IMG/VR virus record: IMGVR_UViG_3300032318_002324
Coordinates: 1-38,859 of that record
Length of the DNA: 38,859 bases
Origin: a virus
Lineage: Duplodnaviria; Caudoviricetes
Strand: one strand, 5' to 3'
Shown: positions 1 through 38,859 of the stretch, in pieces
Position numbering within the stretch: position 1 is the stretch's first letter
How the letters are laid out: each line of letters starts with the position of its first letter
The notes under the pieces: generated by a model
What the model saw: only the letters and a program-made list of their open reading frames with translations
What the model was told of the DNA's origin: nothing
Database searches by the model: none
Position numbers and translations under genes: made by a program

Positions 1-33
1 TGTTGCAGAAATAAGTTTAACTTCGGGTTTCAT
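1..33 (-). CDS. 5' end of a gene running off the window; possibly FAD-dependent thymidylate synthase
   Basis: ATG at 33 reads MKPEVKLISAT, resembling the 'VKLIS.T' start of cyanophage ThyX; only 11 codons are visible. Confidence 0.35.
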   Translation of the reverse strand, partial: MKPEVKLISAT

Positions 34-197
34 TTTCCAAATCCTTTTGATGTATGTTTTTCCAATTCGGCAAGTTCATTTTCCACAACTCTTAATTGTG
101 ATTTCATTTCTCTGAGTTGTTTATCTGAATATAAATGTTCCTGTTTGATTAATCTTTTAAGTAGTTTAACCAATTGCCTCGATTTGCTAGTCATCAT
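30..197 (-). CDS. hypothetical coiled-coil phage protein
   Basis: ORF track 30..224; the likely start is MMTSKSRQ, overlapping the upstream small gene. Confidence 0.6.
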   Translation of the reverse strand: MMTSKSRQLVKLLKRLIKQEHLYSDKQLREMKSQLRVVENELAELEKHTSKGFGK

Positions 198-342
198 TAT
201 CCTCAAATACTTCATCGTAATCAATAATTTCTTGATTACTTTCTACTTTATTTGTGTGAACGTTTGAATAAATTTCTGCTTTTAAAGAATCCAAAAGCAG
301 TTCCATATTCCGTATAATCAGTTTAACTTTTTCTCTATCCAT
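187..342 (-). CDS. small hypothetical protein (51 aa, not in ORF track)
   Basis: Translated by hand: MDREKVKLIIRNMELLLDSLKAEIYS...DYDEVFEDNDD; AGGAG upstream; follows a promoter. Confidence 0.7.
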   Translation of the reverse strand: MDREKVKLIIRNMELLLDSLKAEIYSNVHTNKVESNQEIIDYDEVFEDNDD

Positions 343-363
343 ATAATAAAGTTGTCTCCTCTT

Positions 364-400
364 ATTTTAGCACAAAAAAAGGAGGGTATCAATCCCTCCT
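364..400 (-). promoter_or_regulatory. composite intrinsic terminator / sigma70-type promoter
   Basis: GGAGGG-ATTGATA-CCCTCC hairpin plus T7; TTGATA-17nt-TAAAAT with the -35 in the loop. Confidence 0.65.
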
Positions 401-406
401 CTTAAA

Positions 407-514
407 TCAACGCATTGCCATTGCTAGTTTTGCTTGATGTTTACGTTGTTCCTTTTCTTTTTGTTGTTTGATTAAAACTAGTTGCCAGTTGTTTTTAGTT
501 TTTACTTGTGACAT
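407..514 (-). CDS. 35-aa basic K/Q-rich peptide downstream of the glutamine riboswitch (not in ORF track)
   Basis: MSQVKTKNNWQLVLIKQQKEKEQRKHQAKLAMAMR; strong SD TAAGGAG; followed by a terminator. Confidence 0.7.
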   Translation of the reverse strand: MSQVKTKNNWQLVLIKQQKEKEQRKHQAKLAMAMR

Positions 515-547
515 TAGGTTTTCTCCTTAGTTGTTTAAATTAAAGAG

Positions 548-761
548 CGTTCCTTCAGTCGGCGTTTGCGTCTATTTTACACCTTTTGGGAGTAATCTGT
601 TTGATTTCCCAAATTAAATCATTACGAGTTTGTGGAGGCATATTTGCCTTCATAACTCTTCCAATAATCAATTGTGCCTGAAGGCAACTAAGTAAGAGTG
701 TTTCCATAGATGAACGATCCGTTCCGCGTCGGCTTACTTCCGACCCAAAATGGGTTGAACG
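548..761 (-). promoter_or_regulatory. tandem glutamine riboswitch-like aptamers (glnA RNA motif)
   Basis: Aptamer 1 (761-720): CGTTCA-ACCC-ATTTT-GGGT-CGGAAGTAAGCCGACGCGGAACG. Aptamer 2 (718-548): ATCGTTCA-TCTAT...ATAGA-CGCAAACGCCGACTGAAGGAACG. P1 CGTTC/GAACG, the CGGAAGTA junction and GAAGGAACG are hallmarks of the motif. Confidence 0.75.
555..707 (-). CDS. 50-aa ORF nested in the second aptamer (not in ORF track)
   Basis: METLLLSCLQAQLIIGRVMKANMPPQTRNDLIWEIKQITPKRCKIDANAD; ATG in the 5' P2 strand, stop in the 3' aptamer core. Confidence 0.6.
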   Translation of the reverse strand: METLLLSCLQAQLIIGRVMKANMPPQTRNDLIWEIKQITPKRCKIDANAD

Positions 762-774
762 TACTGTATATATT

Positions 775-805
775 AGTATAAAAATGAAAAAGTAGCAACA
801 GATAC
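775..805 (-). promoter_or_regulatory. NtcA-binding box with adjacent -10 element
   Basis: GTA-GCAACAGA-TAC (GTA-N8-TAC) at 792-805; TATACT at 780-775 on the minus strand just upstream of aptamer 1. Confidence 0.6.
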
Positions 806-829
806 TTTTACTGTATCGTGCTGCTACTT

Positions 830-1087
830 TTATCTGCGTTTTTTTGTTTCTTTTGGAACATACCCATACATCTTTGGACTTACTTTTCCGTTAGTCCATT
901 TAATTTCTTTGAGTGCTCCCTTTCCATATTCATCATAATAAGTATCAAAAACTTCTACTTTACCACCTGCTTGTACTATATCATATTTTTCTGTATCTTT
1001 TACAACATACGTTACAAGATAAGAGTTGATAGGAAGACTTCCATCTTTTGCATCAATTGGATCGCAATCTTTTTTTAAAATATTCAT
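830..1087 (-). CDS. hypothetical phage protein
   Basis: ORF track 830..1123; the likely start is MNILKKDCD. Confidence 0.7.
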   Translation of the reverse strand: MNILKKDCDPIDAKDGSLPINSYLVTYVVKDTEKYDIVQAGGKVEVFDTYYDEYGKGALKEIKWTNGKVSPKMYGYVPKETKKRR

Positions 1088-1104
1088 AATTATTTTCCTT
1101 GTAA

Positions 1105-1680
1105 TTAGGACCTTCCACCCCATTGAATATCAGGATATGCTTCAGAAACAATATCCTTATTGATTTTATATTTACTTTCAAGTTTTTTGTCTTTTACAAG
1201 ACAAACAATTTCTGCTTCCAGAGGATGAAGTCCTTCAAGCATATTAATAAACATCATTTCTCTACGAATAGAACTTAAACTATCGTTACCACCTCGGACA
1301 AAATTATAAAGCATCGTAAATTCTTTACGAAGAGTTGTTTTGCCACTTCTATCTTGAATTGTTCCCATCGACGTAGTGGAATAGTGCTCCATAGTTTCAA
1401 TTTCCTGTTTTACTCTATCAGAAAGATTTCCACTTACTTTAAAATCTTCTTTAAGATTAGAGTAAGGAATATCACCTTCTGGCAAAACAGATACTACGGT
1501 TTCATCAAAATTCCAAATAAAAATTGCTTTCAATGAATCATGTTCGTATGTTTTAAGTACTTCTACTTTCTTTGCCTTTGACCTTTGTTTTGAAGCAAGA
1601 GCAAGGATTTCAAACACAAATGGATTTGTAGGAAGAATTTCGAGTTCAGTCTCTGTCTTCTTCGTCGTCGTTGTCGTCAT
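1105..1680 (-). CDS. conserved T4-like phage hypothetical protein
   Basis: ORF track; FD..V.S.LPEG..PY and RREMMFINMLEGLHPLEAE motifs typical of a cyanomyophage family. Confidence 0.8.
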   Translation of the reverse strand: MTTTTTKKTETELEILPTNPFVFEILALASKQRSKAKKVEVLKTYEHDSLKAIFIWNFDETVVSVLPEGDIPYSNLKEDFKVSGNLSDRVKQEIETMEHYSTTSMGTIQDRSGKTTLRKEFTMLYNFVRGGNDSLSSIRREMMFINMLEGLHPLEAEIVCLVKDKKLESKYKINKDIVSEAYPDIQWGGRS

Positions 1681-1876
1681 AATCGTTTTCAAATCGTACT
1701 GCTAAAATTTCATCTGGTATAAGATTACCATTTTCATCAAACATTTCAGGATGTGTATAAATTTGTCTCATTTGATTTTCATACAAATGAGATTTCGTTA
1801 GCCAACCTATTACTCCACCCACTAATAAAAATAAAAAAGTTAATAAACAAAAAATGGTGAGTTCTGATGCTAACAT
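1646..1876 (-). CDS. small single-pass membrane protein
   Basis: Hydrophobic N-terminus followed by HPEMFDENGNLIPDEILAVRFE. Confidence 0.7.
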   Translation of the reverse strand: MLASELTIFCLLTFLFLLVGGVIGWLTKSHLYENQMRQIYTHPEMFDENGNLIPDEILAVRFENDYDDNDDEEDRD

Positions 1877-1893
1877 TTTTCTTCTCCAAGAGA

Positions 1894-2082
1894 CTACGTT
1901 TTTTTTATCATTCTTAGTTCAATTTTAAAATGTATCTCTCGTTTAAAAAGAGAAAACATTTTTCCAAAACTGAACTTTCTAGAATCCAATTCTGGTTGAT
2001 TTGTCCCTCCTTTTTTTCGAAGTATTAATTCAACACCACGATTGATGTTTGTTCTTCCAGAATTATTTATAGTACCCATCAA
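1894..2082 (-). CDS. hypothetical protein
   Basis: ORF track; start overlaps the glutaredoxin stop. Confidence 0.6.
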   Translation of the reverse strand: MMGTINNSGRTNINRGVELILRKKGGTNQPELDSRKFSFGKMFSLFKREIHFKIELRMIKKT

Positions 2083-2327
2083 AACATATTGTTCTCTTGT
2101 AAGTACTTTACAGTATCACTACATCCACCAATATGTTTTTGCTCAAAAACAACTTGTGGAAATGTAGATCCTTCACCAAATTCAGCATAGAATTCTTCCC
2201 TTGTGAATTGGGTTCCCAATTCATAACAAATGACTGGATATCCTTTCTTGATACTCAAATCATTTAGAACCATTTTAATTTTGTCGCAATAAGGACAACC
2301 TTTTTTTGAATAAACTGTGAAACTCAT
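2079..2327 (-). CDS. nrdC: glutaredoxin
   Basis: CPYC active site, TFPQV and IGG motifs. Confidence 0.92.
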   Translation of the reverse strand: MSFTVYSKKGCPYCDKIKMVLNDLSIKKGYPVICYELGTQFTREEFYAEFGEGSTFPQVVFEQKHIGGCSDTVKYLQENNMF

Positions 2328-2353
2328 AAGAATTATTAATAAGGGTTTAAAAA

Positions 2354-2737
2354 TTAAGAAGCATTATTTCTACGTTGACGATATCTATATAAAGGTTGTT
2401 TTTCTTTATCGTTCATCCAATTTACTATAGCATTTCTTTTTGCTTCTGTAAAGAAGTCTTGATTATAATACCAAGTTTCCCAATCAGTGTGGGCCTTATC
2501 ACGATTGCAAGATTCACAACAACAAATAACATTTGTAATAAAATCACTTCCACCTTTTGCTTGTGGAACTATATGATCGATTGTTAAGTTTTGATCAGAA
2601 TCACAATAAGCACATTGATGATTCCATTTTTCTTTAATTGATTTTCTCCACAATCGTTTTGCTTCTTGATTTGATAAAGTTTTAAGATTAAAAAGATATT
2701 CTTGTGGAGAAGTGTAAAGTTCCATAAAGTTTAGCAA
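2354..2737 (-). CDS. HNH endonuclease
   Basis: CAYC...TIDHIVP..KGG...N...CC..CN..K. Confidence 0.9.
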   Translation of the reverse strand: MLNFMELYTSPQEYLFNLKTLSNQEAKRLWRKSIKEKWNHQCAYCDSDQNLTIDHIVPQAKGGSDFITNVICCCESCNRDKAHTDWETWYYNQDFFTEAKRNAIVNWMNDKEKQPLYRYRQRRNNAS

Positions 2738-2744
2738 CTTATTT

Positions 2745-2867
2745 TTATTTATTATTAGTCTTAATCACTTCTATAAGTTCCTTAAGAGTAATGTAGATGT
2801 AATAAAACTCATCAGTATAAGTAATATCTCGATCTCTCTCAAAAATCAGTAATATTTTTCTCATCAT
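2745..2867 (-). CDS. small hypothetical protein (40 aa, not in ORF track)
   Basis: MMRKILLIFERDRDITYTDEFYYIYITLKELIEVIKTNNK fills the intergenic gap. Confidence 0.45.
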   Translation of the reverse strand: MMRKILLIFERDRDITYTDEFYYIYITLKELIEVIKTNNK

Positions 2868-3048
2868 ATTTTTTCTTACAAGCATCTTGTGCCCAAGCAC
2901 GACTTAGACTATTTACATGAGAACAAGATTTTCCAGATTCCCCACAGTAAGGACATTTAGCATCTGGGGGGTCTCCAAGATAACCCTCAGGTGTATACAT
3001 CTTTTTCTTTTTAAGATTTTTTGATTGCTTATGTTTTCTGTGATTCAT
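2839..3048 (-). CDS. small CxxC-containing hypothetical protein
   Basis: CPYC...C...C, possible zinc binder. Confidence 0.6.
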   Translation of the reverse strand: MNHRKHKQSKNLKKKKMYTPEGYLGDPPDAKCPYCGESGKSCSHVNSLSRAWAQDACKKKYDEKNITDF

Positions 3049-3350
3049 ACAACCACAGGATCTCCTTGACCTTGTGGTAGTTTAATTTGTGGTAGTTCAT
3101 TAATTTTTTCCACCATCCAATTATCCTGATGCTCTTTGTAACCAGTAGTATCAATCAAACTGGTTGGAAGTGCCTTTGGAATCTCAATGTCAATTACAGG
3201 ACTCATCAGAATTTTATTTCTTGTAATCGTTCGGTTTTGTGGATCAAACGCAACCATTGTCAGCGCGTCTATTTCATCACCACAATCAACAATCTTTCTT
3301 CCAGTCTTAGTGTCAATAACTGAAAAATAATCTTCGTTATACTTCTTCAT
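3045..3350 (-). CDS. hypothetical protein
   Basis: ORF track; coupled to its neighbours. Confidence 0.7.
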   Translation of the reverse strand: MKKYNEDYFSVIDTKTGRKIVDCGDEIDALTMVAFDPQNRTITRNKILMSPVIDIEIPKALPTSLIDTTGYKEHQDNWMVEKINELPQIKLPQGQGDPVVV

Positions 3351-3459
3351 TTTCTAATTCCTTTTCTTCATTATAAAATGGTTCTGGTTTTCTGTAAAGA
3401 CCAGGCCAAGTATCCCTGATAATCTCTGCGAATTTATAAGGTGTTTCCGAACTAATCAT
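3337..3459 (-). CDS. small hypothetical protein (40 aa, not in ORF track)
   Basis: MISSETPYKFAEIIRDTWPGLYRKP...; ATGA overlap with the upstream stop. Confidence 0.55.
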   Translation of the reverse strand: MISSETPYKFAEIIRDTWPGLYRKPEPFYNEEKELENEEV

Positions 3460-4163
3460 TTATATTTTTCAAGTGAGTAGATTCCATTTTTTTCTACAAT
3501 CGCAGAGCACGTATCACACCAATCACCACAGCACATATACAAAAGTTTATTAAAATATCTAACATTTCCATGATGAATATGACCACAAATTACACCATCA
3601 TATTTTTTATCTCTCTGAATACAATATGATGCAATATCAGTCTCATATTGATTGATATATTTTTTTCCTTTCACTGTATTCTTCAAAGCATAGACTAGAG
3701 AAAATTTAAAGAACCTCTCTAACCAAAAACTTAATGGTGTAATAATCTCATATCCCTTATTAAACATCAACTGCTTCCAAGATCCAGAAGAATACTCCGA
3801 ATACTTATCACCATGAACACAAAGAAATTTATTTCCTTTTGAGTCCTTGTGTGTATATTCTTCTACCATTCTGAAGTTCTTATGTTCAAAATCACAATAA
3901 CGACGAATTTCTGCTTCGTGATTTCCAAGAATATAAATGACCTCTGTTCCTTTCTTTGCCAAGTTTAAAATTTGATGAACACATTTTGTATGTTCCTTTG
4001 TCCAAAGGGTATTATATTTTTCCATGCAGTGAATATCAATAATATCACCAACCAATACTAACTTTTTGGTTTTTAAGTTTTTAAGAAAATTATAGAATTT
4101 TTCAGTATCACATCGTGGTGTTCCTAAGTGAACATCAGAAATAAAAACTGTATCGTAAGTCAT
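3456..4163 (-). CDS. calcineurin-like metallophosphoesterase, UDP-2,3-diacylglucosamine diphosphatase (LpxH)-like
   Basis: SDVHLG, GDIID, GNHE, HGD, GHIH and CGDW motifs. Confidence 0.88.
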   Translation of the reverse strand: MTYDTVFISDVHLGTPRCDTEKFYNFLKNLKTKKLVLVGDIIDIHCMEKYNTLWTKEHTKCVHQILNLAKKGTEVIYILGNHEAEIRRYCDFEHKNFRMVEEYTHKDSKGNKFLCVHGDKYSEYSSGSWKQLMFNKGYEIITPLSFWLERFFKFSLVYALKNTVKGKKYINQYETDIASYCIQRDKKYDGVICGHIHHGNVRYFNKLLYMCCGDWCDTCSAIVEKNGIYSLEKYK

Positions 4164-4165
4164 AA

Positions 4166-4327
4166 TCAGAATCTTGATGGAACGTATTCAATATCTTCAA
4201 GAATATTATTCAACATTTCTCCATATTCTTTAGATCGTTTATCTCCTGCGATGAAGGATCTCTGACGTATCCACAGAGCATCTGCCAGAAGTTTGATTTG
4301 GTCTTCTGTGAAGGTTATAGTTTTCAT
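4166..4327 (-). CDS. hypothetical protein
   Basis: ORF track 4166..4405; the likely start is MKTITFTEDQ. Confidence 0.6.
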   Translation of the reverse strand: MKTITFTEDQIKLLADALWIRQRSFIAGDKRSKEYGEMLNNILEDIEYVPSRF

Positions 4328-4433
4328 AGTTAAAAGGTAACTGTTGTATGTATTAGAAATCTTGTGCGACTGATAATATGAACATAATAACACCGAAAAG
4401 TTCAAAGAAAAAGAGTATTAGAAGAAATGCCAT

Positions 4434-4461
4434 AAAAAAAGGAGTTCTTTTGGAACTCCTC
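4434..4461 (-). terminator. intrinsic terminator after psbA
   Basis: GGAGTTC-CAAAA-GAACTCC followed by a T-run. Confidence 0.75.
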
Positions 4462-4483
4462 TATTTATTTTTTAGGTTTTATA

Positions 4484-5563
4484 TCAACCGATGGAAGGTG
4501 CAGTTAAGGCAACTTCAGTAGTAGAAGCAGTGGCAAGATCCAAAGGAAAATTATGTGCGTTCCTTTCGTGCATCACCTCTAATCCAAGTCCAGCACGATT
4601 AAGAATGTCTGCCCATGTATTAATCACATGACCTTGACTATCTTGAATTGACTGGTTGAAATTAAACCCATTCAGGTTGAATGCCATGGTGCTAACTCCA
4701 AGAGCAGTAAACCAAATACCAACGACAGGCCAAGCAGCCAAAAAGAAATGAAGACTACGAGAGTTGTTGAAGGACGCATATTGGAAAATCAAACGACCGA
4801 AATAACCGTGAGCAGCAACAATGTTATAAGTCTCTTCTTCTTGACCAAACTTATAACCGTAGTTTTGCGATTCAGTTTCAGTGGTTTCACGAACCAGTGA
4901 AGAAGTCACAAGAGAACCGTGCATTGCGGAGAAAAGACTTCCTCCGAAGACACCAGCAACTCCAAGCATATGGAAGGGGTGCATCAGGATGTTGTGCTCT
5001 GCCTGGAACACAAGCATGTAGTTAAAAGTACCAGAGATACCCAGAGGCATTGCATCAGAGAAGGAACCTTGTCCAAAAGGATAAACCAGGAATACGGCAG
5101 ATGCAGCAGCAACAGGAGCACTGTAAGCAACCATAATCCAAGGACGCATACCTAGACGGTAAGAGAGTTCCCATTCACGACCCATATAGCAGTAGATGCC
5201 AATGAGGAAGTGAAATACAACAAGTTGGAAAGGTCCACCGTTATAAAGCCATTCATCAAGACTTGCTGCTTCCCAGATAGGATAGAAGTGAAGTCCGATT
5301 GCGTTGCTTGAAGGAACAACAGCACCAGAGATGATGTTGTTTCCGTACATGAGTGAACCAGCAACAGGTTCACGAATACCGTCAATGTCCACTGGGGGAG
5401 CACCGATGAATGCGATAATGAAGCAAGTGGTTGCAGCAAGCAACGTTGGAATCATCAGAACACCAAACCAACCAACATAAAGGCGGTTATTGGTTGAAGT
5501 AACCCACTGGCAAAATTGTTCCCAGGAGTTAGTAGATTGTCTTTGAGCAATTGTAGCAGTCAT
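4484..5563 (-). CDS. psbA: photosystem II reaction centre D1 protein
   Basis: Complete uninterrupted D1 sequence (NRLYVGWFG...[13 protein letters not shown]); Glu at the position equivalent to residue 130. Confidence 0.99.
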
Positions 5564-5585
5564 TTTTCGTTAAAGGGTAAATAAA

Positions 5586-5680
5586 AGTCCAGGGGGAACT
5601 GGATAGTATAATATTTCCCACAACACCCTCCATTGTGGGTATGAGAGACTATGTTTAACCTCCCCATAGGTCTCGGTTAG
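5586..5680 (-). ncRNA. structured psbA 5' leader, PhotoRC-II-like
   Basis: Three hairpins at 5645-5674, 5617-5639 and 5588-5603, between the promoter and the psbA start. Confidence 0.65.
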
Positions 5681-5735
5681 GTAGAGGATTAATGTTAAGA
5701 AATATGAGGATTTCGTAACATTTGTTTACCTATTT

Positions 5736-5764
5736 ATCATACTACGGTTTTCTTCTGGTGTCAA
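5736..5764 (-). promoter_or_regulatory. sigma70-type psbA promoter
   Basis: TTGACA-17nt-TATGAT. Confidence 0.8.
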
Positions 5765-5766
5765 GC

Positions 5767-5791
5767 AAAAAAAGTCCCCTTTCGGGGACTG
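5767..5791 (-). terminator. intrinsic terminator
   Basis: AGTCCCC-GAAA-GGGGACT plus T-run. Confidence 0.85.
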
Positions 5792-5795
5792 AAAA

Positions 5796-6008
5796 TTATT
5801 CTACTACTTCCGTTTCTGAAAGTGGAATTTCTTCTGGTTCTGGTTCTGGAAGAGTTACACCTGTTTGTGTAAGATACTCAATCGCACCTTGAACCTTCAA
5901 AAAAAGTTCTCTTTTTGCTGTAGATTTAGTTTGCAGTCCTTCCAATTCAAGGGAGAGGTCTTGTGCTTGCTTTACAAGATTTGCAAGATGTTCTTGTTGT
6001 TCGGTCAT
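5796..6008 (-). CDS. small coiled-coil hypothetical protein
   Basis: ORF track; late promoter upstream and terminator downstream. Confidence 0.75.
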   Translation of the reverse strand: MTEQQEHLANLVKQAQDLSLELEGLQTKSTAKRELFLKVQGAIEYLTQTGVTLPEPEPEEIPLSETEVVE

Positions 6009-6029
6009 AAAAAATTAATTAATTCGATT

Positions 6030-6037
6030 TATTTATA
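6030..6037 (-). promoter_or_regulatory. T4-type late promoter
   Basis: TATAAATA on the minus strand. Confidence 0.65.
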
Positions 6038-6073
6038 TTATACCACAAGTAGTCAAATATTGAAAGTTATATC

Positions 6074-6081
6074 TATAAATA
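6074..6081 (+). promoter_or_regulatory. T4-type late promoter
   Basis: TATAAATA 25 nt upstream of the plus-strand operon. Confidence 0.75.
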
Positions 6082-6105
6082 CTTACAAACCTTACTCACA
6101 GAACA

Positions 6106-6567
6106 ATGAAAAGATTAGCACTTATCTTTTCGTTATTCTTTACTACTCCTGCTTTTGCTGGTGAAATCACATCAAAAATCACTGACTCCATTCAATTAAG
6201 CGTTCAGGGTGCAGCGGTACAATCAGAGAGAGTCGGTGCCTCATATGCAGTTTCAGGCACTAATATTAATGTAACAACTCTTGGAGGAGTTGGTGGAGCA
6301 GGTTCTTATGGCATCAACACAAACGGACAAGCATTTAGTTTCTCTGAAACATCAATTACTGCAGATGTTGATGTTACCTCTCAGTCGGCAGCTTCTGGAA
6401 CAATTGCTTCTCCCAACCTTTATAGCAACTCTACTACTCAATTAGGTGGAGATAAGGGTTCTCTTGCTGGTACTTTAAGCGGAACTGGTGTTCCAACAAT
6501 TACTGCTGGTGGTTCAGGAACAACTGGAACAGCACAACGTAGCGTTGAATTGAGCGTATTTAAGTGA
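6106..6567 (+). CDS. exported Gly/Ser/Thr-rich protein
   Basis: Signal peptide ending in PAFA; beta-rich mature part. Confidence 0.8.
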   Translation: MKRLALIFSLFFTTPAFAGEITSKITDSIQLSVQGAAVQSERVGASYAVSGTNINVTTLGGVGGAGSYGINTNGQAFSFSETSITADVDVTSQSAASGTIASPNLYSNSTTQLGGDKGSLAGTLSGTGVPTITAGGSGTTGTAQRSVELSVFK

Positions 6568-6926
6568 GACATATAACTCTCGGACTGGTTACAGTTCTGG
6601 GAGTTATAAGTCCTTCATACGCTGGACCCGTAACTCCCAACTTCACTAGTGGGACCATTACATCAGAAACTAAAACACGTACTGAAGTTATTGAAACTAT
6701 CAGGCAAATAGAATATACTACTGGAACATCTTATACAGTAACTGGCACCAACATCAATATACCAGGAACTCCTGCTCCTGGTATGAATTATACAATTCAA
6801 ACTCAAGGTGCTCCATTCCAATTTAGTGAGACTTATCTGACTCCTGGAGTGGCAAAAGAAACATGGATAGATCGCAAAACTACCGAAGATTCGGTAACAA
6901 ATTCAATATCTGTCTTTACACAATAA
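6564..6926 (+). CDS. exported Thr-rich protein
   Basis: GTG start overlapping the previous stop; signal peptide ending in SYA, then GPVTPNFTSG. Confidence 0.8.
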   Translation: MRHITLGLVTVLGVISPSYAGPVTPNFTSGTITSETKTRTEVIETIRQIEYTTGTSYTVTGTNINIPGTPAPGMNYTIQTQGAPFQFSETYLTPGVAKETWIDRKTTEDSVTNSISVFTQ

Positions 6927-7474
6927 CTGGAATATTATTATTAACACTTGCAGGTTCCACAAGAAGTAAAGCACAACAAGCACCAAGCAATACAAATATT
7001 GCAGGACCCTCAGCATCTGCTACTGGTAACGTAACTAACCAGGCAGTTCAGGTGCTTCAGGGTCCTTATGCTTTGAACACTTATGGTGGTGGAGTTTCTT
7101 GTCAGGGACCGACAATGAGTGTTGCACCATTTATACTGGGTAATACGAATGCAAGTCAAGATCCACAGTCGTTTCAAACATACAGTGGCAATGCTGGTAT
7201 CTCTTTAGGATTTAATTTTCCGCTTGATGGTTCATTACAAGAACTTTGTAAGGCAAGAGCTCGTGTAGAAATTTCAAGACAACAAGCAGAAGCAGATAAA
7301 GCAAGACTTGACTTTGAATTGGTGAGACTTTTGAAATGTGGAGAAGCAATCAAATCTGGTATTACATTTCACCCACAAAGTCCCTATGCAAAAATTTGTG
7401 CTGATATTATTGTGAAGTATCCAAGAGTACAGGATGTAGCAAATGGAAATCAAACCAATCCAAATAAGAAGTGA
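6863..7474 (+). CDS. exported or membrane-anchored hypothetical protein
   Basis: Hydrophobic N-terminal segment; four Cys in the mature part (SCQGP, LC, KCG, ICAD). Confidence 0.8.
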   Translation: MDRSQNYRRFGNKFNICLYTITGILLLTLAGSTRSKAQQAPSNTNIAGPSASATGNVTNQAVQVLQGPYALNTYGGGVSCQGPTMSVAPFILGNTNASQDPQSFQTYSGNAGISLGFNFPLDGSLQELCKARARVEISRQQAEADKARLDFELVRLLKCGEAIKSGITFHPQSPYAKICADIIVKYPRVQDVANGNQTNPNKK

Positions 7475-8108
7475 ACCTCCACCTATCATTCCAACGATAG
7501 AACCTCCTGTAACTCGCAAAACAGAGAGATCTATGATACCTCAAGTTGATATGCCAATTATCAACATGCCAGATACCACTATAAAGTATCCAGTGATCGA
7601 TGTTCCGACTCAAGAAGAGTTTGATGCTGCCGTAAGAGCAGAACAAAAAAAGAAAGAAGAAGAAAAAGAAGAAAAATCCAGAGGACTTCCAGATACTACA
7701 CCTACCCCCCAACTGCCCCCAGTTATTCAAACCCCTCAGGATAATCAGGTTATTTCCGATCAATCTACTACAAATACGAATTTAGGAGTGCCCGTCATTG
7801 AAGTACCAATCATCGGAGAAGTTCCAATTCCCCCAAAAGAACAGGTTATTCTTGCTGGCACCACTGCTACTGCTTCTGTTGCTGCGGCTATTATTGGCAA
7901 ATCTATGGTGGAATGGATGGTAGGTAAAATGAAACCTATCGTTCAACAAATATTCATAAGAGGCAAGAAACTCTTGAACAGAGACCTTACCCCCTATGAA
8001 TTGCAACTTTATTTTGCGGCAGAATTAGATAGAAAGAATCTCAAATTACTTAAAAAAGAATGGAAGAAAGAAAAGGTAAACCAATACAAAAAAGCACACG
8101 ATAAGTAA
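7443..8108 (+). CDS. Pro-rich protein with a C-terminal hydrophobic segment
   Basis: Pro-rich linker, charged stretch, AGTTATASVAAAIIG segment, basic tail. Confidence 0.75.
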   Translation: MEIKPIQIRSEPPPIIPTIEPPVTRKTERSMIPQVDMPIINMPDTTIKYPVIDVPTQEEFDAAVRAEQKKKEEEKEEKSRGLPDTTPTPQLPPVIQTPQDNQVISDQSTTNTNLGVPVIEVPIIGEVPIPPKEQVILAGTTATASVAAAIIGKSMVEWMVGKMKPIVQQIFIRGKKLLNRDLTPYELQLYFAAELDRKNLKLLKKEWKKEKVNQYKKAHDK

Positions 8109-8513
8109 TTACTTCTTACGTTTAGCAGACAGTTCATCAAAATCTTTCTTCTTTGTTCCACCATCATAAGTCCAAGCATATCCTTCAGAAATCATACGAT
8201 CATTAAGACATACATCATCAACATATAACCTTCCAAGAATTCTCCCATACTTTTCAGTTGAGTCTGGAAGTTCTGTTTTAATAAGAATATTTTTTTTACT
8301 ATCAAGATTTTTTTTCAACCATTCTTTGACTTCTAATCCAAGTGTTTTTTCTTTGAGATCGGTTGTACGACTTTCTGGAGTATCAACACCACTAAGGCGT
8401 ACTCGCTTAGTAAGAGAAATATCGAACCCAAGATCAATGTCCGCATCGATTGTGTCACCATCAACTACTCTTAATACTTGTTTTACTCTATAGATATATG
8501 GGTCTTTATCCAT
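8109..8513 (-). CDS. thermonuclease (staphylococcal nuclease-like)
   Basis: VVDGDTID, RVRLSGVDTPES and KYGRILG motifs. Confidence 0.9.
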   Translation of the reverse strand: MDKDPYIYRVKQVLRVVDGDTIDADIDLGFDISLTKRVRLSGVDTPESRTTDLKEKTLGLEVKEWLKKNLDSKKNILIKTELPDSTEKYGRILGRLYVDDVCLNDRMISEGYAWTYDGGTKKKDFDELSAKRKK

Positions 8514-8725
8514 TAGAATGGCAATTTAAACTTCTCAGTATTTAGTTTAGGAATAGGAAGTTTCTCAAATGCCTTTGATACTTGCTTCTCCACAACAGCA
8601 CCAACAAATGCTTCTGGATTATCTAGAATCTTTTGTGCCTTTTGATAAGTTACATAAGCACCATAACAAATTGCTCCACTAATGGTGAGACTTGTGATTG
8701 ATAGAATCAGACTCAGATGTTTCAT
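8513..8725 (-). CDS. small membrane-anchored protein
   Basis: N-terminal TM segment; coupled to its neighbours. Confidence 0.7.
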   Translation of the reverse strand: MKHLSLILSITSLTISGAICYGAYVTYQKAQKILDNPEAFVGAVVEKQVSKAFEKLPIPKLNTEKFKLPF

Positions 8726-8831
8726 TTTGCATCTCCAAATATGCTAGTCTTAATATGTAGTAAATTACATAGGCAGTAAATATCAAACCAGAACCAAGAA
8801 CTATAATAACTCCCCAAGGCAAATTACTCAT
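8679..8831 (-). CDS. small membrane protein (50 aa, not in ORF track)
   Basis: MSNLPWGVIIVLGSGLIFTAYVIYYILRLAYLEM... Confidence 0.6.
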   Translation of the reverse strand: MSNLPWGVIIVLGSGLIFTAYVIYYILRLAYLEMQNETSESDSINHKSHH

Positions 8832-9024
8832 TCCATCCCCCCTCTTGTTTGTGTATCCATACCTTTAAATCTTTCACATATTTTCTTAATATTTGTGCTT
8901 GTTCTTCATGCCAAAGATCACCCGTTTCCAATTGAAGACGGGTGTGATTGTCTATGGCTTTAAGAATTTGGTGAATTGGAGCATTCCAACATTCACGTTT
9001 GGGAGTATTCCACTCTCTTGGCAT
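8824..9024 (-). CDS. hypothetical phage protein
   Basis: ORF track; GAGG SD. Confidence 0.7.
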   Translation of the reverse strand: MPREWNTPKRECWNAPIHQILKAIDNHTRLQLETGDLWHEEQAQILRKYVKDLKVWIHKQEGGWNE

Positions 9025-9033
9025 AATACCTCA

Positions 9034-9138
9034 TTATTTCTTCTTACCACCGTTTTTTGCTTTTTTTGCTGTAGCATTACCTTGATTCTGTTTGGATCCA
9101 GCAGAACCTTTCTTACCTTTGTTTGCTGATTTTGCCAT
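9034..9138 (-). CDS. 34-aa Lys/Gly/Ala-rich basic peptide (not in ORF track)
   Basis: MAKSANKGKKGSAGSKQNQGNATAKKAKNGGKKK; TAATG overlap with the upstream stop. Confidence 0.6.
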   Translation of the reverse strand: MAKSANKGKKGSAGSKQNQGNATAKKAKNGGKKK

Positions 9139-9494
9139 TATGCCCCTGTGCGAGGTTGAACAAATCCTTCACCATCTTCTACTTTGGTTTCTAGTGCCTC
9201 AACTCTTGCTTCAAGAGTTTCTGGTGGTGCTTCAAGAGCAGGTGGTTCTGGTGGTGTTTCTACAAACTCTTCTCTTTTAGGTTCTTGTTTTTTTTCATCT
9301 TCATCATCTCCACCTTTCTTCATTGTATTAATACCAAAAGTAGCAGCAGATGCAGTGAAAACTGTCGCAATAAAGGTGGGATCCATCTTAGATAGAGCAC
9401 CCGAATAACTTGCGGTGAGAAGAGCAGCAGACCAACCCAAAATACATATACGAATTAGTTGTCCCATAGCATTTTCGTTTTTCTTGTTAGTCAT
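9138..9494 (-). CDS. two-TM membrane protein, candidate holin
   Basis: Two hydrophobic segments and a charged C-terminal tail, directly after the lysozyme. Confidence 0.55.
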   Translation of the reverse strand: MTNKKNENAMGQLIRICILGWSAALLTASYSGALSKMDPTFIATVFTASAATFGINTMKKGGDDEDEKKQEPKREEFVETPPEPPALEAPPETLEARVEALETKVEDGEGFVQPRTGA

Positions 9495-9512
9495 TGTAGT
9501 TTGTGATTGTGG

Positions 9513-10184
9513 TTAACCTTTTTTCCAAGATTCACCTTCTGCTTTTCTTCTACGAGCAAGTCCTGCTTCTACATTAGAACCAGGATTTCTGTAGAGGTAA
9601 AGCGCATCGGGAACTTTGTCCCATTCTTTATTCTTCAGTGTACGAGTAATAGTATTAAAGTTATCGCCACCATAAAACCCAGCACCAAGATTATAAGCAA
9701 AAGAAAGTAGGGCACCTCTTTTACCATCAGACATTTCATTCCAGTGTGGAATTTTACGAAGTGATGGAAGAAACTGGTTCTTACACTGACTAATCAGAAG
9801 TTCATCTGCTTCTTGTTGTGTAATTTGGTCTCCCATTTGGAATGCAGATCCATCTTTCTTGCGAGTTGAACCCCAACCAATTGTGATTGGAAGTCCACCT
9901 GAGAGAGGATCTGGATATGCTTTCAGATGGCATCCCTCGAACTCTTTGATTAATTTAAGGCCCATCATAGGCATATCGTCACCACCTGCTACGGGAGCGG
10001 CAACAGATGGTCCTGATGCTGGTGCCGCATTACCCTTTTTTCCTCTATAAATCTCTGCCCAATCTACATTATCTTCTAGATATTTGACTGGTAAATTATC
10101 TTCTAACCACTGAACTGCCTTGACATGGTTGGGGTTTTTCTCATCATAAAATTTGAAAAAGTTATGTAAATCAATTCTTGCCAT
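9513..10184 (-). CDS. phage lysozyme (GH24) with an extra N-terminal domain
   Basis: FEG...AYPD...TIGWG catalytic pattern, SFAYNLG, GLARRRKAE. Confidence 0.92.
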   Translation of the reverse strand: MARIDLHNFFKFYDEKNPNHVKAVQWLEDNLPVKYLEDNVDWAEIYRGKKGNAAPASGPSVAAPVAGGDDMPMMGLKLIKEFEGCHLKAYPDPLSGGLPITIGWGSTRKKDGSAFQMGDQITQQEADELLISQCKNQFLPSLRKIPHWNEMSDGKRGALLSFAYNLGAGFYGGDNFNTITRTLKNKEWDKVPDALYLYRNPGSNVEAGLARRRKAEGESWKKG

Positions 10185-10308
10185 TGTTTCCTCCGAAATA
10201 CTTTTGATAAAGGTCGTTTGCTTCTTTATGTTTTCCGTGATTTGTAAGATCTTTTATGATCTTAAGAATCTTTCTTTTAAAATCAATCGAAGATTCTTCC
10301 CCACCCAT
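10171..10308 (-). CDS. small hypothetical protein (45 aa, not in ORF track)
   Basis: MGGEESSIDFKRKILKIIKDLTNHGKHKEANDLYQKYFGG...; GGAGG SD; bridges the two hydrolase genes. Confidence 0.5.
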   Translation of the reverse strand: MGGEESSIDFKRKILKIIKDLTNHGKHKEANDLYQKYFGGNNGKN

Positions 10309-10954
10309 CGTTTCCTCCTGGGCACCAACGGTGCTTAAGAACTGCTTTGGTGTAGATAGTTTTCTTACCGTTTGTTACAGGACCAGTATAATTATCATTT
10401 AATGAACCATAAGGATCATTAATGTAATACCCCTTACCATCTGGTGTCTTACCAATGACTACACACATGTGCCCACCAGTAGGAGAAGATAGAGAACCAC
10501 GGTGCAAAATACCAATAACAACTGGTTTTCCTCTATCAAGACTCTTATCAATGTCAGCAAAAGAAAGATTGTAACTAAAGTGTGACTTAATACCATAACC
10601 TGCGAGAACCTTTGTCTGAACCGCATGGTCAGTTGTGTCACCAATCGCAAATACTTTTTTGACATATTCATCATCACCCTTGATGCTTCCTGGCTTGAGG
10701 AAAGCAAGGCACATAGCACACGATGAACTGTTACAAGTTCTATGAGCATCTCTGTAGTTATCTACTTGGTTGAAATATGGAACATCAAGAACTGCTGGGG
10801 TAGGTGGTTTGGTTCTAAACATTCCGATCCAATCGGTATCTGCGTCATCCATAAACTCAACAGGAAGGTTATCTTCTAACCATTGAACTGCTGCTACATG
10901 GTTTGCATTATTCTCATCATAATACTTAAAAAAGTTATGAAGATCTAAGGTCAT
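10283..10954 (-). CDS. C39-like cysteine peptidase
   Basis: VPYFNQ...TCNSSSCAM, GGHM and INDPYG (Cys-His-Asp). Confidence 0.88.
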   Translation of the reverse strand: MTLDLHNFFKYYDENNANHVAAVQWLEDNLPVEFMDDADTDWIGMFRTKPPTPAVLDVPYFNQVDNYRDAHRTCNSSSCAMCLAFLKPGSIKGDDEYVKKVFAIGDTTDHAVQTKVLAGYGIKSHFSYNLSFADIDKSLDRGKPVVIGILHRGSLSSPTGGHMCVVIGKTPDGKGYYINDPYGSLNDNYTGPVTNGKKTIYTKAVLKHRWCPGGNDGWGRIFD

Positions 10955-11048
10955 TTTGCCTCATCTATAACACTATTTTATTTAGATGATGATGCTTTTA
11001 CTAAAATCAAAAATAAAATAATTCCATAATAAGCAGCAAAATAATATA

Positions 11049-11210
11049 TCATCTATAATACTCCTGAATTTTATCCAGGACTTGATTGAGATATTTGTGT
11101 GCTAATCCTTTTGGGTCTGATCCATAACCAATCTGTTCTCTATACAACTGATCTTTTAACTTCTCAACATGACACCTAATTTCTTCTTTTGAAAATTCGT
11201 TTCTAGGCAT
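11049..11210 (-). CDS. small hypothetical protein (53 aa, not in ORF track)
   Basis: MPRNEFSKEEIRCHVEKLKDQLY...AHKYLNQVLDKIQEYYR; GGAG SD. Confidence 0.65.
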   Translation of the reverse strand: MPRNEFSKEEIRCHVEKLKDQLYREQIGYGSDPKGLAHKYLNQVLDKIQEYYR

Positions 11211-11276
11211 ATAATAAAAAATCTCCACCCATATTTAGAGCAGAGATAAGTAGGAATACTTAATTATGTTAGGGTC

Positions 11277-11384
11277 TCACCACACTCCAGGAATCACTTG
11301 CCCAGTCAGTGCATAGGCACCCATAGCAGCCATAATTCCAATCATAGCAAACCAACCATTAATACGTTCTGCTCGTTCGTTCAT
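11277..11384 (-). CDS. hli: high-light-inducible protein (35 aa, not in ORF track)
   Basis: AERINGWFAMIG...TGQVIPGVW HLIP motif; AAGGAG SD. Confidence 0.92.
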   Translation of the reverse strand: MNERAERINGWFAMIGIMAAMGAYALTGQVIPGVW

Positions 11385-11395
11385 TGTTTTTCTCC

Positions 11396-11482
11396 TTAGT
11401 AAGTTTCAGAAAGTTGATTGACAGAATGTGCAAGAAGCACAAAGAAAGTAATACTAGTAATAGTAAAAATTACTTCCCCCAT
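11396..11482 (-). CDS. 28-aa single-TM peptide between the hli genes (not in ORF track)
   Basis: MGEVIFTITSITFFVLLAHSVNQLSETY; TGATG coupling to hli. Confidence 0.55.
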   Translation of the reverse strand: MGEVIFTITSITFFVLLAHSVNQLSETY

Positions 11483-11691
11483 CAGATTACACCAAAAAAG
11501 AGGTGTCCAGTTGTCGCATAAGATACAAGTGCAGCAACAAATCCAAGCATAGCAACACGTCCATTCAGTTTTTCTGCACGTTCGTTATGAGTTTCAAGTG
11601 CATAACGTTCTGCATCAGATTGAGACACATACATTTTAGGTTCTTTAGCAAACATATTTTGTTGCCCGAACTCATTAGTTGTTACAGTCAT
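11482..11691 (-). CDS. hli: high-light-inducible protein
   Basis: NMFAKEP N-terminus and AEKLNGRVAMLG motif. Confidence 0.95.
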   Translation of the reverse strand: MTVTTNEFGQQNMFAKEPKMYVSQSDAERYALETHNERAEKLNGRVAMLGFVAALVSYATTGHLFFGVI

Positions 11692-11700
11692 TTACGTTTT

Positions 11701-11754
11701 GTTACGAAACATTACAAAAGTATATAGCAAAAAGAAAGGGGTGTCAAGCACCCA
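11701..11754 (-). promoter_or_regulatory. hli promoter with an HLR1-like (RpaB) direct repeat
   Basis: TTGACA(11747-11742)-17nt-TATACT; GTTACGAA-AC-ATTACAAA at 11701-11718 covers the expected start site. Confidence 0.65.
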
Positions 11755-11760
11755 ATTGTA

Positions 11761-12468
11761 TCAATTATCACTTTTCCTTTCTATCCTATATGCTCTTCCT
11801 GCTTCATCGAATCCATCAATTTCGATATATTCCGTTTCTTTATTAATATCATCATTTGGAACTAAACAAAGATATGGACCAGGTATTCTATCAGTATTAC
11901 TATAATTTCTATGACCAGAAATATGGTAATGTGCGGAAACAATTTGTTTGCCTGGATTTTTTAATTTATATCCTTGATCTGCCATTAATTTGGCAATTTT
12001 ATTATCACATCCAGGTTTACCTAAAGTAAATTCCATCTCATCAGTTGTTGTGATTGGAGTCTTAAACAACCAAACATCTTGAGACGATGAATTGTTAAAT
12101 GGAGCAATACACCATTCACCATTTTCACAAAATACTTCCCATCTAGTTAAAGCAAGAAAAACTTTATCCAAATCAGCATCTTTTACAACTGCAATACTAT
12201 CATCTAAGATAATATCTGCATTTGCAATTATGCAAATTTGATCTTTTAAATTTTTATTACAAAATTCAAAAAGATCTTTATAAGTAGGTCTTTCTTCTCT
12301 TTGAATTATTTCTATTTTATCTGATTTAAAATTTAATTTAGAATCATCAGAAATGAAAACATATATCTTTTCAATGTTTTCATTTTCCAAATTCTCGTGA
12401 ATACAAGTAAGATATTCACTATGTCTCTGATAATCAGGAGATCTAAAATATTCTATTAATAAATTCAT
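11761..12468 (-). CDS. glycosyltransferase-like protein (GT-A type)
   Basis: IIANADI, ALTRWE, SQDVW and GCDN motifs; island context. Confidence 0.6.
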   Translation of the reverse strand: MNLLIEYFRSPDYQRHSEYLTCIHENLENENIEKIYVFISDDSKLNFKSDKIEIIQREERPTYKDLFEFCNKNLKDQICIIANADIILDDSIAVVKDADLDKVFLALTRWEVFCENGEWCIAPFNNSSSQDVWLFKTPITTTDEMEFTLGKPGCDNKIAKLMADQGYKLKNPGKQIVSAHYHISGHRNYSNTDRIPGPYLCLVPNDDINKETEYIEIDGFDEAGRAYRIERKSDN

Positions 12469-13361
12469 TGAGTTTTAATCCAATCCATTAAATTTACTTG
12501 AGGTCTCCATCCAAAAATGGTTCTCAATTTTCCATTATTTGCAAGAGTAGTTCGTGACTCTCCAATTCTTGCTGGAATATTTATTTGATTTTCCGAAATG
12601 GCATTTGCAATTTCATTGATTGAGTAATTAATTCCATTACCTACATTATAAAGTTCTCCATAAAATTCACTATCAATATCTTTTGTAGCAGCAAGAATAT
12701 TTGCTTGAACTACATCAGATACGTGGGTAAAGTCCCTACGTTGTTCCCCATCCCCAACAATTGTAAGAGGTTCTCCATCTTTTCTTTGACGTAAGAAAAT
12801 ACCAATAACTGGAGCATATTGTCCTTTAATTGGTGATCTTTCACCATAAACATTAAAGTATCTAAAAATAACTGTTTTAAGACCAAATAAATCATTATAC
12901 ATTTTGCAGAGTTTTTCTCCTGCAACTTTAGATACTGAATAAGGATTCAAACAATCATCAGGTTGATTTTCATGATTGGGTGGTTTATTGTATCCATAAC
13001 CAGAAGATGTAGAAGAATAAATTACTTTTTTTACTCCTGCTTCTCTAGCACATTGAAGAACAGTACAAGTACCAACACAATTTTTTGTAACTGCTTCAAT
13101 TGGATTTAAAATTGCTGGTTGAATTCTAGATTCTGCAGCAAGATGAAAAACATAATCAACCTCCTCATATAGAGATCTAGTTTTTTTGTAATCACAAATA
13201 TCATACTTATAATTTTGTGATTTATCATTCCAATAAAATTCTTCATTGGATTCTGCACTTTCATTATCAATTGCAATAACTTCGTGCCCCTGTTTGATCA
13301 ATTCATCAACAAGAGTTGAACCAATAAATCCTGCTGCTCCCGTAACTAAACATTTAGTCAT
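12465..13361 (-). CDS. NAD-dependent nucleotide-sugar epimerase/dehydratase
   Basis: TGAAGFIG, YSVSK (YxxxK), RYFNVYG, RDFTHV. Confidence 0.93.
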   Translation of the reverse strand: MTKCLVTGAAGFIGSTLVDELIKQGHEVIAIDNESAESNEEFYWNDKSQNYKYDICDYKKTRSLYEEVDYVFHLAAESRIQPAILNPIEAVTKNCVGTCTVLQCAREAGVKKVIYSSTSSGYGYNKPPNHENQPDDCLNPYSVSKVAGEKLCKMYNDLFGLKTVIFRYFNVYGERSPIKGQYAPVIGIFLRQRKDGEPLTIVGDGEQRRDFTHVSDVVQANILAATKDIDSEFYGELYNVGNGINYSINEIANAISENQINIPARIGESRTTLANNGKLRTIFGWRPQVNLMDWIKTQ

Positions 13362-14109
13362 AATTTTCCGTCTCTGTTCTTTTAATCTTAATAGACTCGT
13401 AAATTTGTGTTTTTAATTTTGTGGAAGAATACTCATGAGATTCTCTATCCAACCAAACAATATTAATTGGAATGTTTTCTCCCGTATAAGGTCTGGTTTT
13501 ATAATCAGTGCCAAGAAACCTTACGTTATAATCACCACTTTTCAAATAGTCAAGATATTCTTCTTCTACTTTATAAGTAACCACATCATCAATATATTTG
13601 ATGCTTCTAAGAATCTCCGTCCTTTCTTCAACACTTTGAACTGGTTGAAGTTTATATGATCTTTCCACAGATGGATCTTCATGAAGAGCAACTGTCAAAT
13701 GATTACAATATAATTTAGCATCCTTAAACATACGAATATACCCAGGATGAATTATATCAAAAGCACTTGCAATAATACCTTTCTTTAATGGACGAGTTTT
13801 CTTCCATTCTTCAACATCAATACCTTTATCATCAATAAAAATGTCTGCAGTAGGTTTACAAAACATTGGAAATAGTTCGTGATATTTGTACCCCCATTCA
13901 TTCAATTGTTTTGCAGTCAATTCAGTCCAATCAATACCAGATCCTTTCCCTCTGGCAGTTTGCATAATGATATAGTTTCCTTCATCATATAAACAATTAA
14001 CCTGCTCAACCATAAACGGAATTGGTGTAGAATTTATATAATCAGGTTTTCCCAATTCATTATTAGGAGTGTTACAAAGAGTCCCATCAACATCAAAACA
14101 ATATCTCAT
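13354..14109 (-). CDS. fusion of a HAD phosphatase and a cytidylyltransferase-family nucleotidyltransferase
   Basis: FDVDGTL...TARG...KP.AD.FIDDK, then AFDIIHPGY...ER..IL..IKYID...YSST. Confidence 0.85.
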   Translation of the reverse strand: MRYCFDVDGTLCNTPNNELGKPDYINSTPIPFMVEQVNCLYDEGNYIIMQTARGKGSGIDWTELTAKQLNEWGYKYHELFPMFCKPTADIFIDDKGIDVEEWKKTRPLKKGIIASAFDIIHPGYIRMFKDAKLYCNHLTVALHEDPSVERSYKLQPVQSVEERTEILRSIKYIDDVVTYKVEEEYLDYLKSGDYNVRFLGTDYKTRPYTGENIPINIVWLDRESHEYSSTKLKTQIYESIKIKRTETENYD

Positions 14110-14113
14110 TGCA

Positions 14114-14866
14114 TTATTTTTTCTTAGTACACATAAAGTAATAAGAATTTGAATGATTTCTCATTCTAATTCTGAAATTATATTCATGAATATCAAAATA
14201 CTTACTCATAATTAAATCCCAAGGTTCCCTTGTTTCATAAACAGTTTTATGAAGAACATACAAATTGCCATTGGGATTAAATTTAGGATGATCTTGATGA
14301 TATCCTTTTTCGTCTCTGGTATCTAGAAATAAAGCAATGCTACCGAAAAATACACCATTTTCATCTAAATGATTGTATGCATTTTTAAAAAATTGATCTA
14401 ATTGATTTTCATGGAAATGTTCAATAACCTCCCATGAAGTAATTATATCAAATTTTATATCAATGCCGTTTTCATCTTGAATAAAAAATTCTTTAGTTAA
14501 GTCTGCATTTTTTAGAATTGTTTTATTGTTCTCATTATTCCAATTAGACTGTTTATAAACTCCACAACTACCATCCAATCCAACACAAATATTTGTTTCA
14601 GGAAACGAATTGGCATCTACAATAAATGCTCCTCCCCCACATCCCAAATCCAACCAATTAATTTTCTCATCATCGGTCAAATCAAATCTATCAATTGCTT
14701 CTTCAATTAAATCAATGTCTGTACTATTATCCTCTCCAGCGGAACAATTTAATTCTAAAGATTTCAAAGAAAAATTTTCATCAGATTCATATGAATCTAA
14801 ATGAATTTTATAGTCTGGTTCTTCGTAAGCAAACTTGCTATTAGTTTTAACAATAACTTCGGTCAT
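14114..14866 (-). CDS. class I SAM-dependent methyltransferase
   Basis: LDLGCGGG and FDIITSWEVIEH; the likely start is MTEVIVK. Confidence 0.85.
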   Translation of the reverse strand: MTEVIVKTNSKFAYEEPDYKIHLDSYESDENFSLKSLELNCSAGEDNSTDIDLIEEAIDRFDLTDDEKINWLDLGCGGGAFIVDANSFPETNICVGLDGSCGVYKQSNWNNENNKTILKNADLTKEFFIQDENGIDIKFDIITSWEVIEHFHENQLDQFFKNAYNHLDENGVFFGSIALFLDTRDEKGYHQDHPKFNPNGNLYVLHKTVYETREPWDLIMSKYFDIHEYNFRIRMRNHSNSYYFMCTKKK

Positions 14867-15369
14867 TAAATTACTCCATGTAAAAATATTTGATGAACAC
14901 ATTCAACAACACCGTAGTCAGTGCTATTAATATAGTAGTTCCAAATTGCATTAATTGAATGTGTTCTTAAACTGTTGTTGGGGTTAAACCCTGTGAGAAC
15001 CCCATAAGAAACTTTATTTTTCTCACACCATTCCTGTGAATTTAGCATATTTTTTGATTCTCCACCAGAGCTCATAATAATCACAAGAGTATCTTTTTCA
15101 ACATAATACTCCAAAAACTTCTGATATGCATTTTCATATCCAAAGTCATTGGTAAGCATTGTAAGCATTGAAGGATCAGAAAGAATAGAAACTTTCTTCC
15201 GATGAAACTTCATATAATCTTGCGAGATATGAGATGCTACAGAATTGCTGCCACCATTACCAAGAATAATAATTCTTTCATGAGCATCAAATGCCTTACA
15301 AAACTTTTCAAACTCCTCTTCAATATGAGCACCCTGAAGTGCATTAATGTATTCTACAAATGGATTCAT
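14866..15369 (-). CDS. gmhA: SIS-domain phosphoheptose isomerase
   Basis: GNGGS...ASH, NDFGYE, SSGGES.NM, E..H. Confidence 0.85.
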   Translation of the reverse strand: MNPFVEYINALQGAHIEEEFEKFCKAFDAHERIIILGNGGSNSVASHISQDYMKFHRKKVSILSDPSMLTMLTNDFGYENAYQKFLEYYVEKDTLVIIMSSGGESKNMLNSQEWCEKNKVSYGVLTGFNPNNSLRTHSINAIWNYYINSTDYGVVECVHQIFLHGVI

Positions 15370-16313
15370 AATTTAATTCCAGAAATTCCATTAGGTGTGA
15401 TATTTATTTTAACAGATTGATAGGAAATATTCAACTTTTCTTTCTCCGAAAATACAAGAAAAAATCCACCATTTCCAGCACCACATAATTTGTGTGCAAT
15501 AACAGTCTCATTTTTATTTAATTCAAAATCAATTTCTTTAATTATTGAATTTTCAGTAATAATAGAACTCGTTTTCTTTTTTTGAATCCAACTTTGGTTT
15601 AAATAATCTAGAAATTTTTTATAATTATTTTCCAATAATGAAGAGTAAGAATTCTCAAGAGTTTTTAAAAGTGGTTGGGATTTATCAATATTATTGGTTA
15701 CATCCTCTAAAACATTTTTGGAATTTCTTGTTACACCAGTAAAAACCAAATGAGTGTCATAAAAATCAAACAATTTTGTCGAAAGAAAATTATATTTTAC
15801 ATTTCCACCTTTAATAAATTCTATACGTTTAAATCCACCAATACCACACCCATATGGATCTTGATATCCACAATAAGGATTGAATTTTAATTCAAGTTCA
15901 TAAGCAAGTTTACAGATTTCAATATCTGTCATCTGTTGATTCAGAAATAAAATACATGACTTAATCAAACTAATAATATAAGAAGATGATGAAGCAAGAC
16001 CACTTCCTTGGGAATAAGCATCACTCGTAAGAGTGACTTGAATTGGAGGCATATTAAAATACTCCAAAACAACTCTTACCACATCATTTTGAATTTCTTG
16101 AATTGTAGAAACCTCTTCTCTACGAGAATAATTGATAATATATTTGTGTTGATCTTTATTAAATCCAAACTTATCTTGTGTGAGAGTTACGTATGTTTTC
16201 AAATCACAAGTAAAGCTAATAACAGATCCATATCCAAACTTATCAACAAAATGTGGATTATCAGTTGATCCACCAAATAAAGAAATTCTAAGGGGACATG
16301 AAGAAATAATCAT
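15366..16313 (-). CDS. hddA: GHMP sugar kinase, heptose-7-phosphate kinase-like
   Basis: PLRISLFGGSTD, GSGLASSS, GYQD, KLCGAGNGGF. Confidence 0.85.
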   Translation of the reverse strand: MIISSCPLRISLFGGSTDNPHFVDKFGYGSVISFTCDLKTYVTLTQDKFGFNKDQHKYIINYSRREEVSTIQEIQNDVVRVVLEYFNMPPIQVTLTSDAYSQGSGLASSSSYIISLIKSCILFLNQQMTDIEICKLAYELELKFNPYCGYQDPYGCGIGGFKRIEFIKGGNVKYNFLSTKLFDFYDTHLVFTGVTRNSKNVLEDVTNNIDKSQPLLKTLENSYSSLLENNYKKFLDYLNQSWIQKKKTSSIITENSIIKEIDFELNKNETVIAHKLCGAGNGGFFLVFSEKEKLNISYQSVKINITPNGISGIKL

Positions 16314-16314
16314 A

Positions 16315-17109
16315 CTATTTCCATGCAATTTTTACTTCAGATTTACATTCAGAAAACCACCAAGCAACTTCAGAAAAAGTACTAATTGGAGAACCTATAA
16401 GAAAATTATTTTTAGAAAGTAAAAGAAGTTCTACAAAGCAATCAATATTTTCTTCTTTATGAGGATACGTAATTATCCTCTCTTCACCAAACATATCTTT
16501 TAAATGATTAATAGATTCTGTTGAATCTGAACAAACAAAGAAATTATTTTTTGGATATTCATTCATCAATTCAATATACTTGTCAATTCTATGATAAGTA
16601 CCATTTCGTTCTGGAGAATCACACCAAGTTCTAATATGAACAGAAACAGTATTTTGATCAAAGTTTTTTGAAAAATCTTCCACTATTAGATTGATTTTTG
16701 GATTAACACATGACTTAAGTTTCTGAAAGATTGGAATGTATTCTCTCTTTACATTCTCTGGTATTCTTTCATATTCAAAATCAATACATTTTCCTCCATT
16801 TGCTGGAGGAGTAAATGTAACTCCATATTCGTATCTTAGTTTTTGATTTTCAATGAATGAAAAGTTTTCAGGAAGATCATGGTCAAAAACAAAAAGTCTC
16901 CAACATTCCCTATAAAACTTATTTCCTAGGTCTGATGGATTACACTCTTTTAGTCCAACAAAATAATCACTAAATTTTACTTCCTCTTTTTCGTAAGGAG
17001 GAACAACATTTTTGTACCACATTATCTCCACATCACTATCTAGTCTCATACTAGAAGCAACGCATTTGAGTCTATTGGCCAATCCTGATTGTAATTTTGA
17101 AACTATCAT
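16315..17109 (-). CDS. fucosyltransferase-like GT-B enzyme (GT11/GT23 type)
   Basis: GLANRL, SVHIR, FVCSD and STFS..AWW motifs. Confidence 0.7.
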   Translation of the reverse strand: MIVSKLQSGLANRLKCVASSMRLDSDVEIMWYKNVVPPYEKEEVKFSDYFVGLKECNPSDLGNKFYRECWRLFVFDHDLPENFSFIENQKLRYEYGVTFTPPANGGKCIDFEYERIPENVKREYIPIFQKLKSCVNPKINLIVEDFSKNFDQNTVSVHIRTWCDSPERNGTYHRIDKYIELMNEYPKNNFFVCSDSTESINHLKDMFGEERIITYPHKEENIDCFVELLLLSKNNFLIGSPISTFSEVAWWFSECKSEVKIAWK

Positions 17110-18269
17110 AACTCTTTTAATATATCATTTAGGATATTCAATTCCCTTCTACCAACAAAATGATTGTTTCCTAAGTATACTCCATTGTTGTGAATGATGT
17201 CAACATCAAGATTTTTTTTACAACTTACAATTTTGTATTGTTTTAAATATGGTTGTTTAAGGAGATTTCCACCTATTATAGGTCTATGCTCAACACCATA
17301 AATTTCACACAAATTCTTAAATCTTAAAGCATTTTCGGATTTATGAAAAACTAATGGGAAACAGAAACTACTAATCCCGTCAGGAACTATAGGGACATGA
17401 ACTTTATCACAATAATTTGAAAGTATCTTTATGAATTTTTTATAATTTTGATTTCTTTTTTGAATCATCCAATTCAATCTTTCTAACTGAGATAATCCTA
17501 AAACTGCACACATTTCATGGTTTCTAAAATTATACCCATCTGTAACAAAAAGAAATTCTTTGTCTAAGTCTTGATACATATCAAAATAGAATTGCTTATT
17601 ATCAGACTCTCTTGCTAGTCCATGACTTCTCTTTAATCTCATTAAATTATAAATTTCATCATCATTAGTAGAAATTATTCCACCCTCAATGGTAGACATA
17701 TGGTGTCCAAAATAAAAACTAAAAGTTGCACCCAAACTATCAGATCCAACTTTAGTTCCATTATCATCTAAGCACCCGTGAGATTCACAAACATCATCAA
17801 TAAACAAAGCATGGGGAAAGATTTTTTTGTATCTTTCAACATGAGCAGGAAACCCCATAAGATGGGTTGTGAATACCATTTTAATATCAGAATATTGATC
17901 AGCAATATATTGAAGGTCCTTCTCACAATAAGTGAATGTATTATAATTCACATCACAAAAAATTGGTTCAAATCCTAACTGAAAAACAGGGTTGATATTA
18001 GTCACCCAAGTACAAGCAGGAACAACTACTTTATCACCTGTTTTCAATCCATAAATTTCCTTTACTGCTGCCAGTAAAAGATAGTTTGCAGTGCTACCAG
18101 AGGAAACATAAAGAGAATACTTTGACCCAACCCATTCGGACCAAGCAGATTCAAGTTCTCTAACTTTAGGTCCATTTGTGAACCTATTAGATGTCATACA
18201 AAATTTTGCCATTCTGACTCTATCAATAAGAGTCATATTATCTTTCATCAATGGCCACTTATACATCAC
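17106..18269 (-). CDS. colD: DegT/DnrJ-family PLP enzyme, GDP-4-keto-6-deoxymannose 3-dehydratase-like
   Basis: SSGSTAN, DDVCESHG; SFYFGHHMSTIEGG has His in place of the Schiff-base Lys. Confidence 0.75.
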   Translation of the reverse strand: MMYKWPLMKDNMTLIDRVRMAKFCMTSNRFTNGPKVRELESAWSEWVGSKYSLYVSSGSTANYLLLAAVKEIYGLKTGDKVVVPACTWVTNINPVFQLGFEPIFCDVNYNTFTYCEKDLQYIADQYSDIKMVFTTHLMGFPAHVERYKKIFPHALFIDDVCESHGCLDDNGTKVGSDSLGATFSFYFGHHMSTIEGGIISTNDDEIYNLMRLKRSHGLARESDNKQFYFDMYQDLDKEFLFVTDGYNFRNHEMCAVLGLSQLERLNWMIQKRNQNYKKFIKILSNYCDKVHVPIVPDGISSFCFPLVFHKSENALRFKNLCEIYGVEHRPIIGGNLLKQPYLKQYKIVSCKKNLDVDIIHNNGVYLGNNHFVGRRELNILNDILKEL

Positions 18270-19191
18270 AATTCCTCAAATACCAATCGTATGTTTTATT
18301 TAACCCTTCTTCCAAATCTATAGAATATTTCCACCCAAAATTCGTCAATTTATCAACATTTAAAAGTTTTCTAGGAGTACCATTTGGTTTAGAAATATCC
18401 CAATTAATTTTACCAGTATATCCTACAATATTAGAAATTTTTTCTGCTAGTTCTTTAATGGATATGTCAATTCCTGTACCAACATTCACAATATCTGAAT
18501 CTTCATAATTTTCCATACAAAACACAGAAGCATCAGCAAGATCATCTACATGAAGAAATTCTCTGTAAGGACTTCCATCACCCCAACATTCAACACAAGG
18601 TTCATTATTTATTTTTGCTTTATGAAATCTTGCAATAAATCCAGGAAGAACATGAGATGTTATTGGATCAAAATTATCATTAGAACCATAAAGATTTGTA
18701 GGCATTAATGAAACAGTATTAAATCCATATTGTTCTTTATATGCTTGACACATTTTAATTCCTGCAATTTTAGCAAGAGCATATCCATCATTAGTGGGTT
18801 CTAGAGGACCAGTCATTAACTGATCTTCAGTAATTGGTTGAGTTGCAAACTTGGGATAGATACAAGAAGATCCAAGAAACAAAAGTTTCTTAACTCCATA
18901 ATTATAAGAACTTTGAATAATGTTAGTTTGAATCTGTAAGTTTTCAGTTAGAAACTCTGCCTTATGATTATTGTTTGCCATAATACCACCAACTTTAGCA
19001 GCAGCAACAAACACATATTCTGGTTCTTCAGAACAAAAATATCTTTCTGTTTCTTCTTGGTTTGTAAAATTAACATCTTCACGAGTTCCTTTTACAATAT
19101 TTTTATATCCTTTATTCCTCAAATTTCTAATAATAGCAGACCCAACCATTCCGTTGGCACCTGCAATAAGTATTTTAGAATTAAATTTCAT
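18259..19191 (-). CDS. fcl: GDP-L-fucose synthase (Fcl/ColC family)
   Basis: GANGMVG, AAAKVGGI, LGSSCIYPK, MPTNLYG, REFLHVDD. Confidence 0.95.
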   Translation of the reverse strand: MKFNSKILIAGANGMVGSAIIRNLRNKGYKNIVKGTREDVNFTNQEETERYFCSEEPEYVFVAAAKVGGIMANNNHKAEFLTENLQIQTNIIQSSYNYGVKKLLFLGSSCIYPKFATQPITEDQLMTGPLEPTNDGYALAKIAGIKMCQAYKEQYGFNTVSLMPTNLYGSNDNFDPITSHVLPGFIARFHKAKINNEPCVECWGDGSPYREFLHVDDLADASVFCMENYEDSDIVNVGTGIDISIKELAEKISNIVGYTGKINWDISKPNGTPRKLLNVDKLTNFGWKYSIDLEEGLNKTYDWYLRNCDV

Positions 19192-19213
19192 TTTTATTAT
19201 CCCAAATCAATTT

Positions 19214-19873
19214 TCATTTATAAAATAAAACATCAATTGCAACTAAAGTTCCAGTTTGCCAATTACTGCAAGTTGATTGAACTCTTAGTTCTTCTACAAT
19301 TTCATATTTTAAAAATCCACATTTTTTCATTTCATCAACAATTTGTTTAAAATTACATCCACCACTATTATATTCAAGAGTAGAATCATTTTCAGTATAT
19401 GGACATTCACACAAAACAAAAGATGCTTTGGAAATAGTATTTTTTCCTCCACGTATAACATCCATTTCCGATCCTTGCACATCAATTTTTACAAAATCAA
19501 AAATAATATCTTCATCAGATAAAATTTCATCTAATAAGGAAGTTTTTAATTTTATTTCATTTGCTCCAATATAAGCAAGTCCATTTTCTTTATAGTAAGA
19601 AGCCCCAGTACAAACTGGATTATTTTTATTAATATAAAAAGTTACTTCTTTATTTTCATCACTTAATGCAGCAATACAATATTTATTGCCCGTATTTTCT
19701 AAAAATTGTTCACAGTAAGGATTTGCTTCTACCATGTAAATGGTAGAGTCTTGAACTATACTCTTACAAAGATTAGAAAATGCTCCAACGTTTGCTCCAA
19801 TATCTAAAATATTTTTAATATTATTATTGAGTAATAATTTACTTAAAAAATTTTGCTGGATAGGTGTTGTCAC
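19214..19873 (-). CDS. FkbM-family methyltransferase
   Basis: LDIGANVG, EAN, KIDVQGSE. Confidence 0.88.
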   Translation of the reverse strand: MTTPIQQNFLSKLLLNNNIKNILDIGANVGAFSNLCKSIVQDSTIYMVEANPYCEQFLENTGNKYCIAALSDENKEVTFYINKNNPVCTGASYYKENGLAYIGANEIKLKTSLLDEILSDEDIIFDFVKIDVQGSEMDVIRGGKNTISKASFVLCECPYTENDSTLEYNSGGCNFKQIVDEMKKCGFLKYEIVEELRVQSTCSNWQTGTLVAIDVLFYK

Positions 19874-20826
19874 AAATAAACCTCTTTAAATTTTTTCATG
19901 ATTGTCTCTGGATTAAATTGTTTATATTGATTCCAATCTAAAGAACTTATTTCCTCTTTATCTAAATTAAAAAATATATGAAGTAGTTCTGTTGGATTGC
20001 CATAGTATATTCCCTTTTCATCAAGTAAGTCAATATGACTTGTTTCTGGAGATCCAGTAAAAGTTATAACTGGTTTATTTCTCAATGAAAATTCAGCACA
20101 AGAAACTCCAAATGATTCACCACCCATTCTAGCATGAATCATTCCATCACAACTGTTAATAAATTTTACCTTAGTAATCTCACAAGAAGATCTTGGTAAA
20201 TGAATAACTCTTTCATGATTTATAAATTTTTCAGTATTCTGGAATAAAAACCAAATATCACTTCTTTCCTCTAAAGATCTGACGATACACTGTTTTACCC
20301 AATCAATATCAAAGGTTTCATACCCACCATTTCTACCCAAAACCAAAGCATCTTTAGGTATTCCCAACTCATCACGCATATTGTCATTAACATCTGGAAG
20401 AATAACAACATCAGAAACATAAGGAATTGTATATCCCGTCAATTTAGAAAGCCATTCGGATCCCATAGCATAAACATCTCCATGGACCCAATCTGGTTTC
20501 CACCAACCAGAACAAGCATTTATTAAATTTTTACATTCTCTAGAAATAATTCCATCAGGTGATCCACCCTTTTTCATAAAAAAGTATTCGCATTTTTGTT
20601 CTTTTAAAATTTTATCAATTTCAGAAGAATCTGAATAACCAAATACTTGAAATTGTTTTGCACATTTTTCATATCCTTCATTTTCATTATTTTGATTAGA
20701 AGAATTGTACATAATAATTGGATCCAATCCAAGCATTTCTCTACCCCAATATGCAAAATTATAAATGCAAGTTGTTGTTCCTCTTACAGTAAGGCAATTA
20801 TCATGAAAGGCTATTTTATTTTTCAT
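19870..20826 (-). CDS. GT-B glycosyltransferase
   Basis: RGT near the N-terminus; CDGMIHAR..GESFG...AEF...KPVIT. Confidence 0.75.
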   Translation of the reverse strand: MKNKIAFHDNCLTVRGTTTCIYNFAYWGREMLGLDPIIMYNSSNQNNENEGYEKCAKQFQVFGYSDSSEIDKILKEQKCEYFFMKKGGSPDGIISRECKNLINACSGWWKPDWVHGDVYAMGSEWLSKLTGYTIPYVSDVVILPDVNDNMRDELGIPKDALVLGRNGGYETFDIDWVKQCIVRSLEERSDIWFLFQNTEKFINHERVIHLPRSSCEITKVKFINSCDGMIHARMGGESFGVSCAEFSLRNKPVITFTGSPETSHIDLLDEKGIYYGNPTELLHIFFNLDKEEISSLDWNQYKQFNPETIMKKFKEVYL

Positions 20827-21461
20827 TTTATTTTATATAAAAAATCATTTCCAGACATTCTTTCAACTACTTCATAATTTTTATTTTTCATATAATTTGT
20901 TATAATATCAATTCTATTTTGATCTGTTGTCGTTTCAATTAAACAATAAGTTGGAGAAAATTTTTCAAAATCAATTCCATTTAAAACTGATATTTCATAC
21001 CCCTCAACATCCAAAGACAAAAAATCGACTTTAGTTATATTATGTTTTTCTAAAAGTTTAGTCAAAGTAATTGCTGGAACTTTAATTAAATCATATTGTT
21101 CCTTTCTTTCATTTTTATGGAAACGAAGTGATTCATCGCAATAATCTCCCTCATCCATTACCATACCAGTTAGACTATTAAAATAGTCAGCATGAAGAAA
21201 ATCTCCTTCAATAAATTCATCTGTGTAGTTTTCACTTACAAGAGCATAATTTTCAACAATGGAGTTTGGTCGATTTGACAAACACTGTTTATATTTTGGA
21301 ATATTTGGTTCAACAAGAAGTCCCTTCCAATTATATCTCTGCTCATATAGAAAGGTGTTTGATTGACTAATCCCATCATTTGCACCTGCTTCAATAAAAA
21401 ATCCATTTTGAAAATTTAAATACTTAAGTAAATTTTCATCTAAGTTGTCTAAAGAATACAT
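20823..21461 (-). CDS. FkbM-family methyltransferase
   Basis: FIEAGANDG..QSNT, WKGLLVEP, LSLDVEGYE. Confidence 0.9.
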   Translation of the reverse strand: MYSLDNLDENLLKYLNFQNGFFIEAGANDGISQSNTFLYEQRYNWKGLLVEPNIPKYKQCLSNRPNSIVENYALVSENYTDEFIEGDFLHADYFNSLTGMVMDEGDYCDESLRFHKNERKEQYDLIKVPAITLTKLLEKHNITKVDFLSLDVEGYEISVLNGIDFEKFSPTYCLIETTTDQNRIDIITNYMKNKNYEVVERMSGNDFLYKIK

Positions 21462-21464
21462 AAT

Positions 21465-21496
21465 TTTTACTTAACAATAATTTTACTTAACAATAA
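21465..21496. repeat. perfect 16-bp tandem duplication
   Basis: TTTTACTTAACAATAA twice, spanning a stop codon and the whole intergenic spacer. Confidence 0.85.
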
Positions 21497-22151
21497 TACC
21501 AAGTCTATTATTTTCTTGAACTTCTGTTGGAATCGGAAGAACGACAGTTTCCACATAATAATATTCAGAAGAGTCTACCAATTCACTAAACCATTTTTCA
21601 ATATTGTCCAAATAATCTTCACTAATATCTTCCAAGATATAAATTCCACCTTTCTTTAATTTATGAATAGAATTTTCAAAGAAATTTCTATTTGCATTAT
21701 ACTCATGCAATCCATCATCAATTAGAATATCAAATTCAATGTTTTTTAATTTTGGATTGTTCCAACATTTTTTAATAATTTTTTTATCAGTTTGATCTGT
21801 ATGAAAAGTTTTTATTCTTTCTTCTTCAAAAAGACATCCAGCATCAACGTCAGCACCATACACCATTGAATTTTTAAAGTAATCTCTCCAACCTCTAAGA
21901 GAAGCTCCAGGTCTACCGTGAGATCCCATATTTGATGGAATACTTGTATTATTAGTTCCCAAACCAACTTCAAAAATATTCAAATTTTCATCTTTGATGT
22001 GAGAAAAAATATAATCATAAAACGTACTATAGTTGTGATGATTTCCCTTATCAGATCCATACATACTAAACAAACGACATAGATCTGTGGTTTTACCATA
22101 TACTTCATTTTCAAAGTATAAATCAATCATTTCATTTATGTTTTTAAACAT
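21483..22151 (-). CDS. SAM-dependent (sugar O-)methyltransferase
   Basis: GSDK..H.Y, FEVGLG, GASLRGW..YF, FDILIDDGLH, LKKGGIYILED. Confidence 0.8.
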   Translation of the reverse strand: MFKNINEMIDLYFENEVYGKTTDLCRLFSMYGSDKGNHHNYSTFYDYIFSHIKDENLNIFEVGLGTNNTSIPSNMGSHGRPGASLRGWRDYFKNSMVYGADVDAGCLFEEERIKTFHTDQTDKKIIKKCWNNPKLKNIEFDILIDDGLHEYNANRNFFENSIHKLKKGGIYILEDISEDYLDNIEKWFSELVDSSEYYYVETVVLPIPTEVQENNRLGIIVK

Positions 22152-22169
22152 TTTATAAACCTCAAAAAA

Positions 22170-22907
22170 TTATTTAGGAATAGATCTTGTGGCCCATATT
22201 GGATAATTTTTTCCCCTAACTTCCCAGTCGGGATCCCAATATGTTTCATCATTAATATAATACATGTTATATTTTTTCATTGCACAGGATAGTAAAGATT
22301 GCTCTCTGCTATGTCTCTTTAACAAAGGATTTGGTGTATACCCATTATCATTCCTATCGTCAATATAATAGTAATTTTTTTCAATGCATATGTTTTTCAA
22401 TTCTAATACTCTTTCTCTATTAAAAGTATTATTCTTAAGAAAAAAACAAGTGGCCATTATTTGATTGGTTTCCCAATGACCTTCTCCTGGATTTATTCTA
22501 TCAAAAGTATCCCTCTTTGTCCAGTATTTTTCTTGAAGATCTCCAATCATTTGAAATCCTAAAGATCCCTTTTTATCAACAATATCAATATATTCTTTTA
22601 GTCTAGTCAATCCATTTCTATTAAATTGACACCCAATATCAACATAAAAGACTTGATCATTCTCATCAATCTTTTCCATTAATTTTTCTAACAAGAAAAA
22701 TTTCCAAAGACAATGACCAACTCTAGGAACACCACTCATCATATATTCAGTATGATTATGAAGTTCTGGAGCAAAATTCCAAGCATCATTACTAAAAACA
22801 TTTACAGTATCAAACACACTCATTTGATAAGATTGGTACTTAAATCTGTTTATTGATGTTGAAAACTTATCAAAGGGATAAGCAAAGCCCAATAAATGTA
22901 TTTTCAT
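22170..22907 (-). CDS. glycosyltransferase-like hypothetical protein
   Basis: LWK, YVDIGC, WTKRD and H.REQSLLS motifs; island context. Confidence 0.55.
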   Translation of the reverse strand: MKIHLLGFAYPFDKFSTSINRFKYQSYQMSVFDTVNVFSNDAWNFAPELHNHTEYMMSGVPRVGHCLWKFFLLEKLMEKIDENDQVFYVDIGCQFNRNGLTRLKEYIDIVDKKGSLGFQMIGDLQEKYWTKRDTFDRINPGEGHWETNQIMATCFFLKNNTFNRERVLELKNICIEKNYYYIDDRNDNGYTPNPLLKRHSREQSLLSCAMKKYNMYYINDETYWDPDWEVRGKNYPIWATRSIPK

Positions 22908-23758
22908 TTTAAAATATTAATAAAGAATTTTCTAATTGGATCTAAGGTTACTTTATTTAAAAATAAAGGTTGGTTTTTAAATTTATTATAAAGTTTATCA
23001 TTATTATCAATTTCAATTACCTTTTCAAGCATTTCACTCATAGACATGTTTAATGTATTGATGCAACATTTTTCATTAAAATCTTCAGATAATTTCTCAT
23101 CAGCATAATAAATTGGTATATTTCCAGCAAGTTTAGAATGAAAAAGTTTCTCAGTAAAATATCCAGGATATATGGAGTGTTCAAAACATATTGAAAATTT
23201 ATAATCAGAAATCAAATCCATTTTTTGTTTTTCACCATCGGGCAATACTATACAATTTTGATATTTTCCATACACATCTACTTTTTTGTAGGTGTTCAAT
23301 GTATTAATGGCATCAATTCTATTTTGAACTCCTCTTCCAAATACAATTGAACAAAATTTATTTTTTTCCTTTAATGTAAATTCATTATCTCCATACAAAT
23401 AATTTTCAGGAATTAAATACTCTGGATTGCCATATGTACCAACATTAAACCAATCAATATGCATCATCCACAAAGGAAATCTAAAATTTTTTCCACCATA
23501 AGAATCAAAATCAAATGTCAAAGAATAATCAAAACTTTTTAAATTGGGTCTTACATTTTCTCCAGCATATTGAATTCTAATGCAATCCTTAAATCTAGTA
23601 TAATCAATACCAAATCCCAAAGAAAAAATTACATCAGCATCTTCTGGATCAGATACACTTACATTTTCAAATATTTGACGTAATAAATGCAAAAAGAAAT
23701 TATTATGAGGATCAAATGAATTTGGATATTTCCAATAATCTAAAAATGAAATTTTCAT
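22904..23758 (-). CDS. alpha-1,3-fucosyltransferase (GT10)
   Basis: GEN.RP and YKFSICFEHS..PGYFTEKL.....AGNIPIY. Confidence 0.9.
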   Translation of the reverse strand: MKISFLDYWKYPNSFDPHNNFFLHLLRQIFENVSVSDPEDADVIFSLGFGIDYTRFKDCIRIQYAGENVRPNLKSFDYSLTFDFDSYGGKNFRFPLWMMHIDWFNVGTYGNPEYLIPENYLYGDNEFTLKEKNKFCSIVFGRGVQNRIDAINTLNTYKKVDVYGKYQNCIVLPDGEKQKMDLISDYKFSICFEHSIYPGYFTEKLFHSKLAGNIPIYYADEKLSEDFNEKCCINTLNMSMSEMLEKVIEIDNNDKLYNKFKNQPLFLNKVTLDPIRKFFINILK

Positions 23759-24387
23759 GTGCTTGAAACCTGAGTATGTACAATGCTTGATTTAAATGAA
23801 CCAGTTTCACTTTTTTGTCTTATTGCTGGTTCAACCCAACCTATTTTTAAATTTTCTTTTTTAATTATATAATTAAATTTATGATCAATTGGATAATTAA
23901 TTATATTGAGATTTTTTGTTATTTGTTTTGCTGCACTTAATGTAAAAATCATTGCATGAGCACATCTTGTTAATTGACCTTCTTTATAGTAAATCAATTT
24001 ATCATCAGTAATATTATCAAAATGAATTCCACAACAACTACCAAGCATCAATCCATCCAATTTTGGTTGATATGAAACAAATTCATTCATGCATTTTTTT
24101 AAATAATCATTAAAATCATTAGGCAAATCAACATCATCTTCTAGTACTAAAGTATAATCAAAATTATTTTTTACTTGTTCATTTAGACAATATTGATGCT
24201 TCAGATAGATAGAAATTTCAGAATCATTAATATTTCCAATAACTCTTTTATATTCATATTCAATTTCATCTGGAAGATAATTTTCCACCCATTCCACATC
24301 AATACCATTTTTAATAAAAAATTTTTGTAGTTTTTCTTTTCGTTCAATTAAAGGTTTGTGGTGACAAACAAAAATTTTATCAATCAT
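23755..24387 (-). CDS. glycosyltransferase family 25-like
   Basis: ER...L, EIS..LKH, LVLEDD, PIDH. Confidence 0.75.
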   Translation of the reverse strand: MIDKIFVCHHKPLIERKEKLQKFFIKNGIDVEWVENYLPDEIEYEYKRVIGNINDSEISIYLKHQYCLNEQVKNNFDYTLVLEDDVDLPNDFNDYLKKCMNEFVSYQPKLDGLMLGSCCGIHFDNITDDKLIYYKEGQLTRCAHAMIFTLSAAKQITKNLNIINYPIDHKFNYIIKKENLKIGWVEPAIRQKSETGSFKSSIVHTQVSST

Positions 24388-25247
24388 AGTCTTTTCAAAA
24401 TATTTTTAAACATTCCTTCAAGAGTAAAGTACTCCTGATAAACTCTTTTACCATTTTCCAATAACTTATTATATTCTACATCATCTATTGATTTTAGTAT
24501 AGTATCAATATCTTCAATCTCATCTTCATTTACAGGAACACAAAAGTCATTCCAATCCAATTCATCAGTCCAAGGAAGATAATGAACATCTGAAATATAA
24601 ACTGGAACAGTTCCCAATTGAAGAATTTCATACATTCTAAAACTACTCTTCCCATACCCTCTTGGAGCAAGTCCAAATTTGCTAGAGCAGGTTATGTCCA
24701 GAAACTTCTTAAAGTTGTCCATAGGGACTGTCGTAGACCAGTTTCCAGCAGAAATCTCATACCCTTCCTTTCCAGATAAATGATTACACATATCCATACG
24801 AATAGGATGAGTATTTCTAGAACCAACAAAAGAGGCAAAAATAGTTTTTTCTTTATTTGGTATCAACTCTTTTGGAATTGAATTACAAATCAAAGGAATA
24901 GGAATAATATTATCACCTTCACGATTACCACCAGCAGAAAAAATTAAAGTATCCTCTGGAAATTTTTCAAAAGGTCCGTCATCAAATTGAGATACTGTAA
25001 AATATTTTCCATCTTTGTTTAAAACGGAGTCTAGTTCTTCTTGAATATTATGATATTGCTTTCCAGCAAACATTGCATTACAGAAAACATTTGTCCAAAA
25101 AACATCGATATATTTTCTATCAGAAGAAATATTTTCCTCGTTCCACCTCTTAAAAAAGTATTCTTCAAGATATTCTCCAGTGTGATATGGAGGATATGTT
25201 GGAGATACTGATGCAACTCTTAGTGCATCATTTTTCATAAGAACCAT
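24384..25247 (-). CDS. exostosin-like (GT47) glycosyltransferase
   Basis: SKFGLAPRGYG.SSFRMYE....GTVPVYISD...LPW...LDW. Confidence 0.82.
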   Translation of the reverse strand: MVLMKNDALRVASVSPTYPPYHTGEYLEEYFFKRWNEENISSDRKYIDVFWTNVFCNAMFAGKQYHNIQEELDSVLNKDGKYFTVSQFDDGPFEKFPEDTLIFSAGGNREGDNIIPIPLICNSIPKELIPNKEKTIFASFVGSRNTHPIRMDMCNHLSGKEGYEISAGNWSTTVPMDNFKKFLDITCSSKFGLAPRGYGKSSFRMYEILQLGTVPVYISDVHYLPWTDELDWNDFCVPVNEDEIEDIDTILKSIDDVEYNKLLENGKRVYQEYFTLEGMFKNILKRL

Positions 25248-25900
25248 AGGTTTTCATCCTTAAATTTTTGCATTTTAATTTCAACACCAACCATCCAATT
25301 ATTGTGAACTATTACAGCATTTTCTTTTTTGTCTTCATTATAGTACACATGTCCGTTTGGAAACAAGTCTGGACTCAATATTGCAATATGATCTCTATAT
25401 TTTTTTAAAGCAATCTCATTTACAATCAATTGGTCATCTTCAAATTCATTTGAACCACATTCATTTACCAAAGATTCACATTCTTCAGTATCATTAAAAA
25501 CCATAAATCCAGAGCAAAGAGTAGAACCTGGACTATCTGATTGAAATAAAATTTCTTCGTGCCCTTCAATTAATTCGATTGGATTTTCAACAAATACAAT
25601 ATCAGTATCTACCCAACATAGATTTTTATTTTCTTGATAAATCTTCCTAATAATAGACCATTTAATTTTAACAATATTTCTAAAACCACTTTGACTATCA
25701 AAAGTCCAATCTTGATATTCCGTAATTGGTTGATCTATATGAAGAAAAGCATTTTTATATTCTTTTAGATTTTCATATGCATTAGAATCCAAACAAGCAA
25801 TATAAAAATCATCCATATTAATTCCTACCTTTTCAGCAGAAATTAACATATTTTTGCATATATCAATGCATCCACTATTCAGAAATGTAAGAAACTTCAT
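25235..25900 (-). CDS. nucleotide-diphospho-sugar transferase (GT77-like)
   Basis: WVDTDIVF..NP, LCSGF, DDQ...N, FPNG, VHNNW..G...K. Confidence 0.82.
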   Translation of the reverse strand: MKFLTFLNSGCIDICKNMLISAEKVGINMDDFYIACLDSNAYENLKEYKNAFLHIDQPITEYQDWTFDSQSGFRNIVKIKWSIIRKIYQENKNLCWVDTDIVFVENPIELIEGHEEILFQSDSPGSTLCSGFMVFNDTEECESLVNECGSNEFEDDQLIVNEIALKKYRDHIAILSPDLFPNGHVYYNEDKKENAVIVHNNWMVGVEIKMQKFKDENLWFL

Positions 25901-25987
25901 TTAACCTTTACTCTCAAGATTTCGAACGATTGCTGACCCAACCATTCCATTAGCACCAGCAACTAAAATTCTAGAATCATTGTCCAT
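25901..25987 (-). pseudogene. fcl: truncated 5' remnant of a GDP-fucose synthase gene
   Basis: [28 protein letters not shown]; 20/28 identical to the N-terminus of the intact gene at 18259..19191. Confidence 0.85.
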
Positions 25988-26978
25988 GAATACACATATC
26001 CTCAACTAATTGTTCGAAAGAAATCTTAGGTTCCCAACCTAGTTTTTCTTTTGCCTTAGAGGCATCACCTAATAAAGTCTCAACTTCAGTCGGTCGAAAA
26101 TATTTAGGATCTACACGAATAATTGGTTTTCTACTAAATTTTTCAACTCCAATTTCATCGAGTCCTTCACCTTCCCATTCAATATGAAGACCAAAATAAG
26201 GACCAGCAGCATTTACAAATTCTTTGACTGAATATTGTTTTCCAGTAGCAATTACAAAGTCATCAGGTTCATCTTGCTGAAGCATTATCCACATTGCTTC
26301 CACAAAGTCTTTTGCATGTCCCCAGTCACGTTTGGCATTTAAATTCCCAAGATATAAACAATCTTGCATACCAACAGAAATACGAGAAAATGCCTGTGCA
26401 ATTTTACGAGTCACAAAAGTTTCTCCTCTTCTTGGTGACTCGTGATTAAAGAGAATACCAGTACAAGCATACATGCCATATGCTTCACGATAATTCTTTG
26501 TAATCCAATACCCATAAACTTTGGCACATCCGTAAGGACTACGTGGATAGAATGGTGTAGTCTCTTTCTGTGGAACTTCTTGAACCAATCCAAACATTTC
26601 TGATGTAGATGCTTGATAGATACGAACCTTTTTTTCCATTCCAAGCAAACGAACTGCTTCAAGAACACGAAGTGTTCCTAATGCATCAGTTTGTCCTGTA
26701 TACTCAGGCATCTCAAAAGAAACCTTTACATGACTTTGAGCACCAAGATTATAAATTTCATCTGGTTGAACTAACTGAATAACTCTAACAAGATTGGTAG
26801 AATCAGTCAAATCTCCATAATGAAGATGAATTTGATTATAAATGTGATCAATTCTATGAGTATTAATTAAAGAATTGCGACGAATAATACCATGAACTTC
26901 ATATCCTTTTTCTAAGAGTAATTCGGCAAGATAAGATCCATCTTGTCCTGTAATACCAGTAATTAATGCTGTTTTCAT
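25977..26978 (-). CDS. gmd: GDP-mannose 4,6-dehydratase
   Basis: [45 protein letters not shown]. Confidence 0.97.
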
Positions 26979-26998
26979 ATTAAAAATAATTTTATTTT

Positions 26999-27036
26999 AT
27001 TATAGCAAAAAAGGAGAGTCTATACAACTCTCCTTT
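26999..27036 (-). promoter_or_regulatory. composite terminator / promoter of the sugar island
   Basis: AAAGGAGAGT/ACTCTCCTTT hairpin plus T-run; TTGTAT-17nt-TATAAT with an extended -10 (TG). Confidence 0.7.
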
Positions 27037-27066
27037 AAGTATTTTGCACATTACTTATTTTCCATA

Positions 27067-27113
27067 GGGTCGTATTTGACTCCACCAGTTCTGTTATAGT
27101 CCATCCGTGACTA
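27067..27113 (-). ncRNA. tRNA-adjacent structured RNA candidate (possibly a partial manA-like motif)
   Basis: TAGTC-ACGGATG-GACTA hairpin, then ACAGAACTGGTGGA and GTC-AAATAC-GAC-CC; GC-rich, between the tRNA and gmd. Confidence 0.35.
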
Positions 27114-27185
27114 TGGGAGTACTGGGAGTTGAACCCAGACTAACCCGTTATAAGCAGGCCGCTCTAACCATTAAGCTATACTCCC
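27114..27185 (-). tRNA. trnI: tRNA-Ile(UAU)
   Basis: Cloverleaf: acceptor GGGAGTA/TACTCCC, anticodon arm GCCTG-CT-TAT-AA-CGGGT, T arm CTGGG-TTCAACT-CCCAG; no encoded CCA. Confidence 0.93.
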
Positions 27186-27192
27186 AAAAATT

Positions 27193-27375
27193 TCAACAAC
27201 CTTCTTCGTGATCTGTATAGATTTGAATCAGATCTTCAGTTTCTTTATAATCTTTGTATGAAGTTATGATTGCTTTTCTTTTACCATCAACAATTCTAAA
27301 TGTTTCACCATTTTCAACTCTTTCAATAAGTTTATCAAATTTTTTTTGAAATTGCTTTAATGTAAATTCTTTCAT
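27193..27375 (-). CDS. Phd/YefM-like antitoxin domain protein
   Basis: MKEFTLKQFQKKFDKLIERVENGETFRI...KAII..Y.DY pattern. Confidence 0.65.
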   Translation of the reverse strand: MKEFTLKQFQKKFDKLIERVENGETFRIVDGKRKAIITSYKDYKETEDLIQIYTDHEEGC

Positions 27376-27396
27376 TTATTGTCTGAGTGTAAGATA

Positions 27397-27425
27397 AGTT
27401 TATCGTATATTGAATGATAAGTCAA
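27397..27425 (-). promoter_or_regulatory. sigma70-type promoter
   Basis: TTGACT-17nt-TAAACT upstream of the Phd-like gene and tRNA. Confidence 0.6.
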
Positions 27426-27428
27426 GAT

Positions 27429-27578
27429 TTATTTGTAATCTCCAAGAAATTTAGCAAAAGGATCTTTTTTAGTTTTTACAATCTCACATGCTCTAATATA
27501 AAACATATTTTTTATATTTCCTGACTTTTCAAATGTTTCTTTAATTTTCACCCAATTATCGTAAGTGTGTTGATCCAT
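27429..27578 (-). CDS. small hypothetical protein (49 aa, not in ORF track)
   Basis: MDQHTYDNWVKIKETFEKSGNIKNMFYIRACEIVKTKKDPF... Confidence 0.65.
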   Translation of the reverse strand: MDQHTYDNWVKIKETFEKSGNIKNMFYIRACEIVKTKKDPFAKFLGDYK

Positions 27579-27640
27579 TTGTTTTGCATCATTAGGATAC
27601 TAATACTTATAAATTTTATTATTTTGAATTATATAAAAAA

Positions 27641-27796
27641 TCAAAACTTATTCAAATGATCTTCCAATCGATGTAATAGTTTTTCCATTTTTGGCATATC
27701 TGGAATTTCTATATTGGACGCATAAAGATATTCATCTAATGCAACTGTAAGCAATTCAATATCACCTTTAGACAGGTTTGGGGATTCCCAACTCAT
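27641..27796 (-). CDS. small hypothetical protein (51 aa, not in ORF track)
   Basis: MSWESPNLSKGDIELLTVALDEYLY...; ATGA overlap. Confidence 0.6.
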   Translation of the reverse strand: MSWESPNLSKGDIELLTVALDEYLYASNIEIPDMPKMEKLLHRLEDHLNKF

Positions 27797-28047
27797 TTAA
27801 TTTCAAACTCCATTTTTCTAACTTTACGGTTTCTTCTTGCTTCTTGATATTCAAGATCTTCTCTGGAAAAAAGAGAAGAAGAATTATTTTTTTGATTTGA
27901 ATTTGATATTAACTCTACCAAACTCAAATCTAATGCAGTAATTTTATCATCTTTTACCGTGGTTAAATTGTCACATCCACAACATTTAATTTGTATTGGA
28001 TGAGAGTGCAATTCTTTGTTACACATTTTGCATCTGACCTTCAACAT
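27793..28047 (-). CDS. small zinc-finger-like hypothetical protein
   Basis: VRCKMC...CCGCDN; AAGGA SD. Confidence 0.75.
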   Translation of the reverse strand: MLKVRCKMCNKELHSHPIQIKCCGCDNLTTVKDDKITALDLSLVELISNSNQKNNSSSLFSREDLEYQEARRNRKVRKMEFEIK

Positions 28048-28098
28048 TTTGATTCATCCTTCTTAGTTTGTCAAGTTTTTACATTATAACATTGATTT

Positions 28099-28542
28099 TT
28101 ATTCTAGAAAAGATCTCAACATCCAATGAAATTTTCCATGAGATTCCATTAAACTCTGTACTAAATTAGAAGTTGCATATTGCTTTTGACTATCTGCTTC
28201 TTCTGAAATTTCTGCAAATATTTCTATAATTTTCTTATTATCATCACGCAACTGTCTTACCATTTCATTTGCGTCAATTGACTGAGCACTATTTGATGCT
28301 TGTTCAATAGATGATACTTCTACAACTCTTAAAAGAGTACTAACTGGTTTCATACCTAAGTATCTCATATGTTCGGTAAGAGTATCAATTTCTTCAAACA
28401 TTGCTTCATATTGCTCACCAAAGAGTGTATGAAGTTGTTGAAAATCAGGACCTACCACATCCCAATGGTAGATCCAAGTTTTTTGAAATAGAACAAAAAG
28501 TGATGCTTGAGCATCACTTAATTGCTTAAACAACTTTTCCAT
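28099..28542 (-). CDS. dps: Dps/ferritin-like DNA-protecting protein
   Basis: K...YHWDVVGPDF.QLH.LF.EQY......D...E..R.LG and K..WML; the start MEKLFK lies downstream of a late promoter. Confidence 0.92.
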   Translation of the reverse strand: MEKLFKQLSDAQASLFVLFQKTWIYHWDVVGPDFQQLHTLFGEQYEAMFEEIDTLTEHMRYLGMKPVSTLLRVVEVSSIEQASNSAQSIDANEMVRQLRDDNKKIIEIFAEISEEADSQKQYATSNLVQSLMESHGKFHWMLRSFLE

Positions 28543-28561
28543 TAAACTAATACTTTTTAGG

Positions 28562-28569
28562 TATTTATA
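28562..28569 (-). promoter_or_regulatory. T4-type late promoter for dps
   Basis: TATAAATA 20 nt upstream of the ATG. Confidence 0.7.
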
Positions 28570-28646
28570 ATAAGGGTCGGAACCCGATCCAATCATTTAT
28601 CAGAAGGGGAGAATAATAAATCTCTCCCCATATTATTCTATTTTTA

Positions 28647-29288
28647 TTAAACTTCTACTGTGATCAGTCGGGATGCATAATCATGAGCATATGAAGTGCG
28701 GGCACCATGATGCCCCCAACCAATCCAACTATACGCATAGTCCATGTAACGATCGATAGACTTACCAGGAGTTTTCATCCTGTCCTCAATTCGTTGCCAT
28801 TGAACCTCAGTCGTCAGATAACGAAGTTGCGTGTGAAGTGTTGATGGAGAACCACCAAATCTTCTAGCAAAATCACCCAATCCATAATAACGATCAGCAG
28901 ATGTCCATTGAATCAGTCCGTAACCACGTCCGCAGTTACTCCAACTGGTTCTACTACCACCTTCACAAATGTTAGGAATAAAAGTTGATTCCTGACGAAT
29001 ATTGCCCATGATGGTAGCAAGGGCGTTTCTGTCTTTAACACCACGATCCTGGAAAAATGCCAGGGTAGCATTCTCATGTTCATTACACCCTTTACAAATT
29101 AACCTTTTCTCTTTTGGCTTTTCTGGTGCAACCTCTCGGATTGCTGTCTTTGATGTAGGCTCCTCTTGGATAATAGAGAATGGTGGAGGACCACTCAAAG
29201 GGGGAGGAGGAAACACTTGAGGCAGTGTTGCCGTATTGGTTGTAACCATTGCTACTAGAGGAACGGCTACTGTAAAGAAATTTTGCAT
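28647..29288 (-). CDS. exported lysozyme-like cell-wall hydrolase (phage tail-tip lysozyme type domain)
   Basis: Signal-like N-terminus; A.IMGNI.QES.F.P, GYGLIQWT...R, QLRYL..E. Confidence 0.8.
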   Translation of the reverse strand: MQNFFTVAVPLVAMVTTNTATLPQVFPPPPLSGPPPFSIIQEEPTSKTAIREVAPEKPKEKRLICKGCNEHENATLAFFQDRGVKDRNALATIMGNIRQESTFIPNICEGGSRTSWSNCGRGYGLIQWTSADRYYGLGDFARRFGGSPSTLHTQLRYLTTEVQWQRIEDRMKTPGKSIDRYMDYAYSWIGWGHHGARTSYAHDYASRLITVEV

Positions 29289-29299
29289 TTAAATTAATT

Positions 29300-29369
29300 G
29301 AACTCTACATCCCAATAGAAAGGGGGTACACCCAACCTCTCGGAGGGCACTTTCCTGGGCTCTAATGTC
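29300..29369 (-). ncRNA. structured 5' leader candidate
   Basis: Nested pairings CCCA/TGGG, GGAAAG/CTTTCT and CCTC-CGA-GAGG in a GC-rich non-coding patch. Confidence 0.5.
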
Positions 29370-29410
29370 ATGATCAAATTCTCATTATAAGTCTCATAAT
29401 ATTACAGTAT

Positions 29411-29605
29411 TTAGAAATCCATAAAATAACCATTAATATAATCAAGAGATAATACTTCAAGATTTTCTTTTTGAATTACCCAATCACGAATTTCACTATA
29501 GACACTTTCTGCATCTTTTGTTCTTCCTTCTTCACACAAGATATGCATACGATCAATATGACCGTCAATTGTATCATTGCATATTTTCTTGATGTGAAGT
29601 CCCAT
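29411..29605 (-). CDS. hypothetical protein
   Basis: ORF track. Confidence 0.6.
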   Translation of the reverse strand: MGLHIKKICNDTIDGHIDRMHILCEEGRTKDAESVYSEIRDWVIQKENLEVLSLDYINGYFMDF

Positions 29606-30023
29606 TGAAATAATCCTTCCTGAAATATCGATTCATGACATTGCTATTATAATACGCAGGAAACCCATTGTCAAGAGACTCAGTTAAGACATTGTTTAAG
29701 AACAATTGCCTTGTTTCTTCATAGTTGGTTTTACCAACAGTTTTATGAAGTGATAAAATAGTTCTTTGAAACTTATCCTTTCCTATCTTTTTAATATCTT
29801 CTTTTAACTCAGGACAAGAACCATAATAATTTTTCCAATCTGATTCTTGTTTTACTTTTCTTTTCTTTCCTTTGGGAGTTCTAAAAGACCAAAAGTATTT
29901 TCTACCCAAATATTTTCTGTTAGTTTGAGAACATTCAATTAAATAAACAAACCCAAAATAATCTTGAATATCTTCTGATTCAAATATCCTTCCTTGATAT
30001 CTCCAAGGGTTTTCATAACTCAT
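29574..30023 (-). CDS. GIY-YIG family nuclease
   Basis: GFVYLI....NRKYLGRK, YYGS, R.IL, E, YN.N. Confidence 0.8.
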   Translation of the reverse strand: MSYENPWRYQGRIFESEDIQDYFGFVYLIECSQTNRKYLGRKYFWSFRTPKGKKRKVKQESDWKNYYGSCPELKEDIKKIGKDKFQRTILSLHKTVGKTNYEETRQLFLNNVLTESLDNGFPAYYNSNVMNRYFRKDYFNGTSHQENMQ

Positions 30024-30047
30024 TCGGGTTCCTAATAATATTCAAGT

Positions 30048-30055
30048 TATTTATA
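30048..30055 (-). promoter_or_regulatory. T4-type late promoter
   Basis: TATAAATA. Confidence 0.7.
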
Positions 30056-30086
30056 GGTATAACTTATCTTCAACCCCAACAGAGTG

Positions 30087-30122
30087 ATTATAGTCACAAA
30101 AAAAGCACCTGTCAAGGTGCTT
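30087..30122 (-). promoter_or_regulatory. composite terminator / consensus sigma70 promoter
   Basis: AAGCACC-TTGACA-GGTGCTT-TTTTT; TTGACA-17nt-TATAAT. Confidence 0.8.
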
Positions 30123-30142
30123 TAATGAACTGTAATATTATA

Positions 30143-32095
30143 TCAATCTTCGTATTTTGGTTTATATCTACCTACTTCTGGCATTGCATGTGTTTCTTTT
30201 CCACCTCTTTTTGAAATACTTGTTCTTGCTGTGTTAATATTATCAAATCTTTCAAGGTTTCTCATTGCTTTTTTTCTTTGAGGAGAACCCATAGGTGTCT
30301 TCAATGCTGCAAGGTGTTCTTCATCACTACCAAGAAGTTTTGTTTCTTTTCTTTTCATTTTAGCAACTGGAAGAGGTTTCTTTTCTTCCATAATACTTTC
30401 AAACCAACCCTCACTCATATTATTGATAATTACATTTGCGTCTTCAATTCTTGATGCAAAATTATTTTCAAGAAGATATGATGCCACAAATTCATATGCT
30501 TCATATGCCTCTCTATTGAGTTGCTTTCTTTCTCTTGGGGTTAGAGTCCCTGCTGCCATAGCAGAACTTCTTGCTGACTGTAGGTCTCTATCAGAACCTT
30601 CTACCTTAGCAGCATACCCTCTAAGACCAGCACGAGGGTTGTCTCTTACTGAACCTCTTCTGTTTGAAGCAAGTCTTGTGAGTGTTTCAGTTTTATTTTG
30701 TTTTCTTTTTCTATAATCTGCTTCAGTTTCATTTTTACCTCTTACAACATAAGGATTCTTAGCACCTCTTTCTGCTGCTGCAATAGTTCTATCTACACTA
30801 CCAGAACGTTGATAGGCATTAGAACGTCTTGCAAGTTCTTGACGAGTTGCAATCTCACCTTCTTTACCTAGTTCTTTACGCATTCTTGTTGCTTCATCAA
30901 GATAAATCTCAGACATTTCGTCCCAAGTATAATCACTGAGGTCATAACCTTCTTCTACAAGTTCATTTACCCAAAGTTCAACTTCTTCGTTGTAAGACTT
31001 ATCCTTCACCATAGCAATTGCTTTTGCTTTGGGAACACCAGAAGCAACCATTCTTGCAATTCTTACATCAGCAAAGTCATTATCACCATCTTGGTCCTGG
31101 TCTACTTTTTTCTTTGCTTCATAAACTGATTGATATGCTCCCGCAATATCTCTCAAAGTTTTAGCAGATGACCATTCGTATGATTGCTTTTGCATAGTTG
31201 CTCCTGTTCCTAGAGTTGGAGTTTTAGTGGGTTTTGTATTATTTATACCAGTTGCTGGTTTTAGTGGGTATTTAGACATATCCCTTGGAGTGAATTTCTG
31301 CAAATCTGCTGCTGCACTTTTCACATCAGGAACAGCAGGAGTAGGACCAGTCGTAGGAAGATTGGTTTTTTGTGCTGCTTGAAGTGCCTTTTCTGGTGAT
31401 GCTCCTTTTGACCTTGCATCTTGTGCTGCTCTTAATTCAGCAGAAGTTGGTGTTCTTCTTTCAAATGAAGTATTTCCTAACTTTCCAATTGCTGGTGTTG
31501 GGGGTTTTGGTGCCGATGATGTAGAATTCCTTGCTGCATTTTGTGTGGCAACACTTGAATAACGAGACTTCTCTGCACCACTAAAAGCACCAGCAGTAAA
31601 CTTACCAGTTGCTTTATCTAATTTTCCTTCAACTCCTTTTTGTTTTGCAAGGACAGTTGAAGATGCTGCTGGTCTTGGTGGAGGTGTTGAACCTGACCCT
31701 GCTGGTCTTGGTGGAGGTGTTGAACCTGAACCTGCTGGTCTTACTGGATTTTCTGCCTGTTGTTTATTGGGAGTAAAGTATCTTCCAACTCTCCCTGGTT
31801 GTCCTGGAATAGGTAGATATCTTGTTACTCCTGGTTTATTATTAAGTATTGATGGATATGCTGTATTTAAAGTTACTTGCCCACCCTTTCCACTATCTGT
31901 TGCTACTTTTGGTTTGTCTTCTCCTCTGGCAACTCTTGCAGCTTTTGCTCTCAATCCAGCAGCAGCAATTCCCCTACCTTGTCTATCCAATTCATTTGCT
32001 GCATCCAAAGCAGTTCCAACTTTCTCATTCAACTGCTCACCACCATAAACACTCAAATATAACTCGTTCAAGGAGTCTAAATCTTTTTTATCCAT
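30143..32095 (-). CDS. large modular low-complexity protein, possibly virion/internal head
   Basis: ORF track 30143..32158, likely start MDKKDL; Pro/Ala/Lys-rich tracts, DQDQDGDND, WVNELVEEGYDLSDYTWDEM module. Confidence 0.75.
   Translation of the reverse strand: MDKKDLDSLNELYLSVYGGEQLNEKVGTALDAANELDRQGRGIAAAGLRAKAARVARGEDKPKVATDSGKGGQVTLNTAYPSILNNKPGVTRYLPIPGQPGRVGRYFTPNKQQAENPVRPAGSGSTPPPRPAGSGSTPPPRPAASSTVLAKQKGVEGKLDKATGKFTAGAFSGAEKSRYSSVATQNAARNSTSSAPKPPTPAIGKLGNTSFERRTPTSAELRAAQDARSKGASPEKALQAAQKTNLPTTGPTPAVPDVKSAAADLQKFTPRDMSKYPLKPATGINNTKPTKTPTLGTGATMQKQSYEWSSAKTLRDIAGAYQSVYEAKKKVDQDQDGDNDFADVRIARMVASGVPKAKAIAMVKDKSYNEEVELWVNELVEEGYDLSDYTWDEMSEIYLDEATRMRKELGKEGEIATRQELARRSNAYQRSGSVDRTIAAAERGAKNPYVVRGKNETEADYRKRKQNKTETLTRLASNRRGSVRDNPRAGLRGYAAKVEGSDRDLQSARSSAMAAGTLTPRERKQLNREAYEAYEFVASYLLENNFASRIEDANVIINNMSEGWFESIMEEKKPLPVAKMKRKETKLLGSDEEHLAALKTPMGSPQRKKAMRNLERFDNINTARTSISKRGGKETHAMPEVGRYKPKYED
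31668..31742. repeat. 33-bp coding tandem repeat (2.3 copies)
   Basis: GCTGGTCTTGGTGGAGGTGTTGAACCTGAMCCT; encodes RPAGSGSTPPP. Confidence 0.9.
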
Positions 32096-32136
32096 CTTGT
32101 TGGGAGCAATAAAAAGTATTTTTATATACTTATTTA

Positions 32137-33294
32137 TTATTTGATAAATTGCTTCCAATACTCATAGGAAGTCATTTCTTCGTTCTTAGTTGCTTGATAA
32201 GAACGAACTCTTGATTCACCATTTTTATCTGGTGCAACCATATGAGTTTTGATTTTCTTTGATGTTGGTTTTTCTGCCTTTTCTTTTTCAAATGCCTTAT
32301 GAACTTTTGCGGCATCATCATACATATGAATGCTCTTAGCGCCACTTTGTTTTGCTACTGCATTCGCAACATCAACTTTCTTCTGACCAATATCACCACC
32401 TTTCATCCCACCAGTATAGTGAATGTTTTTCATAGGAATATCAACACCGTGCTTTTTCAAATGTCCTTGGAATTCACTTGGGTTATCAAATTTAGAACGA
32501 GCAGTAACAAGATGAACGTTTTGTCCTCTTGCCTGTTTTCTCTTAATGTCCCTAATTACTTTCTTATTTGGACTTGAAGTTTCCTTAAACTTCTTAGCAC
32601 TTTGAAACTCACTGAAATCATATGAGTGTCCTTTTTCCAACTTATGAGTATTAAACTCTTGGTTGCTTAAACTCTTAACTCTCTTTCCCGATGAATCCTT
32701 TACGTGAACCTGAACGTTTGGTTTTCCTTTTTTGCCGTGACCGAACAAGGTCTCATCCACATCATATGCGTGAACTGTTCTTTTTGGTCTAGTTCCTCTT
32801 GCCTTTTCTTCAATATATTCTTCAAGAATAACTGCTACAAATTCACTACTCATATGTTCGAACATATTTTCAGCAGTCTCATAACCTTCTGCGAAATCAG
32901 CATCAACTAAAGTTTCAATTACATAATTATAAATGTTTTCTGTTTCCTCTCTCAGTGCTGCATAATAAGCACCAAGTGCTCTCTTAATTCTTTGCTTTTT
33001 GCTATCCCCCTTAAAGGTTTTGCTCTTTGAATGAACGAAATCACTGATTGTTTTACCAGCATCAGCACCTACGTCAATTTTTTCATTTACTTCAACTCCT
33101 TCTTTCTTTACCGAAGCAACAAATCCAGGAAGTTGTGGTCCTGCTTTCTTTGCTCTTTCTTTTCTTCTACGAGCAATTTCGGCATCTGCCTTATTCGCAA
33201 ATTCTTTTTGTCCTGCAATATCTGGATGTTCTGCCGCAACACCTTCACTATAAATTCTTTTAAACTTAGAAATGCTAGACATATGAATAAGCAA
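32137..33294 (-). CDS. modular protein with a C-terminal HAD-superfamily phosphatase domain
   Basis: AYDVDETLF (motif I), LVTARS (II), KK (III), MYDD (IV). Confidence 0.75.
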   Translation of the reverse strand: MLIHMSSISKFKRIYSEGVAAEHPDIAGQKEFANKADAEIARRRKERAKKAGPQLPGFVASVKKEGVEVNEKIDVGADAGKTISDFVHSKSKTFKGDSKKQRIKRALGAYYAALREETENIYNYVIETLVDADFAEGYETAENMFEHMSSEFVAVILEEYIEEKARGTRPKRTVHAYDVDETLFGHGKKGKPNVQVHVKDSSGKRVKSLSNQEFNTHKLEKGHSYDFSEFQSAKKFKETSSPNKKVIRDIKRKQARGQNVHLVTARSKFDNPSEFQGHLKKHGVDIPMKNIHYTGGMKGGDIGQKKVDVANAVAKQSGAKSIHMYDDAAKVHKAFEKEKAEKPTSKKIKTHMVAPDKNGESRVRSYQATKNEEMTSYEYWKQFIK

Positions 33295-33304
33295 TACTTT
33301 TTTT

Positions 33305-33336
33305 TATTTATAAAAAAAGAGGGGTCGAAACCCCTC
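33305..33336 (-). terminator. terminator after nrdB, running into a late promoter
   Basis: GAGGGGT-TTCG-ACCCCTC-T-run, followed by TATAAATA (33312-33305). Confidence 0.85.
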
Positions 33337-33339
33337 ATA

Positions 33340-34524
33340 TTACAGTTGAAATCCAGCAAAGGAATCTTTTTTCATATCTTGTTTAATACCACCAACCACA
33401 TAACTTTCAACTTCCGTTTCTTGCGGAGCAACTTGAAGTCCCTTGGAACTAATCCAATGCTCCGTCCAAGGAAGTGGATTGTTTTTAGCAGCAATGTCAT
33501 AAAGTGGTTTAATACCAATAGACTTCATACGACGATTCGCAATCCACTCAACATAACTCCAAAGAAGTTTGTCATTCAATCCAATCATTGAACCGTCTTT
33601 AAACAAATACTCTGCCCACCTTTTCTCCTCATTTACGCAATTATCAAAAGCACTTATTACCCATTCCTCTTCTTCTTTAGCAATTTGTTGCATTTCTGGA
33701 TCATCTCCTTCACGCCACTTATTGAGGATGTTTTGAGTAATGACAAGATGCTGATTTTCGTCTCTTGCGATGAGAGAGATAATTTTAGCGGATCCTTCCA
33801 TAAGTTTGAGTTCACCAAACGCAAAGCTGCAAGCGAACGAGACGTAAAACCTGATACCTTCGAGAATATTGACATTTGCAATTGCACGATAGAGTTTTCT
33901 TTTTAATTCATATCTTTCTTCCTTTGCAGTTCCAGCACCTTCTTGAGCGTGAATCCAAAGATTTGAGTTTCCATAAAATTGTGCGGAATTAATAAAATCA
34001 TCATAAGCTCCTGTGACTGAGGATGCTCTTTCTAAAATTTTATCATTATTCAAGATGGAATCAAATACTTCAGAGGGGTCTGAATAAACATTCTTAATGA
34101 TGTAAGTATAGGAACGACTATGAATCATTTCCATAAATTCCCACACAGTCATACAAGCTTCCAATTCAGGAAGAGAACAATAAGGAATAAATGCCATTCC
34201 AGGACCACGACCTTGAACTGAATCTAAAAGAATTTGATACTTCAAATTAGAAGTAAAGATATGTTTTTGTTCTGGTCGAAGAGTTTGATAATCTGCACGA
34301 TCCTTTTGCAAAGAAACTTCTTCTGGTCTCCAGAAATATCCCAACTGTTGTTGAGTCAGTTTATCAAATACTGGATACTTATATGAATCATATCTTTGAA
34401 CTCCAAGAGGAGAACCAAAAAACATAGGTTGCTTTTTGGCATCTACCTCTTGAGTATTAAATACGGTCATTCCTTGAATCATTTTTTCTTTCTCTGCAGT
34501 AATTCTAAATTTTACAGGATTCAC
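33340..34524 (-). CDS. nrdB: ribonucleotide reductase class Ia beta subunit
   Basis: FWRPEE, LDSVQGR, EMIHSRSY (radical Tyr), LEGIRFYVSF, RDENQH, APQETE. Confidence 0.97.
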   Translation of the reverse strand: MNPVKFRITAEKEKMIQGMTVFNTQEVDAKKQPMFFGSPLGVQRYDSYKYPVFDKLTQQQLGYFWRPEEVSLQKDRADYQTLRPEQKHIFTSNLKYQILLDSVQGRGPGMAFIPYCSLPELEACMTVWEFMEMIHSRSYTYIIKNVYSDPSEVFDSILNNDKILERASSVTGAYDDFINSAQFYGNSNLWIHAQEGAGTAKEERYELKRKLYRAIANVNILEGIRFYVSFACSFAFGELKLMEGSAKIISLIARDENQHLVITQNILNKWREGDDPEMQQIAKEEEEWVISAFDNCVNEEKRWAEYLFKDGSMIGLNDKLLWSYVEWIANRRMKSIGIKPLYDIAAKNNPLPWTEHWISSKGLQVAPQETEVESYVVGGIKQDMKKDSFAGFQL

Positions 34525-36802
34525 AATCGTCCTCTCCTCCTTCTAAAAGTTCTTTAACTAAATCATCAATACTTACATTATCCTCCTTAACTTCATCAGT
34601 CTTATTATCATATGTATTTTGGTAATAAGATGTCTTCCATCCAAGTTTATAAGTTGTGAGAAGATCTTGTGCCATCACTGAAACAGGAACTTCATTGTTT
34701 TCATAATTGCTTGGATTATAGGACCAGTTTCCAGAAATTGCTTGATCGAAGAATTTTTGCATAACTGCAACAATATTAATATACCCACGATTGCTAGGCA
34801 TATCCCAAAGCAACGTATAATTATTTTTAAGATGTTGATACTGTGGAACAATTTGCTTAAGTGGTCCCTTCTTTGACTTCTTAATGGACAAGAACCCTCT
34901 AGGTGGTTCAATTCCATTTGTTGCATTTGACACAACGGAACTGCTCTCCGATGGCATTTGTGCGGACAGTGTTGAATGTCGTAGACCGTATGCCTGAATT
35001 TCGGCACGTAAAGTTTCCCAATCATGCTGCAATGGAATAGAAGAAATTTCGTCTACATCTTTTTTATAAGTGTCAATAGGAAGAATTCCTTGTGAATACT
35101 TAGTGCGATTGAAATATTCACAAGCACCCTTTTCTTTAGCAACTTCATTTGATGCTTTAAGAAGGAAATATTGGAATGATTCAGATAATTGGTGAATTGC
35201 ATCCCATGCTTCTTGAGAATCATATTTAAACCCAAGTTTAGCAAGATAATGTGCCAAACCAATATATCCAACACCTAAAGATCTACGTGCTTTAGTGCTA
35301 ATCTCTGCAGCAACTACAGGATAGTTTTGATAATCAATCAACTCTTCTAATCCTCTTACAGAAAGATCACAAAGATCTTCAAATTCATCATCGGATTTTA
35401 CTTTACCAACATTAACAGCAGAAAGAATACAAAGTGCAATTTCACCATCAGGATCATCAATATGTTGAAGTGGAACTGTAGGAAGTGTAATCTCTTGGCA
35501 AAGATTACTCATTTCAACCTTATCAATAAAGGATGAGTGTGAATTGCAATGGTCGATATTCATAATGTAAATACGACCAGTTTCTGCTCTTTCTTTTAAG
35601 AGGTCCAGAAAGAGTTCTTGAGCTCCGATAGTCTTTCTAGGAATAGATTCATTTCGTTCTGCATCCATATAAAGATCGTCAAATCGATCAGTCCCAAAAG
35701 CATCATAAAGACCAGGAACTGCATGTGGAGAGAAAAGGGAGATTTCTTCGTTCTTGATAAATCGTTCATAGAACAGTTTGGAGATTTGGATAGAATAGTC
35801 CAATTTACGAACACGATTATCTTCGGTTCCTTTATTATTTTTTAGCACCAAGATATCTTCTATTTCTTGGTGCCAGATAGGAAAGTGGACTGTAGCAGAA
35901 CCACCTCTGATACCGTTTTGTGTGCAGCATCGCACAGTTGCTTCAAACTTTTTAAGGAAGGGAACAACACCTGTGTGTTGTACTTCTCCACCTCTGATTT
36001 TACTGTTGATGCCACGGATTCGACCTGCGTTGATACCGATGCCCGCCCTTTGTGCAACATATCTGCCGATAGCCATATCAGAACTAAAGATGCTATCGAG
36101 GGTGTCATCAACATCAACAAGAACACAGCTAGCAAATTGTCGAAGTGGAGTTCGCACTCCTGCCATGATAGGTGTGGGAATGTTGATTTTGTGCTTTGAG
36201 ATTGCGTCGTAGTATCGTTTGACATAGGAAATTCTAGTTTCTTTTGGATATCTAGCAAAAATAGTAGCAGCAATCATCATATACATGAACTGTGGAGTTT
36301 CATATACTTGACCGACACTACGGTCCTGAACCAAATACTTATCAACTACTTGTCGAAGACCAGCATAAGTAAAAAGATAATCACGATTGTGTTGAATATA
36401 ATGACCAAGACGATTAAGTTCTTCTTCTGTATAGTTATTCAAGATTTCTGAGTCATAAACTCCACAATCAACACATTTCTTAATGTGCTCAACAAAATCA
36501 GGATGATCTTGCACTCTTCCGTACAAAGATTTTCTTACAGCAAACAGAAGCAATCTTGCAGCAACAAACTGATAATTTGGATTTTCCAAATCAATCAAAT
36601 CAGATGCTGAACGAATCAGAATTTCTTGAATTTCTGCGGTTGTAATGCCATCATAAAATTGAATACCAGATTGCATTTCAACTTGAGATGCAGAAACACC
36701 AGCAAGATCTCTACATGCTTCTTCAACCATCAAATGAAGTTTATTTAAATCAAGAGATTCATTATTACCATTTCTCTTAATTACTTTTGTACCGTTGCTC
36801 AT
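34505..36802 (-). CDS. nrdA: ribonucleotide reductase class Ia alpha subunit
   Basis: ATP cone, PTPIMAG, ASCVL, SNLCQEI, QMPSESSS, C-terminal CESC; no intein evident. Confidence 0.98.
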   Translation of the reverse strand: MSNGTKVIKRNGNNESLDLNKLHLMVEEACRDLAGVSASQVEMQSGIQFYDGITTAEIQEILIRSASDLIDLENPNYQFVAARLLLFAVRKSLYGRVQDHPDFVEHIKKCVDCGVYDSEILNNYTEEELNRLGHYIQHNRDYLFTYAGLRQVVDKYLVQDRSVGQVYETPQFMYMMIAATIFARYPKETRISYVKRYYDAISKHKINIPTPIMAGVRTPLRQFASCVLVDVDDTLDSIFSSDMAIGRYVAQRAGIGINAGRIRGINSKIRGGEVQHTGVVPFLKKFEATVRCCTQNGIRGGSATVHFPIWHQEIEDILVLKNNKGTEDNRVRKLDYSIQISKLFYERFIKNEEISLFSPHAVPGLYDAFGTDRFDDLYMDAERNESIPRKTIGAQELFLDLLKERAETGRIYIMNIDHCNSHSSFIDKVEMSNLCQEITLPTVPLQHIDDPDGEIALCILSAVNVGKVKSDDEFEDLCDLSVRGLEELIDYQNYPVVAAEISTKARRSLGVGYIGLAHYLAKLGFKYDSQEAWDAIHQLSESFQYFLLKASNEVAKEKGACEYFNRTKYSQGILPIDTYKKDVDEISSIPLQHDWETLRAEIQAYGLRHSTLSAQMPSESSSVVSNATNGIEPPRGFLSIKKSKKGPLKQIVPQYQHLKNNYTLLWDMPSNRGYINIVAVMQKFFDQAISGNWSYNPSNYENNEVPVSVMAQDLLTTYKLGWKTSYYQNTYDNKTDEVKEDNVSIDDLVKELLEGGEDDCESCKI

Positions 36803-37800
36803 ACTCGTTTCCATCCAATAAGTTTTGCTTTTGCTTCTAATCCCATATAAGTATTTTCCTTGATGATTTTTGAGGCATCAATTCCTACAAGGATCATATC
36901 ATTAATATCCTTTTCTTTCAAGTCATTCGGCCAAATAACGATTGGAAGTCGCATTTCTATTGCCTTTTCCATTCTATCAACAATTTGTCTATTTCGTTTT
37001 TCATTATCATAAACCATCACAAATTCTGTTTCAAAGTTGGAAAGGAAAAACATTTTGTCGATATCAGCACCAACCATAGCAATTGAATTATCCAAAAACA
37101 TACTATCAATTGGTCCTTCAACAACATAAACAGTTTTATTGTAATCTGGTTTATCTAAATTGTAGATTTTTGGGTGATTTTCATTAAGAATAATTGTAAT
37201 GTATTTTACCTTTGAATTTTTATTTAAACTACGACCTTGAAATCCAAATATTTCCTCTTTGTTAATTAGAGGAATAATGATTCGTGGTTCGTCTTGTTCT
37301 ACTTTATCAAAGGTGTGTTTTTGGGTATTCGTCCATTCTTTAAACTTTTCACAGAAATACAATTCACGCAGATAGTTGTTGGGTATTTTTCTATCTTCTA
37401 GATATTTTCTTGCGAAGTGTTCTTTATTTAGTTCTGCGATAGTAGGAAGATCAAATGACTTTTTTGAAAAATTTGGTTTCTCAAAATTAAATTCTGGTGT
37501 TTTTGTTTGAGACCTTTTGCCTGTGGTGCCTTCTTTATATCTTTCCATTACATACTGATCGTAAAGGACAGTATCTAGATCTTTTAAGAAATTTGTGAAT
37601 GTTCTAGAAGTTCCACAATTATGACATTTAAAATTGTGATCGTTTTTTAATTGGTAAATATATCCTCTTGCTTTACTTTTTGTTCTTTGACTATCACCAC
37701 AGTAAGGACACCGAAAGTTATAAAGACCTTCTTTTTTCTTGGCAAACTTATCCAGTCGAGAAGATACCAACCCGATGTATTTTGAATCAACAAAACTCAT
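36799..37800 (-). CDS. DNA primase (T4 gp61-like)
   Basis: FRCPYCGDS...CHNCG zinc finger; FQGRSL; VEGPIDS TOPRIM; KDINDM. Confidence 0.95.
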   Translation of the reverse strand: MSFVDSKYIGLVSSRLDKFAKKKEGLYNFRCPYCGDSQRTKSKARGYIYQLKNDHNFKCHNCGTSRTFTNFLKDLDTVLYDQYVMERYKEGTTGKRSQTKTPEFNFEKPNFSKKSFDLPTIAELNKEHFARKYLEDRKIPNNYLRELYFCEKFKEWTNTQKHTFDKVEQDEPRIIIPLINKEEIFGFQGRSLNKNSKVKYITIILNENHPKIYNLDKPDYNKTVYVVEGPIDSMFLDNSIAMVGADIDKMFFLSNFETEFVMVYDNEKRNRQIVDRMEKAIEMRLPIVIWPNDLKEKDINDMILVGIDASKIIKENTYMGLEAKAKLIGWKRV

Positions 37801-37814
37801 TACAAAAAAGAATA

Positions 37815-38237
37815 TTACTTCGTTCTCTCTATGCTACTTGAATTCTGGTGTGGTGTCAAGAGATTTAATGCTGGTGGAACAAATTTAACAAAGATAGCAA
37901 TGACTGCTAAACCACCTAATATCTGCCACCTAAACTTCGAAATACCTTCTACTTTTTCTTCTACTTTATCTAATCTTTCTCCAAGTTTTCTACTAATTTC
38001 ATCGTGTTGTTCTTTTGATGAAACTCTAATATCTTCTATCATCTTAACAATAAGATTATCAGTTCTATTACATTGCTCTATCTTTTCATTGTGAATAGCA
38101 AGCATTTGACTGATATTTTGACTTGTTTCACTAATCTTTTGTATTGCAGAATCAATACGAGTCATCATCTGTTCGTAAACATTAATACGTTCTTCAAGTA
38201 GTGCTATTTTTGTTTCGGTAGATGATGGAGGGAACAT
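37815..38237 (-). CDS. coiled-coil protein with a C-terminal TM segment
   Basis: Heptad pattern followed by FRWQILGGLAVIAIFV. Confidence 0.75.
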   Translation of the reverse strand: MFPPSSTETKIALLEERINVYEQMMTRIDSAIQKISETSQNISQMLAIHNEKIEQCNRTDNLIVKMIEDIRVSSKEQHDEISRKLGERLDKVEEKVEGISKFRWQILGGLAVIAIFVKFVPPALNLLTPHQNSSSIERTK

Positions 38238-38243
38238 TTTTTA

Positions 38244-38468
38244 TTATTGTGTTGGTTTTCTTCTTTCTAACCATTTTTTACGGAATCCAGTCCCATAAAT
38301 GTATTTATTTTTCTTTTTTACTGGTGGAGTATCTGGTGGAAGTCCCGCTATATTTATTTGTCCTGGTGGATTTGTAGAATTTGTAGGAACAGCAGATGCT
38401 GACATTCCATCTTCAACAATATAATGTCTTACAATTGAAATAATTCTGTTTAGGGTAGATTCTTTCAT
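38244..38468 (-). CDS. hypothetical phage protein
   Basis: ORF track; coupled to the upstream gene. Confidence 0.7.
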   Translation of the reverse strand: MKESTLNRIISIVRHYIVEDGMSASAVPTNSTNPPGQINIAGLPPDTPPVKKKNKYIYGTGFRKKWLERRKPTQ

Positions 38469-38839
38469 TAGATTAAATTAAGTTGTTCTAAACATTCTAT
38501 ATCAATTGGAATATTATGAATTTTAGTTTTTGGAACTTCGGGCAATCTTCCAAGATAAACCACAAAAGTTTTGACAATACTCCAAAATTCACTATCTATT
38601 TTATAAAACAATAAAGGTGTTGCTGCATCACCAAAAACATTATAAAGAATAATAAAATGATTAATTAAAAGGTGAGCGTTTAACTCACCTGTTGTTTTAT
38701 GTCTTTTTAATAATCGTTTTATCCACTTAAACCTTTTTAGATCTTCATAAAAATCATCTTTGGTTACAGATTGTGGATTATCATAATATTTAATAGCAAA
38801 TAAGAGATAATTATCTTCATTCAATTCATCAAATCTCAT
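38468..38839 (-). CDS. conserved T4-like phage hypothetical protein
   Basis: MRFDELNEDNYLLFAIKYYDNPQ...DLKRFKWIKRL...NH.IILYNVF. Confidence 0.8.
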   Translation of the reverse strand: MRFDELNEDNYLLFAIKYYDNPQSVTKDDFYEDLKRFKWIKRLLKRHKTTGELNAHLLINHFIILYNVFGDAATPLLFYKIDSEFWSIVKTFVVYLGRLPEVPKTKIHNIPIDIECLEQLNLI

Positions 38840-38859
38840 ATCATGCACTAATCGTTAAA

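What the first reader, a model, noticed from the sequence alone, without database searches (positions are those of the whole stretch)
407..805. Phage nitrogen-sensing module: NtcA box, tandem glutamine riboswitch and a small basic peptide
Seen: a perfect GTA-N8-TAC box only 11 nt upstream of a TATACT -10, two glnA-motif-like aptamers, then a 35-aa K/Q-rich ORF with a strong SD and its own terminator. None of this is in the ORF track. Known: in cyanobacteria NtcA represses the gif genes from sites overlapping the core promoter, and a glnA-type glutamine riboswitch activates gifB, which encodes the glutamine synthetase inactivator IF17. Inference: the phage copies this two-layer logic, so the peptide is made only in nitrogen-replete hosts. 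It could act on glutamine synthetase or tune infection. The peptide shows no obvious sequence match to IF7/IF17 by eye.
Basis: partly seen in the sequence, partly recalled or inferred. Interest (0 to 1): 0.88.

Follow-up and report, generated by a model that had tools for sequence, protein, structure and literature searches.

The report
Interlocked glutamine sensor enclosing a gene
A virus of cyanobacteria carries a small gene unit whose RNA leader likely folds as two interlocked glutamine-sensing cores, one of them wrapped around a whole 50-codon gene, and is predicted to switch on a short downstream peptide when the host has plenty of nitrogen; the hosts keep relatives of that peptide behind their own glutamine switches.

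Summary
The sequence parts are real: GTA-N8-TAC box 805..792, glutamine-aptamer motifs, 35-codon ORF with SD and terminator. Three corrections. (1) The two cores are interlocked, not a linear tandem: cross-pairs hold in 136/136 and 133/136 distinct elements against 88–89/136 within units, and they change together on a tree. (3) The peptide is not IF7/IF17-like. It is a deletion-trimmed member of an unnamed helix family that picocyanobacteria keep behind glutamine-II riboswitches (27 of 32 host loci). The box is conserved (93/118 against 6.3 by shuffle), but here it also forms a terminator arm, and the closest relative has lost it. Folding predicts that glutamine frees the peptide's SD and buries the nested start. 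Glutamine binding, NtcA binding and the peptide's target are untested. Glutamine riboswitches and NtcA sites in cyanophages are published; I found no paper on this layout. This scan noted the same layout earlier in at least 39 other genomes.

The parts
786..834 (-). Hairpin with T tract just behind ORF 830..1123, likely that gene's terminator; its 3' arm contains the NtcA-type box
   Evidence: I2; -22.9 kcal/mol, 0 of 200 shuffles; only 4 of 93 boxed upstream regions (window included) have the box in such a hairpin
792..805 (-). NtcA-type box GTA-N8-TAC, centred about -30 to -35 from the likely start (repressor-type position; inferred)
   Evidence: conserved in 93 of 118 distinct upstream regions, shuffles mean 6.3, max 13; lost (ATA) in closest relative L054
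767..780 (-). Candidate -10 elements: TATACT 780..775, TAATAT 775..770 (position shared with relatives), late-promoter-like TATATA 772..767
   Evidence: start site not mapped
735..761 (-). Outer core, 5' half: CGUUCA 761..756, short P2 hairpin 755..743, CGGA 742..739 (G740 = G23 equivalent), AGUA E-loop strand 738..735
726..734 (-). Central helix, 5' strand (AG CCGA CG), pairs with 564..557
   Evidence: G727:C564 column pairs in 133 of 136 (T-A 85, G-C 22, A-T 23, T-G 3); top mutual-information pair
711..725 (-). Inner, circularly permuted core: GGAACG 725..720, G719 (second linchpin), loop, CGUUCA 716..711
   Evidence: G719 column pairs with C568 column in 133 of 136, with 2 G-C and 1 G-U swaps
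571..710 (-). P2 of the inner core: 5-bp stem UCUAU 710..706 / AUAGA 575..571 closing a 130-nt coding loop
   Evidence: stem pairs covary across 76 long inserts (pair 3: T-A 35, C-G 36, T-G 4, mismatch 1)
555..707 (-). Nested 50-codon gene (PHROG 504-like; two invariant cysteines; predicted helical hairpin); AUG in the P2 stem, stop UGA inside the outer core
   Evidence: E 0.0011; pN 0.30, pS 0.68, 528 of 528 pairs
547..570 (-). CGCA 570..567 (inner C23), central helix 3' strand 564..557, GAA E-loop strand 556..554, GGAACG 553..548, C547 (outer C60)
   Evidence: G740:C547 column pairs in 136 of 136 (47 G-C, 89 C-G)
523..547 (-). Expression platform: anti-SD CUCUUUA 547..541 pairs with SD UAAGGAG 529..523, extended by AGG of the aptamer strand
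   Evidence: z -2.75; CTCTTTA in 42 of 47 elements of this class
407..514 (-). 35-codon basic helical peptide; a deletion of about 119 nt joins the first four codons of the usual YRG (DUF4278-like) gene to the second peptide gene
   Evidence: vs L120; shared by L054; junction 504/503 bridged without gap by RNA-library contigs of 3 studies; host-only profile E 2.9e-5
370..403 (-). Intrinsic terminator-like hairpin 403..377 and T tract

Best explanation
This T4-like cyanophage carries a two-gene unit whose leader likely folds as two interlocked glutamine-aptamer cores, one closing around a 50-codon gene, and glutamine binding is predicted to open the ribosome site of the downstream 35-residue peptide while burying the nested gene's start. 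Steps. (1) Inferred: host NtcA, active when nitrogen is short, binds 805..792 over the -35 region and damps transcription. (2) Shown by covariation: the first unit's 5' half pairs with the last unit's 3' half (outer core with full E-loop and G740-C547 linchpin); the middle forms a circularly permuted inner core (linchpin C568-G719); an 8-position helix joins them. (3) Shown: the inner P2 loop is a protein gene under selection, with its AUG in the stem and its stop in the outer core. (4) Predicted: without glutamine, 553..541 pairs over the SD; with glutamine that strand is drawn into the outer core and the SD opens, so the peptide is made in nitrogen-replete cells, while the nested start is locked in P2. 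Ribosomes on the nested gene would unfold the sensor, so the two compete. (5) Shown: the peptide belongs to a helix family that picocyanobacteria keep under glutamine-II riboswitches. Inferred: it is a short binding helix aimed at a host nitrogen-control protein, used by the phage to tune host nitrogen flow (my odds: glutamine synthetase 20%, PII or another nitrogen regulator 35%, something else 45%).
For: Cross-pairs 136/136, 133/136, 133/136 and 134/136 against 88-89/136 for the within-unit alternatives. These are the top Watson-Crick mutual-information pairs among 30 distinct cores. On a tree of 125 downstream regions the partners change together: 28 and 29 changes, 29 jointly; linchpin 4, 4, jointly 4; the within-unit control gives 4, 6, jointly 10. 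G23-C60 is the ligand-dependent linchpin (PMC11477058, passage). 111 of 111 long P2 loops have an ATG 3-7 nt into the stem and an open frame; other frames open in 1 and 0 of 111; shuffles 492 of 11100; pN below pS in 528 of 528 pairs. SD opening cost in the window falls from 5.8 to 2.8 kcal/mol when the aptamer strand is blocked; 0 of 30 linker shuffles match; the real drop exceeds the shuffle mean in 106 of 117 elements. Box in 93 of 118. Host relatives: RF01704 at cut-off directly upstream in 6 of 6 and 21 of 26 loci, a box in 3 of 6 and 21 of 26. RNA-library contigs of 3 studies, two or more at 95-99% identity, cover the element.
Against: No binding, reporter or start-site data. Rfam scores stay under the cut-offs (34.2 of 35; 18.8 of 33). 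The P1 columns are invariant, so their cross-pairing is inferred from neighbouring pairs. The inner core has no AGUA/GAA E-loop and may not bind. 23 dropped loci have AAA for GAA. The window's minimum-energy fold is not the interlocked one, which costs about 14 kcal/mol in a model blind to tertiary contacts and ligand. The box doubles as a terminator arm here and is ATA in L054. In most relatives the box lies further upstream (73 boxes at -62..-56), where the sign of control is unclear. The nested gene has only a weak SD. A ribosome stopping at 555 could itself open the SD, which would blur the predicted switch.
Confidence: 0.62

Rival explanations
1. Two independent glutamine aptamers in a row, each with a local AG-CCGA-CU hairpin.
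For: Each unit has CGUUCA...GGAACG ends; Rfam aligns the first unit alone. The 2010 glnA alignment lists the second unit of S-PM2 as a stand-alone aptamer (PMC2864571 supplement 5, part 129 of 282). PMC9481103 counts 157 doublets as tandem (passage).
Against: Within-unit linchpins and P3 pairs fail in 47-48 of 136, exactly where the cross-pairs hold. The window itself would have G-G and C-C linchpins. Unit 1 lacks GAA and unit 2 lacks AGUA.
Confidence: 0.06
2. In ORF-bearing forms the sensor is a relic or a fixed scaffold: translation of the nested gene keeps it unfolded, and the peptide is made by coupling to that translation, whatever the glutamine level.
For: The nested stop lies 26 nt before the SD, next to the anti-SD strand. 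A 5-bp stem across 130 nt is weak, and the free fold does not form it.
Against: P2 stems covary across long inserts; core columns stay invariant in forms with and without inserts; inserts are gained or lost many times on the tree (21 and 33 changes) with the core kept.
Confidence: 0.14
3. In this phage the GTA-N8-TAC is only the 3' arm of the upstream terminator; NtcA control has been lost and only the riboswitch acts.
For: Strong hairpin with T tract; 11 boxes in the window; L054 keeps the hairpin but has ATA; box-to-TATATA gap is 19 nt here against 13 in 62 of 93.
Against: S-SRM01 (L001) keeps an intact box at the same -44 position despite other changes. The 3' half TGCTAC resembles host boxes before related peptides. 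One stretch can serve both roles.
Confidence: 0.22
4. The 35-residue peptide is a phage glutamine synthetase inactivator, working like IF7/IF17.
For: Same regulatory setting as gifB; small and basic (pI 10.7). 124 of 127 first downstream ORFs in the set carry YRG, and three tested relatives match DUF4278 weakly.
Against: No similarity to the IF17 C-terminal region (hhalign probability 0.7%). Only 2 arginines, where IF7 needs three conserved ones. DUF4278 is the part of IF17 that is dispensable for inhibition (PMC6316151, passages), and this peptide lacks even that.
Confidence: 0.2

Closest known systems
Glutamine-I riboswitch (glnA RNA, Rfam RF01739), e.g. Synechocystis gifB leader (PMC6212724)
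   Same: CGUU...GGAAGUA...GAAGGAACGC core, G23-C60 linchpin, NtcA-type box upstream, predicted ON switch by freeing the SD, DUF4278-like gene downstream in most relatives.
   Different: The outer core is interrupted by a second, circularly permuted core in P3; P2 may hold a whole gene; the target here has no DUF4278 and no IF7-like part; it is on a phage.
Tandem glutamine riboswitches (PMC2864571; 157 doublets in PMC9481103)
   Same: Two aptamer-like units in one leader; the S-PM2 element is in the 2010 alignment.
   Different: Covariation shows the units pair across each other and share one expression platform; they are not independent units in a row.
Glutamine-II (Downstream-peptide) riboswitch genes of picocyanobacteria (RF01704)
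   Same: Same helix peptide family downstream (27 of 32 host loci), NtcA-type box near the start, CGCA...GGAACGG core like the inner one.
   Different: Host leaders are single aptamers with a 3' pseudoknot; the window scores 18.8 of 33 bits.
Glutamine riboswitches reported in phages (S-CREM1, PMC9964418; Melnitz, PMC9004378) and NtcA sites in cyanophages (PMC3037559)
   Same: The S-CREM1 hit is the compact form of this element; NtcA sites were predicted in all 16 cyanophage genomes studied.
   Different: In the passages read these are listed as plain Rfam or motif hits, with no fold, nested gene or peptide family described.
IF7/IF17 (gifA/gifB) and PirA
   Same: Small basic proteins made under nitrogen excess, NtcA-repressed.
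   Different: No detectable homology to the IF17 C-terminal region; PirA was not compared by sequence.

Membership tests
Glutamine-I riboswitch (RF01739) | Score at or above the Rfam cut-off (35 bits) | tested here: not met
   34.2 bits, E 1.4e-5, first unit only; compact relative L120 reaches 37.9
Glutamine-I riboswitch (RF01739) | P1 strands, P2, J2/3 G22 and the 23-60 Watson-Crick linchpin | tested here: met
   Met in the interlocked reading: 136 of 136 outer, 133 of 136 inner
Glutamine-I riboswitch (RF01739) | E-loop (AGUA/GAA) leading into P3 | tested here: met
   Outer core only, AGUA 738..735 with GAA 556..554; absent from the inner core; that this motif is an E-loop is recalled knowledge
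Glutamine-I riboswitch (RF01739) | Selective L-glutamine binding and ligand-dependent gene output | not testable with these tools
   Only a folding prediction of SD release
Glutamine-II riboswitch (RF01704) | Score at cut-off and 3' pseudoknot | tested here: not met
   18.8 of 33 bits with broken pairs
Tandem (pseudo-cooperative) riboswitch | Two self-contained aptamers in series | tested here: not met
   Within-unit pairs 88-89 of 136 against cross-pairs 133-136 of 136; tree test
NtcA-repressed promoter | GTA-N8-TAC at a conserved place overlapping the core promoter | tested here: inconclusive
   Conserved in 93 of 118 and near -30 to -35 here, but also a terminator arm, lost in L054, start site unmapped
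NtcA-repressed promoter | 2-oxoglutarate-dependent NtcA binding | not testable with these tools
   needs gel shift or footprint
IF7/IF17 glutamine synthetase inactivators | C-terminal region with three conserved arginines | tested here: not met
   hhalign probability 0.7% against 8 IF17-like C-terminal regions; best hmmsearch E 0.032
IF7/IF17 glutamine synthetase inactivators | Inhibits glutamine synthetase | not testable with these tools
   needs an enzyme assay
DUF4278 (PF14105) | YRG-repeat domain | tested here: not met
   No Pfam hit and no YRG in the window's peptide; relatives' first ORFs score 20-25 bits, under the 25.3 cut-off
Unnamed picocyanobacterial helix-peptide family behind glutamine-II riboswitches | N-x-L-x-L-I-(R/K)...K..R(L)..AQ(L) helix | tested here: met
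   Host-only profile finds the window's peptide at E 2.9e-5 (search size set to 1000); profile-profile 98%. The host set was itself found with the phage profile, so this is a reciprocal check, not an independent one

The most novel reading that the evidence does not exclude
One RNA with two interlocked glutamine pockets acts as a two-way, possibly cooperative switch: high glutamine shuts the gene inside its own aptamer and opens the gene behind it. The P2 loops are cassette slots that gain and lose genes (none, one or two). This would be a riboswitch whose sensor contains its own regulated protein gene, used by the most common cyanophages to read and steer host nitrogen status.
Probability: 0.35. 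Interest if true: 0.9.

Novelty: new variant of a known kind. Interest (0 to 1): 0.75.

Why it matters
Riboswitch aptamers are taken to be non-coding and to lie upstream of the genes they control. Here covariation and codon patterns put a selected protein gene inside an aptamer stem, and show that some elements listed as tandem glutamine aptamers are interlocked. About 1400-2600 stored viral stretches hold the motifs (estimates), and cultured phages give a natural series: none (S-PM2, S-CREM1), one (S-SRM01) or two (P-SSM4) nested genes. That makes cooperativity, the folding-versus-translation contest and phage sensing of host nitrogen directly testable. It also points to an unnamed host peptide family under glutamine control whose target is open.

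Tried and rejected
Rfam at cut-off: no glutamine hit in the window. Promoter scan found nothing at the module. Pfam, PHROGs and NCBIfam: no family for the 35-residue peptide. ESM Atlas: no usable hit for the nested protein and only unnamed or coiled-coil clusters under 0.9 for the peptide. Foldseek of the nested-protein model: only unnamed viral (mostly cyanophage) proteins, one at E<=0.001; nothing in PDB. Profile search of 1.84 billion representatives: 71 hits at E<=0.001; the 10 looked up were unnamed or 'hypothetical'. Complex prediction of the peptide with a picocyanobacterial glutamine synthetase monomer: no verdict (0.00, 0.40, 0.01; mark 0.32), used neither for nor against. Nested-protein profile in 301 cyanobacterial genomes: one clear hit, in a 189-kb phage-like contig; 7 weak hits inside long ORFs taken as chance. 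Motif scan of bacterial and archaeal genomes: 35 stretches, 7 with the full element (judged phage-derived from record titles and contig sizes, not checked gene by gene), 1 partial, 27 not parsed. Boxes at -19/-20 in relatives (15 matches) were dropped as RNA hairpins over the -10 region. RNA runs hold contigs only: no start, strand or level; little cover on 4000-20000 apart from short psbA pieces is no proof of transcription. Yfr6's 33-residue peptide (PMC1242208) was considered as the host helix and dropped, because PMC6212724 calls that gene DUF4278-encoding. Exact-string searches of the 2010 alignment file failed because of gaps. Ames and Breaker 2011 and Doron 2016 were not held.

Full report
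Setting. The window is a 38.9-kb virus record with psbA, ribonucleotide reductase and primase genes and a PhotoRC-II RNA. The module matches 223 phage records, nearly all Synechococcus, Prochlorococcus or other cyanophages, best S-SRM01 from a reservoir. It is therefore a T4-like cyanophage, probably freshwater (inference; the RNA runs holding it are freshwater and estuary).

Observation. Rfam finds nothing at cut-off. Below cut-off it finds one unit, 763..716, RF01739 34.2 bits against 35, lacking the GAA strand. The second unit is split: its 5' end (716..711) and its 3' part (570..547) are 140 nt apart, and ORF 707..555 lies between them.

Data set. Two motif scans of viral contigs (120 loci each, from estimated 1400 and 2600 stretches), one of cellular genomes (35 loci), six annotated phages and the window gave 282 sequences. 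The junction parsed in 244, both ends in 199, and 136 elements were distinct. Dropped: 38 without a junction match, 17 cut at the 5' side, 28 without a 3' parse. Of those 28, 23 have AAA for GAA and by eye keep the cross linchpin, 4 are cut and 1 is chance. The first pattern fixed position 3 of the second junction, which limits variation there.

Fold. In glutamine-I aptamers G23 pairs with C60 on ligand binding (PMC11477058, passage). Position 23 of the first unit pairs with position 60 of the last in 136 of 136 (47 G-C, 89 C-G), but with its own unit's in 88. Position 23 of the second unit pairs with position 60 of the first in 133, against 88. A central-helix pair holds in 133 (T-A 85, G-C 22, A-T 23, T-G 3), against 88-89 for local hairpins. 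Two positions of that helix are mostly C-A mismatches. These cross-pairs lead the mutual-information ranking among 30 distinct cores (132 rows). On a tree of 125 downstream regions the partners change together (28, 29, jointly 29; 4, 4, jointly 4), while a within-unit control does not (4, 6, jointly 10) (the marker is short, so counts are rough). So there is an outer core with the full AGUA/GAA loop and an inner, circularly permuted core without it. The P1 columns never vary, so their cross-pairing is inferred. The window's minimum-energy fold differs, and the interlocked fold costs about 14 kcal/mol in a model without tertiary contacts or ligand.

Nested gene. The first P2 is long (190-229 nt) in 35 of 136 and the second (138-195 nt) in 76; both in 15, neither in 40. 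All 111 long loops have ATG 3-7 nt into the stem and an ORF over at least 85% of the loop; 71 of 76 second-loop ORFs stop at the same place in the outer core. Other frames are open in 1 and 0 of 111, shuffles in 492 of 11100. Among 33 window-type genes pN is 0.30 and pS 0.68, with pN lower in 528 of 528 pairs, and the closing stem covaries across the insert. All 110 distinct proteins have two cysteines 31-41 apart. An alignment of the window's protein and 78 of 105 others gives a confident helical hairpin (pLDDT 87) with only unnamed viral look-alikes. GenBank annotates several as hypothetical proteins. The family was not found in 300 cyanobacterial genomes outside one phage-like contig.

Switch. 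In the window CUCUUUA (547..541, starting at C60) pairs with the SD, extended by AGG of the aptamer's 3' strand. Blocking that strand lowers the SD opening cost from 5.8 to 2.8 kcal/mol; none of 30 linker shuffles does so; the drop exceeds the shuffle mean in 43 of 44 and 63 of 73 elements of the two linchpin classes. With whole leaders the folded state is easier to open by 1 kcal/mol or more in 103 of 128 and harder in 6 (no shuffle control there). This predicts ON with glutamine, as shown for gifB (PMC6212724, abstract start and passages). The same fold buries the nested AUG (inference).

Promoter. GTA-N8-TAC lies within 120 nt upstream in 97 of 118 distinct regions, 93 after removing hairpin matches at -19/-20; shuffles give 6.3 (max 13 of 200), other spacers 3-7, control windows 3 of 89 and 4 of 104. 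A sigma-70-like pair fits in 91 of 118, and TA(A/T)ATA follows the box by 13 nt in 62 of 93, like the cyanophage late promoter NATAAATA (PMC2984593, passage). In the window the box centres near -30 to -35, a repressor-type place (PMC8092223, passage). Against: 11 boxes in the window, the box is a terminator arm here, L054 has ATA, and most relatives place it near -50, where the sign is unclear.

Peptide. The first downstream ORF has YRG in 124 of 127; the window, L054 and one 5-codon ORF lack it. Against L120, the window and L054 miss about 119 nt, which joins MSQV to the second peptide gene. RNA-library contigs of three studies cross the junction without a gap, so it is not an assembly error. 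A profile of 32 phage helices (window plus the 31 YRG-free ones of 37) hits 5 of 301 cyanobacterial genomes and 35 of 151 in one picocyanobacterial family. Of 32 host loci fetched, 27 have a glutamine-II riboswitch at cut-off directly upstream; 24 have a box; only 9 of the 26 later ones have YRG. A host-only profile finds the window's peptide again. There is no similarity to IF17 C-terminal regions, and DUF4278 is dispensable for inhibition (PMC6316151, passages). The target stays open.

What is known. Glutamine riboswitches in cyanophages and other marine phages: PMC9964418, PMC9004378, PMC9602691 (passages). NtcA sites in cyanophages: PMC3037559 (passages). Tandem glnA RNAs: PMC2864571 (passages; one of 282 parts of its alignment file, lists the second S-PM2 unit alone) and PMC9481103 (passages; 'nested', 'phage', 'intertwined' not found). 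I found no description of the interlocked fold, the nested gene or the helix family in searches. I read no paper whole. Ames and Breaker 2011, Doron 2016 and two supplements of the 2010 paper could not be opened and may bear on novelty. Earlier notes of this scan report the same layout in at least 39 genomes and the host helix link; I saw them after my own, and they are not independent support.

Verdict. A real and well-supported architecture, a new variant of the glutamine riboswitch. Fold and coding are shown by comparison; ligand binding, NtcA control, switch direction and the peptide's target are predicted or inferred. Interest 0.75.

Noticed in passing
window 5697..5603 (-), before psbA 4484..5563: PhotoRC-II RNA, 79.1 bits; a known cyanophage motif.
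   Followed up: no
window 27113..27186 (-): tRNA-Ile with anticodon TAT.
   Followed up: no
window 3853, 5018, 7417, 10424, 29242, 31863, 32116, 33844, 37196, 38175: Ten further GTA-N8-TAC boxes; 11 in all against 4.7 expected, none of 100 shuffles reaching 11.
   Followed up: no
relatives, about -26..-1 before the aptamer (e.g. L003, L006, L008): A short hairpin covers the sigma-70 -10 region in 89 of 90 loci that have a distal TA(A/T)ATA (no shuffle control). It would be the 5' end of a transcript from a late-type promoter, suggesting two starts. The window lacks it.
   Followed up: partly
L005:1016-1201 (P-SSM4): A manA RNA lies just upstream of the module, after pstS; both P2 loops carry genes in this cultured phage.
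   Followed up: no
L135, L147, L183 and 20 more: Variants with AAA in place of the GAA loop strand that keep the cross linchpin; L214 has a shortened 3' side.
   Followed up: partly
L304, L308, L315, L325 and others (cyanobacterial genomes): Many DUF4278 proteins carry a second, non-IF7 C-terminal region (H..N....L.RR...A...G) and had no glnA aptamer by my pattern.
   Followed up: no
L062, L077 against L004, L025, L032: The helix occurs before the YRG repeats, after them, or alone, so it behaves as a separate module. A hydrophobic peptide (MLV..EIL.AS...) replaces it as second gene in several loci such as L005, L007 and L018.
   Followed up: partly
window 9513..10184 and 10283..10954 (-): Two adjacent ORFs match the two halves of one PHROG (3617, endolysin-related), possibly a split gene.
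   Followed up: no
PMC2864571 supplement 5, part 129: Two metagenomic glnA rows carry a different structured insert in the P3 loop, one closed by the same AG-CAAC/GUUGA-CU type of helix.
   Followed up: no

Follow-up and report, generated by a model that had tools for sequence, protein, structure and literature searches.

A cyanophage gene nested in the P2 loop of interlocked cores resembling glutamine riboswitches

Results

An RNA element with two interlocked cores and a nested ORF

A stretch of 38,859 nt of viral DNA (IMG/VR record IMGVR_UViG_3300032318_002324, Caudoviricetes; hereafter the window, meaning the whole stretch) carries on its minus strand a predicted RNA made of two cores, an outer one like glutamine-I and, borne on its P3, an inner, circularly permuted one like glutamine-II. 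An ORF of 50 codons is placed in the P2 of this inner core. Sequence comparisons point to a real and widespread variant of the glutamine riboswitches, the function of which we infer.

At this locus the best DNA matches of the window are Kyanoviridae such as S-SRM01 and DSL-LC02, and since a PhotoRC-II RNA is present as well, the window most probably belongs to a T4-like cyanophage. The PhotoRC-II RNA (79 bits) is found at 5697-5603 (-), upstream of a 359-aa ORF that we take to be psbA, and a tRNA (anticodon UAU, by eye) is found at 27185-27114 (-). The element is bounded by a putative promoter near 798-770 and by a terminator-like hairpin at 403-377, and transcription would start near 762-764. 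Its parts, in the direction of transcription, are as follows.

792..805 (-), NtcA-type box GTA-N8-TAC (consensus from PMC3037559 and PMC6212724), overlapping a putative -35 hexamer at 798-793
770..775 (-), putative -10 hexamer TAATAT, recognised by eye
757..761 (-), 5' strand of the outer core P1, CGTTC, with partner 552-548, covarying in loci L670 and L671
743..755 (-), P2a hairpin of the outer core, empty in the window
735..742 (-), outer junction strand CGGAAGTA, with the long-range G740 (partner base 547) and the 5' half of the E-loop
727..734 (-), 5' arm of P3, common to both cores, with partner 564-557, showing compensatory and joint length changes
712..725 (-), inner permuted core, with GGAACG (725-720), the long-range G719, a short linker and CGTTC (716-712)
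706..710 (-), 5' strand of P2b, TCTAT, including the first two bases of the start codon
555..707 (-), nested ORF, 50 aa, phrog_504 / T4-GC 430 family
571..575 (-), 3' strand of P2b, ATAGA (codons I-D)
548..570 (-), CGCAAACGCCGACTGAAGGAACG, coding for D-A-N-A-D-stop and comprising the inner junction strand (570-565, with the long-range C568), the 3' arm of P3 (564-557) and, at 556-548, the 3' half of the E-loop with the 3' strand of the outer P1
541..547 (-), anti-ribosome-site strand CTCTTTA, its first base being the long-range C547, with predicted partner 529-523
523..529 (-), ribosome binding site TAAGGAG of the downstream gene
407..514 (-), downstream ORF of 35 aa, in which the first four codons of a DUF4278-like gene are fused in frame with the small gene behind it
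377..403 (-), hairpin like an intrinsic terminator, at the end of the unit

Covariation in the homologous elements

At least 491 sequences were gathered from three viral pattern scans (among the matches listed), 11 annotated phage regions, one genome scan and the window itself, and 340 of them were parsed into the full motif order, giving 273 distinct elements. The scan patterns fixed some bases, the base after the last GAACG being fixed in none. Left out were 119 genome loci and 32 viral loci that were truncated or had long linkers or variant junction strands; the excluded viral loci that hold a motif show the same layout wherever they are complete.

The first-pass annotation had assigned the ORF to the second aptamer of a tandem pair, an assignment that gave way to covariation, which places it instead in the P2 of an inner permuted core lying inside the P3 of the outer core. 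Indeed, the outer long-range pair (G740-C547 in the window) is Watson-Crick in all 273 elements, as C-G in 155 and as G-C in 118, and the inner one (G719-C568) in 269 of 273, whereas under the tandem reading the pair would be a G-G mismatch in 114 of the first units and a C-C mismatch in 118 of the second. On a tree of the 141 ORF proteins, which is a quick one made from short sequences and gives rough counts of change, both sides of the outer long-range pair change 6 times, always together, and the innermost P3 pair occurs as three Watson-Crick types with 11 joint changes; the two arms of P3 change length together. The P1 CGUUC/GAACG of the outer core closes a three-way junction, and two scans for P1 variants returned three loci, all three fitting only the nested fold: the first 5' strand (CGTTC) and the last 3' strand (GAACG) are jointly changed in L670 and L671, where the pairing is compensatory, and the two middle P1 strands in L672. 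Both strands of the outer E-loop are present at the base of P3, one in each half of the element, GAA being replaced by AAA in a minority. In a hand-picked alignment of 20 rows, from which the outer P1 was omitted because P2a was misaligned, 98.6% of the pairs are formed in the nested fold versus 86.3% in the tandem one.

Rfam searches and energies were also compared. An empty element (L025) aligned to the glnA model as one aptamer with a 46-nt insert in P3, scoring 42.7 bits (cut-off 35) and thus above either half alone. In the window only 763-716 was matched, with 34.2 bits against the gathering score of 35, and the split half was unseen; each half falls below that score. Standard scans miss or under-score the element because its cores are interlocked and split by genes. 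Nearest-neighbour energies after completion, -54.6 kcal/mol for the nested and -56.3 kcal/mol for the tandem fold with a free minimum of -65.0 kcal/mol, give the nested fold no advantage, and unconstrained free-energy folding recovered neither core. A plain tandem of aptamers, with the ORF splitting the second, would explain why each P1 strand occurs twice and why either half is weakly alignable by Rfam, and the long-range pairs of the C-G class are satisfied under either reading, but such an arrangement has no P3 and leaves each unit with half an E-loop, and being largely refuted by covariation, namely by the long-range mismatches and the three P1 variants, which rule out the tandem topology, it is very improbable.

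The nested ORF is conserved as a coding sequence

The geometry originally described for the ORF was found in the window almost as stated. The aptamer halves, said to be about 130 nt apart, are separated by a loop (705-576) of exactly 130 nt between TCTAT (710-706) and ATAGA (575-571); the ATG overlaps the 5' strand of P2, with A707 and T706 of the ORF (707..555) belonging to that strand, and the last codons, I-D-A-N-A-D-stop at 575..555, are aptamer core. The ORF had been placed inside the P2 loop, and this is true of most of it (43 whole codons), but not of its start, which lies in the stem, nor of its end, which runs through the 3' strand into the core. The stop codon is made of the last P3 base and of the GA of the E-loop strand.

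Conservation of the frame and of the TCTAT/ATAGA pairing, both proposed as checks, was found across the 141 elements bearing an ORF in P2b. The five P2b pairs are kept in 99% of cells (141, 141, 141, 140 and 135 of 141), with exchanges among T-A, C-G and A-T, and slid controls are paired in 38-54%. The ATG lies 3-6 nt into the P2b stem in 140 of the 141 ORFs, and the aptamer stop is in frame in an equal number while ORF length ranges from 147 to 204 nt. Translation would end at the aptamer TGA/TAA in 134 cases and earlier in 6, with a single read-through in S-SRM01, where a compensatory substitution in P3, from A-U to C-G, removed the stop; RNA structure therefore appears to have had priority over the ORF stop in this phage.

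The dN/dS of the insert, suggested as a further check, is about 0.16-0.24 (Nei-Gojobori, with the ATG and the aptamer-coded tail excluded), indicating coding constraint at the sequence level: 0.16-0.17 in the clade of the window (29 sequences, pS above 0.15) and 0.18-0.24 in the marine clade (47 of 62 sequences, those of modal length), with higher values, 0.39 and 0.51, among the closest pairs. As judged from these alignments, the nested ORF is a real gene under purifying selection. A chance ORF was ruled out by the conserved frame, the varying length and the dN/dS.

When homologues were searched by protein with the tail omitted (the best 80 of 448 and the best 80 of 497 loci), every one of the 159 loci had the 5' half of the RNA ahead of the ATG, and 157 of the 158 complete ORFs ended at the aptamer stop. 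More distant members of the family can stand alone in ordinary gene rows (L655 and L657), ruling out that the gene exists only inside the RNA. In another locus (L513) the nested ORF is intact and the last strand of the RNA, at its 3' end, is gone together with the downstream gene. The P2b ORF of L206, unlike nearly all others, is provided with an AGGAGG site of its own immediately within the stem, and its ATG comes later.

The nested protein

The family comprises phrog_504 with phrog_6471 and phrog_13397, and appears as T4-GC 430 in GenBank notes; these annotations of small cyanophage proteins do not mention nesting. The ORF of the window matches phrog_504 at E 0.0011, and 88 of 138 aligned members also match phrog_504. 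Mean identity across these 138 members is 25%, nested proteins being mostly 20-45% identical to one another, and two cysteines are invariant. The AlphaFold2 model (pLDDT 86.9) is a helical hairpin (helices 8-20 and 25-37) lying between the two invariant cysteines. A Pfam search of the 138 members found no family, with 1 weak match; an ESM Atlas search gave no usable match, Foldseek against PDB none (best E 2.5) and VIA-align no fold match (best Z 5.3, rmsd 2.8, 50 aligned). The top matches in a viral library are uncharacterised cyanophage proteins. Missing matches to a predicted model do not establish a new fold. The profile search with the family also returned two matches of about 2900 aa.

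The P2 loops as sites of optional genes

The 273 elements include 97 with an ORF in P2b only, 34 with a long P2a only, 29 with both and 95 with neither; the 5' end is missing in the other 18, 15 of which have a P2b ORF. A long insert in P2a is therefore present in 63 of the 255 elements whose 5' end is held, and in 62 of these 63 it is a paralogue of the nested gene; the P2a stem around the inserts is paired in 96% of cells, and presence of the insert changes 22 times on the ORF tree. Since 95 of the 273 elements carry no ORF, the gene would not be needed for the switch, which evidently also exists without it, and the nested ORF is probably an optional cargo. In two loci short P2 hairpins retain the start of the ORF, indicating that it was lost by deletion in at least some lineages, and with its repeated flanks the gene could be mobile by recombination.

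A third loop may be occupied as well. In L008 (611-1201, -) the linker loop of the inner P1 has an additional closing stem and holds a homing-endonuclease-like ORF of 197 aa (phrog_314, phrog_10820); similar ORFs are found in the linker loop of L019 and L038, with a short remnant in L004, and those of L008 and L019 read through the empty P2b to the same aptamer stop. The P2a of L071 (438 nt) holds an unrelated insert with, by eye, an HNH-type gene on the opposite strand. Full elements with genes in both P2 loops extend to Aurunvirus, another cyanophage genus (S-TIM5, 136157-137267; L652). Two empty elements (L672 and L109) lie in more GC-rich surroundings and could be host-derived or belong to another phage group, and in P-SSM4 (L126:1-101) the element is immediately preceded by a manA RNA.

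Comparison with known RNAs

The outer core resembles glutamine-I, that is, the glnA RNA (RF01739) and the Synechocystis gifB/IF17 leader (PMC6212724), in its P1 strands, its E-loop and its long-range G-C pair, which in glutamine-I is G23-C60 (PMC5393176, PMC6212724). The likeness to the gifB/IF17 leader goes further, including an anti-ribosome-site strand that starts from the long-range C, a DUF4278-type gene downstream and an NtcA-type box upstream (PMC6212724). The phage element differs from glutamine-I in being phage-encoded, in having a P3 extended into a second core and P2 loops with protein genes, and in the long-range pair, which is C-G in 155 of the 273 elements.

The inner core is closer to glutamine-II (Downstream-peptide RNA, RF01704; PMC6698751), sharing the CGC junction strand, GGAACGG, a C:G long-range pair and the lack of an E-loop. 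In glutamine-II the long-range pair is C19:G41, the ligand is contacted by C1, G18, C39, G40 and this pair, and an aptamer assembled from two pieces still binds (PMC6698751). Counterparts of all these contact bases are present in both phage cores. Differently from glutamine-II, the inner core shares its closing helix with the outer core and lacks both the pseudoknot formed 3' of GGAACGG and the linear order of strands, which are instead circularly permuted and joined by a short linker. RF01704 had no match in the window and sub-threshold matches in two homologues only.

A 'glnA' RNA annotated in cyanophage S-CREM1 (PMC9964418) is the same element and spans the whole empty form. A riboswitch survey counted only two glutamine aptamers in cyanophage genomes and considered that phages rarely use riboswitches (PMC5473149). 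The passages of both papers dealing with cyanophage glnA RNAs do not mention two cores or nested genes. Forms bearing the ORF have no riboswitch annotation in the 12 records examined that carry them. A literature search, mainly of open-access papers, found no paper on nested genes or interlocked cores here.

Homing endonuclease genes are found in peripheral loops of group I introns. The present element is similar in that an ORF lies in a peripheral loop of a structured RNA and overlaps core sequence, a likeness that extends to the homing-endonuclease-like ORF in the third loop of some loci. It differs in showing neither a recognised catalytic core nor a splicing signal, in carrying a small conserved protein as cargo and in that the RNA is a predicted sensor. 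Rfam found no intron family in the window, and no joined, insert-free RNA was present in the RNA contigs of 4 runs, which does not by itself prove its absence.

Upstream control and expression

Of 319 distinct regions, 223 have a GTA-N8-TAC box in the 100 nt upstream of the element, as do 120 of 128 in the class of the window; shuffled sequences gave about 9 and a downstream control 18. The box centres form a main cluster 50-55 nt ahead of the first C and smaller ones at other positions, and TATAAT-like hexamers in the homologues end mostly 7-10 nt before the same base. A promoter scan of the window did not list the putative promoter, the -10 TAATAT being below its threshold. NtcA boxes are known in general from cyanophage genomes (PMC3037559). 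At 827-792 (-) the window has an inverted repeat that includes two NtcA-type boxes, a perfect and an imperfect one, and precedes a run of T; this repeat, whose 3' arm is the box at 792..805, could double as terminator of the upstream gene. The role of the box in the window is less sure because it overlaps the putative -35 and is one arm of a possible terminator, and its position does not say whether NtcA would activate or repress.

In P-HM2 the P2a gene, the P2b gene and the DUF4278 gene are PHM2_179-181, which are transcribed during infection and shift together from the middle to the late class in the dark (PMC5082946, S2 Table). By our own count in that table they are 3 of the 16 genes, among 242, that change time class in the dark, and neither of their two neighbours does so. 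These data speak for a separate unit that responds to the state of the host rather than for the switch as such. In all 4 RNA runs examined, of 7 listed, there are near-identical contigs covering the element; the runs were chosen by this stretch and the contigs carry no strand, start or level, so that no support is drawn from them.

The downstream gene and its ribosome site

The first-pass annotation had a downstream peptide as the other output of the switch. An ORF is indeed present, its DUF4278 part being lost in the window: neither the YRG motif nor Pfam PF14105 was matched in the ORF at 514-407. YRG is found in 286 of 298 complete downstream peptides of the homologues, and 10 of the 12 without it are of the fused type. 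One of the nearest relatives with an identical nested protein (L492) has a DUF4278-like gene (gene 1) and, behind it, another small gene (gene 2); in the window, as in several further loci, gene 2 is preceded in frame by just the four initial codons of gene 1, and because of this fusion the putatively regulated peptide has no YRG.

Directly after the outer core, C547 begins a predicted 7-bp hairpin with the downstream ribosome site. In the local fold, removing C547 is predicted to abolish this hairpin, and withdrawing it raises the predicted access of the site from 0.01 to 0.37 in the window. A release of the ribosome site by the long-range C has been postulated for gifB (PMC6212724). Withdrawal of this C raises predicted access in 68 of 72 distinct leaders of the C class; in the class with G after the last GAACG (129 leaders) predicted access goes down in 60 and up in 11, and since the trend thus reverses or vanishes, an ON output of the downstream gene would not be general across classes.

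Discussion

A possible two-way switch

We propose a two-way translational switch, a reading that in our judgement could equally prove right or wrong, whereby bound glutamine would hide the start of the nested ORF and free the downstream ribosome site. At low glutamine the weak P2b would stay open and the nested ORF would be translated, the passing ribosomes keeping both cores unfolded; the downstream ribosome site would be paired for the most part, and termination at the aptamer stop would contribute some coupling at most. When glutamine is high, both cores would close and C547 would be drawn into the long-range pair, so that the downstream IF17-like or derived peptide would be made and the nested gene damped. 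The first-pass claim that ribosome passage and aptamer folding exclude each other is sound, as an elongating ribosome must melt the core that it is reading. Control of the nested gene is the weakest step, because the predicted change in access of its ATG is small, from 0.45 in the free to 0.33 in the bound-like state.

More broadly, the element might be a widespread phage architecture, a natural double aptamer in which a second, circularly permuted glutamine pocket is embedded and the P2 loops are sites for gene cassettes, one ligand reciprocally switching the translation of the gene inside and of the gene downstream, the whole under NtcA control, so that cyanophages would read the nitrogen status of the host at two levels; this is put forward tentatively, and we lean slightly against it.

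Other explanations

The nested gene may instead be a tolerated cargo, peripheral to a switch that controls only the downstream gene, much like a homing endonuclease gene in a group I intron, sharing its promoter and experiencing little control by glutamine. The common empty elements (95/273), the occurrence of the gene in either P2, in both or free-standing, the homing-endonuclease-like ORF in the third loop of L008, L019 and L038 and the small predicted effect on the nested ATG all agree with this. It accords less well with an ATG placed 3-6 nt into the stem in 140 of 141 cases and a stop in the core in 134 of 141 despite the divergence of the protein; moreover, any translation must unfold the switch, so that the two cannot be independent. 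On the whole we consider this explanation unlikely, though not to be neglected.

Translation might rather gate the switch, the nested ORF being mainly cis-regulatory and the downstream gene depending on the translation rate as well as on glutamine: ribosomes would unfold the cores, stop 8 nt before the anti-ribosome-site strand and couple to the downstream gene. In line with such coupling, 134 of 141 ORFs keep their stop in the E-loop strand, and a ribosome modelled on the nested stop raises predicted access of the downstream site from 0.01 to 0.14. However, purifying selection, the two invariant cysteines, the confident predicted fold and the free-standing copies argue that the product itself matters, and most P2a paralogues stop far from the downstream gene, which makes this explanation rather improbable.

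It is also quite improbable that in the phage the RNA is no glutamine switch, responding to another ligand or to a protein, or serving RNA stability or as a glutamine sink. Each half does score below the Rfam gathering threshold, and neither E-loop nor pseudoknot, the features of the two types known so far, is present in the inner core, but the ligand-contact bases are conserved in both cores, the empty element reaches 42.7 bits as a single glnA aptamer (cut-off 35), and the DUF4278 and NtcA context matches the host system.

Distribution and significance

If the two-way switch operates as predicted, a sensor domain can contain a gene under its own control, and the inner core would be a natural circularly permuted glutamine aptamer, possibly a cooperative one; cyanophage sensing of host nitrogen would thereby become testable. 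A search rule is also suggested, namely to allow gene-sized inserts in riboswitch loops.

The element was found in 14 of 14 cultured cyanophage regions examined, 11 of them chosen by DNA likeness and 3 by protein. A tblastn search with the nested gene returned 321 phage records at E up to 1, of which 7 are weak Escherichia-phage matches, and one junction pattern alone is estimated to occur in about 4000 IMG/VR stretches. The genome scan used too loose a pattern on 5 of 64 parts, with no cyanobacterial genome among those parts; 117 of its 120 loci were unparsed, 2 were chance-like and the remaining one (L415), a 3.8 kb contig from an Acetobacteraceae bin, carries the full element with two genes and is probably a misbinned phage contig.
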